The notes below the pieces were generated by a model. That model saw only the letters and a list, made by a program, of their open reading frames with translations, did no database searches and was not told where the DNA came from. A DNA stretch of 60,899 nt from a virus: the IMG/VR virus record IMGVR_UViG_3300012207_000001; one strand, written 5' to 3'. The position numbers and the translations under genes were made by a program. How positions within the stretch are numbered: the stretch's first letter is position 1; each line of letters starts with the position of its first letter. Shown piece by piece: positions 1 through 60,899 of the stretch.

Positions 1-123
1 CCTTTTTCTACACCCCGAAAAGTTCAACAAGCGAACGTAATGCAGGTATACCTAAGAAAATAGATGGCGGTTTATTCGAGGAATATGAGGGGGAAGGAAT
101 GGAGCATAGCGCCGTATCTATGA
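1..123. repeat. Terminal direct repeat. Bases 1-123 are identical to 60777-60899, indicating a circular or terminally redundant contig.
   Basis: Both ends read cctttttctacaccccgaaaagttcaacaagcg...ggagcatagcgccgtatctatga. Confidence 0.9.
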
Positions 124-431
124 ACGGCGCTGGAGTAGGTGAAGGGAAGCATCCAGAACTGCCAGCCATAGAACAAAACACACATCCAACAATAAAATCA
201 CAATCCCTCTTAAAATTTCTAATAACACTTATTACGCCACCAAACGGTATAGTACTTGACTTCTTTGCGGGTTCAGGTAGTACAGGAGTTGCAGCAATTG
301 GACTAGGAATGCACTGTATCCTCATTGAGCAGTCAGACACACAGGAAGAACCCTATGTAAGTATTGCGAGCAGTAGGCTACAGCACGCACTAAATAAACG
401 CTCCAGGAGGCTTGATAATGTTGCTGAGTAA
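1..431 (+). CDS. C-terminal part of the N6/N4 DNA methyltransferase that starts at 59573. The gene wraps the contig junction.
   Basis: The frame of ORF 99..431 is continuous with the open frame from 59573 once the 123-bp overlap is collapsed. It carries HPTIKS and the SAM motif I DFFAGSGSTGVAA. Confidence 0.8.
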   Translation, partial: FFYTPKSSTSERNAGIPKKIDGGLFEEYEGEGMEHSAVSMNGAGVGEGKHPELPAIEQNTHPTIKSQSLLKFLITLITPPNGIVLDFFAGSGSTGVAAIGLGMHCILIEQSDTQEEPYVSIASSRLQHALNKRSRRLDNVAE

Positions 432-1296
432 CCTGATTTACCAGGGAGACGCGTTACAGGTACTACAGAGCCTCCCAGACGCGTTTGTACAGTGTTGTAT
501 CACCTCTCCCCCGTACTACGGATTGCGTGATTATGGAGTTGAAGGACAGGTCGGTCTAGAGCAATCACCATTTGACTACATTGACCGATTAGTGCAGGTA
601 TTCAGGGAAGTACGACGCGTGTTGAAGGATGACGGGACATTCTGGTTGAACATCGGGGATAGTTACGCAAACACAAGTTATGAGGGTAATAAAGTGTTTG
701 GTAACGTAGATTTTAATAAAAACCGTCCCAGTCGAGAACAAACAAGGATACCCAAACACACGATACCGCAAAGATTGAAACCTAAAGACCTTATGATGAT
801 ACCAGCCAGGCTAGCTATAGCCCTGCAAGATGACGGCTGGTATTTGCGATCGGATATTATCTGGCATAAGCCCAACGCCATGCCAGAATCAGTAACGGAC
901 AGACCAACAAGCGCACATGAGCATGTATTCTTGCTGGCAAAATCAGAACGATACTACTACGACCAGGAAGCCATGAAAGAACCATCGGTAAGCGACCATG
1001 ATAGTGGTAATGGTTACAAACGTCCTGAATGTTTATCATTTCTTAATGCAGATGGCACTGCACGAGGAAATGAGAGTGGAGGATGGACAATGACACCATT
1101 ACGCAATAAACGTAACGTCTGGACGATTGCAACACAACCGTACGCATCCGCCCATTTTGCAACCATGCCGCCAAAGTTAGTAGAGCCTTGCGTACTAGCT
1201 GGCTCCAGTGCAATGTGTTGTGAATGTTGTCTCACTCCCTGGCAGCGTGTTCAAAAAGAAGATTTTGTTTTATTTAAAAGAGAAGCAGAGCGGTAA
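412..1296 (+). CDS. DNA methyltransferase (beta-class N4-C/N6-A), N-terminal segment with the SPPY catalytic motif. The reading frame is interrupted.
   Basis: CITSPPYYGLRDYG (motif IV), then DDGTFWLNIGDSY, IIWHKPNAMPESV and HFATMPPKLVEPCVLAGS. The SAM-binding motif is missing from this frame. Confidence 0.8.
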   Translation: MIMLLSNLIYQGDALQVLQSLPDAFVQCCITSPPYYGLRDYGVEGQVGLEQSPFDYIDRLVQVFREVRRVLKDDGTFWLNIGDSYANTSYEGNKVFGNVDFNKNRPSREQTRIPKHTIPQRLKPKDLMMIPARLAIALQDDGWYLRSDIIWHKPNAMPESVTDRPTSAHEHVFLLAKSERYYYDQEAMKEPSVSDHDSGNGYKRPECLSFLNADGTARGNESGGWTMTPLRNKRNVWTIATQPYASAHFATMPPKLVEPCVLAGSSAMCCECCLTPWQRVQKEDFVLFKREAER

Positions 1297-1564
1297 AAAG
1301 AAATACACACAAGAAAATACCGGGTTGCTTGCGCAAACAAGATCAATATCACGTACAGTAGGATGGGAGCCTGGATGTAAATGCTTAGTAAACACAGGAA
1401 TAGGTAAAAGTATTATCTTAGATCCATTTTGTGGGGCTGGTACCGTCCCGCTCGTAGCACTACAGAACAACCGTCGGTATCTGGGCATTGAACTGAATGC
1501 TGAGTACATTGCGCTGGCTCACAAACGTATCGAGACGGTACAGCCAACGCTATGGAGTGCTTAA
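1208..1564 (+). CDS. C-terminal segment of the same methyltransferase, in the +1 frame, carrying SAM motif I.
   Basis: GWEPGCKC...ILDPFCGAGTVPLVALQNNRRYLGIELNAEYIALAHKRI is the normal C-terminus of PF01555-type enzymes. It overlaps the 412..1296 frame by 89 nt. Confidence 0.7.
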   Translation: MQCVVNVVSLPGSVFKKKILFYLKEKQSGKKKYTQENTGLLAQTRSISRTVGWEPGCKCLVNTGIGKSIILDPFCGAGTVPLVALQNNRRYLGIELNAEYIALAHKRIETVQPTLWSA

Positions 1565-1578
1565 TCCTACCACATACA

Positions 1579-1608
1579 TTGACAAAGTGAAAGTGTGTGT
1601 GCTATACT
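1579..1608 (+). promoter_or_regulatory. Sigma70-like promoter: TTGACA, 18-nt spacer, TATACT.
   Basis: ttgacaaagtgaaagtgtgtgtgctatact lies about 30 nt upstream of the 1637 start. Confidence 0.5.
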
Positions 1609-1636
1609 GAATATAAGAAAGAGAGGATAAAGAAGG

Positions 1637-2434
1637 ATGACAACATTAAAGGTTTTTTCTTATGGTGGAGGCGTGCAAAGTACTGCTGCTCTTGTTTTAG
1701 CTGCACAGGGTAAGATCGATTACAAGACATTCCTCTTTTGCAATGTAGGGGATGATAGTGAAGACCCTGCCACATTGGAGTATGTACATTCCGTTGCAAT
1801 GCCATATGCGCAAGCGCACAACATCGCGATCATTGAACTTTCACGAAATGAAACGCTCCTAGAGCGAATCACAGGTGAGAGAAATAGAGGGTATGTTATT
1901 CCTGCTTACACGGAGACGAAAGACGGAAGCCCTGACGGCGGACCCGGTAGGAGGAGCTGTACGGCAGACTTTAAAGTTGCTGTCGTTGCCAGATGGTTAA
2001 AAGAACATGGTGCAACGAAAAATAATAAAGCAATTGTTGCATTAGGAATATCTCTTGATGAAGCTGAAAGGGCCAATTACAACACAAAAATTAGCTGTCA
2101 AATTATTGAATATCCTCTTCTTGATTTACGGATGGATCGACAGCAATGTTTAAATAGCATTGCTTCAACAGGTTTACCCATTCCTCCTAAATCCTCTTGC
2201 TATTTCTGCCCTTATCATTCGGTAAAGACCTGGCAAGAAATGCGAACGAATCGCCCTGAACTGTTTAAAAAAGCGTGTGATTTGGAAAAAACAATACAGG
2301 TCCGTCAGCGTTCCCGTAATCTTCCAATGGTCTATCTTACTAGGAAGATGAAGCTGCTTGAAGATGTGACGAACGGTGATTTTTCACAACCTGAGCTTTT
2401 TGACGGTTGCGAAAGTGGCTATTGTTTCATCTAA
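1637..2434 (+). CDS. PP-loop ATP pyrophosphatase family protein (PAPS reductase/DndC-like).
   Basis: N-terminal KVFSYGGGVQSTAALVLAA is a variant of the SGGxDS PP-loop. There is a C-terminal CYFCPYH cysteine pair. The gene is embedded among DNA-modification genes. Confidence 0.55.
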   Translation: MTTLKVFSYGGGVQSTAALVLAAQGKIDYKTFLFCNVGDDSEDPATLEYVHSVAMPYAQAHNIAIIELSRNETLLERITGERNRGYVIPAYTETKDGSPDGGPGRRSCTADFKVAVVARWLKEHGATKNNKAIVALGISLDEAERANYNTKISCQIIEYPLLDLRMDRQQCLNSIASTGLPIPPKSSCYFCPYHSVKTWQEMRTNRPELFKKACDLEKTIQVRQRSRNLPMVYLTRKMKLLEDVTNGDFSQPELFDGCESGYCFI

Positions 2435-2444
2435 GGAGCCTGTC

Positions 2445-3956
2445 ATGACCGTACAACAACTCCCAACGATAGATCTCATTTCCCTGATTGAGCAACGCGC
2501 CCCCGTCCGTTTCAAGCGTGTAGCCAGCACTCAGGGAGGGGAATACGCGGGTAACTGCCCCTGGTGTGGAGGTACCGACCGTTTTCGCGTGTGGCCACAT
2601 GCAGAACGTCCCCGGTACTGGTGTCGTTCCTGCCAGGCAACAGGGGATGCAATCGAATTCCTCAAAACATTTAGCTTGATGACGTTTCGAGATGCCTGTG
2701 ACGAGCTAGGCATCGATCCGTCAGACATGGGTTATACGGGAACGGCCAGCCCCTTACGTCTTCCGCCTGAGCCTCCTGCACAGTGGATGGAGACGGCTGC
2801 ACTTTTCATCAGTGCAGCTCAACGATACCTTTTCTCTTCAGGAGGTAAACGCTATCTTGAGTACTTGCAGAGCAGAGGGATAACCGTCGAAACAATTAAA
2901 AAGAAAAACATCGGTTGTGTTCCTCTCACAAAAGAAGGACGATGGACAGAATCGCCGTTTGATCGTTGGGGGTTGTCAGAAGAGAACCTGACGCCTGAGC
3001 AGCTCGCTAAGGGTTGTGTTCGTATTCCTGACGGTCTTTTCTTTCCGCATTATGTGAATGGCCAGTGTTGGAAGCTATCAATGTATCGTCCGTTTGAGAC
3101 GGAGAAGAAGTACCGACGGGGTTTTATCACTGGCAGTAGAGAATGCTTGCTCAATGAGGATTTATTCACAACAGGTAAACCTGTTGTGATGACAGAGGCG
3201 TTTTTAGATGCTATTAGCATCGAGCAGGAGGCTGGAGACATCGTTGTAGCTACAAGTACCGATGGTAGCACAAGCAGCCGCTCATTGCGTTGTCAGGCAC
3301 GTCTAGGCTATGCGCCATACGTCTTGTTGGCATTTGACAACGACCCGGCAGGGATGGATGCGTCAAAGTTTTGGGGAACACATCTAAAAAATGCATTGTT
3401 CTATCCGGTCCCTACTGGCAGCAAGGATGCAAACGAATTCTTGCAGTCAGCGAATGGAGCGGAACACGTACGCAAATGGATAGCAGAAAAAATAGAGCAG
3501 GTGCAGGAGATAGAAGTTCTTCCTATTCCTTCTCTGCCAGCCACCCAAGAAGACATTAGCGAGCCAGATCCCGTTTGTGCTCTTTGTTTCGGAATAATCT
3601 ATGCATATACCGACGAGGGCACACCATGCTGTGAGCGTTGCTATACGGGCCAACAAGCCATAGAGAAAGCAATAGTCACGCACATAGCCACAACAATACA
3701 CAAGCCCTCTGTTGACCCTCTCACAGCGTTTGCAACGACGGTAGATGCTATAGCTAATGTGTTCAGCCTTTGCACCATAACAAAGCATCCTCCTGAGTAC
3801 ACACTGGCTCAGCATGCCGCGTTTTTGAGTGACCAGGCAGAGCGAACGATGTTGGCAAAAGAAATAGCTATGCGCCGTTTAGTTGCGGACCGAAGATTTA
3901 AACGGTTGCATCCTGAGCAGATAGAGCAGGAACAAGTAGACGAGGAAGAGGTATAA
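2445..3956 (+). CDS. DNA primase with a zinc-binding domain and a TOPRIM domain.
   Basis: CPWCGGTDRFRVW...YWCRSCQATGDAIEFL is the zinc finger. VMTEAFLDAISIE and LLAFDNDPAG are TOPRIM E and DxD motifs. AAGGAG lies 6 nt upstream of the ATG at 2445. Confidence 0.8.
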   Translation: MTVQQLPTIDLISLIEQRAPVRFKRVASTQGGEYAGNCPWCGGTDRFRVWPHAERPRYWCRSCQATGDAIEFLKTFSLMTFRDACDELGIDPSDMGYTGTASPLRLPPEPPAQWMETAALFISAAQRYLFSSGGKRYLEYLQSRGITVETIKKKNIGCVPLTKEGRWTESPFDRWGLSEENLTPEQLAKGCVRIPDGLFFPHYVNGQCWKLSMYRPFETEKKYRRGFITGSRECLLNEDLFTTGKPVVMTEAFLDAISIEQEAGDIVVATSTDGSTSSRSLRCQARLGYAPYVLLAFDNDPAGMDASKFWGTHLKNALFYPVPTGSKDANEFLQSANGAEHVRKWIAEKIEQVQEIEVLPIPSLPATQEDISEPDPVCALCFGIIYAYTDEGTPCCERCYTGQQAIEKAIVTHIATTIHKPSVDPLTAFATTVDAIANVFSLCTITKHPPEYTLAQHAAFLSDQAERTMLAKEIAMRRLVADRRFKRLHPEQIEQEQVDEEEV

Positions 3957-3959
3957 CCG

Positions 3960-4733
3960 ATGGCTGCAACTATGTATTTTTCTGGCATCGAAAAAAGAAC
4001 AACGGCAGATGTATTAATTGCTGAAAACGCGTCAGGCATGATGTCTATTTGCCAGTATACTGACCAGCTGGTACATGATTGCAAGTCTATTTCTCTGGTC
4101 ATGGACTCAGGAGCGTTTGCAAAAGAGTTAACTAGGCAGGACATAGAGCGATATGCACAGGTTATTCTCAAACATCATGCAAGATTTGCATGGTTTGCCA
4201 ATTGTGATAGCATCGGGGATCAGGTAAAAAGCAATGAAAATTACCGCTTCTTACTCTCACTCCTGCCAGAGCACTTGCACGTGCAAGTGCTCTGGATTTA
4301 TCAGCAAGGGACAGATAAGCGTTTCTTGTACGATGGCTTAAATCAGCATACACGCGTAGGGATAGGCGGTTTGGTGCCGCTATTCTCAAAAAATAAGGGG
4401 TATGCAATGGCGATACTGCAAGAAATAGCCTTAGCAGTGAGGCAACATCATGTATCCCCTCACTACTTTGGACTAGCAAGCGTAGACATTCTGAGAACAT
4501 TACATCAGTACCATGATGATTTTTCAGTAGATTCTACCACATGGCTTGTGGGAGGGAAGTATGGAGCGGCAATTAATGCTACGGGTCAACAGGTATCCGC
4601 GAATGCAGGAGGATTTTGTTATAGTACACATGAGATTTTGTCTCAAAACGTGCGTACCATATCCAAATGGATGCAAGCCCCTGCCAGGCAAAGAGAAGTA
4701 AATCAGCAACTCCCATTATTTGACGTGGCTTGA
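3960..4733 (+). CDS. tRNA-guanine transglycosylase (TGT)-fold protein. It is a candidate DpdA-like DNA 7-deazaguanine transglycosylase.
   Basis: The motif order is collinear with TGT: VMDSGAF (TDSGGFQ), WIYQQG (GIVQGG), RVGIGGLVP (YAIGGLxVG), PHYFGLAS (RYLMGVG), FSVDSTTW (FDCV). Confidence 0.5.
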   Translation: MAATMYFSGIEKRTTADVLIAENASGMMSICQYTDQLVHDCKSISLVMDSGAFAKELTRQDIERYAQVILKHHARFAWFANCDSIGDQVKSNENYRFLLSLLPEHLHVQVLWIYQQGTDKRFLYDGLNQHTRVGIGGLVPLFSKNKGYAMAILQEIALAVRQHHVSPHYFGLASVDILRTLHQYHDDFSVDSTTWLVGGKYGAAINATGQQVSANAGGFCYSTHEILSQNVRTISKWMQAPARQREVNQQLPLFDVA

Positions 4734-4807
4734 CCTCCACAAGCCAATATGATACACTTTCATTTAGGTTCAACTGACATCAATAAGCGAAAGGATAGGA
4801 AGACGAA

Positions 4808-5131
4808 ATGAGAAAGAGAAACGGGCAGGAGATACATGTTCCTGCCGACAGCACAATAACCTTAAACGGAACAACGTACTACACCAATGGTGGAGTAACG
4901 TTGTTCCTGGGACGTTCTGAAGCGTCCCTACACGGTTATCGCATGGAATACAAGCGTAGGACCGGCTGGGACATCCCCCGGATACGTGATGGGAAAAAGA
5001 AATATATGAGTGAAGATAATTTATTCAGGTTCATTTTAGCGCTGGAAGATATTCTGCCATTCCAGGCAGAAAAAGTACGAACGATCATCAAAGAGAGAGA
5101 GGAGAAAGAGGAGAAGGTGACAGCACAATGA
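4808..5131 (+). CDS. Hypothetical protein.
   Basis: ORF in operon context with a KE-rich C-terminus. No recognisable motif. Confidence 0.5.
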   Translation: MRKRNGQEIHVPADSTITLNGTTYYTNGGVTLFLGRSEASLHGYRMEYKRRTGWDIPRIRDGKKKYMSEDNLFRFILALEDILPFQAEKVRTIIKEREEKEEKVTAQ

Positions 5132-5307
5132 GTAAGCAGCAGCCTCTAACCGATGAGGAAGCCATGCATCTTTTAAAAGATTTTCCCACTTCGTTGGACC
5201 TGTATCGGGCGCAACGAGAGAAGGGGCATAGCGTACAAGACGTATGGCGTGTTATCCAGGCCGTACGCAGTCGTAGTAAAGAGTACGATTACAAAAAAAG
5301 TAAGTAA
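5128..5307 (+). CDS. Hypothetical small protein, 59 aa, below the ORF-track cutoff.
   Basis: The ATG overlaps the stop of the upstream gene (ATGA). It translates MSKQQPLTDEEAMHLLKDF...KEYDYKKSK and ends just before a hairpin terminator. Confidence 0.45.
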   Translation: MSKQQPLTDEEAMHLLKDFPTSLDLYRAQREKGHSVQDVWRVIQAVRSRSKEYDYKKSK

Positions 5308-5311
5308 AAAA

Positions 5312-5330
5312 GGCTCCCGCAATGGGAGCC
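5312..5330. terminator. Bidirectional hairpin terminator between convergent genes.
   Basis: GGCTCCC-gcaa-tGGGAGCC is preceded by an A-run and lies between the stop at 5307 (+) and the stop at 5345 (-). Confidence 0.6.
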
Positions 5331-5344
5331 TACACTTTCTCGTC

Positions 5345-7021
5345 TCATGCTTCAACCTTTTCTTTCTTCTTCCGTTTCTTTTCCTCTTTTTCTTTCACTG
5401 CCTTATCGATCAAATCAGACAATTCCCCTCGCGTGATTTCGTACTCATCAAACTCTATCCCCAACCTCCACGCAAACATTTTTTGTTTCTCAGTTGGGGC
5501 TTCCCCTCGCCTGGGTATACTATCCTCTATAGCAAGCAACTTCAAGATATGTTTCTCTGCCTCCTGCAAGGCGATGTCAAGTTCAAGACATGCCGTCTGC
5601 ACTTTTTCTTTTGTGTAGGCTGGTGCAAGTGCCTGCCAGATGTAAAACGCGTTGTATCCGGCAGGCTGTAACGCCAGCTTGTGTCCATTTCCAAATTGAC
5701 AAATGTACGCTCCATCTAAGTCTCTTTTCTGCCAGTTGAATTGCTGTAAGAGATTGACGATCATGTCTTCTTTCCGCTTCTCTTTAAGTTTGCGTACTTG
5801 TTTCTGTCTTTCCTCTTCTTCCTCCTGCTCTCTCTTTTCGCGTTTCTCTGCCTCCTCGATAGTCTCATTGTCCAGAAGCTTCAGATCAAGCGCTTTATTG
5901 AGGTTATGAGGCGTGAGTCGATGCTTTAGACAGTTATCGGTAATGTCCAGAATGAGGAAATGATCTTTCCCCTCGTGCAACCGGCTCCCTCTACCTATCA
6001 TCTGCACATACAAGCTTCTCGACATCGTAGGACGTCCCATGATGATGCAGGAGATACAGGGCAGATCAAAGCCCTCTGTGAGTACACCTATCGAGAATAA
6101 GCCTTGTAGTGACCCGTTAACAACCTCTGCATACCATTGTTGTCGTTGTTCGTCTTTTGTTTCCCCTGTGACACACTGGCAAGGGATACCCATCTCTTGA
6201 AATGCGTAGGTAAGCGCCTCTGCATGAGCTACGGTTACGCCAAAGCCAATGAACGGCATACCAGCCGCATATTCCAGATACTTTTTTGCTATGTGGTTAT
6301 TCCGAGCAGGAGTATTAACCGCTAAGGAAAGTTCCTCTTGCTTGAAGTCACCCATCGATGTGTGAACTTCGTCTAAGTCCACATCGGTTTTAATCGCGCG
6401 CGCCTTTGGCTGGCAGAGATAGCCAGCTCGTACCAGCTTAATAAGATCTTTCTCAAAGATCGGTTTTTTGTCTATGATCTTTTTGTTGTCTAGCCTGTCG
6501 GGGGTTGCGGTAACGAGCAGGATAAATGCATGTGGAAACGCTTTTAAGATCGTTTGGTAGCTATTCGAGGAAGCATGATGGGCTTCATCAATTACGATAA
6601 TGGAGTAATTGAATTGCTGCATGAGCTTCAACCGTTTCACCTTGCAGACACTTGCCACACTGCCTACTGTTACCTGTCCCCCCAGTTCCATTGTAGAGCC
6701 TTTTACCTTGCCTACAACGGTTTCAGGACTACATATATGATATTTGTCTATCGCCTGGTTAATGAGGTCATCCCTGTGAGCTAGAACTAGTGCAAGCCCC
6801 CCGGATAGTTCCAATATCATACGAATGATTTCTGAGAAAATCACCGTTTTACCCCCGCCCGTTCCAATCACGACCAACTCTTTCCCCGGTACAAACTCCT
6901 CCTGCGCTAGACCGTACATAACATTCGCTTTGTAGAGCTCTAAGCGTTCTTTATGATTCTGATAAGCCGACATAACCAATGAAATAGCTTCTTCTTGATA
7001 ATCTCTTAGTATAAAAGACAT
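5345..7021 (-). CDS. SF2 DEAH-box DNA helicase with a KE-rich C-terminal extension.
   Basis: GTGGGKT (Walker A), VIDEAHH (motif II), VTATP (III) and QMIGRGSR (VI). Confidence 0.9.
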   Translation of the reverse strand: MSFILRDYQEEAISLVMSAYQNHKERLELYKANVMYGLAQEEFVPGKELVVIGTGGGKTVIFSEIIRMILELSGGLALVLAHRDDLINQAIDKYHICSPETVVGKVKGSTMELGGQVTVGSVASVCKVKRLKLMQQFNYSIIVIDEAHHASSNSYQTILKAFPHAFILLVTATPDRLDNKKIIDKKPIFEKDLIKLVRAGYLCQPKARAIKTDVDLDEVHTSMGDFKQEELSLAVNTPARNNHIAKKYLEYAAGMPFIGFGVTVAHAEALTYAFQEMGIPCQCVTGETKDEQRQQWYAEVVNGSLQGLFSIGVLTEGFDLPCISCIIMGRPTMSRSLYVQMIGRGSRLHEGKDHFLILDITDNCLKHRLTPHNLNKALDLKLLDNETIEEAEKREKREQEEEEERQKQVRKLKEKRKEDMIVNLLQQFNWQKRDLDGAYICQFGNGHKLALQPAGYNAFYIWQALAPAYTKEKVQTACLELDIALQEAEKHILKLLAIEDSIPRRGEAPTEKQKMFAWRLGIEFDEYEITRGELSDLIDKAVKEKEEKKRKKKEKVEA

Positions 7022-7105
7022 TTTCTCTATCCTTATCCTTTATGGTTTTTTCTCATGTTTTCAATGTATTCAGTATACCATAAACACTTCTTTTTGTAAA
7101 TAATA

Positions 7106-7154
7106 AAAACTGAGTGATAAAATACTTGACAAATTGAAACGACAAGAGTATACT
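7106..7154 (+). promoter_or_regulatory. Copy of the conserved early promoter cassette: upstream element, TTGACA, 17-nt spacer, TATACT.
   Basis: aaaactgaGTGAtaaaatacTTGACAaattgaaacgacaagagTATACT. Confidence 0.6.
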
Positions 7155-7208
7155 ACGTACATGAGATGTTACTGAAAACCTTTGATAACAAGAAAGAGGA
7201 TGTAAAAA

Positions 7209-8021
7209 ATGACAACAACTACAAGACCTTCAGCACTTGACCGTATCGCAAGCATGCAGGCAGAAGCACAGGAAGTAGCTAAAAAGCGTGCTGAATACGT
7301 TGCTAATGGTGGCGATAGCAAAAGCGCGTACGTGTTGCGTATGGAGAATATTATCAGCCTGCAAGCCGACGAGCGTGTTTTAATTCGTCCCCTCTACAAC
7401 ATGGATGCCATTTTCATTCGTCGCATCCATGATATGTTTAAGAACATGGCAGCAGATGGATCGAAAGATCCGCTCTGTCATATGTGTGCAGAAGAAAACG
7501 GCCAGGCGTGCGCATTGTGCGCAGCAGGACACAACGATAAGAAAGAACTCAAGGATGAAGCATTTATTCCGGTCGGTCTCTACTATCAGGAATCGGATGA
7601 GTCTGGTACCTGGCAAGTAGCACCATATGTGGATAAAGAGTTTGTAGCACACGTCAAGCGCGGCTGGCGTATGCTGCGTGTGAAAGCATCCTCCCCTATC
7701 TTTCAGCAATTGATGAACGTCTTCAACAATCCGAAATATCACAATGACATTACCTGTTGTGATTTTGAGATTGTGCGACGTGGGACTACGATGAACGACA
7801 CGAAGTATACGTGTACGCCTCAACCTCCTGAGCCGATGCTGGTGAAGATGCAAAAAGGCAGACCTTCCCTTGCACAGTTCGAGGATGTGCTTAATAAGTG
7901 TTTCCCGTCCCGTATTGTTGATCATCCCTCTGTTGTTATCGCTCCTATTACCAGCCAGGATGACCCGTTTGCAGAGGAACCCATTGAAATCGCTGCCCAG
8001 TCTGACGATTTTGAATTTTAG
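7209..8021 (+). CDS. Possible ssDNA-binding protein with a zinc-finger-like cluster and an acidic C-terminal tail.
   Basis: CHMCAEENGQACALCAAGH forms a Cys/His cluster. The C-terminus DDPFAEEPIEIAAQSDDFEF resembles SSB and gp32 acidic tails. The gene sits in the replication module. Confidence 0.35.
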   Translation: MTTTTRPSALDRIASMQAEAQEVAKKRAEYVANGGDSKSAYVLRMENIISLQADERVLIRPLYNMDAIFIRRIHDMFKNMAADGSKDPLCHMCAEENGQACALCAAGHNDKKELKDEAFIPVGLYYQESDESGTWQVAPYVDKEFVAHVKRGWRMLRVKASSPIFQQLMNVFNNPKYHNDITCCDFEIVRRGTTMNDTKYTCTPQPPEPMLVKMQKGRPSLAQFEDVLNKCFPSRIVDHPSVVIAPITSQDDPFAEEPIEIAAQSDDFEF

Positions 8022-8034
8022 TTCGTAAGTCAAT

Positions 8035-8060
8035 GGGTCATGCTTACGTAAGCATGACCC
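8035..8060 (+). terminator. Perfect hairpin.
   Basis: GGGTCATGCTTAC/GTAAGCATGACCC lies directly after the stop at 8021. Confidence 0.55.
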
Positions 8061-8084
8061 TCATGTAAGAAAGGATATTCCCTG

Positions 8085-8783
8085 ATGACCAATAATGAAG
8101 TAGAGATCCTGCACAACAAACCAAATTTACGTGTTGTCCGTCTGGAAAACGCTTATAGTGAATATAACGGACTGTTGCAGACCATTGCAGAGTTAGGGGC
8201 CGGTCTAGTGACGATTACCTATATGCACAGCAAGAACGAGCCTAAATCGTTTTCTCTCTCTCCCGACAACATGACCCGACTTGCGCATGCCTGGCTAGCA
8301 TTCGTTGCTGAGCAAGAGCAGGCAAAAGAACAGGATAAAAAAGAGTACAGATCCCAGATTGACGCCCTTTACGTAAAAGCCAGCAACCTGTATTGCGCTA
8401 TCGAGGAAGATAGCGACGGGTTGTTTACGCTCCTCTATGAGAATAGCCCCCTTGCTCATGTGTACAGACGGTTTGCAATCAATGCCCGGATCGATTTAAA
8501 TGGCATTGAATTACGGTTAAACGCAGCTGAGACAGAGCGGCAACGTGCACAGACTAAATCTTGCTCTGACGGCGTGCACAACTATCAGGTAAGCGTGATG
8601 GATCTTGATAACCGTCTAGCTAAAATGAATGTTGAATTACACAGATTAGCTCCTGGTTACTATGGTTTATCATTCTACGAGGATCATATGTTCATTGATT
8701 TCTGGTACAGCAACGAACTGCTCACCTTAGGGCAGATTGAGTATCGTACTAACTACATGCAGTGCGTTGCGAAGCGTCAGTAA
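8085..8783 (+). CDS. Hypothetical protein.
   Basis: 232-aa ORF between the SSB-like gene and the nuclease gene. No motif recognised. Confidence 0.5.
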   Translation: MTNNEVEILHNKPNLRVVRLENAYSEYNGLLQTIAELGAGLVTITYMHSKNEPKSFSLSPDNMTRLAHAWLAFVAEQEQAKEQDKKEYRSQIDALYVKASNLYCAIEEDSDGLFTLLYENSPLAHVYRRFAINARIDLNGIELRLNAAETERQRAQTKSCSDGVHNYQVSVMDLDNRLAKMNVELHRLAPGYYGLSFYEDHMFIDFWYSNELLTLGQIEYRTNYMQCVAKRQ

Positions 8784-8852
8784 CCCTGTGTAGCCAGTGT
8801 AGAACCTCCCCTTTGCACTGGCTTGTTTTTTTAGAAGAAAGGATAAGAAGAA

Positions 8853-9113
8853 ATGAAAGAACAATGTACCTTTGCAGGGAATGTAACCCTACCCAGTGGA
8901 GCAGTAAGCAAGCTGGTACGATGCCCAACGTGTGGCGCGTATCGTGAACTGATACAACGCCAATTTAAGGGGAATAACTATACATTCCCCCCACATACAA
9001 AAAAGACAGCAAAGCATACGGATCTTCCATCATGGCGCTACGTGTCTAGTCAATGGCAGTGGCATACCGTCTCCTATACCGTCAACCTTGTGTACGGGGG
9101 TATCGATGGATAA
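8853..9113 (+). CDS. Hypothetical small protein.
   Basis: It contains a CPTCG motif. The stop overlaps the next start (ATGGATAA). Confidence 0.45.
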   Translation: MKEQCTFAGNVTLPSGAVSKLVRCPTCGAYRELIQRQFKGNNYTFPPHTKKTAKHTDLPSWRYVSSQWQWHTVSYTVNLVYGGIDG

Positions 9114-9942
9114 CCGTACACTCTTGTACTTGCTTAAGCAACAATTTGACAGATCCTTTCGCGACTGGGATAAAAACCAGCCTGCTCGTACTGGATTGCA
9201 TGCCAGCTCTGTACTGGAGTCTGAATCAGACTTTTGTACACGTCAACATGTTCTGGCTGAAAAGTTCCCACAGACCAGGCAGGCAAAAGACCAGTACTTA
9301 CCCTCATTGCAAAAATTTGTGAACGGTTGGGCACTACACAAAAAATGGCAGGAGGATCTAATCGGCCCGTCAGGACTGGTCAAGTACTCAGAAGATCCTG
9401 ATGGTTTGGAACTTGACCTTACCCATATCGATTTTGAGACCGGTATACACTTCAGCCCTGATATTATTCTTTCGTTTGCAGGGTTTACCATCCCTGTAGA
9501 AATCAAGGGTATTAACACGCTTGATTTCCAGGGATGCCCAAACTTGTACCTTGAGTCAGGGCAGTTGTACGAAGAAGCACGACCAGGCATAGTGGGAGCA
9601 ATGCTCACAGAGGCAGCAGCACGCAATAAGTCAATCCGCTCTGCCATACCTCAAATCAATCTCTACCTCCATCTCTTAGGACTTACAATGCCTCCCAACA
9701 ATCGAGGGATTATCCTCGTTGAAGACAAAAACACTCAGGAGTATGAGTTATTCGTGCATGAGTACGATCCTCAATTAGCAATCCTGCCTGTGCAGAGAGC
9801 GTTTGATGTACGTACATCAAACGAGTATTTCGATTTCAATGACGGAATGCTGCCAGAGCGTAATAGTTTATGTACGTCGATCAATAGTGCTCGTGCTAAA
9901 CGGTGCCCATTCCGTACGAAGTGTTTTACAGAAAGAGGATAA
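9106..9942 (+). CDS. PD-(D/E)XK nuclease, Cas4/RecB-like exonuclease.
   Basis: FSPDIIL...IPVEIKG is a D...ExK core. One N-terminal Cys (SDFCTRQH) and the C-terminal CTSINSARAKRCPFRTKC resemble the Cas4 Fe-S ligand pattern. Confidence 0.55.
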   Translation: MDNRTLLYLLKQQFDRSFRDWDKNQPARTGLHASSVLESESDFCTRQHVLAEKFPQTRQAKDQYLPSLQKFVNGWALHKKWQEDLIGPSGLVKYSEDPDGLELDLTHIDFETGIHFSPDIILSFAGFTIPVEIKGINTLDFQGCPNLYLESGQLYEEARPGIVGAMLTEAAARNKSIRSAIPQINLYLHLLGLTMPPNNRGIILVEDKNTQEYELFVHEYDPQLAILPVQRAFDVRTSNEYFDFNDGMLPERNSLCTSINSARAKRCPFRTKCFTERG

Positions 9943-10156
9943 AAGTAAATGACATTAGAATATGAACTGAGATAGGTTGCAATAGAGCATGATATGCTTT
10001 TAGTCGCGCCATACTGGTATACAGACTTGAATTGTTTCACATTTCATACAGAGAAAATGATTGATTGTCGCTGGATAGAGCACAAATTTTACCCGGCAGA
10101 GAGTCCAGAGGATTGTATAGCGCGTAAACTAGGTGCAATCGAGGAGGATAAGTAAG

Positions 10157-10420
10157 ATGAATAATAACGAATTGTATGCGCTAGCGCAGTCTATGCAGGC
10201 AACAATTGAAGCCCTTACCAGATCCGTAAAAGCTCAGGAGAAGTACATAGAAGACTGCCAAAGCCTTATCAAAGCTTATCATGAATACGCGCTAGGCTTT
10301 AATCATGTGGCTGGCCTTGAGGCTCTGAGAGAACTGTATGATTTATCGGTAGATGCGGCCCGTCTCTGTGCAAACGTGACCATGGTCCTGAAGCACAAAG
10401 CGTTAGAGGAGGAGGATTAA
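10157..10420 (+). CDS. Hypothetical protein.
   Basis: The ATG is preceded by GAGGAGGA. The track ORF start at 10133 is a GTG with no RBS. Confidence 0.5.
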   Translation: MNNNELYALAQSMQATIEALTRSVKAQEKYIEDCQSLIKAYHEYALGFNHVAGLEALRELYDLSVDAARLCANVTMVLKHKALEEED

Positions 10421-10440
10421 CCAGTTTTCCTAATCATCTG

Positions 10441-10488
10441 AAACTGATTGATAAAGTACTTGACATACTGAATGTGTCGTGGTATACT
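10441..10488 (+). promoter_or_regulatory. Copy of the conserved early promoter cassette.
   Basis: aaactGATTGAtaaagtacTTGACAtactgaatgtgtcgtggTATACT, with a 17-nt spacer. Confidence 0.65.
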
Positions 10489-10540
10489 TCTTTCTGTAAG
10501 CGAAGTTAAAAGAGAAAAGCACACAGAAAGAAGTACAACT

Positions 10541-10855
10541 ATGATAGCACAAAGCACACCCCGCAAGTCAATGCCAAAGCAGGCAGCACTGGCCCGTCGT
10601 TTAAACGCTTGTAGCGTTACTCCTGCCCAGCACGTTCTTGATGCAACCGTTGTTTTCCCAGAGACAGAGAAGCGCAATCTTATCAAGCGCGTAGCCAAAT
10701 ACGCAAACCTCTATTTCATCCGTTCCGACAAGTTCATCAATCGTTTTTACATCCTGACAGCCAAAGACAACGTGGTTAATTGCTCATGCAGAGAAGAGAA
10801 TTGCATGCATCTTACAAAAGTTATCCTCCACGAAATAGAGGAGAACGTCGCATAA
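10541..10855 (+). CDS. SWIM-type zinc-finger protein.
   Basis: CSCREENCMH matches the CxCxnCxH SWIM signature. The ATG at 10541 lies downstream of the promoter at 10460-10488. Confidence 0.5.
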   Translation: MIAQSTPRKSMPKQAALARRLNACSVTPAQHVLDATVVFPETEKRNLIKRVAKYANLYFIRSDKFINRFYILTAKDNVVNCSCREENCMHLTKVILHEIEENVA

Positions 10856-11061
10856 TGGGAACAACAATCGTCAGTTACGCGTGTGGTCATTCCACACGCA
10901 ACAGCAATTTTGACCGTCTGGATACCACCTACTCCAGCGCAGATGCGTGCATGGACTGTTTTAAATCTACGCATCGATTGCTGCAAGAGAATGAATCTTT
11001 AAGCCAATTCGTTGCCAGAAAGATGGCTGAGCAGGAACGCAAGCCCTCGAAGTTTCAGTAG
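10855..11061 (+). CDS. Hypothetical Cys-containing small protein.
   Basis: The start overlaps the upstream stop (TAATG). It translates MGTTIVSYACGHS...CMDCF. Confidence 0.4.
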   Translation: MGTTIVSYACGHSTRNSNFDRLDTTYSSADACMDCFKSTHRLLQENESLSQFVARKMAEQERKPSKFQ

Positions 11062-11077
11062 ATATTTTTACCTACTG

Positions 11078-11125
11078 AAACTGAGTGATAAAATGCTCGA
11101 CAGACTATCGGACACGTGTTAGAAT
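11078..11125 (+). promoter_or_regulatory. Copy of the conserved early promoter cassette, variant -35 TCGACA.
   Basis: gaaactgaGTGAtaaaatgcTCGACAgactatcggacacgtgtTAGAAT. Confidence 0.55.
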
Positions 11126-11168
11126 CCTAATGTGAAGTCAAACAATTGAACGAAAGCGAGAAAATATC

Positions 11169-11543
11169 ATGGAAAACTTTGAGAAATTTATTGAAGAAGT
11201 TCGTACGCAGTTGCAGCCAGCGCCGCGTGCTAATGCCACGGCAAATACGTTGGAACAATTGCAGTCATACCTTGATGATAATGTGTCTCTGTCCGATCTG
11301 GCTGTTGCATGGTCCAGACTTGCAGTACCGCAAGATAGCGATGACGCACCCACAGCAGCACGTCGTCGTACTTGCAGTGAGTTGGCAACAATTGCCGCTC
11401 AACTCGATCCAAGTAAAGGTGATGTCTCTGCTGCAATTAAAGCCTGGCAGATGTGGCATACTACTTTCATACTATCGGATGATCCGCGTCATGTAATTAT
11501 GACAAGTACCTTTGCACGCGAGCTCCGCGAACTACAAGCGTAG
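11169..11543 (+). CDS. Hypothetical protein.
   Basis: 124-aa ORF downstream of the promoter and followed by a strong terminator. Confidence 0.5.
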   Translation: MENFEKFIEEVRTQLQPAPRANATANTLEQLQSYLDDNVSLSDLAVAWSRLAVPQDSDDAPTAARRRTCSELATIAAQLDPSKGDVSAAIKAWQMWHTTFILSDDPRHVIMTSTFARELRELQA

Positions 11544-11558
11544 TTTTTCCACGAACAT

Positions 11559-11612
11559 CAACACAAAAAACACTCTCAATGATTTCGGCAATTGAGAGTG
11601 TTTTTTGTGTTG
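11559..11612. terminator. Long bidirectional terminator separating the early (+) and late (-) transcription units.
   Basis: caacacaaaaaacactctcaat / attgagagtgttttttgtgttg form 22-bp arms with a 10-nt loop. U-runs are present in both orientations. Confidence 0.75.
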
Positions 11613-11694
11613 AAATTTTATATGTTCGGTGTACCAATCTGATTATATTCTCGCCGTTGGCACAAGAGCCAAACGTATGCTACTAGTATATCAA

Positions 11695-12294
11695 TTACGT
11701 CAAGTTATTCGATGCGGGTAAGCCTGCCTTTATAAACTGACCAGTAACCCCGCCCGTTATTGCCGCTAGCTGGTTTTGTGGAACATTAGCCAGCAGATCA
11801 ACTTGTGCAGGAGGTTTGACAACAGCAATAGTTTGCGTTGGCATGTCAGGGACACTCTGTACAACTTTCGGTATGTAGTTCAACACAGGAGCGGGAGGAA
11901 CGCTACCCCCACTAGGTACGCTCTGTACTGGTTGTAACGTGACTTGTGTAGTCAGGGTTGTAATGACGTTGTTCAATGTAGCGATAGTGGATCTATGAGA
12001 GCCTAGTACTTCCGTGTAGGCATCCTCTGTAGCCTGGCAGATCTGCGTCATGTGGGCAGGCACATAGTTCTTAAGTGAAGACGCAAAGGCCGCGCCAAAT
12101 GCGACCAGTCCAATATTGATAAGGACAGGAAGGTCTAATCCGATTGAGATGTATGATAGACCAATGGCAGAGATGGTAGCGGCTCCGGCCCCGATAAGTA
12201 GTGACCATAGCCCCGATATGACGAGCTGCTGAGCTGGGGTAAACGTAAACTTCTTTTTTACGGTTGTAGTCGTTGTTTCTGTTGTCACGCTCAT
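11695..12294 (-). CDS. Putative holin or lysis membrane protein.
   Basis: Two to three hydrophobic helices (LVISGLWSLLIGAGAATISAIGL, PVLINIGLVAFGAAFA). It is the last gene of the late operon, directly after the endolysin. Confidence 0.4.
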   Translation of the reverse strand: MSVTTETTTTTVKKKFTFTPAQQLVISGLWSLLIGAGAATISAIGLSYISIGLDLPVLINIGLVAFGAAFASSLKNYVPAHMTQICQATEDAYTEVLGSHRSTIATLNNVITTLTTQVTLQPVQSVPSGGSVPPAPVLNYIPKVVQSVPDMPTQTIAVVKPPAQVDLLANVPQNQLAAITGGVTGQFIKAGLPASNNLT

Positions 12295-12296
12295 AT

Positions 12297-13262
12297 TTAT
12301 GCGATATCCTCCTTGATTTTCTGTAGTTTCATTTGTGTTTGTACCAATTGTGACTTTGCAGTGTCTAACTGACCAGCCAACGAGTTGTATTGTTCCACTG
12401 ATACGCCGATGGGTATAACCTCCTCATGTGAGAGATAGACAGGTCCAGCCCCGGGAGGATAGTCTAGGATGTGAGCAGGGTCGTACGTCACTCTTATTTT
12501 TCTCTCGAAATCTTGTGCAACTATCTCAGGATGACCGGGTACTTTCAAGCTATATTCGTTCGATGTCGGTAAGCCCAGATGGGTTAGGCCACAAAGCCCA
12601 CTAGTACCCAACGTCCGATAGAAGGTAAGTATTCCCCCGCCCACAATGAAATCATGCCCTTTGACTTTACAATGCCACATACCATTCGTGGCAGGCTCGT
12701 AGTAGTTCGAGACACCAGGAGTATCAAGCGATATTGCCACAGGCTTATCAATCCTTTCTAATATCCATATTTCATTTTCTCTCATGTCTCTCTGCCATGC
12801 CGCGTCAGTTTTCGTGACCGTTTTTGCAATAAAGGGGTCCATAGCAGAGAGGTAGCCAGGGTTTTCCCCGTACAACACGATGACATGGGTCCATCCTTCG
12901 TACTGAGGTAGAGATGTGTTGACGTACGGGTCATCAATTGTAAACAAAAGCGGATGACCCGCCTGCAAGTGTGCATGCGCCTGGTCTATCAAGGTGGTAG
13001 GGCTGCCGTCAACCGGGTACAGATGTACATTCCAGTGGCTACAGTACTGCACATAAGCGTTTGCGGCTTGCCCGCCCGACCAGGCAGACCCGTACACAAT
13101 TTCCTTGAGGATACCACCCTCGAACGATTGACCGGTCAGGTACTGCATGCCAGCCGCTATCGAGGTCGGTACACAGTCAAAGGCACCATTGGCATCTTTG
13201 CTTCCATCTTGTAGCACCGTACTATTCTGATTTTTAAAAGGAAAGTCTACTAATACAACCAA
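12297..13262 (-). CDS. Putative endolysin with an N-terminal papain-like (C39-like) cysteine peptidase domain.
   Basis: NGAFDCVPTSIAAG is an active-site Cys context and there are downstream His residues. TTG start with a GGAGG RBS. The position next to the holin candidate fits. Confidence 0.5.
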   Translation of the reverse strand: MVVLVDFPFKNQNSTVLQDGSKDANGAFDCVPTSIAAGMQYLTGQSFEGGILKEIVYGSAWSGGQAANAYVQYCSHWNVHLYPVDGSPTTLIDQAHAHLQAGHPLLFTIDDPYVNTSLPQYEGWTHVIVLYGENPGYLSAMDPFIAKTVTKTDAAWQRDMRENEIWILERIDKPVAISLDTPGVSNYYEPATNGMWHCKVKGHDFIVGGGILTFYRTLGTSGLCGLTHLGLPTSNEYSLKVPGHPEIVAQDFERKIRVTYDPAHILDYPPGAGPVYLSHEEVIPIGVSVEQYNSLAGQLDTAKSQLVQTQMKLQKIKEDIA

Positions 13263-13279
13263 TACTTTTACCTCCTGCT

Positions 13280-14449
13280 CTAGAATAATAAGCCAGTATG
13301 CATAGCCCTACGCGACCGCAACACACTCTGCCCTGACGATGCGTTATACACGTTGGCTACAAGCGCATCAGCCCATAACTGTCGTAATGCCGCGTATCCA
13401 TCTGGATCTACTGGATGTATGTGGTCTGAAGCGTTAATCAAGCTCTGATTTGCATTGAAATACGCGTACAAGTCAGGACCAACTAGCGACGTTGGATAAG
13501 ATGCGCGTAACTGTGCAAGTTTTGTATTAATGATTGGAACGTTGGCCAGCAAATTGGTCGTTCCTCCCCACGTTATTGTTTTTGGCATGACGGGTATCTT
13601 GCCAGCGCTGATTACTGCATTCAACATCGTCGTCATGCTGGTTACAAACGTATTTGCGAAGTTTGGATCTCCTGCGGCAGCATTATTAGCGTCATTCGTG
13701 CCATAGCAGAGCCCTACGTACTTTGCAGAGGTAAGGGGGAGCCATGTACTGATGTTACTTGCACCGTCACTCGATAATAGCCCCCCTATACCTCCATTTT
13801 CCATAAGCGGAAAATAAGACGATTTCTCTGCATGGATAAGCATAGAGATATTGCCATTCCCTATCGTCTGGCTATCATGATCAAAACCGCGTTGGGTTAT
13901 CGAGTCACCATAGAATATCCAGTCGTCCCCGATCCCTGATGACGCGTTATGGACATCCATATTGCACTGTGCATTGTTGTTTGAGGCAGAGCCTAGCACG
14001 TCGGTTATACGCATACGGACCCAACGGTACCCGGTAAGATCTATAGCGTGCTGGCGGCTATGGTAGACACTGCCAGATACGGTAACTAGCGTGTTCCATC
14101 CGGTGCCAGGCAGTGAGCCCCCTGCAGCCATATTAGCATCGATAGTATACCCGGCAGGGGTGTTGTTATAGTTGTTTGAAATGATGGTAGGGTTATACGC
14201 GCCCGTTACCGGTTCGTTGTACCAGGCAAGAACACACGGTCCTAGCGGGGCGGCCCCTGATAGGTCGTAAGCCAGATAGACCGCCTGTGTAAGCGTTCCT
14301 GAATTGCCAGAGGCAGGAGCGGTTGCACATCTCCAGTAATTCAGATAGTTGCTATCATTGGCTTGACCGGCAGGAAACGCGCCCGAAAAGTCATCATTAG
14401 AATAGGCTGGTACTCCTCTTGAGATAACAGGCATCGATATCACGGTCAT
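13280..14449 (-). CDS. SGNH/GDSL hydrolase (esterase) with an N-terminal beta-sandwich domain, probably tail-associated.
   Basis: Block I FYGDSIT, block III YGTNDAN and block V DHIHP. It lies in the tail-fibre region. Confidence 0.65.
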   Translation of the reverse strand: MTVISMPVISRGVPAYSNDDFSGAFPAGQANDSNYLNYWRCATAPASGNSGTLTQAVYLAYDLSGAAPLGPCVLAWYNEPVTGAYNPTIISNNYNNTPAGYTIDANMAAGGSLPGTGWNTLVTVSGSVYHSRQHAIDLTGYRWVRMRITDVLGSASNNNAQCNMDVHNASSGIGDDWIFYGDSITQRGFDHDSQTIGNGNISMLIHAEKSSYFPLMENGGIGGLLSSDGASNISTWLPLTSAKYVGLCYGTNDANNAAAGDPNFANTFVTSMTTMLNAVISAGKIPVMPKTITWGGTTNLLANVPIINTKLAQLRASYPTSLVGPDLYAYFNANQSLINASDHIHPVDPDGYAALRQLWADALVANVYNASSGQSVLRSRRAMHTGLLF

Positions 14450-15078
14450 GGTAGCATCAGCCCCGTTCTTGTTTTTCTATGCAGGAACGTACTCCCGTTT
14501 GCAGTATTGTCTGTGATGGTTATGTGGTCTGCATAGACCTGACCGCCTGCCCCGTTCGTAGTTAAGCCAAACTGACCAGCCGTTGTGTAGGTCGTGCTGG
14601 TCGTATCGATGTTCCATGTACCTGGCTCCGGGCTCCCGTCATCAGGCCATACACGGATCTGACAATGGCTGTTCTGCATAACGGTTCGTGTCCAGTAGAA
14701 ACCATTCACACTTGCACTAGGAATAGTTCCCGTTGCAATGCTGTTGAATGAGCCTCCTGATAGGAACGCGAATAAAACACCCTCAAACAACGCCATGAAG
14801 TAGCCATTTCCCGCCGATTGCACACGAAAGTATGGGCCTACCCCCGCGTCAGTATTCCCATTTTGTGATAGCCTTGCCAGGAAGTTAATGTTTTTCGTTG
14901 TCTTTGAACCGAGCAAAGACGACGGAAAACTATTACCTCCCTGAAAAAAGATTTCATTGGAGGCAATGCCCACAACAGGGGAGCCCGTTGCAGCACTCCA
15001 GGTTTGACCGTCTGATGCATTTCCCATACTTGAGGGGTTATCAGCTCTGATAGCGGTATCCACTGCAAGAACAGTCAT
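14446..15078 (-). CDS. Tail-fibre-associated protein with a ConA/LamG-like module.
   Basis: RVWPDDGSPEPGTWNI and the surrounding beta-rich sequence are paralogous to the C-terminus of the 807-aa protein (RVWADGTLEPTTWQV). Confidence 0.45.
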   Translation of the reverse strand: MTVLAVDTAIRADNPSSMGNASDGQTWSAATGSPVVGIASNEIFFQGGNSFPSSLLGSKTTKNINFLARLSQNGNTDAGVGPYFRVQSAGNGYFMALFEGVLFAFLSGGSFNSIATGTIPSASVNGFYWTRTVMQNSHCQIRVWPDDGSPEPGTWNIDTTSTTYTTAGQFGLTTNGAGGQVYADHITITDNTANGSTFLHRKTRTGLMLP

Positions 15079-15079
15079 G

Positions 15080-16150
15080 CTACAACCAACCTCGTACTAC
15101 AACATTCCCACTGCTTGAGCCATTAATGTTGGGCGTGCCTGTACTCTGCAAGTGAACTGCTGTAACCTGCACATCTAAGAACAATGTTTGACCAGCCGCT
15201 AACAATGGGCTCCCTGCCGTTGTTGCAACATCAAGATCAAAATTGACTGATGACGCGCTATTATTTTGGATCATGACGTGATTAACGACCGTTGTTCCTC
15301 CTGCCCCCCACTTGAATGCGGCATCGGTATTGGCAACCAGGACGGTCGGATTACTGCCAAACACTGACACGTAACCAGGAGCGGTACTACTGAGCACAGG
15401 GAGAGCGTTAGAGCCTACTGCTATTGAAGTGCCTGTGACTGCTTGTATCGTTGCGGTCGCATTCAGATTAGCGGCTGTAGTCTGTGTGGCGGCTGTGGTA
15501 GATCCGCTATCGCTTACCACATGTCCGATGACAGCAGAACTTGCGTCATTAATGACATGGCCAATAACATTCGTACCGGCAGGCAAAGCCCCTGCAATGG
15601 CAGAGACCGTTACCCGCCCACTAGAGTCGATGGCTAGTTTGTTGCTACCTGCCCCGTCAAGCACTTCTACAGAGCCAATATTGACCCCGGCAGCACTGGC
15701 AAGTGCTATGGCTGTTGCAGCAACAATCTGCACAAATGCCGGGTTACTCAGTGTGTTGGGGCTTCCCCCGATGTTTAGATCAACTTCTTGCACGATTAAT
15801 CCTCCTATATATTCGGCTGTAGGTAAAATCACGAGTGTTATCGGATCAAGTTCCCGTACGGCTGGTGATTCAGCAGGCAATTTAACATTTATCCAGAGCC
15901 GCCCAACGATCGGTGCGGCCACATCTACGAGCGTAAATTGATACGATGCCTCCCCTGACATGGCAGACACAATAGCGAAGTTAGCTGTAGTTAACCTCGT
16001 AACCGTTCCTGCCTGGTCAACAATAAAACCAGTGAAGACAGCGCCGGTTATATTGCATACGCTCCCATCCTCGTTAAAGACCGTGAACGGCAGGACAGGT
16101 GCTATTTTTGCTGTATAGGCTTGTACGAAGTCTGGGCTAATGGTTGACAT
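15080..16150 (-). CDS. Tail fibre or receptor-binding-like protein with PAGTNVIGHV repeats.
   Basis: LPAGTNVIGHVINDASSAVIGHVVSDSGSTT is paralogous to the repeats in 46367..48097. Confidence 0.55.
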   Translation of the reverse strand: MSTISPDFVQAYTAKIAPVLPFTVFNEDGSVCNITGAVFTGFIVDQAGTVTRLTTANFAIVSAMSGEASYQFTLVDVAAPIVGRLWINVKLPAESPAVRELDPITLVILPTAEYIGGLIVQEVDLNIGGSPNTLSNPAFVQIVAATAIALASAAGVNIGSVEVLDGAGSNKLAIDSSGRVTVSAIAGALPAGTNVIGHVINDASSAVIGHVVSDSGSTTAATQTTAANLNATATIQAVTGTSIAVGSNALPVLSSTAPGYVSVFGSNPTVLVANTDAAFKWGAGGTTVVNHVMIQNNSASSVNFDLDVATTAGSPLLAAGQTLFLDVQVTAVHLQSTGTPNINGSSSGNVVVRGWL

Positions 16151-16247
16151 ATTTCTTGCATTCCCCCTTGATTTCGAGGTATGCCCATAGCCACAAGCAA
16201 GCAGTTAGAGTATACCTGAGTGTTGTTATTATCAGTATATCCATGTG

Positions 16248-16622
16248 CTAAGTGCCTCCTGTTGTCGTATCAGGCTTACGTGTTGACTTGCGTACAATGT
16301 TCCGTGTTGACGCCCTATTATCTTCGATGGTAATCATTTCCCCTTCGATGGTTAAAAAAATTGACTTTTGCTTCAGAGCAGAGCAGATAGTTTCAATCAC
16401 CCCTGACAACCGGTTGTTTTCTTTCTCCATTGAAAGATATTTCTTCTCCAGAGAATTTACTTCTCCTTCAAGCGTATCTATGCGTTGACGCATAGCCTCC
16501 ATTGTTTCTTTCTGCTCTTGAGCGGCCCCGCCCTTTTTTGTATTTCGATACATGAATGCAGTACCAAATATGCCAGCGAGTCCCACTAGAAAAGTACAGA
16601 CCGTGACAATTGAATTAAGCAT
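16248..16622 (-). CDS. Membrane-anchored coiled-coil protein.
   Basis: N-terminal TM helix (IVTVCTFLVGLAGIFGTAFMY) followed by heptad-rich EAMRQRIDTLEGEVNSLEKKYLSMEKEN. Confidence 0.5.
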   Translation of the reverse strand: MLNSIVTVCTFLVGLAGIFGTAFMYRNTKKGGAAQEQKETMEAMRQRIDTLEGEVNSLEKKYLSMEKENNRLSGVIETICSALKQKSIFLTIEGEMITIEDNRASTRNIVRKSTRKPDTTTGGT

Positions 16623-16637
16623 GATGAAATCCTTCCC

Positions 16638-18536
16638 CTACAATGAAAAACTTTTAAAGACTAATAACCAGTTTTGCAGATTAGCCCCCTCTGTTCCTGT
16701 CAATTGATATTCATACAGGACAGTGCCATCACTCTGCATTTGCGTGCTTGTCTGTATTTGCGTGAGCAAGAGTTGACGATTGATTAACCCCTGAGCAGGG
16801 ATGAATACAGGAATAATCATGCCACTGGCAAGCCCTGATCTTCTGGTTGTTGCCACGGCTTGTACTGCGCTATTGTTACCATATCTCGATAGTAACCCGT
16901 TAGCCATGACTAGCGCGTTACTGGCTAGCATCCCTTTTCCATCTACAATATTTTCGATAATGCCGGTCGTACCAATCTCGACTAAGGCTCTGGCTATTTG
17001 CTCTGTCAAGTTGTCTGCAACTACTGTTTTCGGAAATTGTCCGATATATTGGAACTTGATGCCAGTACCGGCCGCTATCTTTGCAGATGCGCTATCCTGA
17101 CCGATTGCATTATTTCCTGCCTGCCAGTAAAACGTTTTCCCTGTATCAACTCCCTGTATTCCTACTGATTGTACTGTACTATTAATGGAGATAGCAGGAG
17201 CACTGTATAAAGGATAGGCCATCTGCCAGCTTGTTGCAGTTCCATCGGCTATTTTTGTCTCAGTTTGTAGTGATGTGATGTCAATGCAGTTTGTTACCAC
17301 TTGCCTGGTACGGTACAAATCTGCAATCGAGGAAGGAGTAACAGACGGATCACGCAGGAAATCAGTATCGGCATACAGCACAAACGGGGCAGGGCTTGCC
17401 TGTCTACCCATGAAAGATAATGCCCCTGTTTTGTCGATATTCCAGGTAAAATCCCCACTGGCAGAGGCAATAGAATCCATCTCTGCATTTAAGAATGCTG
17501 AAAAGGGCGTGGTCGGATCATGCAACTGAGGAATAAGTACGCCTTGTGCTATGCTAGGACTACGAGCGGATGTAGTCAGGTCTAGTAGTTGCGGCTGTTG
17601 TGCGGGGTCGGTTGTAGTCATGGTCACCTGAGTATAGACGTGATCCGCAGTAATGGTATCCCCGGCAGGAGTGCCACTTACGTAGTCGCCTCGCGGCTGT
17701 ATACGCAGTTGATAATAGCGTGACGTTCCTCCATCGTTCCTCAACCCTACCTGACCAGAGGCAAGAGGGGAGCCATCGGTAAACGTTTGCACAACCTGTC
17801 CATCAAAAGAAATAGTGATTACCGCGCCCAACATGGTTACGCGGAAACGCTTGTACGGACTACTGCCAGACGTTGCCCGATGCCACATAACCGTACTTGC
17901 ACTGCCTAGTAGCGTACGAGTTCCACTAGCGACCTTATAGAGTCGTAGCGTGCTGGTAAATCCCCCTGATGCACTATCGTCATAGCATCCTAGTTCATAA
18001 TAGTTACTTGCATCAACAAAGTGCCAAACCAGCCCCCCCGCGTCCGATCGGTCCATGTCACACAAGATATCAACATCCCCGGCAGTAATGCTGGTAAATA
18101 GGTATAAGCTCCCACTGCCCCCTGCAAGAGTGACACGTCTATTTGCGATATCATACGTAACAGTTGCGTTGCTACCTCCACTCTTGTGCGTGTTGGTGTA
18201 GTTCGCACTACTATCAACAGAGAAAATATCAACCGTTGGGTCTGTTTGTCCATTCAATCCTGTGATAGCGGCCCCATTGGTTGCAGTCGAGAAGTTGATG
18301 CCGTCTAGTGATGTTTTGACGGTCAAGGAAGTGCCTACCGGGGTGTTAGCAGTCCAGAGTACTGACGAGCTAGCCAGCCTGTCTAGTACAGGTGCAAGCG
18401 ATAAACCAGGATCAGGGTACTGAGTAACACGAAAGAGATCATAGGAGACGGTACCCGTACCATTTGCGCCAAATCCAAATTGACCGCCCGTAAGTATGGC
18501 GAGATTTGGGCCTGGCAGACGAACCACGTAAGGCAT
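16638..18536 (-). CDS. Tail or baseplate protein with a ConA/LamG-like domain.
   Basis: 632 aa in the tail module. NYYELGCYDD...LRLYKV...GQVGLRNDGGTSRYYQLRIQP resembles the LamG-like modules of 19812..22235 and 14446..15078. Confidence 0.5.
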   Translation of the reverse strand: MPYVVRLPGPNLAILTGGQFGFGANGTGTVSYDLFRVTQYPDPGLSLAPVLDRLASSSVLWTANTPVGTSLTVKTSLDGINFSTATNGAAITGLNGQTDPTVDIFSVDSSANYTNTHKSGGSNATVTYDIANRRVTLAGGSGSLYLFTSITAGDVDILCDMDRSDAGGLVWHFVDASNYYELGCYDDSASGGFTSTLRLYKVASGTRTLLGSASTVMWHRATSGSSPYKRFRVTMLGAVITISFDGQVVQTFTDGSPLASGQVGLRNDGGTSRYYQLRIQPRGDYVSGTPAGDTITADHVYTQVTMTTTDPAQQPQLLDLTTSARSPSIAQGVLIPQLHDPTTPFSAFLNAEMDSIASASGDFTWNIDKTGALSFMGRQASPAPFVLYADTDFLRDPSVTPSSIADLYRTRQVVTNCIDITSLQTETKIADGTATSWQMAYPLYSAPAISINSTVQSVGIQGVDTGKTFYWQAGNNAIGQDSASAKIAAGTGIKFQYIGQFPKTVVADNLTEQIARALVEIGTTGIIENIVDGKGMLASNALVMANGLLSRYGNNSAVQAVATTRRSGLASGMIIPVFIPAQGLINRQLLLTQIQTSTQMQSDGTVLYEYQLTGTEGANLQNWLLVFKSFSL

Positions 18537-18568
18537 TGGTATGTTCTCCTATTCACACAACGACACGA

Positions 18569-19282
18569 TTAGAAAAAGATAGTAAATCCTGCATTGGAAG
18601 CTGATCCTGCCAGGAAGACACCCGTTACAAATGGTGCATGACAGACGTAAGGCACGCCATTTACGGTTGCAGCCGATGGCACGAAGGCTATCTTCGTTCC
18701 ACTTGCAGCATTGTTATCATAAAAGATCAAGTCTGCACTACCGGTTGCAGTGATAAGAATACTACCTAGCATCCCTGGTCCTGTGATAAAGGTATCACCA
18801 GTGTGACCAGCCGCTACAGCAAGGCTTTGCGTTCCATCGTTGTTGATAAATCCGATCTGGCCATTGTTGGTAAGCAAGCGCGCATATGTGGTCAAGAGTT
18901 GAAACCCTGGCAACCCGTACGTAAACAATTGCAACCCGCCCGTAGCAAAGCCAGACGTGTATGAGGTCATCTTGACTTGAAAGTACGGAGCAAAGACCTG
19001 TACACCTGCAGTGGCATTAATTGTAGAGTTGAAGCCAGCACTTGATACGTCTCCAGCATCAAGTGTATCCATTGGATACATCTTGATAGTTCGCCATGTT
19101 GACCCATCATAACTGATCTGAGGCTCTAAGATACCGTCATAAACATCCGGTCCGAGATGTAAGCTTATCCATTTATATTGACGTACATCAGTTGGGGGAA
19201 TAAGCAAGTCATTAAGAGCCCCGGCAGGGCTTCCTACTACTTCCTTAATATCCCCGGTATCAACATATATTCCGTTTGGCAT
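18569..19282 (-). CDS. Tail-associated hypothetical protein.
   Basis: The internal ATG at 19282 follows the stop of the upstream gene. The longer track ORF would overlap that gene by 53 nt. Confidence 0.45.
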   Translation of the reverse strand: MPNGIYVDTGDIKEVVGSPAGALNDLLIPPTDVRQYKWISLHLGPDVYDGILEPQISYDGSTWRTIKMYPMDTLDAGDVSSAGFNSTINATAGVQVFAPYFQVKMTSYTSGFATGGLQLFTYGLPGFQLLTTYARLLTNNGQIGFINNDGTQSLAVAAGHTGDTFITGPGMLGSILITATGSADLIFYDNNAASGTKIAFVPSAATVNGVPYVCHAPFVTGVFLAGSASNAGFTIFF

Positions 19283-19298
19283 GCGTTTTGTATCCTTC

Positions 19299-19805
19299 TT
19301 ATTTGCCGATAATTGAGATCGAAAATGTGTAGCCAGGCGTGGCTGTACCACCTAGCACCCAACGTAATTGGCAGGTTGCACCAAAGGATGCGTTTGTGGT
19401 AAAGCCGCTCCCGATGCTGGCTATCACTTGTGCAGGGGAGGTATTATTTACTACGCTAGAAGCCCAGATGTTATACGCAATTCCATCGGCCCCGATGGTG
19501 TCAATGAAAAACTGGATAGTAGGCGTTGTGCCCGTCTTTGCCGTGATGTTGACCCCGACTGCAAGCTCAGTAAACGGTCCTGTCACAAAACTTGACGAAG
19601 TAAAAGGCGTGGTCGTTGTTGCAGCTGATGCCTGAGTGAACACCGTACGGCTTGCATGATGTGTACAGATCGGTGCGCTATCATTGCTTGACCCATCGGT
19701 ATTGACAGACTTACTTGATTCGGCTGCCTTGAAACCGACGCCCGGTACATAACCTTGCGACGTTTGGACTGTTCCCCCGTCAACAATTTGATTTCCAAAT
19801 GCCAT
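19299..19805 (-). CDS. Tail-associated hypothetical beta-rich protein.
   Basis: ORF packed tightly after the Dit-like gene. Confidence 0.45.
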   Translation of the reverse strand: MAFGNQIVDGGTVQTSQGYVPGVGFKAAESSKSVNTDGSSNDSAPICTHHASRTVFTQASAATTTTPFTSSSFVTGPFTELAVGVNITAKTGTTPTIQFFIDTIGADGIAYNIWASSVVNNTSPAQVIASIGSGFTTNASFGATCQLRWVLGGTATPGYTFSISIIGK

Positions 19806-19811
19806 TCTGTT

Positions 19812-22235
19812 TTATCCTCCTGTAGCGGTTACTTGCCACGTGGTCGGTTCTAGTGTGCCATCGGCCCAGACACGTCCATACAGCGATGTAGGATAGCCTA
19901 GCGCACGAAAGGTCATACGGTAAACTGTGCTGGTTGCAAGCGTGATAGACGCCGTTGCAAGCGTGCTTGACGTGCCATTCCGTTTGCGGGTTATGGTGAT
20001 AGTGGTTGTGGATACTGACAGCCGATAGTAATTGTTGTTGTCAATCCATCGCAAGAATAGCTCCGCACTAATCGTACTGGCAGAAAGAGAGAAGCGGATT
20101 CTTCCCTCCTGATCCGTTATCACGCGTGTCCCATAGATAGCAATAACATCCCCGGTTGTATTGGTGATTAGAGCTTTATTGGAGGTGAGCGCCTTCGTGC
20201 CTGTCCCGGTAATCGCGTAGGTTTGACCGTCAGTACCCGTTCCAAACGAGCCTGACACATTACCCCTTGTCATCGTGTCAAACCCCGTCGGCACCGTTGT
20301 ACGCGTTCCTGACGAGCTATAGAAGCCCACAACTAAAGCGCGTAACGCCGTGATGATAGGGGTATTCTGGAAAACAAAGGTAAAGGTCAAGCGGAATACC
20401 AGGGAAGCGCTTGATAGGCTCTGTCCTGATGTAAGGGAAGGCAAGGCACCGTCTATAGTATCGGTTGCGTAGTTCGTGCCTCCATCGATGGAAGATTCCA
20501 CAAGTAACCCACTGCCAGGAACGGTATTTGTAACCCGTAGCAGGCTATTGCCATACGAGACAGCAGAGGCAAGGGAGGTAGCAGGGCTTACCCATGACGC
20601 GGTACCTGTGATGTTTGCAGTGATAAAAAGTCCAGAAAACTGAAACCCGTAAGTTTGCCCAGAAAACCCGCCGCCATCGGTGGCTCCGTACACTCCAACA
20701 TTTGACCCTGTTGTGAGTGAAGCGTCGGTTACATTGAAAATTTGAGTGAACGGTGAACCTATGTTTCCATCGCTTGTAGATATTTTATGGTTATGCGTTG
20801 CTGCCGTGTACACGATTTTTATGGCACACTGCCCAGTTATACTAACCTGGCTACCTGTTAACGCAGTGGGACCGGCTATAGCTGTCCCCCCATTCTTTAG
20901 CAGTGAAAGGGTATACGTTGTGACCGTCGTGCCTGGTCCACTTGGATTTACCGTAGTATAGTCAAGTTTTACCCAATACCCATAAGAGTTAGCAGATGTG
21001 CTAAATGATGGATTCAAGTAAGTGGGTCCACTCGGATCTGCGTTATTGTTAAATATGTCTACATCAGGATTTATCTGTACAATATAAGTCATATTCGTAT
21101 AGGTTCCTATGCTTGCAAATTGGTTATGGCTATGTTGTACAGAATCACCGGCCCCTTGATAAGCAAGTAATCCAGTTGATACAAAGTAACTTGTTATTCC
21201 CGCAGTATCGAAATGATTTATTGTTGTACCGAAGCCTGATTGCATATCAATACCTAATGTATTGTTTGTAAATGCGGTTGTACCGTTGTGTGTCCCTGCA
21301 TTCCAATCGGATTGTGTATGCGCGAAGTACTGCACATCAGACTTTGCACAGGCCGCCGCCGGTACTATCGCTACTGCAACGCTAAGCAGAGTAGCAACGC
21401 TCCCATCCGAACTAGTAAATAGTTCCTTCAGGATAAGGGTTTGACCCGGCATGTTTTGGCCAGGGAACAAGCCGGGAATGGCGTTATCATTGGTACATAC
21501 CTGAAAGGTCACTCCCCCGTCAATACTGCTTTGTATAGTGAAGACGTTATTTTGTCCTGTGACGACGTTCCAATGGATATGCGAACTACCTAGCACTCCT
21601 GCATTGGAGAGGTCATAGGCCGGGCTTACACGGTTCCCGGTTGCACCTGTCAAAGAAAATGCGTTTGCCGTAACGCTAGTGAGTGTGCCTTGCAGGAAAT
21701 CGGCTTGTACTTGCTCTGAAATGTTGACGATAGAACCGGCTGGTGTTAGTTCTAAATCACCGTCCTGTGTATTCGAGGTCGCAACCGTTCCTGCTAGAAT
21801 ACCTTTACTAAAGTCAGACGTGGTTCGATCCGCATGTAGAGCAGCTGCAACGGTTATCCCCTCATTGGAGGCTATGCGTTGTACGAGGTCAACCGCAACG
21901 TCACCTGAATACCAGTTCGTGTAATTCTGGCTATTCGTTCGTTTGTCGAATAAATATTGCATGTCAGTGCAGGTAAGCGCATGCATGATTTCAGTTACGC
22001 TCGAATCGGCTGAAGTCTTTACCGGATCATCCGTTTGTACATAGCCCTGGTACAGCAAGCCTAGCACGCTATCAGCGATAGAGATAGGATCGCCCCGATG
22101 GAAGGACTGCGTACCTGCACTGTCCTTTACGGTAAGCGTTAAAGGGCTTCGTGCTTCAAGCACATCTGAGTACGCTATGCTGGCATCTAAGACGGTAACG
22201 CTTACCCCTGCTATGGTACATGCAATCGTTCCCAT
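19812..22235 (-). CDS. Distal tail protein (Dit-like) with a large C-terminal carbohydrate-binding-like extension.
   Basis: It lies immediately downstream of the tape measure. The N-terminus has the Sipho_tail-like pattern (ITVLDASIAY...PLTLTVKD...). The C-terminal module is LamG-like. Confidence 0.55.
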   Translation of the reverse strand: MGTIACTIAGVSVTVLDASIAYSDVLEARSPLTLTVKDSAGTQSFHRGDPISIADSVLGLLYQGYVQTDDPVKTSADSSVTEIMHALTCTDMQYLFDKRTNSQNYTNWYSGDVAVDLVQRIASNEGITVAAALHADRTTSDFSKGILAGTVATSNTQDGDLELTPAGSIVNISEQVQADFLQGTLTSVTANAFSLTGATGNRVSPAYDLSNAGVLGSSHIHWNVVTGQNNVFTIQSSIDGGVTFQVCTNDNAIPGLFPGQNMPGQTLILKELFTSSDGSVATLLSVAVAIVPAAACAKSDVQYFAHTQSDWNAGTHNGTTAFTNNTLGIDMQSGFGTTINHFDTAGITSYFVSTGLLAYQGAGDSVQHSHNQFASIGTYTNMTYIVQINPDVDIFNNNADPSGPTYLNPSFSTSANSYGYWVKLDYTTVNPSGPGTTVTTYTLSLLKNGGTAIAGPTALTGSQVSITGQCAIKIVYTAATHNHKISTSDGNIGSPFTQIFNVTDASLTTGSNVGVYGATDGGGFSGQTYGFQFSGLFITANITGTASWVSPATSLASAVSYGNSLLRVTNTVPGSGLLVESSIDGGTNYATDTIDGALPSLTSGQSLSSASLVFRLTFTFVFQNTPIITALRALVVGFYSSSGTRTTVPTGFDTMTRGNVSGSFGTGTDGQTYAITGTGTKALTSNKALITNTTGDVIAIYGTRVITDQEGRIRFSLSASTISAELFLRWIDNNNYYRLSVSTTTITITRKRNGTSSTLATASITLATSTVYRMTFRALGYPTSLYGRVWADGTLEPTTWQVTATGG

Positions 22236-24167
22236 TTAGTGACTCCCTGACATGTACGCACGCATGACGGGCGCTAAGTTCGGCGCTATCATCTGTGTAA
22301 GCATTTTCCCATCAAGAAATACCTGGAAAGTAACCGGCCCGTTGTTACTACTGCCTGACCCTGCAAGAGAAGAGATACTTGTACCGTTCCCGTTAATGGG
22401 TACAACCGTCCCGCCCCCACTGCCAAAGTTGATAAGTTCAGGTCCATCTTCTGAGGTAATGCCCCATCCTGAAATATTTGTACCACCTCCTGCATAATGA
22501 GGGATTTGCAGATCTACACCGTTTCCCATGCTTGCAGCACTGCCTACACGTGTTATGGACTGCCATAATTGTTGTAGGAAATTATCACTTTGATTGGCGG
22601 CATCCCCGATAGCCTTGATGTTATCTACGGTCTTTGCGCTACTCCATGTACTCAGGTCGGTAAAGTGTGCTTGTAGTGTGCCTGCATGCTGGCCAGCCGT
22701 ATCTAATTGGTCCTGTAATGAGCCTGGTACAACGTCTCCAAGTGACGTAGCGGTTTTATTAGCTGCATCAGATAAAGCGGCTGTTTGTGCTCTCATGTTT
22801 GCCATGTAGGTAGCGCCAATGTCAAGCGCCTTTGTTGCCGTTCCCGTTGCCGTTGATAAGTTGCCTACTGAGGTTGCCGCTGCCCCTGTCGTACGGGTTA
22901 GATCGTTTGTGGCGGCATTAAATTGTTGGGCAGTCTGCGTTGTTGAGTCTGTTACTCCGTCTAATTTGTTCATAGCGGTTGCTAACTGAGCAGTGCCGTC
23001 TGCCGGGTTCGTCCCTCCCTTTTGCCCGAATGCATGCGCTAATGCATCTCCGAAATTAGTAATACCAACTGCAGCCCCGTTAATAAGCGTTAGTAAATCG
23101 GTCAAGCCTGCAACCACGGGTCCAACAATAATAGTGGCAACCTTGCCTAGAATGTCAGTAAAGCTTTGCCACTGCTTCGTAAAATCTCCTGCACTCTGTT
23201 GACCTTTATAGAGGTCATCCATACCTTTTACAATTGCGGTTGTGGCTTGTGCAGCAGTGATAGCCCCGTCTGCTACCTTCTTCTCTGCCTCTGGTACCGT
23301 GATGCCTAATCCGTCTGCAAGCGCTTGCCAGGCTTGTACACCTGTATCCTGTAATCGGGTCATGCTTTGAGCAGTGACTTTTCCTTCTGATTGGATTTTT
23401 TCAAGTGATGTTGCAATGGCAGACATTTTGTCTGTACCGCCTCCAAGCGCATCAACCGCTTCCCCGATAGCGGCTATCTCAGGTGCTACGTTTGATGCGT
23501 CGGTACCCATGGCAAGGAGTTTCTGTCCAACAGCCTCTACCCCGTCCGTAGGTAAACCTAGAGCCTCTGCAAGCTTCTCCAATTGGTCTTGTAAGTCGTG
23601 TGCAACCTGTACATCCCCGCCCATGCTATCTGACATCTGTTGCAGGTTTTGTTGTGCGTCAAGGGCAGGGGCAGCCACTTGCTGAAGCACTTGTACGAGC
23701 ATTTGAGCGGTCGCAATAAATCCTAGAGCAGAGCTAGTAACGTCCACAAGCGTACTCCCAAACGCTTGCATACTACCGGTCATGGTCGTGATGCCGCCTC
23801 CACTATTGGCAGAGGCACTAACGTTCTTGAGGCTATCGGCTACTGACTTCGCTTCTGCATCAACTCCTTCTAGCGCTTTGACCACTTGCTGTGATCTATC
23901 CGCTATTTCGTTTTCGCTTGTGCTGGCTTCTCCAAGCATCTTCATACTATCCGATGCTTGCTGAGCAGATGCGTCAATACCCCTTAGACTTTCCGATGCA
24001 TCGACTGCCCCGGTACCGATATCATGTAAACTATCAGCCCCCGATGCTATCCCCTTGATAGCATCCTCAGCTTTTTGAGAAGAAGAGACGACCCTATCCG
24101 CACCTGATGCAAATTCCGTTGAATCAGCCACAAACTTTGTCGTAAGCGTTGTTGTGCTATCTGGCAT
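22236..24167 (-). CDS. Tail tape measure protein.
   Basis: 643 aa, rich in A/G/T/Q/D and low in complexity with helical repeats. It lies directly downstream of the frameshifted chaperone pair. Confidence 0.8.
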   Translation of the reverse strand: MPDSTTTLTTKFVADSTEFASGADRVVSSSQKAEDAIKGIASGADSLHDIGTGAVDASESLRGIDASAQQASDSMKMLGEASTSENEIADRSQQVVKALEGVDAEAKSVADSLKNVSASANSGGGITTMTGSMQAFGSTLVDVTSSALGFIATAQMLVQVLQQVAAPALDAQQNLQQMSDSMGGDVQVAHDLQDQLEKLAEALGLPTDGVEAVGQKLLAMGTDASNVAPEIAAIGEAVDALGGGTDKMSAIATSLEKIQSEGKVTAQSMTRLQDTGVQAWQALADGLGITVPEAEKKVADGAITAAQATTAIVKGMDDLYKGQQSAGDFTKQWQSFTDILGKVATIIVGPVVAGLTDLLTLINGAAVGITNFGDALAHAFGQKGGTNPADGTAQLATAMNKLDGVTDSTTQTAQQFNAATNDLTRTTGAAATSVGNLSTATGTATKALDIGATYMANMRAQTAALSDAANKTATSLGDVVPGSLQDQLDTAGQHAGTLQAHFTDLSTWSSAKTVDNIKAIGDAANQSDNFLQQLWQSITRVGSAASMGNGVDLQIPHYAGGGTNISGWGITSEDGPELINFGSGGGTVVPINGNGTSISSLAGSGSSNNGPVTFQVFLDGKMLTQMIAPNLAPVMRAYMSGSH

Positions 24168-24808
24168 TTATTCCTTCTTCCCGTAAATCAGTGATGCAAC
24201 CGCACATAGTGCGTTAAACTGTTGCCGATAGGCTCTATCTTCCTCTGCCATGAGGAAGGCAAACCAGTTAGAAATTTCTACACTATCAAGATCCGCAAGC
24301 AAATCCTCTAAATGTTTGTAGTCTAACCTTGCCTGGAGTTGTCGATAGCGGTACTCTTCGTTACCGCAAGCAAGTTTTTTCTTGCTTGCTCTACCGTCGA
24401 TCCATCCACTTTCGAGAGCAGTACTACAGTCTGGGCCAACATATCGACGATAGCGCCTTCATCCTCTGTCATGAGTGCTCGATAGTCCCCTGCCTGGATA
24501 AAGGTCTTACGTGTCTCAGGATGCAAACAGAAAGTCGAGACGAGATGGAAGTTGAGTTTCTTGCGCCATGCAGGGTCTTGTGGATCTTGTGATTGAAGCC
24601 AGCCAGTGTATTCGTATCTCTGCTCGCCATTCATCGCAACAATGAGTACCGTACAATCCCATTCAGGAACGGGTATAAGTACCTCAGGACGTTTGTGTTT
24701 GCGTCCAAAGATGTGCTGTCTCATAGCAACGGCATCCTTCAAAACAGCTTGTGCAGGAGGCTCTACGCCATTGGTTATTGGTGTATCGGTCGTGATAAGT
24801 TCTTCCAT
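24168..24808 (-). CDS. Tail assembly chaperone -1 frameshift product (gpGT-like).
   Basis: The -1 frame is open from the slippery site to a TAA at 24168-24170, which abuts the tape-measure ATG (TAAATG). Confidence 0.6.
24323..24808 (-). CDS. Tail assembly chaperone (gpG-like).
   Basis: It sits between the tail tube and the tape measure and contains a slippery heptamer near its 3' end. Confidence 0.7.
   Translation of the reverse strand: MEELITTDTPITNGVEPPAQAVLKDAVAMRQHIFGRKHKRPEVLIPVPEWDCTVLIVAMNGEQRYEYTGWLQSQDPQDPAWRKKLNFHLVSTFCLHPETRKTFIQAGDYRALMTEDEGAIVDMLAQTVVLLSKVDGSTVEQARKNLLAVTKSTAIDNSRQG
24374..24380 (-). promoter_or_regulatory. -1 programmed frameshift slippery heptamer A AAA AAC.
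   Basis: The minus strand reads gca ag[A AAA AAC] ttg in the gpG frame, which fits X XXY YYZ. Confidence 0.6.
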
Positions 24809-24826
24809 TCGTGTGTTTCTTTCCTA

Positions 24827-25468
24827 TTAAGTTGCGAGATAATAGATATCTTTTTTTGCTTCAAAGGTGACTTTTTGCATTTGCATGCCTTGCGCATCCG
24901 ATGAAGGTTCAACTGCTGTTATCCTGGCAGCAAACTGCCATCGTAGGCTATTGGCTTTATCAACAAAAAGCTGTAGCATCACTTGCTCTTCACTTGCAGC
25001 AAGCTCAGCAAATAACCGTCCATCAGTACGCCATGTATCGATACTACCGGTTGCACCCCGGGTAGTGGGCGTGAATGTTTCCCATCCCCCGCTACTTTGA
25101 AACGAGGTCGTATTCGTGCTCTTCCCTTTCAGGGATAAAGCCCACTTGTTGGCAGAGCCTAACTGAGTCACATTGAAATACGATCCCGCATGGATGCGTA
25201 CATGATTGTTCGTGTTTACCACCCTTGCAGTATTAAACACGATTTGACCTATTGCCCACAAGAAGGTATAGTCCGTCACCGTGACCCAGCTAGTGCTACC
25301 GTCAGGACTATTTTGTACCGTCATCGTCTGGTTATCGTCCCAGAATGTATGGGTTGCAGCCGTGTATGTGATATGGTCACCAGAGTCAGTACACGCCTCG
25401 TCAGACGTACTTATTGCAGGCTGTGTTGATAGCCACACATCGGCATTGACCCCCGCTACAATGCTCAT
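24827..25468 (-). CDS. Major tail (tube) protein, long paralog.
   Basis: Its position fits. It shares KGK-x-NTT-F-xSGxWET-TPT-RG with 25478..25861. Confidence 0.55.
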   Translation of the reverse strand: MSIVAGVNADVWLSTQPAISTSDEACTDSGDHITYTAATHTFWDDNQTMTVQNSPDGSTSWVTVTDYTFLWAIGQIVFNTARVVNTNNHVRIHAGSYFNVTQLGSANKWALSLKGKSTNTTSFQSSGGWETFTPTTRGATGSIDTWRTDGRLFAELAASEEQVMLQLFVDKANSLRWQFAARITAVEPSSDAQGMQMQKVTFEAKKDIYYLAT

Positions 25469-25477
25469 ACTAGCCTC

Positions 25478-25861
25478 CTAAGAGTAGGTAAGCGACCCGG
25501 TACCCGTAAAGGCAAACTTCACGGTTGTCATGTTCTGGGCATCGGCTGCCGGGTCAATTCCTGACAAGATGGCTGATCCTGTCCAGTTATGCGTGCCATC
25601 GATGTTAAACACAACCGTCACCACAGCATTTAAATCGCCAAACAGGGTAACTTGCGATGCATCCCCATTGTCTGGCCAGCCATCTGCAGTTGCCGTCCAA
25701 CCCCTAACCGTAGGGGTGTTTGTCTCCCATGCGCCCGACGCCCCAAACGCGGTCGTGTTGGCCATTTTACCCTTTGCAGAGACAGACCATTTCTGTAAGT
25801 TTGCAATAGTCGTTGAGGTCAGTTGTACCTTTCCCCCTACCCCTGTCGCTGGAAAACTCAT
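25478..25861 (-). CDS. Tail tube protein paralog, short.
   Basis: KGKMANTTAFGASGAWETNTPTVRGWTATADGW aligns with KGKSTNTTSFQSSGGWETFTPTTRGATGSIDTW in the neighbouring gene. Confidence 0.5.
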   Translation of the reverse strand: MSFPATGVGGKVQLTSTTIANLQKWSVSAKGKMANTTAFGASGAWETNTPTVRGWTATADGWPDNGDASQVTLFGDLNAVVTVVFNIDGTHNWTGSAILSGIDPAADAQNMTTVKFAFTGTGSLTYS

Positions 25862-25881
25862 GATAACCCCCTATTATCCTA

Positions 25882-26220
25882 TTATCCTAATGACCGTTCA
25901 AAGTCATGCTCTAATTGTCTGCCGATGTAATCCACTGCCGGGTCGTAAAAAGGTCTAGGAGCCATGTAACGTGTTCCGTAGTTCACGTCAGCCGCGTACG
26001 GTACCTCATTCGAGACAGTCAGTTCAGTACCCGTTACCTCAACTACATTTCCATCTCTGAGTCTCCCAGACCGTACTGGTGTCAGGCTATCCATGTATGC
26101 CTTCCCATCGCTGGCATCATTTGTCATGATTTCGTTTATGATGTCTGGCAACTTTTCCGCCATGTCCTGTACTGATTGGATCAACCCCTCGAAATCTGCA
26201 ATCTGTATCTCTATTTCCAT
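25882..26220 (-). CDS. HK97 gp10-family tail-component protein.
   Basis: RSGRLRDG...YAADVNYGTRYMAPRPFYDPAV is typical of the gp10 family. The start at 26220 abuts the upstream stop. Confidence 0.6.
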   Translation of the reverse strand: MEIEIQIADFEGLIQSVQDMAEKLPDIINEIMTNDASDGKAYMDSLTPVRSGRLRDGNVVEVTGTELTVSNEVPYAADVNYGTRYMAPRPFYDPAVDYIGRQLEHDFERSLG

Positions 26221-26222
26221 CT

Positions 26223-26648
26223 TTACGTAGCCTTTACCCTGATAAGGTACAGCGCCCCGGTTGAGTTCCACTGCTCACCATTCACATCCTCGTCAAGTTG
26301 CAAGGTCTGGAATGGATAGCAAGATTTGATAACGCCGCCGGTAACCGTTACGTCGGTGTCCGTCATGAGCAAGCCGTCAAGCATTCCTGCACAGGTGAGC
26401 ACATCGGACGTATTGGTTGCGAGCCCAACCGCTTTGACTTGATAGAGTATTTCTGTGTAGGCTTTGACATTTTGAAATGCCATCTTGACCGATCCGGTTT
26501 GATGCGCAAACACGACAAAGGGTACTGAGGTACCAATAGGAGCCATGCCACGGTGTACACCCCCTACTGCAATTGCTGCAAGGTCGGTACTCCCCGACAA
26601 GGTTGCATAAATGTATTGCAGTCCTAGTGTTACCTCATGTGTTGCCAT
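26223..26648 (-). CDS. Head-tail joining or tail completion protein.
   Basis: 141 aa in the connector region. Confidence 0.45.
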   Translation of the reverse strand: MATHEVTLGLQYIYATLSGSTDLAAIAVGGVHRGMAPIGTSVPFVVFAHQTGSVKMAFQNVKAYTEILYQVKAVGLATNTSDVLTCAGMLDGLLMTDTDVTVTGGVIKSCYPFQTLQLDEDVNGEQWNSTGALYLIRVKAT

Positions 26649-26651
26649 TGC

Positions 26652-26828
26652 TTATTTACGCTCCTTTGGACCTGTAGCAGGTAAATCAAAGGGCTTCCAT
26701 CCTCGTGTTTTACGCTCTTCCTCTTGCACCTTTGCGATTTCATCACGTACAACCCTACGAATGAATGCACGTAACCCTTCCGGGTGAGTTGGCATTGTTT
26801 CGTACTCTGGTTTCTTTTCTTCTTCCAT
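26652..26828 (-). CDS. Hypothetical small protein, 58 aa, below the track cutoff.
   Basis: The start overlaps the upstream stop (TAATG). It translates MEEEKKPEYETMPTHPEGLRAFIRRVVRDEIAKVQEEE... and fills an otherwise empty 180-nt gap. Confidence 0.4.
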   Translation of the reverse strand: MEEEKKPEYETMPTHPEGLRAFIRRVVRDEIAKVQEEERKTRGWKPFDLPATGPKERK

Positions 26829-27205
26829 TAGTGCAGGCTCCCATAGGCTTTACGTTCGGTTACTAACAGTTCAATCGTTGTCTGGGCTTCGGCAGGGGTT
26901 GACACGCTGGTTACGTCAAATACTCTCCTACCGTAAAGCATGCGCATTTTCGTTGTGATGTTCATGGAAGGTCTATAGCGTAGTAGGACGCGTTGGTATT
27001 CCGTTGCATAGAACTGGCTTGCTAGCACGTCCTTACGTCCCTTCCATGCCTGTATGTGTGCCCACGTAGTCAACACGGTTGTATAGTTGGGAACAGGGCT
27101 CCCTACCCCGTCGGTTGCATTCCCCGATGGGAGTTGAAAGGACACACGACGGTTAAATGCACCAGCCCCGACTGTCGTATCAACACTATTGAGCACATCA
27201 GCCAT
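26828..27205 (-). CDS. Head closure or head-tail adaptor protein.
   Basis: The FNRRVSFQ...W..I.......RY pattern is typical of HK97 gp9/SPP1 gp16-like adaptors. Confidence 0.55.
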   Translation of the reverse strand: MADVLNSVDTTVGAGAFNRRVSFQLPSGNATDGVGSPVPNYTTVLTTWAHIQAWKGRKDVLASQFYATEYQRVLLRYRPSMNITTKMRMLYGRRVFDVTSVSTPAEAQTTIELLVTERKAYGSLH

Positions 27206-27396
27206 TAGCGGTACTCCTTACCAATAAGCCGAGGATCGTAAGGCATACCAGTATAAGGAGAAATAGGCAAATGCTCTGGCATTATTGATTCCGGTTGTTC
27301 TCGCATCTCTTCCCATTCCTCTTGCATCGGATGCTCCTGTTTTAATTGTTTCTCTTTCTTCCTCTTAGTAAGAAAGGAAAGAGGTATCAGACCCAT
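27205..27396 (-). CDS. Hypothetical small protein.
   Basis: ORF packed tightly in the head-tail connector region. Confidence 0.4.
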   Translation of the reverse strand: MGLIPLSFLTKRKKEKQLKQEHPMQEEWEEMREQPESIMPEHLPISPYTGMPYDPRLIGKEYR

Positions 27397-27398
27397 TG

Positions 27399-27632
27399 TT
27401 ACCCGTTCCTTGCAATGGCAGCATTTGCCATCATGTTACTGTATTCAAGCTCAGTTAACGCAAGCGATTGTTCACGACTGGCAGGGGTCAATTGAACTAC
27501 AAGCAAGGCAAGGGATTTATAGGCATCCCGTAACTGTGTATAGGTCACTACCTGCTCAGGAGTTGGCGCATGATATGTAAAATCACGCTCGATTCGCTCT
27601 TGTACGGTCATGGGTGTTGCATTCATATCCAA
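27399..27632 (-). CDS. Hypothetical small protein.
   Basis: ORF packed tightly in the connector region. Confidence 0.4.
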   Translation of the reverse strand: MDMNATPMTVQERIERDFTYHAPTPEQVVTYTQLRDAYKSLALLVVQLTPASREQSLALTELEYSNMMANAAIARNG

Positions 27633-28252
27633 TCCACTCTTTTACTTAGAAACTTTGTAATAATCGGCAAAGGCAAGTCTTCAGCCTCACGGAATTGATA
27701 CCAGTACGCAACCGCCTCCATTATTCCCTGCATGAGCACATAGGGTAGAGGATAGGTTGCAGCGTACCCACACGTGTAGGTAAACCTCCAGAAGTTCGCG
27801 GTAATCGGGTCTTGAAAGTACATCCTGGCAGGTTCCGTTGTATTGTCTAGCCATGTGTTACCCGTAAACGGTATCCAATCATCGAACGCGATAACCTTTG
27901 TCTCGACAAGCGAAACCGCTTGTACAGGAGGCATTGAGAGGTCAAAGTAGAATTGAGCGGCCCCAAACGGATTAGCGCCCAGTTGTTCCTGGTACTGATA
28001 CCAGTTTGGAGCCCGTTCGATTGACCCTGACAATGAGCCCCCGATAGGACGTTCTATGGTAAAGAGTTCTTGTATTGTCTGAGTAGCCATTGCACGATGC
28101 GTTACCTCTTCTGCCAGCGCACGCGCGCGCGTGATTAAGCCCGTTATCATTGCATTGTCGTCATCGAAATCAACACGTAAGTATGATTTCATATCTTGCA
28201 GCAATATAGGCTCTATGGCAGGAGGGGCTATAACCTTAAATGAGCTACTCAT
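27623..28252 (-). CDS. gp6-like head-tail connector protein.
   Basis: PAIEPILLQDMKSYLRVDFDDDNAMITGLITRARALAEEVTHRAM matches the characteristic N-terminal helix pattern. Confidence 0.6.
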   Translation of the reverse strand: MSSSFKVIAPPAIEPILLQDMKSYLRVDFDDDNAMITGLITRARALAEEVTHRAMATQTIQELFTIERPIGGSLSGSIERAPNWYQYQEQLGANPFGAAQFYFDLSMPPVQAVSLVETKVIAFDDWIPFTGNTWLDNTTEPARMYFQDPITANFWRFTYTCGYAATYPLPYVLMQGIMEAVAYWYQFREAEDLPLPIITKFLSKRVDWI

Positions 28253-28264
28253 ACGTTGTTACCC

Positions 28265-28843
28265 TTAACTCTCTTCCGTCCATTCGATGTCAACATCAAA
28301 TGAGGCTGTAGCCGTTGGCGTGGTCGTATTGAGGTTCAGGGCAAGGACTTCTGTGATGCCACGCAATACAATGGCCTGTGATGGTCGGTTCCCAAATTCC
28401 CAAACAAGCTTATCGTTTGACATGAAATCCGTTGCCGTTGCCGTTGCCAGCATGAGCATAAGTTTTTGATTGCGTAGTGCAGTGCCTACAAGCGTTCCGG
28501 TCGTAGGAGGCGCTGTATAAGACAACACGGTAGCCGTTGCGGCGGCATTCGCACTATCATGCGGTACAGCCGTGGGACTCCCTGTACTGGTGCCCCCTGT
28601 ATTGGCTGTGCTGCGTTTGAGCAACAAGATATCAAGTGCGACAGGTGTTGCACTTGTAGTCGTCGCGGTAATGGTAATTCGCGTTACTCGAATAGTTTTC
28701 GTTGCGCTACCGGTCAGGGTGAAGAAGTCAGTAGCAGACGAGCCTGGTACAAGTCCGACCTTTGCCGCGCTATAGGTTGACTTTGCCCCATCTACGGTTG
28801 TGATTGATCCTAATGGCACCGTTGGCGTTACTGGTACAGCCAT
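28265..28843 (-). CDS. Virion structural protein of unknown role, T/A-rich beta protein.
   Basis: It lies downstream of the capsid gene. The C-terminal FDVDIEWTEE resembles the C-terminus SFMIEWVEF of 46367..48097. Confidence 0.4.
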   Translation of the reverse strand: MAVPVTPTVPLGSITTVDGAKSTYSAAKVGLVPGSSATDFFTLTGSATKTIRVTRITITATTTSATPVALDILLLKRSTANTGGTSTGSPTAVPHDSANAAATATVLSYTAPPTTGTLVGTALRNQKLMLMLATATATDFMSNDKLVWEFGNRPSQAIVLRGITEVLALNLNTTTPTATASFDVDIEWTEES

Positions 28844-28871
28844 GATTGATTAGTTTCCTTTCTTTCCCTAG

Positions 28872-29327
28872 CTAGACCAGTGGAGGCTTGAAACGTGCGT
28901 CCCCTGCCTGGATAATGATATCAAAACCACATCCGGTAGCAGGGCTGCCTGTAACGGTAGTCGTAACACGTACGTAGCGCTTTGCGCCGTTGTAGCCTAT
29001 GCGCCAATTGATAGCGGTTGCTGCACTGGAGATGGCGGTAGGTTGCGCGCCACCGACACGTACTGGTGTAAAATCCGTTGCAGAGGTTGCAGACCATGCG
29101 ACTAAATCGCCATTCGCAACCGTTGCAAAACCGCTCCCAGATGCATCAGACTCTTCGATAACGGGCGTCAGTGTCCCATCAGTCCATGTGTTAGCCAGGA
29201 TATAAATGGTGCAACCGTTGTAAGCTTCAAGGTCTACAGACGTTGCTGTCTGCGTTGTTTTGATGACAGGGAGTGCAGTCAAGCCAGTGAAAAACGTCCC
29301 TGTATCCCTTGTTACGATATCTCTCAT
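28872..29327 (-). CDS. Possible head decoration or structural protein.
   Basis: 151-aa ORF immediately downstream of the major capsid gene. Confidence 0.4.
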   Translation of the reverse strand: MRDIVTRDTGTFFTGLTALPVIKTTQTATSVDLEAYNGCTIYILANTWTDGTLTPVIEESDASGSGFATVANGDLVAWSATSATDFTPVRVGGAQPTAISSAATAINWRIGYNGAKRYVRVTTTVTGSPATGCGFDIIIQAGDARFKPPLV

Positions 29328-29376
29328 GTGTCTTTATTCTCCAATCATTTCATTTCATTGCAGAAGGTGAAATGAT

Positions 29377-30657
29377 TTAACTTACTGAGCATTTAAGCAG
29401 TCGAAACGCCTCGGGCAATAAAAGATCTCCCCCGACACGCATACGAGCGATGAAACCGACCAGTCCAGAAGCTGCGTACAGTTCGTTCAACTGACGGATG
29501 TTCATGGTCACGCGGTCAACAATCATGTAATTTTTGAAATCTCCTACGACCACTGCATAGGCATTGGCAGCGATTTCTGGCATGTCTGGCAATTCGATAT
29601 ACGGCCTATCGTAGACAGTTGAAGGCAAATTGCTAGCGGCAAATGGTTGCCACAATGGGCGATTCATGGAGTCTTTGAACAGACGAATGGTATTAAGTGA
29701 TGCGCGTGTAAAGCCATACGTAGCGTTGGGCGCATAGGCTGATTTTAGATCCATGAATACATTCAGGATGCTATCTGCTGTGAGGTTACCGGCCACTCCA
29801 GAGGGAACATACGGGATAGCGTCAATAACATTGTTCTTACCCGCACTACCACCACTATAACCGCTTGACGCCTTGATAGGATAGCTCAAGAAGCCACGGG
29901 GACGCCCGACGCCTGTGCCTGAAACAAACGCAGTACCCTCTGCCTGTGCAAACTTGAGTCCCAGACGTTCCTTAATGAATGATTCGATGTCAAAAAGGGA
30001 ATCTTCAAGGTTTTGTTCAGAGATACGGACCAGGCCACGCTGTTCGTGCACAGGAATGTTAATCATGCCTACAGTCGCATCAGTGCTGTCAGTGAAAGTA
30101 CTTTGTTCAGTCGCCCAGTAGACCGATGTGTCATTTGCCAGAGCAGGCATTTGCACACGTTCGCCTGAAGTGGCCTGTACACGACACGCCCCGCGCATCG
30201 GGGAAATGAGGATCTTATATGCTTGCAATTCTGCCATGTAGTCGGTACTGGCAAAAAAGCCGCCGGTTGTGGCGTCTCCAGCGTACAAAGCTTTCATCTC
30301 AGTAGGCATAAGGTCAGGCACAATAAGCGCCTTTTCCTCTGCACTCAAGAAAGACAAATCGCCTTTTTTCCGGAGTGCCTTCAAAAAGGCTTTCCGGGCA
30401 GGAGACTTCTCTTTCTTTTCCTCTGCAAAGCCAGGCCGCGCGCGTGCAATACGCTCCTCGTTAATCAAGTCCATGAGGCTATTAACGCGGGTATTCATCG
30501 CGTCAAGTGACTCTTTATATTCCGCTGGCATCTTTGCGGTTTTCGAGGTCAGTTCTTCTCCTAGTTGCTTCTGCTCTTTATCAAGCGTATCAACCCGGTC
30601 AGAAATGCCCTTATGAAGCGTATTTACTTCATTGAGAATATCTGTTAATGTTGGCAT
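29377..30657 (-). CDS. Major capsid protein, HK97 family.
   Basis: 426 aa with an N-terminal coiled-coil delta-like segment, positioned directly after the prohead protease. Confidence 0.8.
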   Translation of the reverse strand: MPTLTDILNEVNTLHKGISDRVDTLDKEQKQLGEELTSKTAKMPAEYKESLDAMNTRVNSLMDLINEERIARARPGFAEEKKEKSPARKAFLKALRKKGDLSFLSAEEKALIVPDLMPTEMKALYAGDATTGGFFASTDYMAELQAYKILISPMRGACRVQATSGERVQMPALANDTSVYWATEQSTFTDSTDATVGMINIPVHEQRGLVRISEQNLEDSLFDIESFIKERLGLKFAQAEGTAFVSGTGVGRPRGFLSYPIKASSGYSGGSAGKNNVIDAIPYVPSGVAGNLTADSILNVFMDLKSAYAPNATYGFTRASLNTIRLFKDSMNRPLWQPFAASNLPSTVYDRPYIELPDMPEIAANAYAVVVGDFKNYMIVDRVTMNIRQLNELYAASGLVGFIARMRVGGDLLLPEAFRLLKCSVS

Positions 30658-30706
30658 CTTTTCTTGTTGTCCTTATGTGTCTACGTGTAACAATAGTTGT
30701 CTTGTG

Positions 30707-31942
30707 TTAGCGAACGGTGTTCAGTCGTTTGATACTTGCCAGAGCAGAAGTGATCTCAGCCATTGCAGTATCTTCGTGCGAAGATGAGTGCTCAGGTGTG
30801 CTACGTGTCTTGTATTGAGACGAGGTAGCAGACTTTCCCTCCTGACCGGCATCAGGTTTACCTACATCCGTTCCATATGCAGCCTCACTGCCTTGCAAAA
30901 CAGTTGCAAGGTCATCGGCTGCTGTATGCACAGCTTTTGTATGCATCTTCATATCTGCCATAGCCTTTGTGGCTACACTGTGCAGAGTATCGATCGATGA
31001 TTGGATGGTATCGCTATTGGTCCCGCTAATGGCTCTGCCTGCCTTCCCTGCAAGGCTAGAGTTAGGACGTGACATCCATCCACCACTAGTAGCGGGTCTG
31101 CTTTCTGATCCGTATTGCATGGTATAGTCTGCTGGAGAGCTACTATAGGATCGCGATTCTAAATAGCCTGGCAAGTCGCACTCTACAGCCTGCGTTACAA
31201 ACTTATCGAGCACAAGCGATTTAAAATCATCTAGTGCCTGCGCGATGTCAGAAGCCGCTGTATCCCCGATGGTCAAAGCATCCATGACTGCCCCTGTCAG
31301 GCTGCACACATAGACATCTTGCCAGTCCTCCATCAAGTCTTCACACATTTCTTCCTGATAGTGCTCCATCAGGGTCTTTGTTTGTTTTTTCTTGTCTTTA
31401 TCTTTATTCACTGGCTTATCCTTTTGAGCGGCTTTAATACCAACAAGATAGGTTGTATCGTTCATCGCAAAGGTAACAGGATCAACACTATAAAGACGCA
31501 ATTCTGTTAAGTCTCGAACGCCTGACTTATCGTATTTCGCGCCGCCCGCTGGTACATCATAGGTGATAGAGAACTGGTCGGTCATACCGGCCTTGGCAAG
31601 TTCGTAATACTCCCTGCCCCGTTGGGTAGCTAGTGCAATCTCACCTTTACATAGCAAGCCTTCAGGATCTTCAGAGATGCCATACCAGCCCCCTATCAAT
31701 TCGTGCGTATCGTGCTGCCAGAGCATAGGCAAAATGTATTTTGTTTGCCGTGATTTAGCGCGTGACTTGCTGTTCTGTATTGTCCTGGTAAACGCGCCTT
31801 TTTGTATCCGGTCGTTTCCTTCGTCTATGTTATTAAAGATGGCACCGTAGGCTTCAATCTGACCAAACTCAGAACCTTGTTCATTTGTTGTAATGCCAGT
31901 AGCCTTGACAGGCAAATGAAGCGTTTTTGTTTCCCTGGTCAT
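30707..31942 (-). CDS. HK97-family prohead protease (S78) with a C-terminal scaffold-like extension.
   Basis: IEAYGAIFNNIDEGNDRIQKGAF...PMLWQHD..ELIGGW is the typical prohead protease N-domain. Confidence 0.8.
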   Translation of the reverse strand: MTRETKTLHLPVKATGITTNEQGSEFGQIEAYGAIFNNIDEGNDRIQKGAFTRTIQNSKSRAKSRQTKYILPMLWQHDTHELIGGWYGISEDPEGLLCKGEIALATQRGREYYELAKAGMTDQFSITYDVPAGGAKYDKSGVRDLTELRLYSVDPVTFAMNDTTYLVGIKAAQKDKPVNKDKDKKKQTKTLMEHYQEEMCEDLMEDWQDVYVCSLTGAVMDALTIGDTAASDIAQALDDFKSLVLDKFVTQAVECDLPGYLESRSYSSSPADYTMQYGSESRPATSGGWMSRPNSSLAGKAGRAISGTNSDTIQSSIDTLHSVATKAMADMKMHTKAVHTAADDLATVLQGSEAAYGTDVGKPDAGQEGKSATSSQYKTRSTPEHSSSHEDTAMAEITSALASIKRLNTVR

Positions 31943-32181
31943 GCATCTTCCCCTTTATACATAAGCATGAATTGATACTGACGGCGTGCAAATTCAAGGC
32001 AATAACAAAAATGCGTTAAACGACAGCCATTAAGAAACCAAACTCGTCTATTCATTTTAGTCCCGATAATTTCTTTTACCTGCCGAAACTTTATAATACG
32101 CATCCATATCCCGCCTAAATACAGACCAAATAATGCACGTGTATCCATCTTCAATGCATGATCTATCAATCCGTATTTCAT
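31939..32181 (-). CDS. Hypothetical protein.
   Basis: ORF overlapping both neighbours by 4 nt, which suggests translational coupling. Confidence 0.35.
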   Translation of the reverse strand: MKYGLIDHALKMDTRALFGLYLGGIWMRIIKFRQVKEIIGTKMNRRVWFLNGCRLTHFCYCLEFARRQYQFMLMYKGEDA

Positions 32182-34427
32182 CCTAATGCCTCCCTCATGT
32201 ATGTCTGATACTCCGCTCTACGTTGCCTTTTGCTAATGGGTATCGGAGCTTGTTTTTCGGGGCTTGCAACCTTGCGAAAGAAGACAGTACAGCAACATCC
32301 GCAAACCTCAGAGGCAGGGGCAGACGGATCGCCTGGGTGTGCCATTTTATAACCGCCCACCTCAAAATCGTCATCAAGCCCTACCTCCTGACCGTCTGCC
32401 TCTTCATGATCTTCTCTTGCAGTCAACCGTCCAGGAATAGCCAGCCACACCTTGTTTAAGGTAAGCGCTGATTGCTTTGCTGCCTGGATTGCACCGTAGG
32501 AGGTTGCAGCCGTGACTTCCGTCTGTGCAATGGTAGCTGCCCTTCCTGTAATTTGGGATAGGTATAAACTATCGATCCGCGTTGCGAGTGTCGGTACATC
32601 CTCCCCCGCTTGTACTCCTGCTGTGAGTGCCGATCGCACTGCATTGAGCGTTGTACTATCAATCTGGCTAATCTGCGAGCCTGCCAACGATTCCAGATAC
32701 TCCAGTACAGCATCTCCAAATGTACCAACCAGAGATGAAATAGCCTTTTTATCATGCCCTACTTCCCCTTCTTGCAACTGTGCAGAAATATGCGTGCTTG
32801 TATCCATGACTACATCCTGATAGAGGGACGATAATAGCTTCTGTCCCTCATCCTTTGACCGCTTGATAGCTGTCTCTACTCTCAAGATAGCAGTGGAAGG
32901 AATAGCCGCTTGCTTGACCGCACTTACCACGCTCTTTTGTTGTGATGCGAAATACTTTTTGAACTCTACTTCTGCCTTGACTTGCCACTTGCCACGCAAG
33001 CCCGCCATAGCATCGTAATGCGCTTGCTTTTGCTCAAGTGTGGTTAAGTCTAGAGCCTTACTACTCTTCTTTGGAGGCTTTGACGCTGGCAGTGCAGGAG
33101 GTTTTGCAGCTTCTACGGTCTGATTGTTCGGTAGTGTTCCCCCTCGTTCAGGGACTTGAAAAGGAGGAACGATTGGTCCCGATAAAGACTTCTGTGCAAA
33201 TTCTTGCAGACTATCAGCTGGTACCAGGATATTGCCTATCCGGTACACATTCCCCTGTGGATCTTCAGGAAGCCCCTGAAGTACTAAGGCTTGATTGAGC
33301 GTACACGCACCCCATTGGTATGCAGTCACGGCGCGTTGTCCCTCTGCAATCTTCTGCATCTGTATAGCGCGTGCTATGACCTCTACGCTATCCTTGTCAT
33401 AGTACAGATAAGCACCTTTGAGGTCTGGATACATAGGCAGAAGCCAGATATTCCAAAGTGCATAGAGATCGTCAAGGTCAGGAAATATCGCCTCTGTGTA
33501 TGACGCGATTTTCGCTTCATCCACATTTGCATAAGTTGAAGAACTGGTATCACCTATCAGCTGAGGAGGAATATTATAAATATTTGCCAGCAACACGGCG
33601 TTATACTTGATGCTTTCTAACCAATCAAGCTCAGCAGGGGGTAAGCCCATCGACTGCCAGGTAAGACCAGCATCAAGAACTGGAGGCAAGCCTGCATTCC
33701 TAGCGCCTTGCAGTTTTTCTTTAAGGTTCTGCTCTAACCTATTGCGTTCGTTCTTGCCTAATGGGACTGGAGTAGTCCATGCCCCTGACGGTCTGGCAGA
33801 GTTTTGCACTAGCGCTAAATCCCACTTACGCGTATGCATCTGCATATCGATCAAAATGGCTGCTATCTCAATCGGGGAAATACCGTACACTTCATTGTTT
33901 GGATTCCAGTACTTTGTATGACCAATATTTTGAGGTAGGATGGGTTGCTCTAAGTACTCATACTTATATCCCTCTATGCCGCGTGGCTTGCTGGCTAGGA
34001 TCTGGACGAGGTCTGGTCGCAGTGTCCATAGTTCATCGGGCGGGCCACTACCCTTCCTTAAAGAGTACTGATAGTTATTCCCTGTCAGGAGCTTATACGC
34101 TAGACAAGCCTCCCTGTATGCCACCCCTGTTTGCTCTGCATTCGGATTATTGAGCTTGTCTAATAGGGGATGCGTCTCTATTTCCCTCTGCTTTGTCTTG
34201 TCTGTATAGAGTTTGGGAGGAATAGCGCCTCCATTACGAGAAATATATGAGATGCATTTATAGACAGTGTTATCCTCATACCCTTCTTTCGCAAAGGCTT
34301 TGTAATTCCTAGGCATCTGCAAGAGTTGAGGAGCGGTACTATAGGTGATGAGCCCTTGGTAAGCAGGATTGACTTTCTGTTCTCTGGCAGGATGAAGGAA
34401 CGCCTGTACACGTTGCTTGAAGCTCAT
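32178..34427 (-). CDS. Portal protein fused to a Mu gpF/SPP1 gp7-like minor head domain.
   Basis: The N-terminal roughly 450 aa are portal-like. The C-terminus reads REDHEEADGQEVGLDDDFEVGG...HPGDPSAPASEVCGCCC (MuF signature R..H...dGq...PGD...nCrC). The start at 34427 overlaps the upstream stop (ATGA). Confidence 0.75.
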   Translation of the reverse strand: MSFKQRVQAFLHPAREQKVNPAYQGLITYSTAPQLLQMPRNYKAFAKEGYEDNTVYKCISYISRNGGAIPPKLYTDKTKQREIETHPLLDKLNNPNAEQTGVAYREACLAYKLLTGNNYQYSLRKGSGPPDELWTLRPDLVQILASKPRGIEGYKYEYLEQPILPQNIGHTKYWNPNNEVYGISPIEIAAILIDMQMHTRKWDLALVQNSARPSGAWTTPVPLGKNERNRLEQNLKEKLQGARNAGLPPVLDAGLTWQSMGLPPAELDWLESIKYNAVLLANIYNIPPQLIGDTSSSTYANVDEAKIASYTEAIFPDLDDLYALWNIWLLPMYPDLKGAYLYYDKDSVEVIARAIQMQKIAEGQRAVTAYQWGACTLNQALVLQGLPEDPQGNVYRIGNILVPADSLQEFAQKSLSGPIVPPFQVPERGGTLPNNQTVEAAKPPALPASKPPKKSSKALDLTTLEQKQAHYDAMAGLRGKWQVKAEVEFKKYFASQQKSVVSAVKQAAIPSTAILRVETAIKRSKDEGQKLLSSLYQDVVMDTSTHISAQLQEGEVGHDKKAISSLVGTFGDAVLEYLESLAGSQISQIDSTTLNAVRSALTAGVQAGEDVPTLATRIDSLYLSQITGRAATIAQTEVTAATSYGAIQAAKQSALTLNKVWLAIPGRLTAREDHEEADGQEVGLDDDFEVGGYKMAHPGDPSAPASEVCGCCCTVFFRKVASPEKQAPIPISKRQRRAEYQTYMREALG

Positions 34428-34714
34428 AGCAGTTGTTCCTCCCTCTGCTCGTAAGCGAGCATAGAGAACAACATGTCTTTGACCTCCTGCACTGTCAGAC
34501 AAGAGCCAATAGCCGAATGTAAGTGAGACATGATATCAATTTTTTTGCTTGCAACCTTGTGCTGAAAAAAGCATTGACCGGTAAAAAGATCTATCCCCTT
34601 TGCCCCCGTTCGATCCGCTATCAATAAGTAAGGATTTAATCCGTCCTGTGTAATAATGAATGTTCGGTACTCTGCCCCTTTTGGCGTGCATTCCCGTATT
34701 GTGGAGGCGTTCAT
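34424..34714 (-). CDS. Hypothetical protein.
   Basis: ORF between terminase and portal with coupled stops and starts. Confidence 0.45.
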   Translation of the reverse strand: MNASTIRECTPKGAEYRTFIITQDGLNPYLLIADRTGAKGIDLFTGQCFFQHKVASKKIDIMSHLHSAIGSCLTVQEVKDMLFSMLAYEQREEQLL

Positions 34715-34938
34715 ACTCCTGCCTCCTCTCTGGCAAGCTCTAAGAGACGGTTAAGGTACCATTGTGCTTTTTCGAGGTCATCTAACCCGCCTTTTTGTTT
34801 CCATCGTGTGACGTACTTCACAACGTTCCCAGAATGGAAGCCTAGATTATTTGCCTCTATGTAAATGATAGGCTCTATTGCGCATTCTTTATAATGTGCA
34901 GAGGCAGGGGCTTGCAATAAGGTATTGTCTCTACTCAT
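34711..34938 (-). CDS. DUF3310-like protein.
   Basis: YKECAIEPIIYIEAN...GNVVKYVTRWKQKGGLDDLEKAQWYLNRL matches the DUF3310 pattern. ATGAGTAG overlaps the upstream gene. Confidence 0.55.
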   Translation of the reverse strand: MSRDNTLLQAPASAHYKECAIEPIIYIEANNLGFHSGNVVKYVTRWKQKGGLDDLEKAQWYLNRLLELAREEAGV

Positions 34939-35155
34939 AGCGTCCCCTAACCTGCTTACGACGTTTCGCAATAGAACGCTCTGCACACTTACGGATCTTG
35001 CGAGGAGCGATAGGATAAGCGCGTCTGCAATGATTAAGCCACTGTAAACGCATGTATGTTACCGGACTGACTGAGAATAAAGGCGCATCCAAATCAGCCA
35101 TAGAGCGGATAGATTGAAATGATTGCAACAGATCCGCAGCTAAAATATTACTCAT
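34931..35155 (-). CDS. Hypothetical basic protein.
   Basis: The start overlaps the TerL stop. The C-terminus is RKIRKCAERSIAKRRKQVRGRYE. Confidence 0.4.
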   Translation of the reverse strand: MSNILAADLLQSFQSIRSMADLDAPLFSVSPVTYMRLQWLNHCRRAYPIAPRKIRKCAERSIAKRRKQVRGRYE

Positions 35156-36779
35156 TCCATCCTCCATACCGCTCTGCCCATTCAAACGGGTCAATTTGTC
35201 TTGTCTTTGCAGGGGTAGCCACAACAATCTCTAACATAGGCTCCGTATCCTCATCTAATGAAGCAGGAACAGGCCCGTCAATTGCGTCTGGTATATCATC
35301 TTCTCCTAAGCGATCATCACTTAATGGCCCCTGTGAGCGTACTACAATGCTACTCAGACTAATCATGTCTACCTGATCGTCATGGCTTGTCTTTGGAAAC
35401 TTGTACAGTTCTTTCCGCAGTTCCACTAACCAGGATGCGCCATGCAGGAAGTACAGTTTTCCGTTTTCCTGCCAAATGGCCGCGTTAGCAGCTCGTGCCA
35501 CCTTATCCTTTTGTGGCTTAAACGGTCTACATGGTATTCCCCTGGCCAGCAAGTCTTGAAATAATGCATGCTGGTACGCAACGGTTTCAACGGCAGTAAA
35601 ATCTGCACAATCCTCGTTAAATGCGTCTTCAACCTCGTCCTGTTGATCCTTGTAGGACCAACGATCCCTACGCACTGCCAATAAAAGCATGTCCTTAATC
35701 GGTGTTTTCGCCCACGTACCAATAACCATGTAGTCGGCTGTTTGCGATTCTGAGATGGCAGGGTCTATCGTCAAGTACAGTTCACAGTCATCTTTCAGTA
35801 CCGCTCTATCACCTCTGGGAGTGTGCAAGATGTAGCTATCATGTGTAATAGTAAATAAGCGTTCATGTTTTTGCTTAAAGATACCTCCGCCTGCAGGGAC
35901 AGGTTTTTGGCCATACAAAGCAGAATAGCCATAAACACCATGACGACGTTTTGCTTTGTCGATGACTTCTTGCGGGAACCGTTCAATCCACAACAATTCG
36001 CCTTCTTGTGTACGAGGATCTGACCAACCTCCTCCTTGCCACTGTGTTACACAGGGTGTTTCGGTTTCATATTCGGCTGGCAGATTGAGATGTACCCATT
36101 CCCCGTCGTTTGTTTCTAAGATATGACCGCTCACATCCTGCTCATGTATACGCTGTCCCACAACCACCATAGCGCCCGTCTGTTGATCATTCAAGCGTGT
36201 TGACCACGTATTATCAAACCAATCAAGGGCAGCCTCCCGTTTTACGGCAGACTCTTTTTCATCGATGTTATGTGGATCGTCTAGTAGAAGGATGTCCCCG
36301 CCTTCTCCGGTTGCTGCACTACCAACGCTCACAGCCATTCTGTAGCCTAACTGATCGGTCTCAAACTTCATTTTTGCATTCTGATCGTTGGCAAGGGTGA
36401 AAACGTTTCCATAACGGGCCTGAAACCAGTTCGAGCGGATAAGTCTGCGCGCCTTAATATTGTCGCGTGTGGCAAGGTTGAGGGCATAGGAGCCACATAA
36501 TAACCGTGTGGAAGGCTTATTGAGGAGTAGCCACACCGACCATAGTACGTCAATGTAGGTTGACTTGCCATGGCGAGGAGGCATGTTCACGAGAAGTTTA
36601 TGGATATGACCATGGGTAACTGCCTCTAGATGCTCTGCAATGGCGTCAAGGTGCCAGCCACCTACATATGGGCGGCCTGGTTCTATGACATGCCATGCCT
36701 CTTTTGCAAATAGAGCAAAGGATTTTCGCGCGCGTTCAGCCTGGACAATGCTGGAAACGGGTAATGCTATGGCAACCAT
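35148..36779 (-). CDS. terL: Terminase large subunit.
   Basis: MPPRHGKST (Walker A-like), ILLLDDPH (Walker B) and a C-terminal nuclease-like TIDPAISESQTADYMVIG. Confidence 0.9.
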   Translation of the reverse strand: MVAIALPVSSIVQAERARKSFALFAKEAWHVIEPGRPYVGGWHLDAIAEHLEAVTHGHIHKLLVNMPPRHGKSTYIDVLWSVWLLLNKPSTRLLCGSYALNLATRDNIKARRLIRSNWFQARYGNVFTLANDQNAKMKFETDQLGYRMAVSVGSAATGEGGDILLLDDPHNIDEKESAVKREAALDWFDNTWSTRLNDQQTGAMVVVGQRIHEQDVSGHILETNDGEWVHLNLPAEYETETPCVTQWQGGGWSDPRTQEGELLWIERFPQEVIDKAKRRHGVYGYSALYGQKPVPAGGGIFKQKHERLFTITHDSYILHTPRGDRAVLKDDCELYLTIDPAISESQTADYMVIGTWAKTPIKDMLLLAVRRDRWSYKDQQDEVEDAFNEDCADFTAVETVAYQHALFQDLLARGIPCRPFKPQKDKVARAANAAIWQENGKLYFLHGASWLVELRKELYKFPKTSHDDQVDMISLSSIVVRSQGPLSDDRLGEDDIPDAIDGPVPASLDEDTEPMLEIVVATPAKTRQIDPFEWAERYGGWNE

Positions 36780-36869
36780 TCTTTGCGAAAATCCTTTGCT
36801 ATTGGTAATAATAACACGAAGATCGTATGAAAATAATAAATATAGTACGAATATCGTTAGTATAACAGG

Positions 36870-36900
36870 TTATCCACATTTCCACAAGAGATGTGGATAA
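36870..36900. promoter_or_regulatory. Inverted pair of perfect DnaA-box consensus sequences.
   Basis: TTATCCACAt-11 nt-aTGTGGATAA lies between the divergent terL and xis-like genes. Confidence 0.5.
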
Positions 36901-36919
36901 GTTGGCATGATGTACTACT

Positions 36920-36948
36920 GTACAGACACATAGACTCTATGGTATAAT
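36920..36948 (+). promoter_or_regulatory. Extended -10 promoter for the xis-int operon.
   Basis: TGgTATAAT at 36940-36948. The -35 is weak. Confidence 0.45.
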
Positions 36949-37005
36949 AAAGTATCGAATTGATGTGTAGAGATAGCTAGAGACGAGAGAAAGAGGAATA
37001 ACCCG

Positions 37006-37218
37006 ATGGAAAGAATCACCAGGCAAGGGGAAGACGCCAGTACACCACAAAAATTGTTGATCAATATCGAGGAGGCTGCAAAAATGCTTTCTTTAAGCCG
37101 CCCATTTTTGTACAGGCTGATAGATGAGGAAAAAATACCCGTACACAGATTCCACACATCAGTTCGTTTGTCTGTTGACGAACTGAAACAATGGCTAGTC
37201 GATCGTAGAGGAGCGTAA
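37006..37218 (+). CDS. Excisionase-family (MerR/HTH_17-like) DNA-binding protein.
   Basis: LLINIEEAAKMLSLSRPFLYRLIDEEKIPVHRF. It lies upstream of the integrase. Confidence 0.65.
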   Translation: MERITRQGEDASTPQKLLINIEEAAKMLSLSRPFLYRLIDEEKIPVHRFHTSVRLSVDELKQWLVDRRGA

Positions 37219-37223
37219 CAAAG

Positions 37224-37541
37224 ATGCCAGAATATTACAGCGATGCCTATGCAGATGCGCTAGGACTGCCACGCATGGAAGGACCAAAGATGGAAGAGAA
37301 GAACGATACATCCCCCTTTATACGCTCCCGTCGCATTCAACGCATTATCATCATTCGAGAAGAAAATCATCCTCCCTCCAAGCTGTTTGATACGGTAGTT
37401 ACCTATCCGTCTAATAGCCTGCCTGAGTGGTTCGCGCCATTGCAGGCGATTGTTGAGGATGAAACATTTACTAGTATGGTGATTAATCTGGGTGGAGCAG
37501 TGTACTACAAAATTAGTATAAAGGGGAAAGAAAAGGAATAA
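37224..37541 (+). CDS. Hypothetical protein.
   Basis: ORF between the xis-like gene and int. Confidence 0.45.
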   Translation: MPEYYSDAYADALGLPRMEGPKMEEKNDTSPFIRSRRIQRIIIIREENHPPSKLFDTVVTYPSNSLPEWFAPLQAIVEDETFTSMVINLGGAVYYKISIKGKEKE

Positions 37542-37548
37542 GCCAGCC

Positions 37549-38694
37549 ATGACAAAGCGAAGGGATAAAGGAGACGGTAGTATCTATCAGCGTACATCAG
37601 ATGGGCTATGGGTAGGCTCAGCGCGTCTGGACAAAGGCAAGCGTAAGTATGTCTACGGACTGACTAAACAGGAGGCTACGAAAAAGCTGAAGGCTGTACA
37701 GAGGGAAATAGAGCAAGGAACGTTGGTCACTGAAAAAGCTCAGAAGGTTGAAGCGTTCTTGCATTACTGGCTTGATATTCACAAGGCAGAGATAGCAGAG
37801 TCAACCTACAGAAATTATTGCCATCTGCTTAAGCAGGTATATCCCCACATCGGGACTGTAATCCTAACAAAGCTCACACCTGACCAGATCCAGAGAATGT
37901 ACGCAATGGTTGTCAAAAATCACGCTATTTCCTATATCCGTCAACTACACAGAGTGCTCACATCCGCATTCAATGATGCGATAAAGTGGAACCGTTTATC
38001 AAAAAACCCGTGTGGGCTCGTCACTCTGCCAAAGAAACAATACGATGAAGAGGCCAGCCAGCATGCTTTGAATGCAGAACAATGCCAATTGTTACTAGAT
38101 ACTGCTAAGGATACACCATTCGAGACGTTTATCGTTATGGCACTAGGAACAGCTCTACGCCGTGGGGAAATACTTGCATTGCGTTGGTCTGACATAGAAC
38201 TAGACGAGAAAAGGGTCTCGATTACAAAAACGTTATCGTATATTGAGGATGACCAGGGACATAACCACTATGTCGAGGGTTATCCTAAGTCTCATACCTC
38301 CAGACGTTCTATAGTCTTACCTGGCTTCGTTATAGACGCACTCAGGACACACAAAAGGAGACAACTAGAGCAGAGATTAGCTGCTAAGAAGTGGGAGGAT
38401 AAAAACCTTGTCTTTACCAACTTGGCAGGGGGCTATTTCTCTATTCCTGTGCTTCAATATCGATTCAAGAAGTTGCTTGTGCAGGCAGGATTGCCAGCCA
38501 TACACATACACGATTTGCGGCATAGTTGCGCTACACTTCTACTCAAAAAAGGCGTACCCATGAAAGTCGTGCAGGAAATACTAGGGCATTCCTCGATTGT
38601 GGTAACCATGAACGTCTATGGACATGTCACCCCTGATATGCAAGAGGATGCCATGTCAAAAATGGATGGACTATTCCATCATAAGGAAGGATAA
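37549..38694 (+). CDS. int: Tyrosine recombinase, phage integrase.
   Basis: LRRGEILALRWSDI (Arg I), HDLRHSCATLLL (HxxR), LGHSSIVVTMNVYGHV (catalytic Tyr) and an N-terminal SAM-like domain. Confidence 0.95.
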   Translation: MTKRRDKGDGSIYQRTSDGLWVGSARLDKGKRKYVYGLTKQEATKKLKAVQREIEQGTLVTEKAQKVEAFLHYWLDIHKAEIAESTYRNYCHLLKQVYPHIGTVILTKLTPDQIQRMYAMVVKNHAISYIRQLHRVLTSAFNDAIKWNRLSKNPCGLVTLPKKQYDEEASQHALNAEQCQLLLDTAKDTPFETFIVMALGTALRRGEILALRWSDIELDEKRVSITKTLSYIEDDQGHNHYVEGYPKSHTSRRSIVLPGFVIDALRTHKRRQLEQRLAAKKWEDKNLVFTNLAGGYFSIPVLQYRFKKLLVQAGLPAIHIHDLRHSCATLLLKKGVPMKVVQEILGHSSIVVTMNVYGHVTPDMQEDAMSKMDGLFHHKEG

Positions 38695-38695
38695 C

Positions 38696-38732
38696 AATCT
38701 GATGATAACATGCCTATTATCATCAGATTGAC
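38696..38732 (+). terminator. Hairpin after int.
   Basis: AATCTGATGATAA-catgcc-TATTATCATCAGATT. Confidence 0.55.
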
Positions 38733-38798
38733 ACTAGAGCGTATGGAAGCGCATTGTATTCATGGATCAATAAACCGACAATATAAGGAGTCACGAAA

Positions 38799-38927
38799 AT
38801 GAGCATAACCTTTATTGCCATCCTTGCCAGTATTGCATGCGGATCATTCATGCTCGGCTGGTGGTTACATGATTACCTGTACATATCCGAAGAAGAAGGG
38901 AAGGAAATACAAGATGAGAGAATTTAA
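38799..38927 (+). CDS. Small membrane protein, 42 aa, below the track cutoff.
   Basis: AAGGAG lies 8 nt upstream. It translates MSITFIAILASIACGSFMLGWWL.... Confidence 0.35.
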   Translation: MSITFIAILASIACGSFMLGWWLHDYLYISEEEGKEIQDERI

Positions 38928-39399
38928 ATTTAGATTCTGGGATACGCAAAATCAAAGAATGATTATGGATGCACCATTCCTGGTAAGAGACAAGGATAGC
39001 GGCAAATACAAGTTGGCTACCACCAATCCTATAAACCCTTTCGTGCCTCCTGGTGAGAGCAAACAACAATATATGATTAATTATCTTGATGGGGAGGGGA
39101 TCTATCCATACGAACCTGCAATCCTCATGCAATACACTGGGCTCAAGGATAGCCAGGGAAAAGAAATTTATGAGGGGGATATCATTTACCGCCCAGGGGT
39201 CAACATTCCAATGATTGTACGTTGGAATGTACAAAATGCAGGATTTGATCTTGTGATGAGAGAGAGCACTCTTGAAAATTTCGAGACCGCAACGATATGG
39301 TATACACGGCATAGTCAAGATTACGAAGTCATCGGCAATAGATACGAACATTCGATAGAAATCATGAATATCTTCTTGCAGGGAAAGAAAAATAAATAG
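38914..39399 (+). CDS. YopX-family protein.
   Basis: MREFKFRFWD..., QYTGLKDSQGKEIYEGDII and EVIGNRYEH are hallmark YopX motifs. Confidence 0.75.
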   Translation: MREFKFRFWDTQNQRMIMDAPFLVRDKDSGKYKLATTNPINPFVPPGESKQQYMINYLDGEGIYPYEPAILMQYTGLKDSQGKEIYEGDIIYRPGVNIPMIVRWNVQNAGFDLVMRESTLENFETATIWYTRHSQDYEVIGNRYEHSIEIMNIFLQGKKNK

Positions 39400-39414
39400 A
39401 AAGGGAACATAAGA

Positions 39415-39774
39415 ATGAGTGACGATCCGGAGGCAAAACTATTCTATGGCTATCTTCAGCCGGAAGAAGATAAAGAATTGTATAATGCAAACTCCGATGA
39501 AGATGACGAATATGAAACTCCCTGGACATACATTCATACAAAACATAGGCATGGATGCATCGGAGAATTATATGGATATAGCAACTGTTTAGGCGTCTTC
39601 CTTGCAGTGGAAGAATCGTTGTATAACGCTAGTTGGGATAAGGTGATAAAGTTGCCAGAAAGATTCACCATACAGCCGAGCTGGGATGAACGACTTAAAG
39701 AAGCTGCAAAGGAGTTCGCTCTAGACATTAGTGGATTACAACCAGGCTGGCATCTGGTTTGTCTCTATTTCTAA
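39415..39774 (+). CDS. Hypothetical acidic protein.
   Basis: 119-aa ORF with an RBS. Confidence 0.5.
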   Translation: MSDDPEAKLFYGYLQPEEDKELYNANSDEDDEYETPWTYIHTKHRHGCIGELYGYSNCLGVFLAVEESLYNASWDKVIKLPERFTIQPSWDERLKEAAKEFALDISGLQPGWHLVCLYF

Positions 39775-39789
39775 GACAAAAACAGCCAA

Positions 39790-39809
39790 TTGTAGCTAAT
39801 TAGCTACAA
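39790..39809. promoter_or_regulatory. 20-bp perfect palindrome, operator or terminator-like.
   Basis: TTGTAGCTAATTAGCTACAA is followed by a third half-site, AGCTACA. Confidence 0.4.
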
Positions 39810-40013
39810 AATAAGCTACATTCTCACTTAAAAACCTCTTATTTGAGCACTAAAGTAAGAGGTTTCACCTTTACCACGTATAAAGGTTAAGCATGCAGAG
39901 CAATCAAACAAGTAAACCTATTGAACGTCTCTACGCGTCTACAGCGTCTCTATAGACGTGAAATTAGTCTCTAGTATGATGCACCCAATGGATGCAGTTG
40001 AAAGGATTGTCAA

Positions 40014-40196
40014 ATGAGAAAAGAACTTGTACCAGGGTCCGAACTCCTAGCTCCATTTGTCTATGAAATGTTTACATCATGGGGACGATTCCCCAAATGG
40101 AATGATATTTCAGAAAATAAAAAGCGTTTTCTGACCCTAATCACTTCTCGAATTATCGAGAAGGTACAACTAGAGAATATCAGGAGAAAATCATAA
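40014..40196 (+). CDS. Hypothetical small protein.
   Basis: ORF with a GAAAGGA RBS. Confidence 0.4.
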   Translation: MRKELVPGSELLAPFVYEMFTSWGRFPKWNDISENKKRFLTLITSRIIEKVQLENIRRKS

Positions 40197-40420
40197 TGCA
40201 CTTCTTGAGCAGATTTATCCCCCGTTGGCTACAGCCATTCAATAAGAAAGTGTTGTTTAGTGAAGGTGATATCGTTCGTGTACGACGTGGAGGAATGACT
40301 GGTACCATTGGTGACATAACCGATATCATCTTATCATCTAACCCGTACGAGGGTCCACAATATCGCGTGCAAGGACAATGGTTCTATTCTGATTACTTAG
40401 AAAAGATTAAAACTGATTGA
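40196..40420 (+). CDS. Hypothetical small protein, KOW/SH3-like.
   Basis: GDIVRVRRGGMTGTIGDI. ATAATG overlaps the upstream gene. Confidence 0.4.
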   Translation: MHFLSRFIPRWLQPFNKKVLFSEGDIVRVRRGGMTGTIGDITDIILSSNPYEGPQYRVQGQWFYSDYLEKIKTD

Positions 40421-40457
40421 TAAAACACTTGACATACTGAATGCGAAGGAGTACAAT
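40411..40457 (+). promoter_or_regulatory. Copy of the conserved early promoter cassette.
   Basis: aactGATTGAtaaaacacTTGACAtactgaatgcgaaggagTACAAT. It overlaps the 3' end of the upstream ORF. Confidence 0.6.
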
Positions 40458-40480
40458 CGAGAGGAAAGGAGTATAATCAC

Positions 40481-41143
40481 ATGAAGAAACCTCGATTGTT
40501 AGATCTGTACTGCGGAGCAGAGGGTTGTTCCGTAGGGTATGCTAGAGCAGGTTTTGACGTGGTAGGGGTTGACCTTCTACCACAACCGAACTATCCATTC
40601 AAGTTCTGCCAGGCAGATGCATTAACATTTCCTCTTGATGGTTTTGACTTCCTGCATGCCAGCCCTGAATGCGACGGGTATAGTGTGGCTACGTTGTTTC
40701 ACGGCCACGCTACGCGTGACGAGCATCCTCTACACATATCGACAATCAGACAACGGTTTATTCAATCAGGAAAACCCTATATCATAGAAAATGTGGTGTC
40801 TGCAATGAGGCACATGCACCAGCCTATTACTATGTGTGGAATCACATTTGGATTAGATGCTCCCCGCCATCGATTATTTGAAAGCAACGTCAAGCTCATA
40901 GCGCCCAAACACCAAAGGCACATTAAGAAAGTAGCTAAACCAGGCGCTATCCCCCTGGATACACAATACTGGTGTATTGGCGGTCATTTTGGACAAAAGG
41001 AACGGGCCGCGTTAGAGGGTCTGGGCATCGATTGGATGACAACGCAGAAAGAGATAGGGAACGCTATTCCTCCTGCCTACACGGAATGGATCGGCAGGCA
41101 ACTACTCAACAGTACCGCCCTCTGCCAACGTCTACTATTTTAG
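40481..41143 (+). CDS. Short C5-cytosine-methyltransferase-like SAM enzyme.
   Basis: LDLYCGAEGCSVGYARAGF (motif I-like), HASPECDGYS (PC motif with Cys) and YIIENV (motif VI). At 220 aa there is no obvious target recognition domain. Confidence 0.45.
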   Translation: MKKPRLLDLYCGAEGCSVGYARAGFDVVGVDLLPQPNYPFKFCQADALTFPLDGFDFLHASPECDGYSVATLFHGHATRDEHPLHISTIRQRFIQSGKPYIIENVVSAMRHMHQPITMCGITFGLDAPRHRLFESNVKLIAPKHQRHIKKVAKPGAIPLDTQYWCIGGHFGQKERAALEGLGIDWMTTQKEIGNAIPPAYTEWIGRQLLNSTALCQRLLF

Positions 41144-41343
41144 AGTCTTCTGCACAGGAGACTCTTTCTTTTTGACTTTACAAGAGCTTGTAAATGGTGT
41201 AACATAAAAATATATTCGGTAGAATAAGTAGCCTATTTGTCGCGTTCCAACATAGGAGCGTTGTGTCCATCAAGTTCCATCGTTATTGCGTGAGCGTGGC
41301 AGCTTCCCATCATTAACAAATGGAAAAAAGAAAGAGTTTATTT

Positions 41344-41985
41344 CTAAACAGGGGTAGACTCTTTCTTTTTGACCTTTTTCGCCCATCGCATCATGCCCAC
41401 AAAATTGACGATAACTAGGCAGGTAACGCCAGCTAGCATAAACATGAGAATATCGTACACATGTGTATGAATAGCAGCTATCCGTTGCTGCCAAAGTCCA
41501 TTAATCTGGCTAACCAGAGGATAGTATTTCACTTCATGATCAAGAACGATCTGAGCCTGAATATCGAGGTTGACGGTATTATCATCAGGTTTTGCCAGGA
41601 TGTTATGAAATGCCGTATCCATAGCGACGTAATCCGGCTGTGCCTGTACGACCAGGAGAAGCACGTCAGATGGTACGTGAGCAGGAAGCCCTAATGCAGT
41701 ATCCCCTACTTGTAGTCCCCTTTCAGCACGCTCCCACAACGGCAGAGACACTTGTAGCTCACTTACGGACTGCGTAAACGTTGTAGGGGTTGAAGGATTG
41801 ACGATCAATAACACATCTTTGGTCATACGCTCCACACGCGCGCGTTGTAACCCTATCTGGTTCGTGGTATTCGATGTGAGACCGTTTTGAGCCTCCTGCA
41901 ACATAAAAAAACTGGCCAGCAACAACAGTAACCCAATCGTCGCAACCACTGCAAGCCAGGCATAAATCTTATATTTCGTATCCAT
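41344..41985 (-). CDS. Membrane protein with an N-terminal TM helix, an extracytoplasmic domain and C-terminal TM helices. The extracytoplasmic domain may be PilJ/NarX-like.
   Basis: TM helices IYAWLAVVATIGLLLLLASFFML and ILMFMLAGVTCLVIVNFVGMM. NQIGLQRARVERMTKDVLLI loosely resembles the PilJ P-box. It is a lone minus-strand gene among plus-strand genes. Confidence 0.45.
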   Translation of the reverse strand: MDTKYKIYAWLAVVATIGLLLLLASFFMLQEAQNGLTSNTTNQIGLQRARVERMTKDVLLIVNPSTPTTFTQSVSELQVSLPLWERAERGLQVGDTALGLPAHVPSDVLLLVVQAQPDYVAMDTAFHNILAKPDDNTVNLDIQAQIVLDHEVKYYPLVSQINGLWQQRIAAIHTHVYDILMFMLAGVTCLVIVNFVGMMRWAKKVKKKESTPV

Positions 41986-41991
41986 AGGACC

Positions 41992-42067
41992 AGTATAACC
42001 AGTTTTTAAAACTTGATTGAAACTGATTGATAAATCCCTTGACTTTCTATTAGATATCTGTTAGTAT
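41992..42067. promoter_or_regulatory. Bidirectional promoter cassette. Leftward TATACT sits 6 nt from the ATG at 41985. Rightward is TTGACT, 17-nt spacer, TAGTAT.
   Basis: agtataaccagtttttaaaacttGATTGAaactGATTGAtaaatcccTTGACT. Confidence 0.55.
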
Positions 42068-42107
42068 TCTAATATGAAGTTGAGAGATACGAAGGAGAAA
42101 GAAAATA

Positions 42108-42956
42108 ATGGTTAAGGTGATTTGCGAGAAGACAGGAATTGAGTTTGAAGCGGCAACAAAGCGAACGAAGAACCATCCATCCATTATGATGATCCTCAAT
42201 GATGCCAACAAGTACGGCTGGTATGCCGATGCGCTAGAAGCGTTAAAGTCTGGCCGCAAATCTGGTTTCTCAATGATTGAACAGTTCGTATCTGCGTTAC
42301 GTAACGCAGAAGAGCAGTACAAAGAGCAAACCAATGCAGTGTATGCTGCGCAGAACCGCGAGCGTAAAGCCGTTGAGGAAGCAAAACGCCAGCGCGAAAT
42401 CCGCAACAGCCTCCTTCGAGATCGCGGCTATGAGTGGACCGATCTTGGATATGCTCCAGATGAAGAGATCGACAATTCGTTTCTTGGTCGTTTGCCCGAG
42501 CATGATTGGCATCTGAAAGCACCTGACGGCAAACTGGTTTCACTGAAAGACGCAATGATCGCTCTGGCAAGGGAAGACGTGAAATATGCCGTTAAGTGGC
42601 TGGCGGATCGAAATATTGAAATGCCAGTCGAAGAGCCAACTATTAAAGAAGTTGCTGTGATCTCAGACTTTTCTGAGATCACAGAGAAAGGAAATGAAAC
42701 CATGACATTACGTGATGCCCTGACAGCAGACGCGTCTGCTGTAGAGATTGAGACTGACGGACCGACTATTTCGGTCCGTGTAAATGAAGAAGACTTTATA
42801 GTCAAATCATTCACAATCTCGTTTGTACGCGGCCAGATGCCGCCGTACTTTCAACAAGAGGCTAGTACGCTTGAAGAGATTGAAGCAATCATTCGTAATT
42901 CGGCCTATAGTGATGCACTATCGTCCAGATCTTGGACGATAGTGAAGGAGGAATAA
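42108..42956 (+). CDS. Hypothetical protein.
   Basis: 282-aa ORF with a GAAGGAG RBS. Confidence 0.5.
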   Translation: MVKVICEKTGIEFEAATKRTKNHPSIMMILNDANKYGWYADALEALKSGRKSGFSMIEQFVSALRNAEEQYKEQTNAVYAAQNRERKAVEEAKRQREIRNSLLRDRGYEWTDLGYAPDEEIDNSFLGRLPEHDWHLKAPDGKLVSLKDAMIALAREDVKYAVKWLADRNIEMPVEEPTIKEVAVISDFSEITEKGNETMTLRDALTADASAVEIETDGPTISVRVNEEDFIVKSFTISFVRGQMPPYFQQEASTLEEIEAIIRNSAYSDALSSRSWTIVKEE

Positions 42957-43241
42957 ATGTCCGGAACGGGAGCTCCGGAGGGCAACCAGTATGCAAAGAA
43001 GGCTGATACCGGAAAAACGATCAGCCTCTATATCAAAGCTGAAGACATGGCACTCTTACGTCTAATTCTACAGCAATATGGACAGGAACCAACAAGCCAA
43101 AATTGCATCGAACTAGCAAAAAAAGCCGCATTGTCCGGCATTTATCGCTTGTTGTTACCAATGAAAGAAAGTGAAATACAAGACTTTCTTTCTCAGCAAG
43201 CACAAGTCAACGCAGAAAGGGTAAGATCCGATGAGCATTGA
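42957..43241 (+). CDS. Hypothetical protein with an N-terminal GAPEGNQYAKK motif.
   Basis: The GxPxGNxxAxK motif is common at the N-termini of small phage DNA-binding and TerS-like proteins. Confidence 0.4.
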   Translation: MSGTGAPEGNQYAKKADTGKTISLYIKAEDMALLRLILQQYGQEPTSQNCIELAKKAALSGIYRLLLPMKESEIQDFLSQQAQVNAERVRSDEH

Positions 43242-43650
43242 GATGATTGAAACAAAAGGAACAACAAACATTGAAGAAGTTCATTATTGTCCTGAGATGC
43301 CAGTGCTGCACATATACACACCTGAACCCCTCAGAACAAAAGAGGAGGCAGAAGCCTACATGTCAACCCTCGTTGTTGAGTATCCTGATTTTATGCTGGA
43401 TGCGCGACATAACAACCAGCGCAATGAGTATCTCATCCATATCGGTGACATCAAGACACGCAAGCAATATTCTCTATTGCCCAATCTCCTGCGACGGGTT
43501 GTAAAGATGAATGGAACTATCAACCTGGTGTACTGTTATAGTAGATTAGGTTGTAACGATAGCGAATGGCGTACACATCAGTACGATACGCTTGAGTTTT
43601 GGCGCGTGCTGGCATTGGCCCAGATGCGCTATAGCAAAGATGCTAAGTAA
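43231..43650 (+). CDS. Hypothetical protein.
   Basis: 139-aa ORF overlapping the upstream gene by 11 nt. Confidence 0.45.
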   Translation: MSIEMIETKGTTNIEEVHYCPEMPVLHIYTPEPLRTKEEAEAYMSTLVVEYPDFMLDARHNNQRNEYLIHIGDIKTRKQYSLLPNLLRRVVKMNGTINLVYCYSRLGCNDSEWRTHQYDTLEFWRVLALAQMRYSKDAK

Positions 43651-43663
43651 CCTGACCTCCGCC

Positions 43664-43706
43664 GCAAAAAGAAGCCTCCTTGCCAGGCAAGGAGGCTTCT
43701 TTTTGC
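43664..43706. terminator. Bidirectional terminator.
   Basis: GCAAAAAGAAGCCTCCTTGCC-ag-GCAAGGAGGCTTCTTTTTGC lies between convergent genes. Confidence 0.75.
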
Positions 43707-43708
43707 AT

Positions 43709-43915
43709 CTATCCTAACAAATGATTAGCGTATCCTATAAGCAAGCTCAACAAAGCAGCAAAAAGCGTAGAGGCCACTGCGATCAAAAACTTGATACGGA
43801 GCTTATCCAGGTTCTTATCCGCATCTAACAGGCTGGTCTTTACTCCTGCTACGTCCTGCTTGATGTACGTCATGTCCGTCTCCAGACGGATCACTCTCTC
43901 ATGTATTGGTTCCAT
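43709..43915 (-). CDS. XhlA-like small membrane protein with an N-terminal coiled coil and a C-terminal TM helix.
   Basis: MEPIHERVIRLETDMTYIKQDVAGVKTSLLDADKNLDKLRIKFLIAVASTLFAALLSLLIGY. The start at 43915 sits 6 nt from a TATACT box. The longer track ORF runs through the promoter. Confidence 0.5.
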   Translation of the reverse strand: MEPIHERVIRLETDMTYIKQDVAGVKTSLLDADKNLDKLRIKFLIAVASTLFAALLSLLIGYANHLLG

Positions 43916-43921
43916 ATCTCT

Positions 43922-43997
43922 AGTATAACCAGTTTTTAAAACTTCGCTGAAACTGATTGATAAAACACTTGACAATTGCGTACAAATTGCGTACAAT
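43922..43997. promoter_or_regulatory. Second bidirectional promoter cassette. Leftward TATACT sits 6 nt from the ATG at 43915. Rightward is TTGACA, 17-nt spacer, TACAAT.
   Basis: agtataaccagtttttaaaacttcgctgaaactGATTGAtaaaacacTTGACAattgcgtacaaattgcgTACAAT. Confidence 0.6.
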
Positions 43998-44044
43998 AAA
44001 AGAGTACTAAGTGAGTACACAGAATGAGAGAGGAAAAAAAGATA

Positions 44045-44701
44045 ATGAATCTTCAAAAAGTCAAAGAGTATATCCAGACAAAATACACTCTTGCCTCCCT
44101 GAATAGCACGGTCGTAGACGTGCAAGAACAGGATGGTGAGATACGAGTGCTTATCAGCGATAGTTCAGAAAGTTCCTGCTGGCACTCACTGAGTGGCGAA
44201 GAGATCTATGATATCCAGAAAGAGTTGCGTAAAGAGCAACCCTTATACCTTATAGATCTCGATGGCATTGTGGCCAATAGTACCGCTCGTTTTGAGCGTG
44301 CCACGAATGCCGCAGGGATCAACTGGCGTATCGCCTTTGATCCTGAACTTATTGCACTTGACACCGTGATTGACGGCGCTATGGATACGCTAGAACGTCT
44401 TGCACAGCGAGGAACGATCGTATACATATCGTCGCGTCCAGAGAGTCTGCATAATGCGACAATGAAATGGATGAAAAAGAATGGCGTGCCTATCCATTGG
44501 ATTGCGTTACGTCCTCAATTTGCCAAAACGCTGGAATGGAAAGAAAAGGAGGCTAGCGAGCAAGTCGCACAGATCCAGCCTGCACGTGTCATCTTCATTG
44601 ATGATGAAATGAAGAACTGCGAAGCGGTTGCTGCTGCTTTGCCTGAGGTTGTGTGCTATGCAAGCCTTGCTGAATGCCTGGCAGGAGAATGTAATGTCTG
44701 A
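44045..44701 (+). CDS. HAD-superfamily hydrolase, nucleotidase/phosphatase-like.
   Basis: LIDLDGIV (DxDx motif I), VYISSRPE (motif II) and FIDDE (motif IV). Confidence 0.55.
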   Translation: MNLQKVKEYIQTKYTLASLNSTVVDVQEQDGEIRVLISDSSESSCWHSLSGEEIYDIQKELRKEQPLYLIDLDGIVANSTARFERATNAAGINWRIAFDPELIALDTVIDGAMDTLERLAQRGTIVYISSRPESLHNATMKWMKKNGVPIHWIALRPQFAKTLEWKEKEASEQVAQIQPARVIFIDDEMKNCEAVAAALPEVVCYASLAECLAGECNV

Positions 44702-45113
44702 CTACACAAAGTATCCTTCCGTCAATGTTCGTACTGGCAGAGAATTATTTGAACAACTTTCTGCCAGAGGAGAAGATATCAACGCCGTAGCCAAACGTGA
44801 TCTAACGCGCTACTACGATGTACTGCAGCACAATCTACCAACATTTACAATGCAGGAGGCGCTAACACTTTGCGCGTGCTTGAATGGCGTCTGGTGTTCA
44901 CCAGACGCACTCTACAACAACGTTGCATGCAGTATGGAATTAGAAGCAAATCAGTTCGAAATAGATACAGATAAGCTGCTGGAAGCCATCGACAATCTCA
45001 ACTGGACACAATGCCAGGCAGTGATTGATGCAGTGGAGTGCGCATGGAACAGTAATTCCAGTTATCGCGTTGATTTGAGGAAAGGGATTTTGCTGGCAGG
45101 TTTAGCAAGATAG
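44694..45113 (+). CDS. Hypothetical protein.
   Basis: The ATG overlaps the upstream 3' end by 8 nt. Confidence 0.45.
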   Translation: MSDYTKYPSVNVRTGRELFEQLSARGEDINAVAKRDLTRYYDVLQHNLPTFTMQEALTLCACLNGVWCSPDALYNNVACSMELEANQFEIDTDKLLEAIDNLNWTQCQAVIDAVECAWNSNSSYRVDLRKGILLAGLAR

Positions 45114-45128
45114 GAAAAGGAGAAGGAA

Positions 45129-45464
45129 ATGGAAAAAATATTCATGGAAGAGTCACTTGATAATAAGATCAGGGAAGATGACCTGAACTTCCCGCCGGAG
45201 GTCATAAGAAATCATGTCGGACTACTAGAAGTACGAACGGCCCCGTACACTAGTACGATCATTGTCGATCCATGCCCTTTTGAGGGTTGGGTCTACGAAC
45301 ACGGTAAACCTGTGCAAGGCGCTCCTGAAAGTTGGCAGTATCTTGGATGTCCGTTGGTGCTCACACGCGAGCAAGGCGAATCCGACAAGGACTTGTTGGC
45401 ACGTGCGGAAAGGGAAGCCGATGCTATCCGACATGACGGTAAAATCCGTCATGTCGATTATTAA
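45129..45464 (+). CDS. Hypothetical protein.
   Basis: ORF with an AAGGAGAAGGA RBS. Confidence 0.5.
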   Translation: MEKIFMEESLDNKIREDDLNFPPEVIRNHVGLLEVRTAPYTSTIIVDPCPFEGWVYEHGKPVQGAPESWQYLGCPLVLTREQGESDKDLLARAEREADAIRHDGKIRHVDY

Positions 45465-45480
45465 GAGAAAAGAGAAAAAA

Positions 45481-45810
45481 ATGATTAATGAATTACGAGC
45501 AGGTGTGGATTATTGTGGGTACTGTAAGGCAAGTTACAATTTGCATAATGGAAATTGTAACTGTGATGGGCGTGGATCTCAACCGGTTGCAGGACGAAAT
45601 TATTGCGGATACTGTAAAGCATCCTACAATGAAAGTGGGAAATGTAATTGCAATGGCTTCGGGCATACCAAAAACAGCATCGATACCTGCGGGTACTGCC
45701 ACGCCGACTTCACCATAGATGCTGGTGTAGACTGTGACTGTGACGGGTTTGGAGGAGAGAAACCCGTTTTTTCGCCTGAGCTGCTAGCGAAGTTGAAAAG
45801 CCAAAGATAA
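45481..45810 (+). CDS. Cys-rich protein with three tandem CGYC...CxC(D/N)G(F/R)G repeats.
   Basis: YCGYCKASYNLHNGNCNCDGRG, YCGYCKASYNESGKCNCNGFG and TCGYCHADFTIDAGVDCDCDGFG. Confidence 0.5.
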   Translation: MINELRAGVDYCGYCKASYNLHNGNCNCDGRGSQPVAGRNYCGYCKASYNESGKCNCNGFGHTKNSIDTCGYCHADFTIDAGVDCDCDGFGGEKPVFSPELLAKLKSQR

Positions 45811-45901
45811 CAACGCGGTACTGCAAGAAACCCGTTCCTCTCTGTTTTTCTCAGTCCAGAGAGGAACGGGTTTCTTGCAGTACCGCGTTGTTATCTTTGG
45901 C
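45800..45901. terminator. Very long perfect inverted repeat with 45-bp arms and a 12-nt loop, between convergent genes.
   Basis: gccaaagataacaacgcggtactgcaagaaacccgttcctctctg / cagagaggaacgggtttcttgcagtaccgcgttgttatctttggc. The left arm includes the last four sense codons and the stop codon of 45481..45810. Confidence 0.7.
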
Positions 45902-45956
45902 ATTCGAGAAAAAAGTGATTCTGTAACTCTTCTCAGTATACCAGAGCAAGCAATTA

Positions 45957-46343
45957 CTAAGGCTCCACAGTCGAGACGTAATTGCTGAAATAAATAGACA
46001 TACCAGGATTGCTAGCGCCTCCCTTTACCACTAGCCCGTTTACAAGCGTAATACCGATTGCAGGATAGCCTGGCAACGGACCTAACGGGGCTGAAGAAGG
46101 CACAACCGTAAATGGCACTCCTGATGTAGCACTTGTGCTATCGAACAATAATACCGCTCCTGCCCCTACCTCTAAAACGCAACAGCCATAGAGACAAGCT
46201 ACCTCGTCAGAAATAATGGTATCGTCGGTAGTACCCGATGCAATCTCGATATGGTTGCAGCCTGATAATGCGGTTGCAACATCGGTAACGTACATCGGAT
46301 TGGTTTGATCGATTGGATACCCAACCGGATCTTTTACTGGCAT
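45957..46343 (-). CDS. Hypothetical beta-rich protein, last gene of the detached fibre-like module.
   Basis: The ATG at 46343 has a GAAGGAG RBS. Confidence 0.45.
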   Translation of the reverse strand: MPVKDPVGYPIDQTNPMYVTDVATALSGCNHIEIASGTTDDTIISDEVACLYGCCVLEVGAGAVLLFDSTSATSGVPFTVVPSSAPLGPLPGYPAIGITLVNGLVVKGGASNPGMSIYFSNYVSTVEP

Positions 46344-46366
46344 AGATAAACAACTCCTTCTTTTCG

Positions 46367-48097
46367 TTAGAATTCTACCCATTCAATCATGAATGAGACC
46401 GAACTGGCGGTAACTGGGACTTTCACATACACGCTTGCATTCCTGGTCGTACTCTTGGGTAGGATAAGTTGGGAACTATTCGCCAACACCTGAAACGGTG
46501 CATTCGAGACAAGTGCAAACGAGCCTGACTGGACCGCGCCCGTTCCTCCCATCCCCGTTGTCTCTACGACCGTTGCGGGACTGCCTGTAAGAGCACTAAG
46601 CAACGGTGAACCGCCTCCTACTATCTGATTAGTGGCATTAGCGGTCAAGAGGTTTGCTGTGAGTCCAGCATCGGTATTAGCGCCTGTGCTATTGTAGTAA
46701 ATACGCCCATCGGCGCATCCGGTCGTTGCAAATGCGACAATGCTATAGATAATGACATTGACTGCTAGGCTGTTAGCGCGTGCTTGAAATCCTGCAAACG
46801 TATTCACACCCGACGTGAGAAGGAGCGTAGTCGTTGCACGATAGGCCATGCCCGACATAATCAACGACATGATGACGTTCGATGTTCGCAAATTTCCAAA
46901 CGTATCGATAGTGGCAGTATTAACTGCACTGGAATCAACCAGTTTTACCGCACCAATAACATTGTTGCCGAACGGTAAAGAGGTACCAATCGCAACCGTT
47001 GCACCTGCAGCGCCTGGAGCTGCACTTGAAGACATGCGTACATTGACCGTACCAGAGGCAACAGCCGTGGATCGTACGCGAATACTATCAAAGCCAGGGT
47101 TATTGATCTGCCATGTCTGATTAGTATTGGAGAGTGTTGTATAGCCATTCTCAATGACAGGAGTATTGTCTCGTGCAGATTGCACACTATACCACGTAGT
47201 ACCCGAATCATCTGACCCTTCAAACACACCTGTAGCGGTACCATAGGTGCCATTAATCGATACAAGAACGTTTCCATAACCATCAAGACCGGTTGCAACA
47301 ACACTATTCGTTTGTGTTGCATTGGTAAACGTTCCTGAGAAATCAGATTGCTCACCATTAATCATCGGAAGACCAGCCGATAGGCTAGCAGTAACCGCAA
47401 TAGAGCCACTATCAACAACGGTATGCAAGTTCGTACCTGTTGCTTGTGTAACACTTACAGAACCGCTATCGACAATGATATGCCCTATAACATTCGTTCC
47501 ACTAGGCAAGGATGGAAGGCTGGTTATAGACACACTGCCAGCGCTATCCACTACCACGTGCCCTATCACGGCTGTACTGGCATCGTTAATAACGTGACCT
47601 ATCACGTTAGAACCTGAAGGCAGAGCAGGTAACGAGGTTACAACCGTAGTCGATCCTGAGTCAGTCAGGACATGTCCAATGACATTTGTTCCACTGGGAA
47701 GCGTTGGCAGGCTGGTTATAGTAACCGCTCCTGCACTGTCTACTACCACGTGTCCTATCACGTTCGTACCAGCTGGTAGAGGAGCGGATTGCTTTACGCT
47801 GGCAATGCCTGACGCGTCAATTGCTAACTCATTAGCACCGTTGTAAATACCCGTTCTCAGATTGAACGCAGAACTAGATTCAACCCATAATCGTTGGCAA
47901 TTCGTACCATCGGTTGCACCAATCATATGAGCAGAACCAGACTGAGGGCCACCCACTGGCATCGAAGTAGGATCACGTGCCAATATCTGTGATTGATCGC
48001 TAGCTATAACCACTGGCAAACTACTAGATGCCGTTGTTTGACCTGTTGGCAAATTAAGCGAAACGGATGCAGTCGAGGGAGGGACTGACAAAGGCAT
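46367..48097 (-). CDS. Fibre or receptor-binding-like protein with five to six P(A/S)GTNVIGH(V/I) repeats.
   Basis: LPAGTNVIGHVVVDSAGAVTITSLPTLPSGTNVIGHVLTDSGSTTVVTSLPALPSGSNVIGHVINDASTAVIGHVVVDSAGSVSITSLPSLPSGTNVIGHIIVDSGS. The ATG at 48097 has an AAGGAG RBS. Confidence 0.55.
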   Translation of the reverse strand: MPLSVPPSTASVSLNLPTGQTTASSSLPVVIASDQSQILARDPTSMPVGGPQSGSAHMIGATDGTNCQRLWVESSSAFNLRTGIYNGANELAIDASGIASVKQSAPLPAGTNVIGHVVVDSAGAVTITSLPTLPSGTNVIGHVLTDSGSTTVVTSLPALPSGSNVIGHVINDASTAVIGHVVVDSAGSVSITSLPSLPSGTNVIGHIIVDSGSVSVTQATGTNLHTVVDSGSIAVTASLSAGLPMINGEQSDFSGTFTNATQTNSVVATGLDGYGNVLVSINGTYGTATGVFEGSDDSGTTWYSVQSARDNTPVIENGYTTLSNTNQTWQINNPGFDSIRVRSTAVASGTVNVRMSSSAAPGAAGATVAIGTSLPFGNNVIGAVKLVDSSAVNTATIDTFGNLRTSNVIMSLIMSGMAYRATTTLLLTSGVNTFAGFQARANSLAVNVIIYSIVAFATTGCADGRIYYNSTGANTDAGLTANLLTANATNQIVGGGSPLLSALTGSPATVVETTGMGGTGAVQSGSFALVSNAPFQVLANSSQLILPKSTTRNASVYVKVPVTASSVSFMIEWVEF

Positions 48098-48113
48098 GGC
48101 TTTTTGACTCCTT

Positions 48114-48434
48114 TTATGAAAGTTCTGTAACCCTAGCATTACCGTTTGCACTTACCCATATGCCCGTGATAAGCCCCGTATAGACGGGAGGGACTGGCAT
48201 CTCCCAAAAGCTTGCAGTAGGTATTTGCACGACGTAACTAGACGAGCTGGCTACAGCAGAGAACGATAAAAAAAGAGTCTGCGTGCTGTCGTTGTACACA
48301 TAGATTCCCTTGCGCGCTGTGTTGGCTGCCGCTATAGTAACGCTGGTTGCGGAGCTTGCAACGTTCGTTAATGTTGCGGTCGTTGCCACTAATGAGACAG
48401 GCGAAACCGCAGGCGGCTGTACTGGTACAGTCAT
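48114..48434 (-). CDS. Small beta-sandwich-like protein, first gene of the detached module.
   Basis: 106-aa T/S/A-rich ORF. Confidence 0.45.
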   Translation of the reverse strand: MTVPVQPPAVSPVSLVATTATLTNVASSATSVTIAAANTARKGIYVYNDSTQTLFLSFSAVASSSSYVVQIPTASFWEMPVPPVYTGLITGIWVSANGNARVTELS

Positions 48435-48549
48435 ATGAAAATCATGCCTCCATCATAGTAATTCCATTGTGCTGCATTCAGTATAAGCAAACAACCTCAT
48501 AGCTAGTTATGAATATCCCATAAAGATCTGAAATTGATGAAAAAGAGGA

Positions 48550-48578
48550 TTGACAACACATGAATAAATGGGTACTCT
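48550..48578 (+). promoter_or_regulatory. Promoter, a degenerate copy of the cassette.
   Basis: gaaattgatgaaaaagaggaTTGACAacacatgaataaatgggTACTCT. Confidence 0.4.
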
Positions 48579-48614
48579 ACTATAGATGAATAATTCTGAC
48601 AAAAGGAGGAAACA

Positions 48615-48818
48615 ATGTTAGTGGCTACAGACAAAGCTTTGAGCATAAGAGAAGTAGCAAACAGGCTAGGAGTAAGCGTATCAACCGTACGCAGAATGTT
48701 GGACACGGGGGAATTGCGCGCATTCAAAGTATTAGGACAATGGCGCATACGTGAAAGCGTTGTTGAGCAAATCATGCAATCATCCAATGACAATAAAGAC
48801 CAGGAAACACAAAACTAA
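48615..48818 (+). CDS. Excisionase-family HTH (HTH_17-like) DNA-binding protein.
   Basis: LSIREVANRLGVSVSTVRRMLDTGELRAFKVLGQWRI with an AAGGAGG RBS. Confidence 0.65.
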   Translation: MLVATDKALSIREVANRLGVSVSTVRRMLDTGELRAFKVLGQWRIRESVVEQIMQSSNDNKDQETQN

Positions 48819-48937
48819 AAACCTCCTGCACGGTTCGTACCAGGCAGGAGAGTCAACCAGCAAGATCACACAAAAGACAGCTTGCAGGCTTTATCAGTAT
48901 AAGCCCTGCAAAAGTAAAAAGAAAGAAGGGCTTACCC

Positions 48938-49066
48938 ATGACTCTCGTACTAATCATTATGGCATTTACATTGGTCATCGCTATTTCTTGCAACTGGCCA
49001 GATGAAGAAGAATGGCCACACCCCAAAGAAGGGGAAGATAACCCCTACGAAAATTGGAAAGAATAG
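48938..49066 (+). CDS. Small membrane protein, 42 aa.
   Basis: MTLVLIIMAFTLVIAISCNWPDEEEW.... Confidence 0.3.
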   Translation: MTLVLIIMAFTLVIAISCNWPDEEEWPHPKEGEDNPYENWKE

Positions 49067-49100
49067 TACCACATCAAGATAGGAAGAAGGGATTACAGCC

Positions 49101-49349
49101 ATGATCGTATCCATCCCCACAAGTGCAGGCATGATTAACTTATGCCTGACTGCCAGACTCTTGAAGATCATAGCCTGCATAGTAGGGATAGGTATGATCC
49201 TGGCAGGCTACACACTCATGCAGCTCGTCTCTTTTGTTATGACTGCCAGCCCAGAGCAGTTCGTGAGAGTTATTCTTGTAGCGTGCTTCGTGGCAATCGT
49301 ATTTGTAGTGAAGAACATTGCAGTCTGCAAGGCAGGAGGCAGACTATGA
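49101..49349 (+). CDS. Small integral membrane protein.
   Basis: Two to three hydrophobic helices. The stop overlaps the next ATG (ATGA). Confidence 0.45.
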   Translation: MIVSIPTSAGMINLCLTARLLKIIACIVGIGMILAGYTLMQLVSFVMTASPEQFVRVILVACFVAIVFVVKNIAVCKAGGRL

Positions 49350-49837
49350 AACAACGGATGTTCATTATCGGCTGGTCTGTTATTGGTATCTTAATAACGG
49401 GCCTATGCGTGATTGTTATCACCAGCCTTATCCCCTATTACAATATCGTGGGAAAGATGGCATTAGTAGTCGTCGCAATGGCATTGCTCTGCCTGATCGT
49501 TCTCATGTTTTCATTTACTAAATCGAGAGTGAGTATCTGGCATAATCGAGAACGGTTAATCATAGCAGGGGATGTAGTTGCATACATAAACCAGGCAGGA
49601 TTGATTGAGAATCTAACGGCGCAAAACTATGCAGCCCAAATAGCGCCCAACGTGACTGTGCGGCAAATAGCGCCTCCTGCTCAGCAAGTAGAACAAGATA
49701 CCTCGTCAGACGAGGATACGGTAAGAGATCTTATTGTACGAGGAACGGCACTCAAATCCATAGCAGAGAGTACAGGCTGGACGTATTACCGTGTCCAAAA
49801 ACTTTATGCACAGATGAAAGAATCAAACGAGATTTAA
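49346..49837 (+). CDS. Membrane-anchored protein with a C-terminal HTH-like segment.
   Basis: Two N-terminal TM helices (MFIIGWSVIGILITGLCVIVITSL, MALVVVAMALLCLIVLMFSF), then a C-terminal TVRDLIVRGTALKSIAESTGWTYYRVQKLYAQM. Confidence 0.5.
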   Translation: MKQRMFIIGWSVIGILITGLCVIVITSLIPYYNIVGKMALVVVAMALLCLIVLMFSFTKSRVSIWHNRERLIIAGDVVAYINQAGLIENLTAQNYAAQIAPNVTVRQIAPPAQQVEQDTSSDEDTVRDLIVRGTALKSIAESTGWTYYRVQKLYAQMKESNEI

Positions 49838-49840
49838 CCC

Positions 49841-49949
49841 GATTGAACATTGATTGACGATTGATTGAGCCAATTAAGCCAGATCGCACGATTGATTGCA
49901 AATTAGATTGACGATTGATCAAGCACGATTGACCGATTTTTTGTCAATC
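49841..49949. repeat. Array of ten GATTGA motifs, nine direct and one inverted, in about 110 bp.
   Basis: GATTGA starts at 49841, 49852, 49859, 49863, 49890, 49906, 49913 and 49927. There is a GATTGC variant at 49894 and an inverted GTCAATC at 49943. The common unit is ACGATTGA. Confidence 0.8.
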
Positions 49950-49999
49950 TGAAGATAGAGAGTCCCCCACAGCGGGGGAGGGGATAGGAGAATACTTGT

Positions 50000-50941
50000 A
50001 TGGCAGCCATAACAAACCAACCTAGTGGACAACACTGGAAAGAGAGGGCTCTTGAACATGCGGAGGCTATCACGGACTCATGGGAAGTAACCAAAGCCTA
50101 TGCAGGTAGGCTTGCGGAATGGATTTTATTTCTCTGCATGATCTTCTGCATAGTTGAAATCTTGCCAGGCGTGACGCTCTACCCCTGGTTATCGAATACC
50201 ATTCTAGGTATACAGGCCGTTACGCTTGACGTGGGAGGCTTTGCACTCTCCAGTATGGCCGACCATGCCAGATTGTCAGGTGATATTACATCTGCAAAGA
50301 AGGCCGATACTACTGGCAAATTCTTGATAGGAATAGTGATTCTTACCCTGACTTTAATCACGATTGGGCTCCTCTATGCACCTGCAAAACAGTACACAGA
50401 TGGAGCGGAAAAGTTACTCATTTTAGTACGTGTTGTGATGACCGTTGTGTATGGACATGTCATCCATTCGCTACGCAAAAATGTTACTCCATCGGTACAG
50501 CCGACGCAAGTAGTTACGCTAGAAAATCGTCTACAAGAAATGGCGGTACAGATGACAGAAAACCAGAACAGTCTGGTACAACAATTGAGAGAGGAGATAG
50601 AGACGCAAAGGCAGGCTATAAACCAGCTGATAACTAATGCAACATTCAAAACTGATGACATTACACATGACAGTTTTGTTGACATAGAAATGGAAGATGA
50701 TTTGAATGTTGAGACATCAGAGGAGGGAACAAAAACAGAAGAATTACCGCTCTCGAAGATTACCGTAAAGTTGACACCAGACATTACAAAAGTGTCAACG
50801 AAAAAGGAACCGACGGCGAAACAAAAGGCAGCAAAAATGTTACAACGAAATGCAAACTTGACTGCCTCTGACATTGCAAAAAAGTTGAATATTACCAGAC
50901 AATACGCTAGCGCTATCTTAGCAGAAATGAAAGGAAATTAA
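50000..50941 (+). CDS. Polytopic membrane protein with a coiled coil and a C-terminal HTH.
   Basis: Four TM helices in residues about 40-160, a coiled coil (ENRLQEMAVQMTENQNSLVQQLREEIETQRQAINQL), an acidic linker and a C-terminal LTASDIAKKLNITRQYASAILAEM. Confidence 0.6.
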   Translation: MAAITNQPSGQHWKERALEHAEAITDSWEVTKAYAGRLAEWILFLCMIFCIVEILPGVTLYPWLSNTILGIQAVTLDVGGFALSSMADHARLSGDITSAKKADTTGKFLIGIVILTLTLITIGLLYAPAKQYTDGAEKLLILVRVVMTVVYGHVIHSLRKNVTPSVQPTQVVTLENRLQEMAVQMTENQNSLVQQLREEIETQRQAINQLITNATFKTDDITHDSFVDIEMEDDLNVETSEEGTKTEELPLSKITVKLTPDITKVSTKKEPTAKQKAAKMLQRNANLTASDIAKKLNITRQYASAILAEMKGN

Positions 50942-50942
50942 C

Positions 50943-51173
50943 ATGAAGTTTTGGTTTAAGAACCTCAAAGGACCAGACAACGATGGCGACGGCTACGAAA
51001 TAGTCACCCCTCCGATGGAAGATCAAGAAGAGATCAATAATATTCTTATTGATCCATCGCGTAGAGCAGAGCTACGAAAAAAGATGGGCTTACCCGATGA
51101 CGGAAAAATCTGGTGTGATGTTTGTCAGGTAGCGCACGTACCACCAGAACATACAGCAAAGAAAGGACACTAA
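50943..51173 (+). CDS. Hypothetical small protein.
   Basis: ORF with an RBS. It contains CDVCQVAH. Confidence 0.45.
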   Translation: MKFWFKNLKGPDNDGDGYEIVTPPMEDQEEINNILIDPSRRAELRKKMGLPDDGKIWCDVCQVAHVPPEHTAKKGH

Positions 51174-51253
51174 TGATGTTGGCAATGGTCGCTGTCATTA
51201 TCACAGGAATGGCACTCATTGGAATGATGATTGATAGTTATTATCGGTTCTAA
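51173..51253 (+). CDS. Possible 26-aa hydrophobic peptide.
   Basis: TAATG overlap with the upstream gene. It translates MMLAMVAVIITGMALIGMMIDSYYRF. Confidence 0.25.
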   Translation: MMLAMVAVIITGMALIGMMIDSYYRF

Positions 51254-51268
51254 GAAAGGAGAATAATA

Positions 51269-51574
51269 ATGGCCACACTGTACCCAACACATCAAGAGAG
51301 GCGCGCAATTGAACGCTCCGCCAACGCTGGCGATGAGTCTGCAAAGAACTATCTAAAACTATTAGACATCTGCACTGAGATACTAGAGAACTCAAACGGT
51401 ATTTCGCTGGCCAGGGGAATGCTAGGAGAGCATAATGATGTCTACGGACACGCCATAGACGACGCGCTATCTGAACTCATGCCTGTTGCAGTGGAAATCG
51501 CTGCAGGAGGATGGAAAAGTCTTCAGTTCTACGCTCCTCCTGTTACGACTGATAAGGCAAAAGAGGAAGAGTAG
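51269..51574 (+). CDS. Hypothetical protein.
   Basis: ORF with an AAAGGAG RBS. Confidence 0.5.
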   Translation: MATLYPTHQERRAIERSANAGDESAKNYLKLLDICTEILENSNGISLARGMLGEHNDVYGHAIDDALSELMPVAVEIAAGGWKSLQFYAPPVTTDKAKEEE

Positions 51575-51594
51575 AGGTTATCATACGTATTAGG

Positions 51595-51624
51595 AGAAGG
51601 ATAGACCGATGTGTCTATCCTTCT
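51595..51624. terminator. Hairpin between convergent genes.
   Basis: AGAAGGATAGAC-cgatgt-GTCTATCCTTCT followed by TTTT. Confidence 0.55.
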
Positions 51625-51902
51625 TTTTGATCTTCCTCCATCAAGATCCTCATCAATTTCGTGCTGGTTGCGGTAACAGGAAACAACGAATTGACCAGAC
51701 CAGCATAGCCTACACCACATTCACAGCCACATACAACGACGTTACCATTATTGAGTAGCCAGGTGAATTTATGCCTGTGCGTCTCGTGTAGCAGTCTTGT
51801 GGCACGCGCTATACCATGTTGGTATCCATCCTCGAATATGGCGCGTTGTTCTTCGTTAATCAAGAGATGGCTGGTGACAATATGTTCCTGGTTGTTACTC
51901 AT
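51615..51902 (-). CDS. Hypothetical protein.
   Basis: The start at 51902 overlaps the upstream stop (ATGA). It contains CGCECG. Confidence 0.45.
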   Translation of the reverse strand: MSNNQEHIVTSHLLINEEQRAIFEDGYQHGIARATRLLHETHRHKFTWLLNNGNVVVCGCECGVGYAGLVNSLFPVTATSTKLMRILMEEDQKEG

Positions 51903-52147
51903 CTTTTCTTCTCCTTCAATCGTGTATAGTCTGCCAGCCATGCATCTACATTTTCTTTCAGTTCCTCGAAGTAGCCAGAAACCGTATAGCATTGAACACG
52001 GCTTATGATGTACTCAGCACTGGCTATCAATTCCTTCTGCACGCGTTCCATACGCAGTAGATCAAGCTCCAGCATAGGCAAGTCTGTATCAATCTGCCTA
52101 CGACCTAACCCGATAGGAGGCTTGTCATTCATACTATCTTCACTCAT
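51899..52147 (-). CDS. Hypothetical protein.
   Basis: ORF in a tightly packed minus-strand operon. Confidence 0.45.
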   Translation of the reverse strand: MSEDSMNDKPPIGLGRRQIDTDLPMLELDLLRMERVQKELIASAEYIISRVQCYTVSGYFEELKENVDAWLADYTRLKEKKR

Positions 52148-52153
52148 TTCTTC

Positions 52154-52399
52154 TTATCCTTCCACTATTTTGATCGTTCGTGTTGATGCCTGCCAGTGCA
52201 AATTATAACTCTTGTCAGGCATCTGCATGTATATGTAAACGTTTTCATCTGCTAAGCTAATGATAGTCGGGTTGAACTCTACCCGCAACACATCAAGTAC
52301 TGACTTGTGTAACACTTGCTCAACCCATTTACGCAGGGCAGGAATGACAGGTGCATCCTGTTCCCAGAACTCAATGAACGCCATGCGATTTGTCTCCAT
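52154..52399 (-). CDS. Hypothetical protein.
   Basis: ORF in the minus-strand operon. Confidence 0.45.
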   Translation of the reverse strand: METNRMAFIEFWEQDAPVIPALRKWVEQVLHKSVLDVLRVEFNPTIISLADENVYIYMQMPDKSYNLHWQASTRTIKIVEG

Positions 52400-52736
52400 C
52401 CCTGTACAGATTGTTGTCCTTCAAGATCTGCCGATAGACATCAGAGGAGCGACTGCCGACCGTACCATGTACAGCGCGTAGGTCGCTGGTCGTTTCGAGG
52501 AGTCGCACAGACACAGGCTGTACCGGTTTCTTCATGAGGTTGAAATGATGTCCCGTAGTTTGCGGGTCTATCGCCTGATATTGCGCACAGCCGCAATGCT
52601 TGCAGAAACTATCAAGCGTTGCCAAAGGCTTGCAGCAAAACACACAGGGCTTGATATCTCGCTCCCAGACAATAACCGTTTTGTCGTGGGGAAGTAGTAT
52701 GGAACGTAGGACATGTTTTAGACGTTGTAGAAACAT
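52371..52736 (-). CDS. Zinc-ribbon protein.
   Basis: CVFCCKPL...CKHCGC. Confidence 0.4.
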   Translation of the reverse strand: MFLQRLKHVLRSILLPHDKTVIVWERDIKPCVFCCKPLATLDSFCKHCGCAQYQAIDPQTTGHHFNLMKKPVQPVSVRLLETTSDLRAVHGTVGSRSSDVYRQILKDNNLYRDGDKSHGVH

Positions 52737-52807
52737 TGTATCTTTCCTGTCTACACAAACACACACATTTCATACTACTTATTGTATATCCTCTGTCTAT
52801 ATGATGA

Positions 52808-53128
52808 TTAGTTTATGACTATGGCAAGGGAATAGCTACCTCCCCTGTCTACAAGATACAATTCTGTACCGTCTGGCAGCATGATTCTGTACCGTGTGTC
52901 TATCGTTCGAGGGTGTAATTCTTGTGAAGTGCTACCCTCTGGGAGACGGATAACCACCTGATCGGCGCTTTCCTCTATCTTGCATGCATGTTCCTCCTGC
53001 AAGATAGTGTACAGTCTACGTACATCCGTCAAAAACTTGTCCTTAATAAGTCTCATTGGAGGCAAATTTATAAACGCAATAGGGCGGGGCATACTTGTAT
53101 TAAAATCATGATCTCTCTTCTGTTCCAT
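52808..53128 (-). CDS. Hypothetical protein.
   Basis: The start MEQKRD at 53128 lies just after the upstream stop at 53133. Confidence 0.4.
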   Translation of the reverse strand: MEQKRDHDFNTSMPRPIAFINLPPMRLIKDKFLTDVRRLYTILQEEHACKIEESADQVVIRLPEGSTSQELHPRTIDTRYRIMLPDGTELYLVDRGGSYSLAIVIN

Positions 53129-53132
53129 CTCT

Positions 53133-53321
53133 CTATCCTTCTTCTTTCTGTTCGTGGGTCTGACCAGCTGGTACCGTATCGATGAAAGCCAGCAATCGGT
53201 AGCCATGCTTCACTTGCAAGTAGAACTCCAGCAATTCTACTTTCTGTGCGAACGTCAAAGCTGTGGGGAAGCCAGACGTAAGCAAACGTATTACCTGTAC
53301 AGGGATGACACTCTTCTTCAT
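53133..53321 (-). CDS. Hypothetical small protein.
   Basis: Its frame chains with the downstream gene. The alternative overlapping ORF 53068..53346 was not preferred. Confidence 0.35.
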   Translation of the reverse strand: MKKSVIPVQVIRLLTSGFPTALTFAQKVELLEFYLQVKHGYRLLAFIDTVPAGQTHEQKEEG

Positions 53322-53568
53322 TCTTCTTCCACATAATTCTCATCACTAAACGCCGTGTAGAGGTTGCCAGGGCTGGTACAATAACAATGGATGGTATGAC
53401 GAACGTGGCGCACTTGCTGGCTACTGGCTTTGTTCTCCTGTCCTGCCAGAGCTATCAAGTGCACGCCTGCTCTCTCTCGTCCATCATCGTTTGTTTGCTC
53501 TTTGGTTCTTCTACTGCCTCCTAGTACGCATCACAACGACGTAAGACGCCTGGATAAGAATAGCTCGC

Positions 53569-53772
53569 TTATCCAGGCGTCTTTGGTTTTATTTTCTCAA
53601 GGTTTTCTACATCGATACGCAGATACCAGACCTTGCTGCCGGTCCGAGGTTGCAAGTATTTGATAAGCTTGCCAACGCGCGCGTACCGATCTACCGTTCG
53701 AGGAGTAACTCCTAATATATCAGCCGTTTCTAGCCTGCTCAGGTAGGTTGACTGCTCTATGACTTGATTCAC
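53569..53772 (-). CDS. Excisionase-family HTH DNA-binding protein with a GTG start.
   Basis: LSRLETADILGVTPRTVDRYARVGKL. AAAGGAGGTGA RBS. The longer track ORF would include its own promoter. Confidence 0.5.
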   Translation of the reverse strand: MNQVIEQSTYLSRLETADILGVTPRTVDRYARVGKLIKYLQPRTGSKVWYLRIDVENLEKIKPKTPG

Positions 53773-53806
53773 TCCTGCTATCACCTCCTTTCTATGTTCT
53801 CTTCTC

Positions 53807-53835
53807 AGTATAGCCACACTGTCGCACTCTGTCAA
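53807..53835 (-). promoter_or_regulatory. Promoter: TTGACA, 17-nt spacer, TATACT.
   Basis: The minus strand reads TTGACAgagtgcgacagtgtggcTATACT. Confidence 0.6.
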
Positions 53836-53886
53836 TGTGTGTCATCTTGTGTGAGTGCTAGCTTGTGTAACATGGTAGGGATAAGA

Positions 53887-53923
53887 AAAGGGACTCCACT
53901 TGCTGGCAAGTGGAGTCCCTTTG
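53887..53923 (-). terminator. Rho-independent terminator.
   Basis: AAAGGGACTCCACTTGC-cag-GCAAGTGGAGTCCCTTT followed by TCTT on the minus strand. Confidence 0.65.
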
Positions 53924-53936
53924 ATGGGAGAGAGTA

Positions 53937-54155
53937 TTAATAATTGAATTTTGATTTGATAGGGTCTGCATATTTTTTGATACGGTTGATAACCGTTTGT
54001 GGAAGTGGTTTTGTTGTGGTGAAATAGACTTCATAGAGGTCATCACCATTAAATTCGTCTTCCTCGACGGACTCAATTTTTGTAAAGGTGTCTAGCGCAT
54101 AAGCTGCACGTGACATCATATCGTTATTTTTGAAGTTCATTATGTGTTTGATCAT
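53937..54155 (-). CDS. Hypothetical protein.
   Basis: The ATG at 54155 lies downstream of the cassette promoter and a GAAGGAAAAA RBS. The upstream part of the track ORF covers the promoter. Confidence 0.45.
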   Translation of the reverse strand: MIKHIMNFKNNDMMSRAAYALDTFTKIESVEEDEFNGDDLYEVYFTTTKPLPQTVINRIKKYADPIKSKFNY

Positions 54156-54200
54156 TGTGTTTTTCCTTCTTTCAAGTTTTTCATTTCCTTCGATGTCATA

Positions 54201-54245
54201 ATAATACCATAACATATTCAGTATGTCAAGTACTTTATCAGTCAT
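54201..54245 (-). promoter_or_regulatory. Minus-strand copy of the conserved early promoter cassette.
   Basis: The minus strand reads gactgataaagtacTTGACAtactgaatatgttatggTATTAT, nearly identical to 10447-10488. Confidence 0.6.
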
Positions 54246-54411
54246 TTCCAGAAAGAGAAGAAAAAGCCATAAAAGAAAAGAGCCTCCCACATGTAATCCC
54301 CATTTCATGCAGCAGACTCTTCCCGCGAAAGGATAGAATAGAAAGGACGAAGTAATGACCCCCTGATACAAACCAGACTCTTAGCGTATCCGATGTCAGT
54401 ATAACATACCG

Positions 54412-54594
54412 TCAATGATATGACAACACAAACCAGCCGTACACAACGACCAGGAACACAAACCACAGCAAGGATAGCCACGCTAACGCTATGAGAAGGT
54501 CGTCAAGGCTTGTATCGTATGGCTGGTTATCATTGCAACGGATACGAGGGATAGACTGTGTAGGCGTATTGTGGATGCTGCTATCAGGAGGCAT
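54412..54594 (-). CDS. Small C-terminally membrane-anchored protein.
   Basis: LLIALAWLSLLWFVFLVVVYGWFVL. The start overlaps the 3' end of the upstream gene. Confidence 0.4.
   Translation of the reverse strand: MPPDSSIHNTPTQSIPRIRCNDNQPYDTSLDDLLIALAWLSLLWFVFLVVVYGWFVLSYH

Positions 54595-60899: not shown

Follow-up and report, generated by a model that had tools for sequence, protein, structure and literature searches.

In Streptomyces, double-stranded DNA (dsDNA) is moved between and within hyphae by TraB, which combines a transmembrane (TM) part, an FtsK-like motor and a winged helix-turn-helix (wHTH), together with the clt locus and SpdB2 (PMC4447253, PMC3583192, PMC4170104). TraB binds repeated 8-bp clt motifs through its C-terminal wHTH; in pWTY27, clt has 7-bp repeats and extends over 16 bp of traA and the neighbouring 159 bp, and in pJV1 it contains nine 9-bp direct repeats plus inverted repeats (PMC4447253, PMC3583192, PMC4170104). 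SpdB2 has four TM helices, binds dsDNA and forms pores, and putative homologues reside on actinophages (PMC4447253, PMC3583192, PMC4170104). On pIJ101, the sps site of SpdA2 is located inside the DNA-binding protein's own coding region (PMC4170104). Here, we compare with these systems a repeat array and its neighbouring genes in a 60,899-nucleotide soil-phage sequence (the window), which its ORF annotation, including an integrase gene and a complete structural module, identifies as that of a tailed temperate phage, and which at the DNA level matched none of 50,697 phage records.

The array, a proposed cis-acting recognition locus, spans 49838..49950 (no strand assigned). Exact GATTGA hexamers start on the plus strand at 49841, 49852, 49859, 49863, 49890, 49906, 49913 and 49927, and one inverted copy occupies 49944-49949. 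The dense array described as ten-copy by the initial annotation is thus real, yet the exact count is nine (eight direct, one inverted), a tenth being reachable only if degenerate copies count, for instance GATTGC at 49894. The consensus is about NGATTGAY, with CGATTGA in five of the eight direct copies and the longer context ACGATTGA in four, and the spacing is irregular (11, 7, 4, 27, 16, 7, 14 and 17 nt). Nine exact copies within 109 bp compare with ~0.11 expected from the other 61 copies in 60.8 kb, and when the whole window was simulated 100 times under a first-order Markov model, no hexamer occurred more than five times within 110 bp. The first GATTGA begins 4 nt past the stop codon of a gene for a 163-aa protein, and an inverted pair, GATTGAC-N9-GTCAATC (49927..49949, no strand assigned), closes the array and is kept in the related loci L008, L010 and L011.

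Which protein might read this array? The upstream gene (49346..49837, plus strand), with AGGAGG 8 nt 5′ of its ATG, encodes a 163-aa protein. Two TM helices at its N-terminus are followed by a short beta element and a disordered linker, and the C-terminus forms a predicted three-helix HTH. Hydrophobicity (helices at residues 7-25 and 39-57) and an AF2 model (helices 2-27 and 30-66, disorder at 100-121, a three-helix bundle at 123-159 with pLDDT about 80) bear out the two TM helices and the C-terminal HTH-like segment that the initial annotation had proposed. Its suggested topology and AlphaFold checks bore out the flanking proteins as a pair: HTH folds are predicted for both, and the topology puts both HTHs in the cytoplasm. 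Foldseek matched the C-terminal domain of the 163-aa protein solely to HTH DNA-binding domains, with weak E-values and with the FtsK gamma domain among them; neither the AF2 model nor the fold matches revealed a wing, and the recognition region of the HTH is STGWTYYRVQKL. Neither Pfam nor the AF2 model gave an ATPase domain. Homologues of the protein are P0108, P0109 and P0111.

Relatives of the cassette connect array and HTH. In seven loci (the window, L008, L010, L011, L009, L012 and L147), a GATTGA array lies directly 3′ of a gene that ends in an HTH of the type TG[WLM]TYYxxQK. The upstream proteins of L008, L010 and L011 are, where known, 76-80% identical to that of the window. In L009, identity is 42% and the array overlaps the stop codon, and in L012 the array accompanies the tail TGLTYYQVQKI. 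In L147, the upstream gene codes for a 503-aa FtsK/HerA-type ATPase whose terminal HTH, ETGWTYYKAQKI, aligns to the window protein with E = 4e-7; about ten GATTGA/TCAATC copies lie past the stop codon of the ATPase gene, in an array that overlaps this stop. Other types of upstream HTH are accompanied by other arrays in the same place: ATTCACC in L001 (about 13 copies) and L003 (10), CGGAC in L005, TTTTTCA/TGAAAAA in L007, GGAAAT in L021 (nine copies) and GGTGAAA in L022. Between the window and L008, identity is 91.5% across the array and drops to 58.9% in the neighbouring 5′ portion of the gene encoding the downstream four-TM (4-TM) protein, and loci with the common GATTGA array differ in the HTHs of their 4-TM proteins; the array therefore tracks the upstream protein and not the downstream one. 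Consequently, of the two flanking HTH proteins put forward as readers by the initial annotation, the upstream one (49346-49837) stands and the 4-TM protein does not, while the broader proposal of an array serving a flanking membrane-tethered HTH protein gains strong backing from sequence co-variation across relatives. Co-variation is evidence of linkage between array and HTH rather than of contact. From it we infer that the array is very probably the cognate site of the upstream protein's HTH.

In L001, L003, L005 and L021, the array sits inside the coding region of its own reader, in the linker-coding part in L001, L003 and L021. These in-gene arrays make use of two to three reading frames and both orientations, implying that the constraint acts on DNA. 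Their location might suggest iteron-like sites of a replication initiator, placed in or beside the initiator's own gene. Lambda ori, after all, lies within gene O, and FtsK/HerA-type ATPases, as found in relatives, can work on DNA as translocases or helicases. However, units of 6-8 bp at irregular distances of 4-27 nt and with no adjoining AT-rich unwinding region are far from an iteron-type origin, and the array does not show the features of one (regular ~17-22 bp iterons, an AT-rich unwinding element, an initiator gene). The replication genes of the phage (primases, helicase) are located elsewhere, a better candidate is found at 55.95-56.29 kb, where AT-rich repeats lie next to a primase-like gene, and known initiators have neither membrane anchors nor an independent second HTH/array pair. 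We thus regard an origin at the array as extremely improbable.

The downstream gene (50000..50941, plus strand) encodes a 313-aa protein in which a four-helix membrane domain (residues 1-165) is followed by a long coiled-coil-like helix (168-221), an acidic linker predicted to be disordered (222-268) and an HTH (273-312), again in agreement between the initial annotation and the AF2 model. The latter contains four long helices at 12-165 and has an overall pLDDT of 76 that rises above 90 in the HTH; hydrophobic peaks fall at 42-60, 108-126 and 139-157, with a weaker segment at 65-85. Foldseek aligned the HTH to those of Lrp/AsnC proteins (rmsd 1.0-1.4 Å over about 40 residues), and a Pfam MarR_2 match (3e-5) stayed under the curated cut-off. 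The membrane domain is conserved, and a fold search with it returned nothing convincing (best match ORAI, E = 0.64). The 4-TM family has 105 close homologues, and a profile search found 343 clusters at 50% identity. Every named member belongs to the Ktedonobacteria (105 homologues, 12 genomic loci and 10 distant clusters looked up; the 343 clusters themselves carry no organism names). Ktedonobacteria are mycelial Chloroflexota, and it is to their phages and prophages that the cassette belongs; one family member, L018, lies on the chromosome of Ktedonosporobacter rubrisoli. Among viral contigs, scans for related loci recovered three with the 4-TM family, while the 163-aa family gave none; an exact-pattern scan of such contigs with GATTGAYGATTGATT hit 120 or more unrelated contigs, all of them chance matches, and was dropped.

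In relatives, a second array lies inside the 4-TM gene and tracks the 4-TM protein's own HTH. TGGACA occurs in 28 copies in L005, 16 in L022 and 20 in L147, three loci that have the LSxRAIAxxxxCSPTT HTH on their 4-TM proteins in common and three different upstream arrays. TGTCCAcTGGACA is the putative motif of the 4-TM tails of L005 and L147. Likewise, a (C/G)CGCAC array goes with the GISETYAR HTH in L007 and L012. Overall, at least seven upstream and eight or more downstream motifs were sampled, and the HTH/array pairs assort independently. Neither the window nor L008 has a clear second array: no hexamer exceeds four copies inside the window's 4-TM gene, and the three copies of GTTGACA there are within chance by rough estimate.

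The position of the 163-aa gene is usually taken in relatives by a gene for an FtsK/HerA-type ATPase ending in an HTH, which points to a TraB/clt-like DNA-handling module. This ATPase family has more than 160 members. Its proteins match Pfam DUF87 above the cut-off, and TrwB and FtsK more weakly; profile searches against the PDB gave FtsK, EssC and HerA. Only the L007 type has clear N-terminal TM segments; those of L001 and L005 are borderline, and L147 has none. When searched by tblastn against 72,556 plasmids, the ATPases hit no Streptomyces record, all matches being FtsK/SpoIIIE-domain genes of Bacillus, Nostoc, Mammaliicoccus and Lactobacillus with identities of about 25%; overall, the tblastn matches were FtsK-like proteins of Bacillus, Nostoc and Staphylococcus, not TraB. 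No homologue of these ATPases exists anywhere in the window, so a TraB-style translocase function cannot operate there. ATPase-less forms recur in at least four loci, however, and thus are not a one-off defect. The C-terminal 55 aa of the 163-aa protein align to the C-terminus of ATPase P0162 (E = 4e-7). Since only this HTH is homologous, we rejected a simple deletion within the ATPase as the origin of the 163-aa protein. A visual likeness of residues 68-99 to the ATPase segment VPYVDNxxLYxLLGPSTF scored below shuffled controls and was discarded as well, and the N-terminal TM part found no match among the relatives' 170-236-aa membrane proteins or ATPase N-termini.

The remaining cassette genes likewise lie on the plus strand. 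The first encodes a 67-aa HTH_17 (excisionase/MerR-like) protein (48615..48818; Pfam HTH_17 3.5e-14, PHROG 66), probably the cassette regulator, with an HTH_17 gene at the equivalent position in L001 (tblastn 5e-6), L002 and L007. Two small membrane proteins follow, as the initial annotation had noted: one of 42 aa (48938..49066) with a single hydrophobic helix (Kyte-Doolittle peak 2.36 at residues 1-19) and no family match in Pfam or PHROGs, and one of 82 aa (49101..49349) with two hydrophobic helices, which is conserved at 61% in L010 and whose gene overlaps the start of the 163-aa gene with its stop (ATGA). Between array and 4-TM gene, a hairpin, CCCCC-N5-GGGGG (49964..49978, plus strand), directly precedes the AGGAG ribosome-binding site (49986-49990) of the latter. 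In L008, L010 and L011 its stem is kept and its loop varies, without compensatory changes; Rfam had no match in 48-52 kb. Translationally coupled to the 313-aa gene across a 1-nt gap is a gene for a 76-aa protein (50943..51173), 75% identical in L008 and with a 75-aa gene at the equivalent place in L001. The last plus-strand gene (51269..51574) encodes a 101-aa protein that is 93% identical in L008 and has no family match in Pfam or PHROGs.

Upstream of these genes, we read from the sequence a putative sigma70-type promoter (48547..48579, plus strand; GGATTGACA-N17-TACTCT), which is tentative because it falls below the score of the promoter scan and hence went unreported there. A GATTGA at 48548 overlaps its -35 hexamer. 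Six reused sigma70-type early-promoter cassettes of the phage, one of them at 10441-10500, have the form AAACTGAKTGATAAA-N5-TTGACA-N17-TAnAnT. The initial annotation took GATTGA for the core of their upstream element, which holds exactly for four of the six, where it lies at about -50 to -45, while the other two carry GAGTGA. Outside the array, GATTGA is moreover over-represented (61 copies against about 39 expected) and skewed 18:2 between strands in 37-51.6 kb. Might the 163-aa protein, then, be a membrane-sequestered transcription factor and the array its autoregulatory operator or a titration sink? Centromere-binding proteins such as KorB and omega do double as repressors, and the promoter-associated copies lend some weight to the decoy and transcription-switch readings offered earlier. 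On the other hand, relatives have their arrays inside coding sequence, with coupled genes separated by just 12-14 nt, and these arrays are therefore not promoter-proximal. Besides the GAGTGA variants, neither a promoter nor a terminator was predicted in the window spacer that holds the array, the 9.4 kb of L147, likewise a GATTGA locus, contain no GATTGA-plus-TTGAC promoter (the relatives' loci being too short for such a test), and fusion to an ATPase would be unexpected for a repressor. On balance, regulation as the main function of the array appears quite unlikely, although it may be a side role.

What, then, could the cassette do? An ATPase with an HTH tail, an array and a 4-TM protein follow the logic of TraB, clt and SpdB2, which is why we read the cassette as a DNA-handling module. 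In the mechanism we propose, the C-terminal HTH of the 163-aa protein would occupy many GATTGA sites simultaneously and thereby hold a stretch of phage dsDNA against the cytoplasmic membrane. Among the three readings given by the initial annotation, a membrane-anchoring, centromere-like cis site fits best. At the membrane, the tethered DNA would sit beside the 313-aa protein, with its membrane domain, coiled coil and HTH, and the small membrane proteins of the operon. The cassette as a whole would form a membrane DNA-handling module, probably DNA-translocating or DNA-spreading, with exchangeable HTH/array address pairs. Without an ATPase, the window's version can tether or mark DNA but not pump it; it would represent a motor-less form whose DNA needs another motor for movement. 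We judge the chances to be about even that the array is the address of the upstream membrane-anchored HTH protein within such a TraB/clt-like cassette. That the job of the module is DNA translocation or spreading, a reading by analogy, we put forward tentatively, as possible.

Alternatively, the array could serve solely to anchor phage DNA at the membrane, so that it segregates into hyphal compartments or spores or has its replication organised there, as phi29 p16.7 does for its phage, and no transport would be involved. In favour of pure anchoring, the window has two membrane-anchored HTH proteins and no motor, multi-copy short repeats resemble centromeres of the parC or omega type, the architecture of the 313-aa protein (TM helices, coiled coil, DNA-binding domain) may by analogy be likened to phi29 p16.7, and the repeated occurrence of ATPase-less loci is in line with tethering. 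Yet, most relatives carry an FtsK/HerA-type ATPase on the array-reading HTH, which pure tethering would not need, and neither the cassette nor about 40 other ORFs scanned yielded a partner resembling ParA, ParM or TubZ. Given the integrase, the need for plasmid-style partition is also not obvious. Tethering as the sole function hence seems unlikely to us.

A membrane complex that grips array DNA might also pull in the infecting genome or else block or expel superinfecting relatives. Phi29 and T5 enter in two steps, and the membrane location, the sequence-specific DNA binding suggested by co-variation, the optional FtsK-like pump and the rapid diversification of specificity would all suit such a device. 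Against exclusion, however, arrays stay matched to the element's own HTH, indicating that the element recognises itself to its own advantage; for an incoming phage, loss of the array would be beneficial, and PHROGs showed no match to known exclusion families beyond noise. As to entry, the module is located about 12 kb from the terminase end and so is not obviously the first DNA to enter. Entry or exclusion is accordingly a very improbable explanation.

Returning to the DNA-handling module, its most far-reaching version would be that temperate phages of Ktedonobacteria carry an apparatus analogous to TraB, clt and Spd proteins that moves their genomes as naked dsDNA between hyphal compartments or cells, virion-free and addressed by exchangeable HTH/motif-array pairs, two per cassette and written into the readers' coding sequence, the window holding a motor-less tethering derivative. 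We consider this doubtful, and found no precedent in the literature searched for conjugation-like transfer by a tailed temperate phage. If true, it would be the first sign outside Actinomycetota that mycelial bacteria combine an FtsK-like motor with a repeat array for dsDNA transfer, and its presence on tailed phages would suggest that phage genomes spread through hyphae independently of virions. Whatever the function, the cassettes provide naturally matched pairs of HTH and short motif that overprint coding sequence for disordered or coiled-coil segments. The pairs should be useful for tracing the co-evolution of DNA-recognition specificity and cis sites, and the in-gene arrays for asking how protein-binding arrays are tolerated within coding sequence. 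They also provide a first functional handle on the 4-TM and ATPase families, for which existing annotation is at most a generic "HerA central domain".

How does the cassette relate to described systems? In ParR/parC, the omega heptads of pSM19035 and TubR/tubC, a small protein binds many short direct and inverted repeats cooperatively, and specificity diversifies. The binders of these plasmid centromeres are soluble and work with ParA, ParM or TubZ, whereas the predicted binder in the window is membrane-anchored, with no such partner found. Phi29 p16.7, which attaches phage DNA to the membrane, is anchored there by its N-terminus, continues into a coiled coil and binds DNA with its C-terminal domain. 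The modelled 313-aa protein is alike in architecture only: p16.7 has one TM helix, binds without sequence specificity and has no site array, and PHROGs gave no homology of cassette proteins to it. In FtsK gamma/KOPS and SpoIIIE/SRS, a membrane-anchored FtsK-type motor ends in a wHTH that reads an 8-bp motif. FtsK gamma is among the weak fold matches of the window's HTH, and FtsK among the best profile matches of the relatives' ATPase; KOPS and SRS, however, are polar motifs scattered over the chromosome, not gathered in a local array, and serve host chromosome-segregation proteins. SpdA2/sps and lambda O/ori resemble L001, L003, L005 and L021 in having the site within the reader's gene, while the window's array lies past the stop codon instead. 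Moreover, sps is a single palindrome, and the 19-bp lambda iterons mark an origin, unlike arrays of short motifs.

SpdB2 and the 313-aa protein both have four TM helices, the latter by prediction, the oligomerising coiled coil of SpdB2 may have its counterpart in the coiled-coil-like helix, and SpdB2 binds DNA and is encoded in one operon with the translocase (PMC4447253). Tblastn of the 4-TM family against plasmid and phage collections, which should include Streptomyces plasmids, gave no match to SpdB2 or to any other record. SpdB2 binds dsDNA non-specifically, whereas the 4-TM family has a variable C-terminal HTH that in relatives appears matched to arrays. The closest overall resemblance is to TraB/clt of pSVH1, pJV1 and pWTY27. 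The ATPase is matched in relatives only, at superfamily level (FtsK/HerA), and tblastn detected no sequence homology to TraB beyond it; the window's reader, unlike TraB, is without an ATPase domain, its host is a member of the Chloroflexota and not of the Actinomycetota, and the element is a tailed temperate phage. In TraB/clt as in the window, the reader has an N-terminal membrane anchor, in the window two hydrophobic helices, and a terminal HTH, as far as the models tell, and the cis site consists of short repeats (6-9 bp, direct and inverted) within or directly past the 3′ end of the reader's gene. As in the cassette family, motifs differ between elements and the hosts are mycelial. To this common plan, the cassette family adds a second HTH/array pair on the neighbouring membrane protein.

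What distinguishes this intergenic stretch is its density of a single hexamer. Eight exact GATTGA copies lie on the plus strand between 49841 and 49927, followed by one inverted copy at 49944-49949; the dense array reported in the initial annotation thus stands, with nine exact copies instead of ten. About 0.1 copies would be expected in a stretch of this length, given the 61 other copies genome-wide, and in 100 genomes simulated under a Markov model the densest hexamer reached at most five copies within 110 bp. The 162-nt spacer contains no predicted promoter-like or terminator-like site. A CCCCC-N5-GGGGG hairpin (49964-49978) separates the array from the downstream gene's ribosome-binding site; its stem is kept, with a varying loop, in the window and the related loci L008, L010 and L011; no compensatory changes were seen across these relatives, and the hairpin had no match in Rfam.

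The proposal that two membrane-anchored proteins with C-terminal HTHs surround the array is borne out by hydrophobic helices and by structure models of both C-terminal domains. The upstream 163-aa product (49346-49837) has two hydrophobic helices, and in its model a disordered linker leads to a three-helix bundle at the C-terminus. For the downstream 313-aa product (50000-50941; hereafter the 4-TM protein), the model has four long helices followed by one of 54 residues, then a disordered acidic stretch and, at the C-terminus, a three-helix HTH (pLDDT >90) that can be superposed on Lrp/AsnC-type HTHs at 1.0-1.4 Å. The helices of both proteins are bordered by positive charges (MKQR... and ...TKSRVSIWHNRER in the 163-aa protein, HSLRKN in the 4-TM protein), which by the positive-inside rule would place both HTHs on the cytoplasmic side. 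The two small membrane proteins noted further upstream likewise hold up, with one hydrophobic helix in the 42-aa and two in the 82-aa product. Gene coupling is tight: start and stop codons overlap (ATGA) at 49346, and only 1 nt separates the genes that meet at 50942.

The 4-TM protein has 105 close homologues in metagenomes, and an exhaustive profile search yielded 343 clusters at 50% identity. The first 160 residues are highly conserved, and the linker and C-terminal HTH vary widely. All organism-named members belong to Ktedonobacteria, including 12 reference-genome loci, among them the Ktedonosporobacter rubrisoli chromosome. These bacteria, a group within the Chloroflexota, form spores and grow as branching mycelia. 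Chromosomal copies in five Ktedonobacteria genomes (L015, L016, L018, L019, L025) carry an ARCNRAAALAWLK-type HTH, have neither an ATPase gene nor an array upstream, and show no more than a small (A/C)GTAC(C/T) cluster within the 4-TM gene. On one MAG contig (L024, 4998-6134), the N-terminal domain of the family is matched three times consecutively, indicating tandem or fragmented copies.

Immediately upstream of the 4-TM gene, relatives L001, L003, L005, L007 and L147 have a gene for a protein of 500-556 aa, whose sequence assigns it to the FtsK/HerA superfamily. A canonical Walker A motif is present in L001 and L005; in Pfam, DUF87 (the HerA central domain) scored above cut-off, TrwB and FtsK_SpoIIIE more weakly; tblastn retrieved FtsK/SpoIIIE-domain proteins from plasmids of Bacillus and from a few phages of Bacillus and Staphylococcus; and the family profile matched FtsK, EssC/EccC and HerA-like chains in the PDB. 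All of these ATPases terminate in an HTH-like tail. At the N-terminus, hydrophobic segments are evident in the L007 type and lacking in L147, with L001 and L005 borderline, and a multi-pass membrane protein of 170-236 aa always precedes the ATPase gene. The ATPase has no counterpart anywhere in the window, where the 163-aa protein occupies its position. This motor-less form recurs in at least four independent loci.

Every informative relative carries a dense short-motif array at or just past the 3′ end of the upstream gene. The motif is ATTCACC/GGTGAAT in L001 and L003 (13 and 10 core hexamers), CGGAC(G/A) in L005, TTTTTCA followed by inverted TGAAAAA in L007, GGAAAT in L021 (9 copies), GGTGAAA in L022 (4 tandem copies) and GGGGAAA-like in L017, whose HTH is of the L022 type. 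Where such an array is intragenic, its copies are spread over two or three reading frames and both orientations, hence the constraint is on DNA and not on a peptide repeat. GATTGA, for its part, follows a single type of HTH. Just five homologues of the 163-aa protein were found, at loci that carry the array immediately past the stop codon: L010 has five direct and one inverted exact copies, and L011 six direct and one inverted plus a GATTGG variant; L009, whose protein is 42% identical, has GATTGATTGATTGA over the stop codon and one inverted copy. L008 has 8+1 copies upstream of its 4-TM gene, and in L012 a GATTGA/GATTGG array comes after the gene for an upstream protein with the C-terminus ...TGLTYYQVQKI. 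The deciding case is P0162, a 503-aa member of the ATPase family encoded in L147: its final 55 residues match the 163-aa protein's tail (E = 4e-7; ETGWTYYKAQKI vs STGWTYYRVQKL); its stop codon sits within GATTGATTGATTGATTGG, and seven inverted YCAATC (five exact TCAATC) follow before the 4-TM gene. The motif therefore goes with the type of HTH, with or without an attached ATPase. Just upstream of the L147 cassette, at 2534-3007, lies a gene for a 157-aa sigma70-like protein (regions 1.2 and 2). The array travels with the upstream gene: between the window and L008 the spacer is 91.5% identical, the adjoining 4-TM coding sequence 58.9%.

A second array occupies the linker/coiled-coil-coding part of the 4-TM gene in relatives; the window and L008 have no clear one. 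TGGACA/TGTCCA occurs 28 times in L005, often as the palindrome TGTCCAcTGGACA, 20 times in L147 and 16 times in L022; other loci carry CCGCAC(T) (L007, 8 copies), GCGCAC (L012, 6), GCGCAA (L001, 8), CTGTACA (L003, about 10), GGCTAC (L017, 9), GTCTCA (L020, 12) or TCTGCA (L023, 11). L005, L147 and L022 share an LSxRAIAxxxxCSPTT HTH on the 4-TM protein and differ in their upstream arrays (CGGAC, GATTGA and GGTGAAA, respectively), while a GISETYAR HTH common to L007 and L012 goes with near-identical downstream motifs. Each array thus assorts with its own HTH, independently of the other.

Could the array serve regulation, partition or replication instead? GATTGA or its reader might also have a regulatory role. 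Six near-identical sigma70-type promoter cassettes (AAACTGAKTGATAAA-N5-TTGACA-N17-TAnAnT) lie at 7107, 10441, 11078, 40410, 42020 and 43950. The array core had been placed in their upstream element, which is true of four of these early promoters (exact GATTGA at about -50 to -45) and not of the other two. A longer 77-nt upstream block is common to the cassettes at 41967-42043 and 43897-43973. An array-type GATTGAC unit in GGATTGACA (48547-48556) overlaps the -35 of the putative promoter preceding the first gene of the array cassette (HTH_17, 48615-48818), suggesting possible autoregulation. Non-array GATTGA is also skewed 18:2 (plus:minus) in 37-51.6 kb, ranking 6th of 812 hexamers; those ranked above it are all purine-rich coding-strand words, and the skew may partly stem from purine loading of the coding strand. 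No significant skew was found elsewhere (7:3 in 1-11.6 kb, 11:10 in the minus-strand structural region, 5:5 in 51.6-60.8 kb). A purely regulatory role, however, sits poorly with relatives' arrays being intragenic and not promoter-proximal, and fusion to an ATPase would be unexpected for a repressor. For partition, no ParA-type partner was found in the ORFs scanned. As an origin, the array is without iteron geometry or an AT-rich element, and a better candidate lies at 55.95-56.29 kb. There, about 12 copies of GTGTACA/TGTACAC(GG) in both orientations and AT-rich tandem repeats (TTATTTCATTATAG x2, TATT x4) precede 56887-57489 and a primase-like gene (57493-58992), making 55950-56290 a candidate replication origin or operator region; its TGTACA core also forms the intragenic array of L003.

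The genome carrying the array is that of a temperate tailed phage, given a tyrosine integrase (37549-38694), a large terminase (35148-36779, minus strand), a portal protein (32178-34502, minus strand), two primase-like proteins and a helicase. The window ends are identical over 123 nt (1-123 = 60777-60899, direct repeat), which points to a closed, complete genome of ~60.8 kb or else to short terminal repeats. None of 50,697 deposited phage records matched it at the nucleotide level. Two DNA methyltransferases (412-1296 and 40481-41143) and 7-deazaguanine-type genes are present: PAPS-reductase-like and queuine tRNA-ribosyltransferase-like genes (1637-2434 and 3960-4733) adjoin a primase, which suggests a 7-deazaguanine DNA-modification module. 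A tail-fibre-like gene (46367-48151, minus strand, 594 aa) contains a 101-nt direct repeat (47477-47577 and 47669-47769, 75% identity) coding for repeated TNVIGHV...DSG units.

How might the cassette work? The analysis shows the array and how it is conserved, how it co-varies with the HTH, the modelled folds and topology, and the lack of a motor; binding, tethering and any transport we infer, as follows. In the simplest reading, the HTH of the 163-aa protein would bind the GATTGA copies, and its membrane anchor would hold the array DNA at the membrane, close to the operon's other membrane proteins, the 4-TM protein and the small ones. Where the cassette is complete, the reader is an FtsK/HerA-type motor, and the array would be its loading or recognition site. 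Among the three options of the initial annotation, the tether or centromere idea thus fares best, with the array now assigned, by HTH co-variation, to the upstream protein. The module is lineage-wide and without functional annotation, and the literature searched (open-access PMC and bioRxiv) turned up no description of the arrangement.

The cassette logic resembles that of Streptomyces conjugation: a membrane-anchored reader, an FtsK-like motor and a repeat array. TraB is a membrane-anchored protein that joins an FtsK-like motor to a C-terminal wHTH; it reads repeated 8-bp clt motifs and translocates double-stranded plasmid DNA (PMC4447253, PMC4170104). In pWTY27, whose TraA has two TM segments, clt comprises 16 bp inside the traA 3′ end and a further 159 bp directly adjoining; it contains inverted repeats and four direct repeats of 7 bp, compared with nine direct repeats of 9 bp, again alongside inverted repeats, in the clt of pJV1 (PMC3583192). 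The four-TM-helix protein SpdB2 binds dsDNA and forms pores; it interacts with TraB, is required for spreading through the mycelium and has putative homologues on actinophages (PMC4447253). SpdA2 recognises a site within the gene that encodes it (PMC4170104). No sequence homology of cassette proteins to TraB or SpdB2 was found, and the cassette is therefore an analogue, not a member, of these families. Unlike TraB, the window cassette has no motor, which precludes its acting as a translocase of the TraB type; it may instead be a tether or a vestige, or a derivative form driven by some other motor. For a temperate phage in a mycelial host, the same selective logic is plausible. The window's arrangement represents one version of this lineage-wide module, to which TraB/clt/SpdB2 is the nearest analogue.
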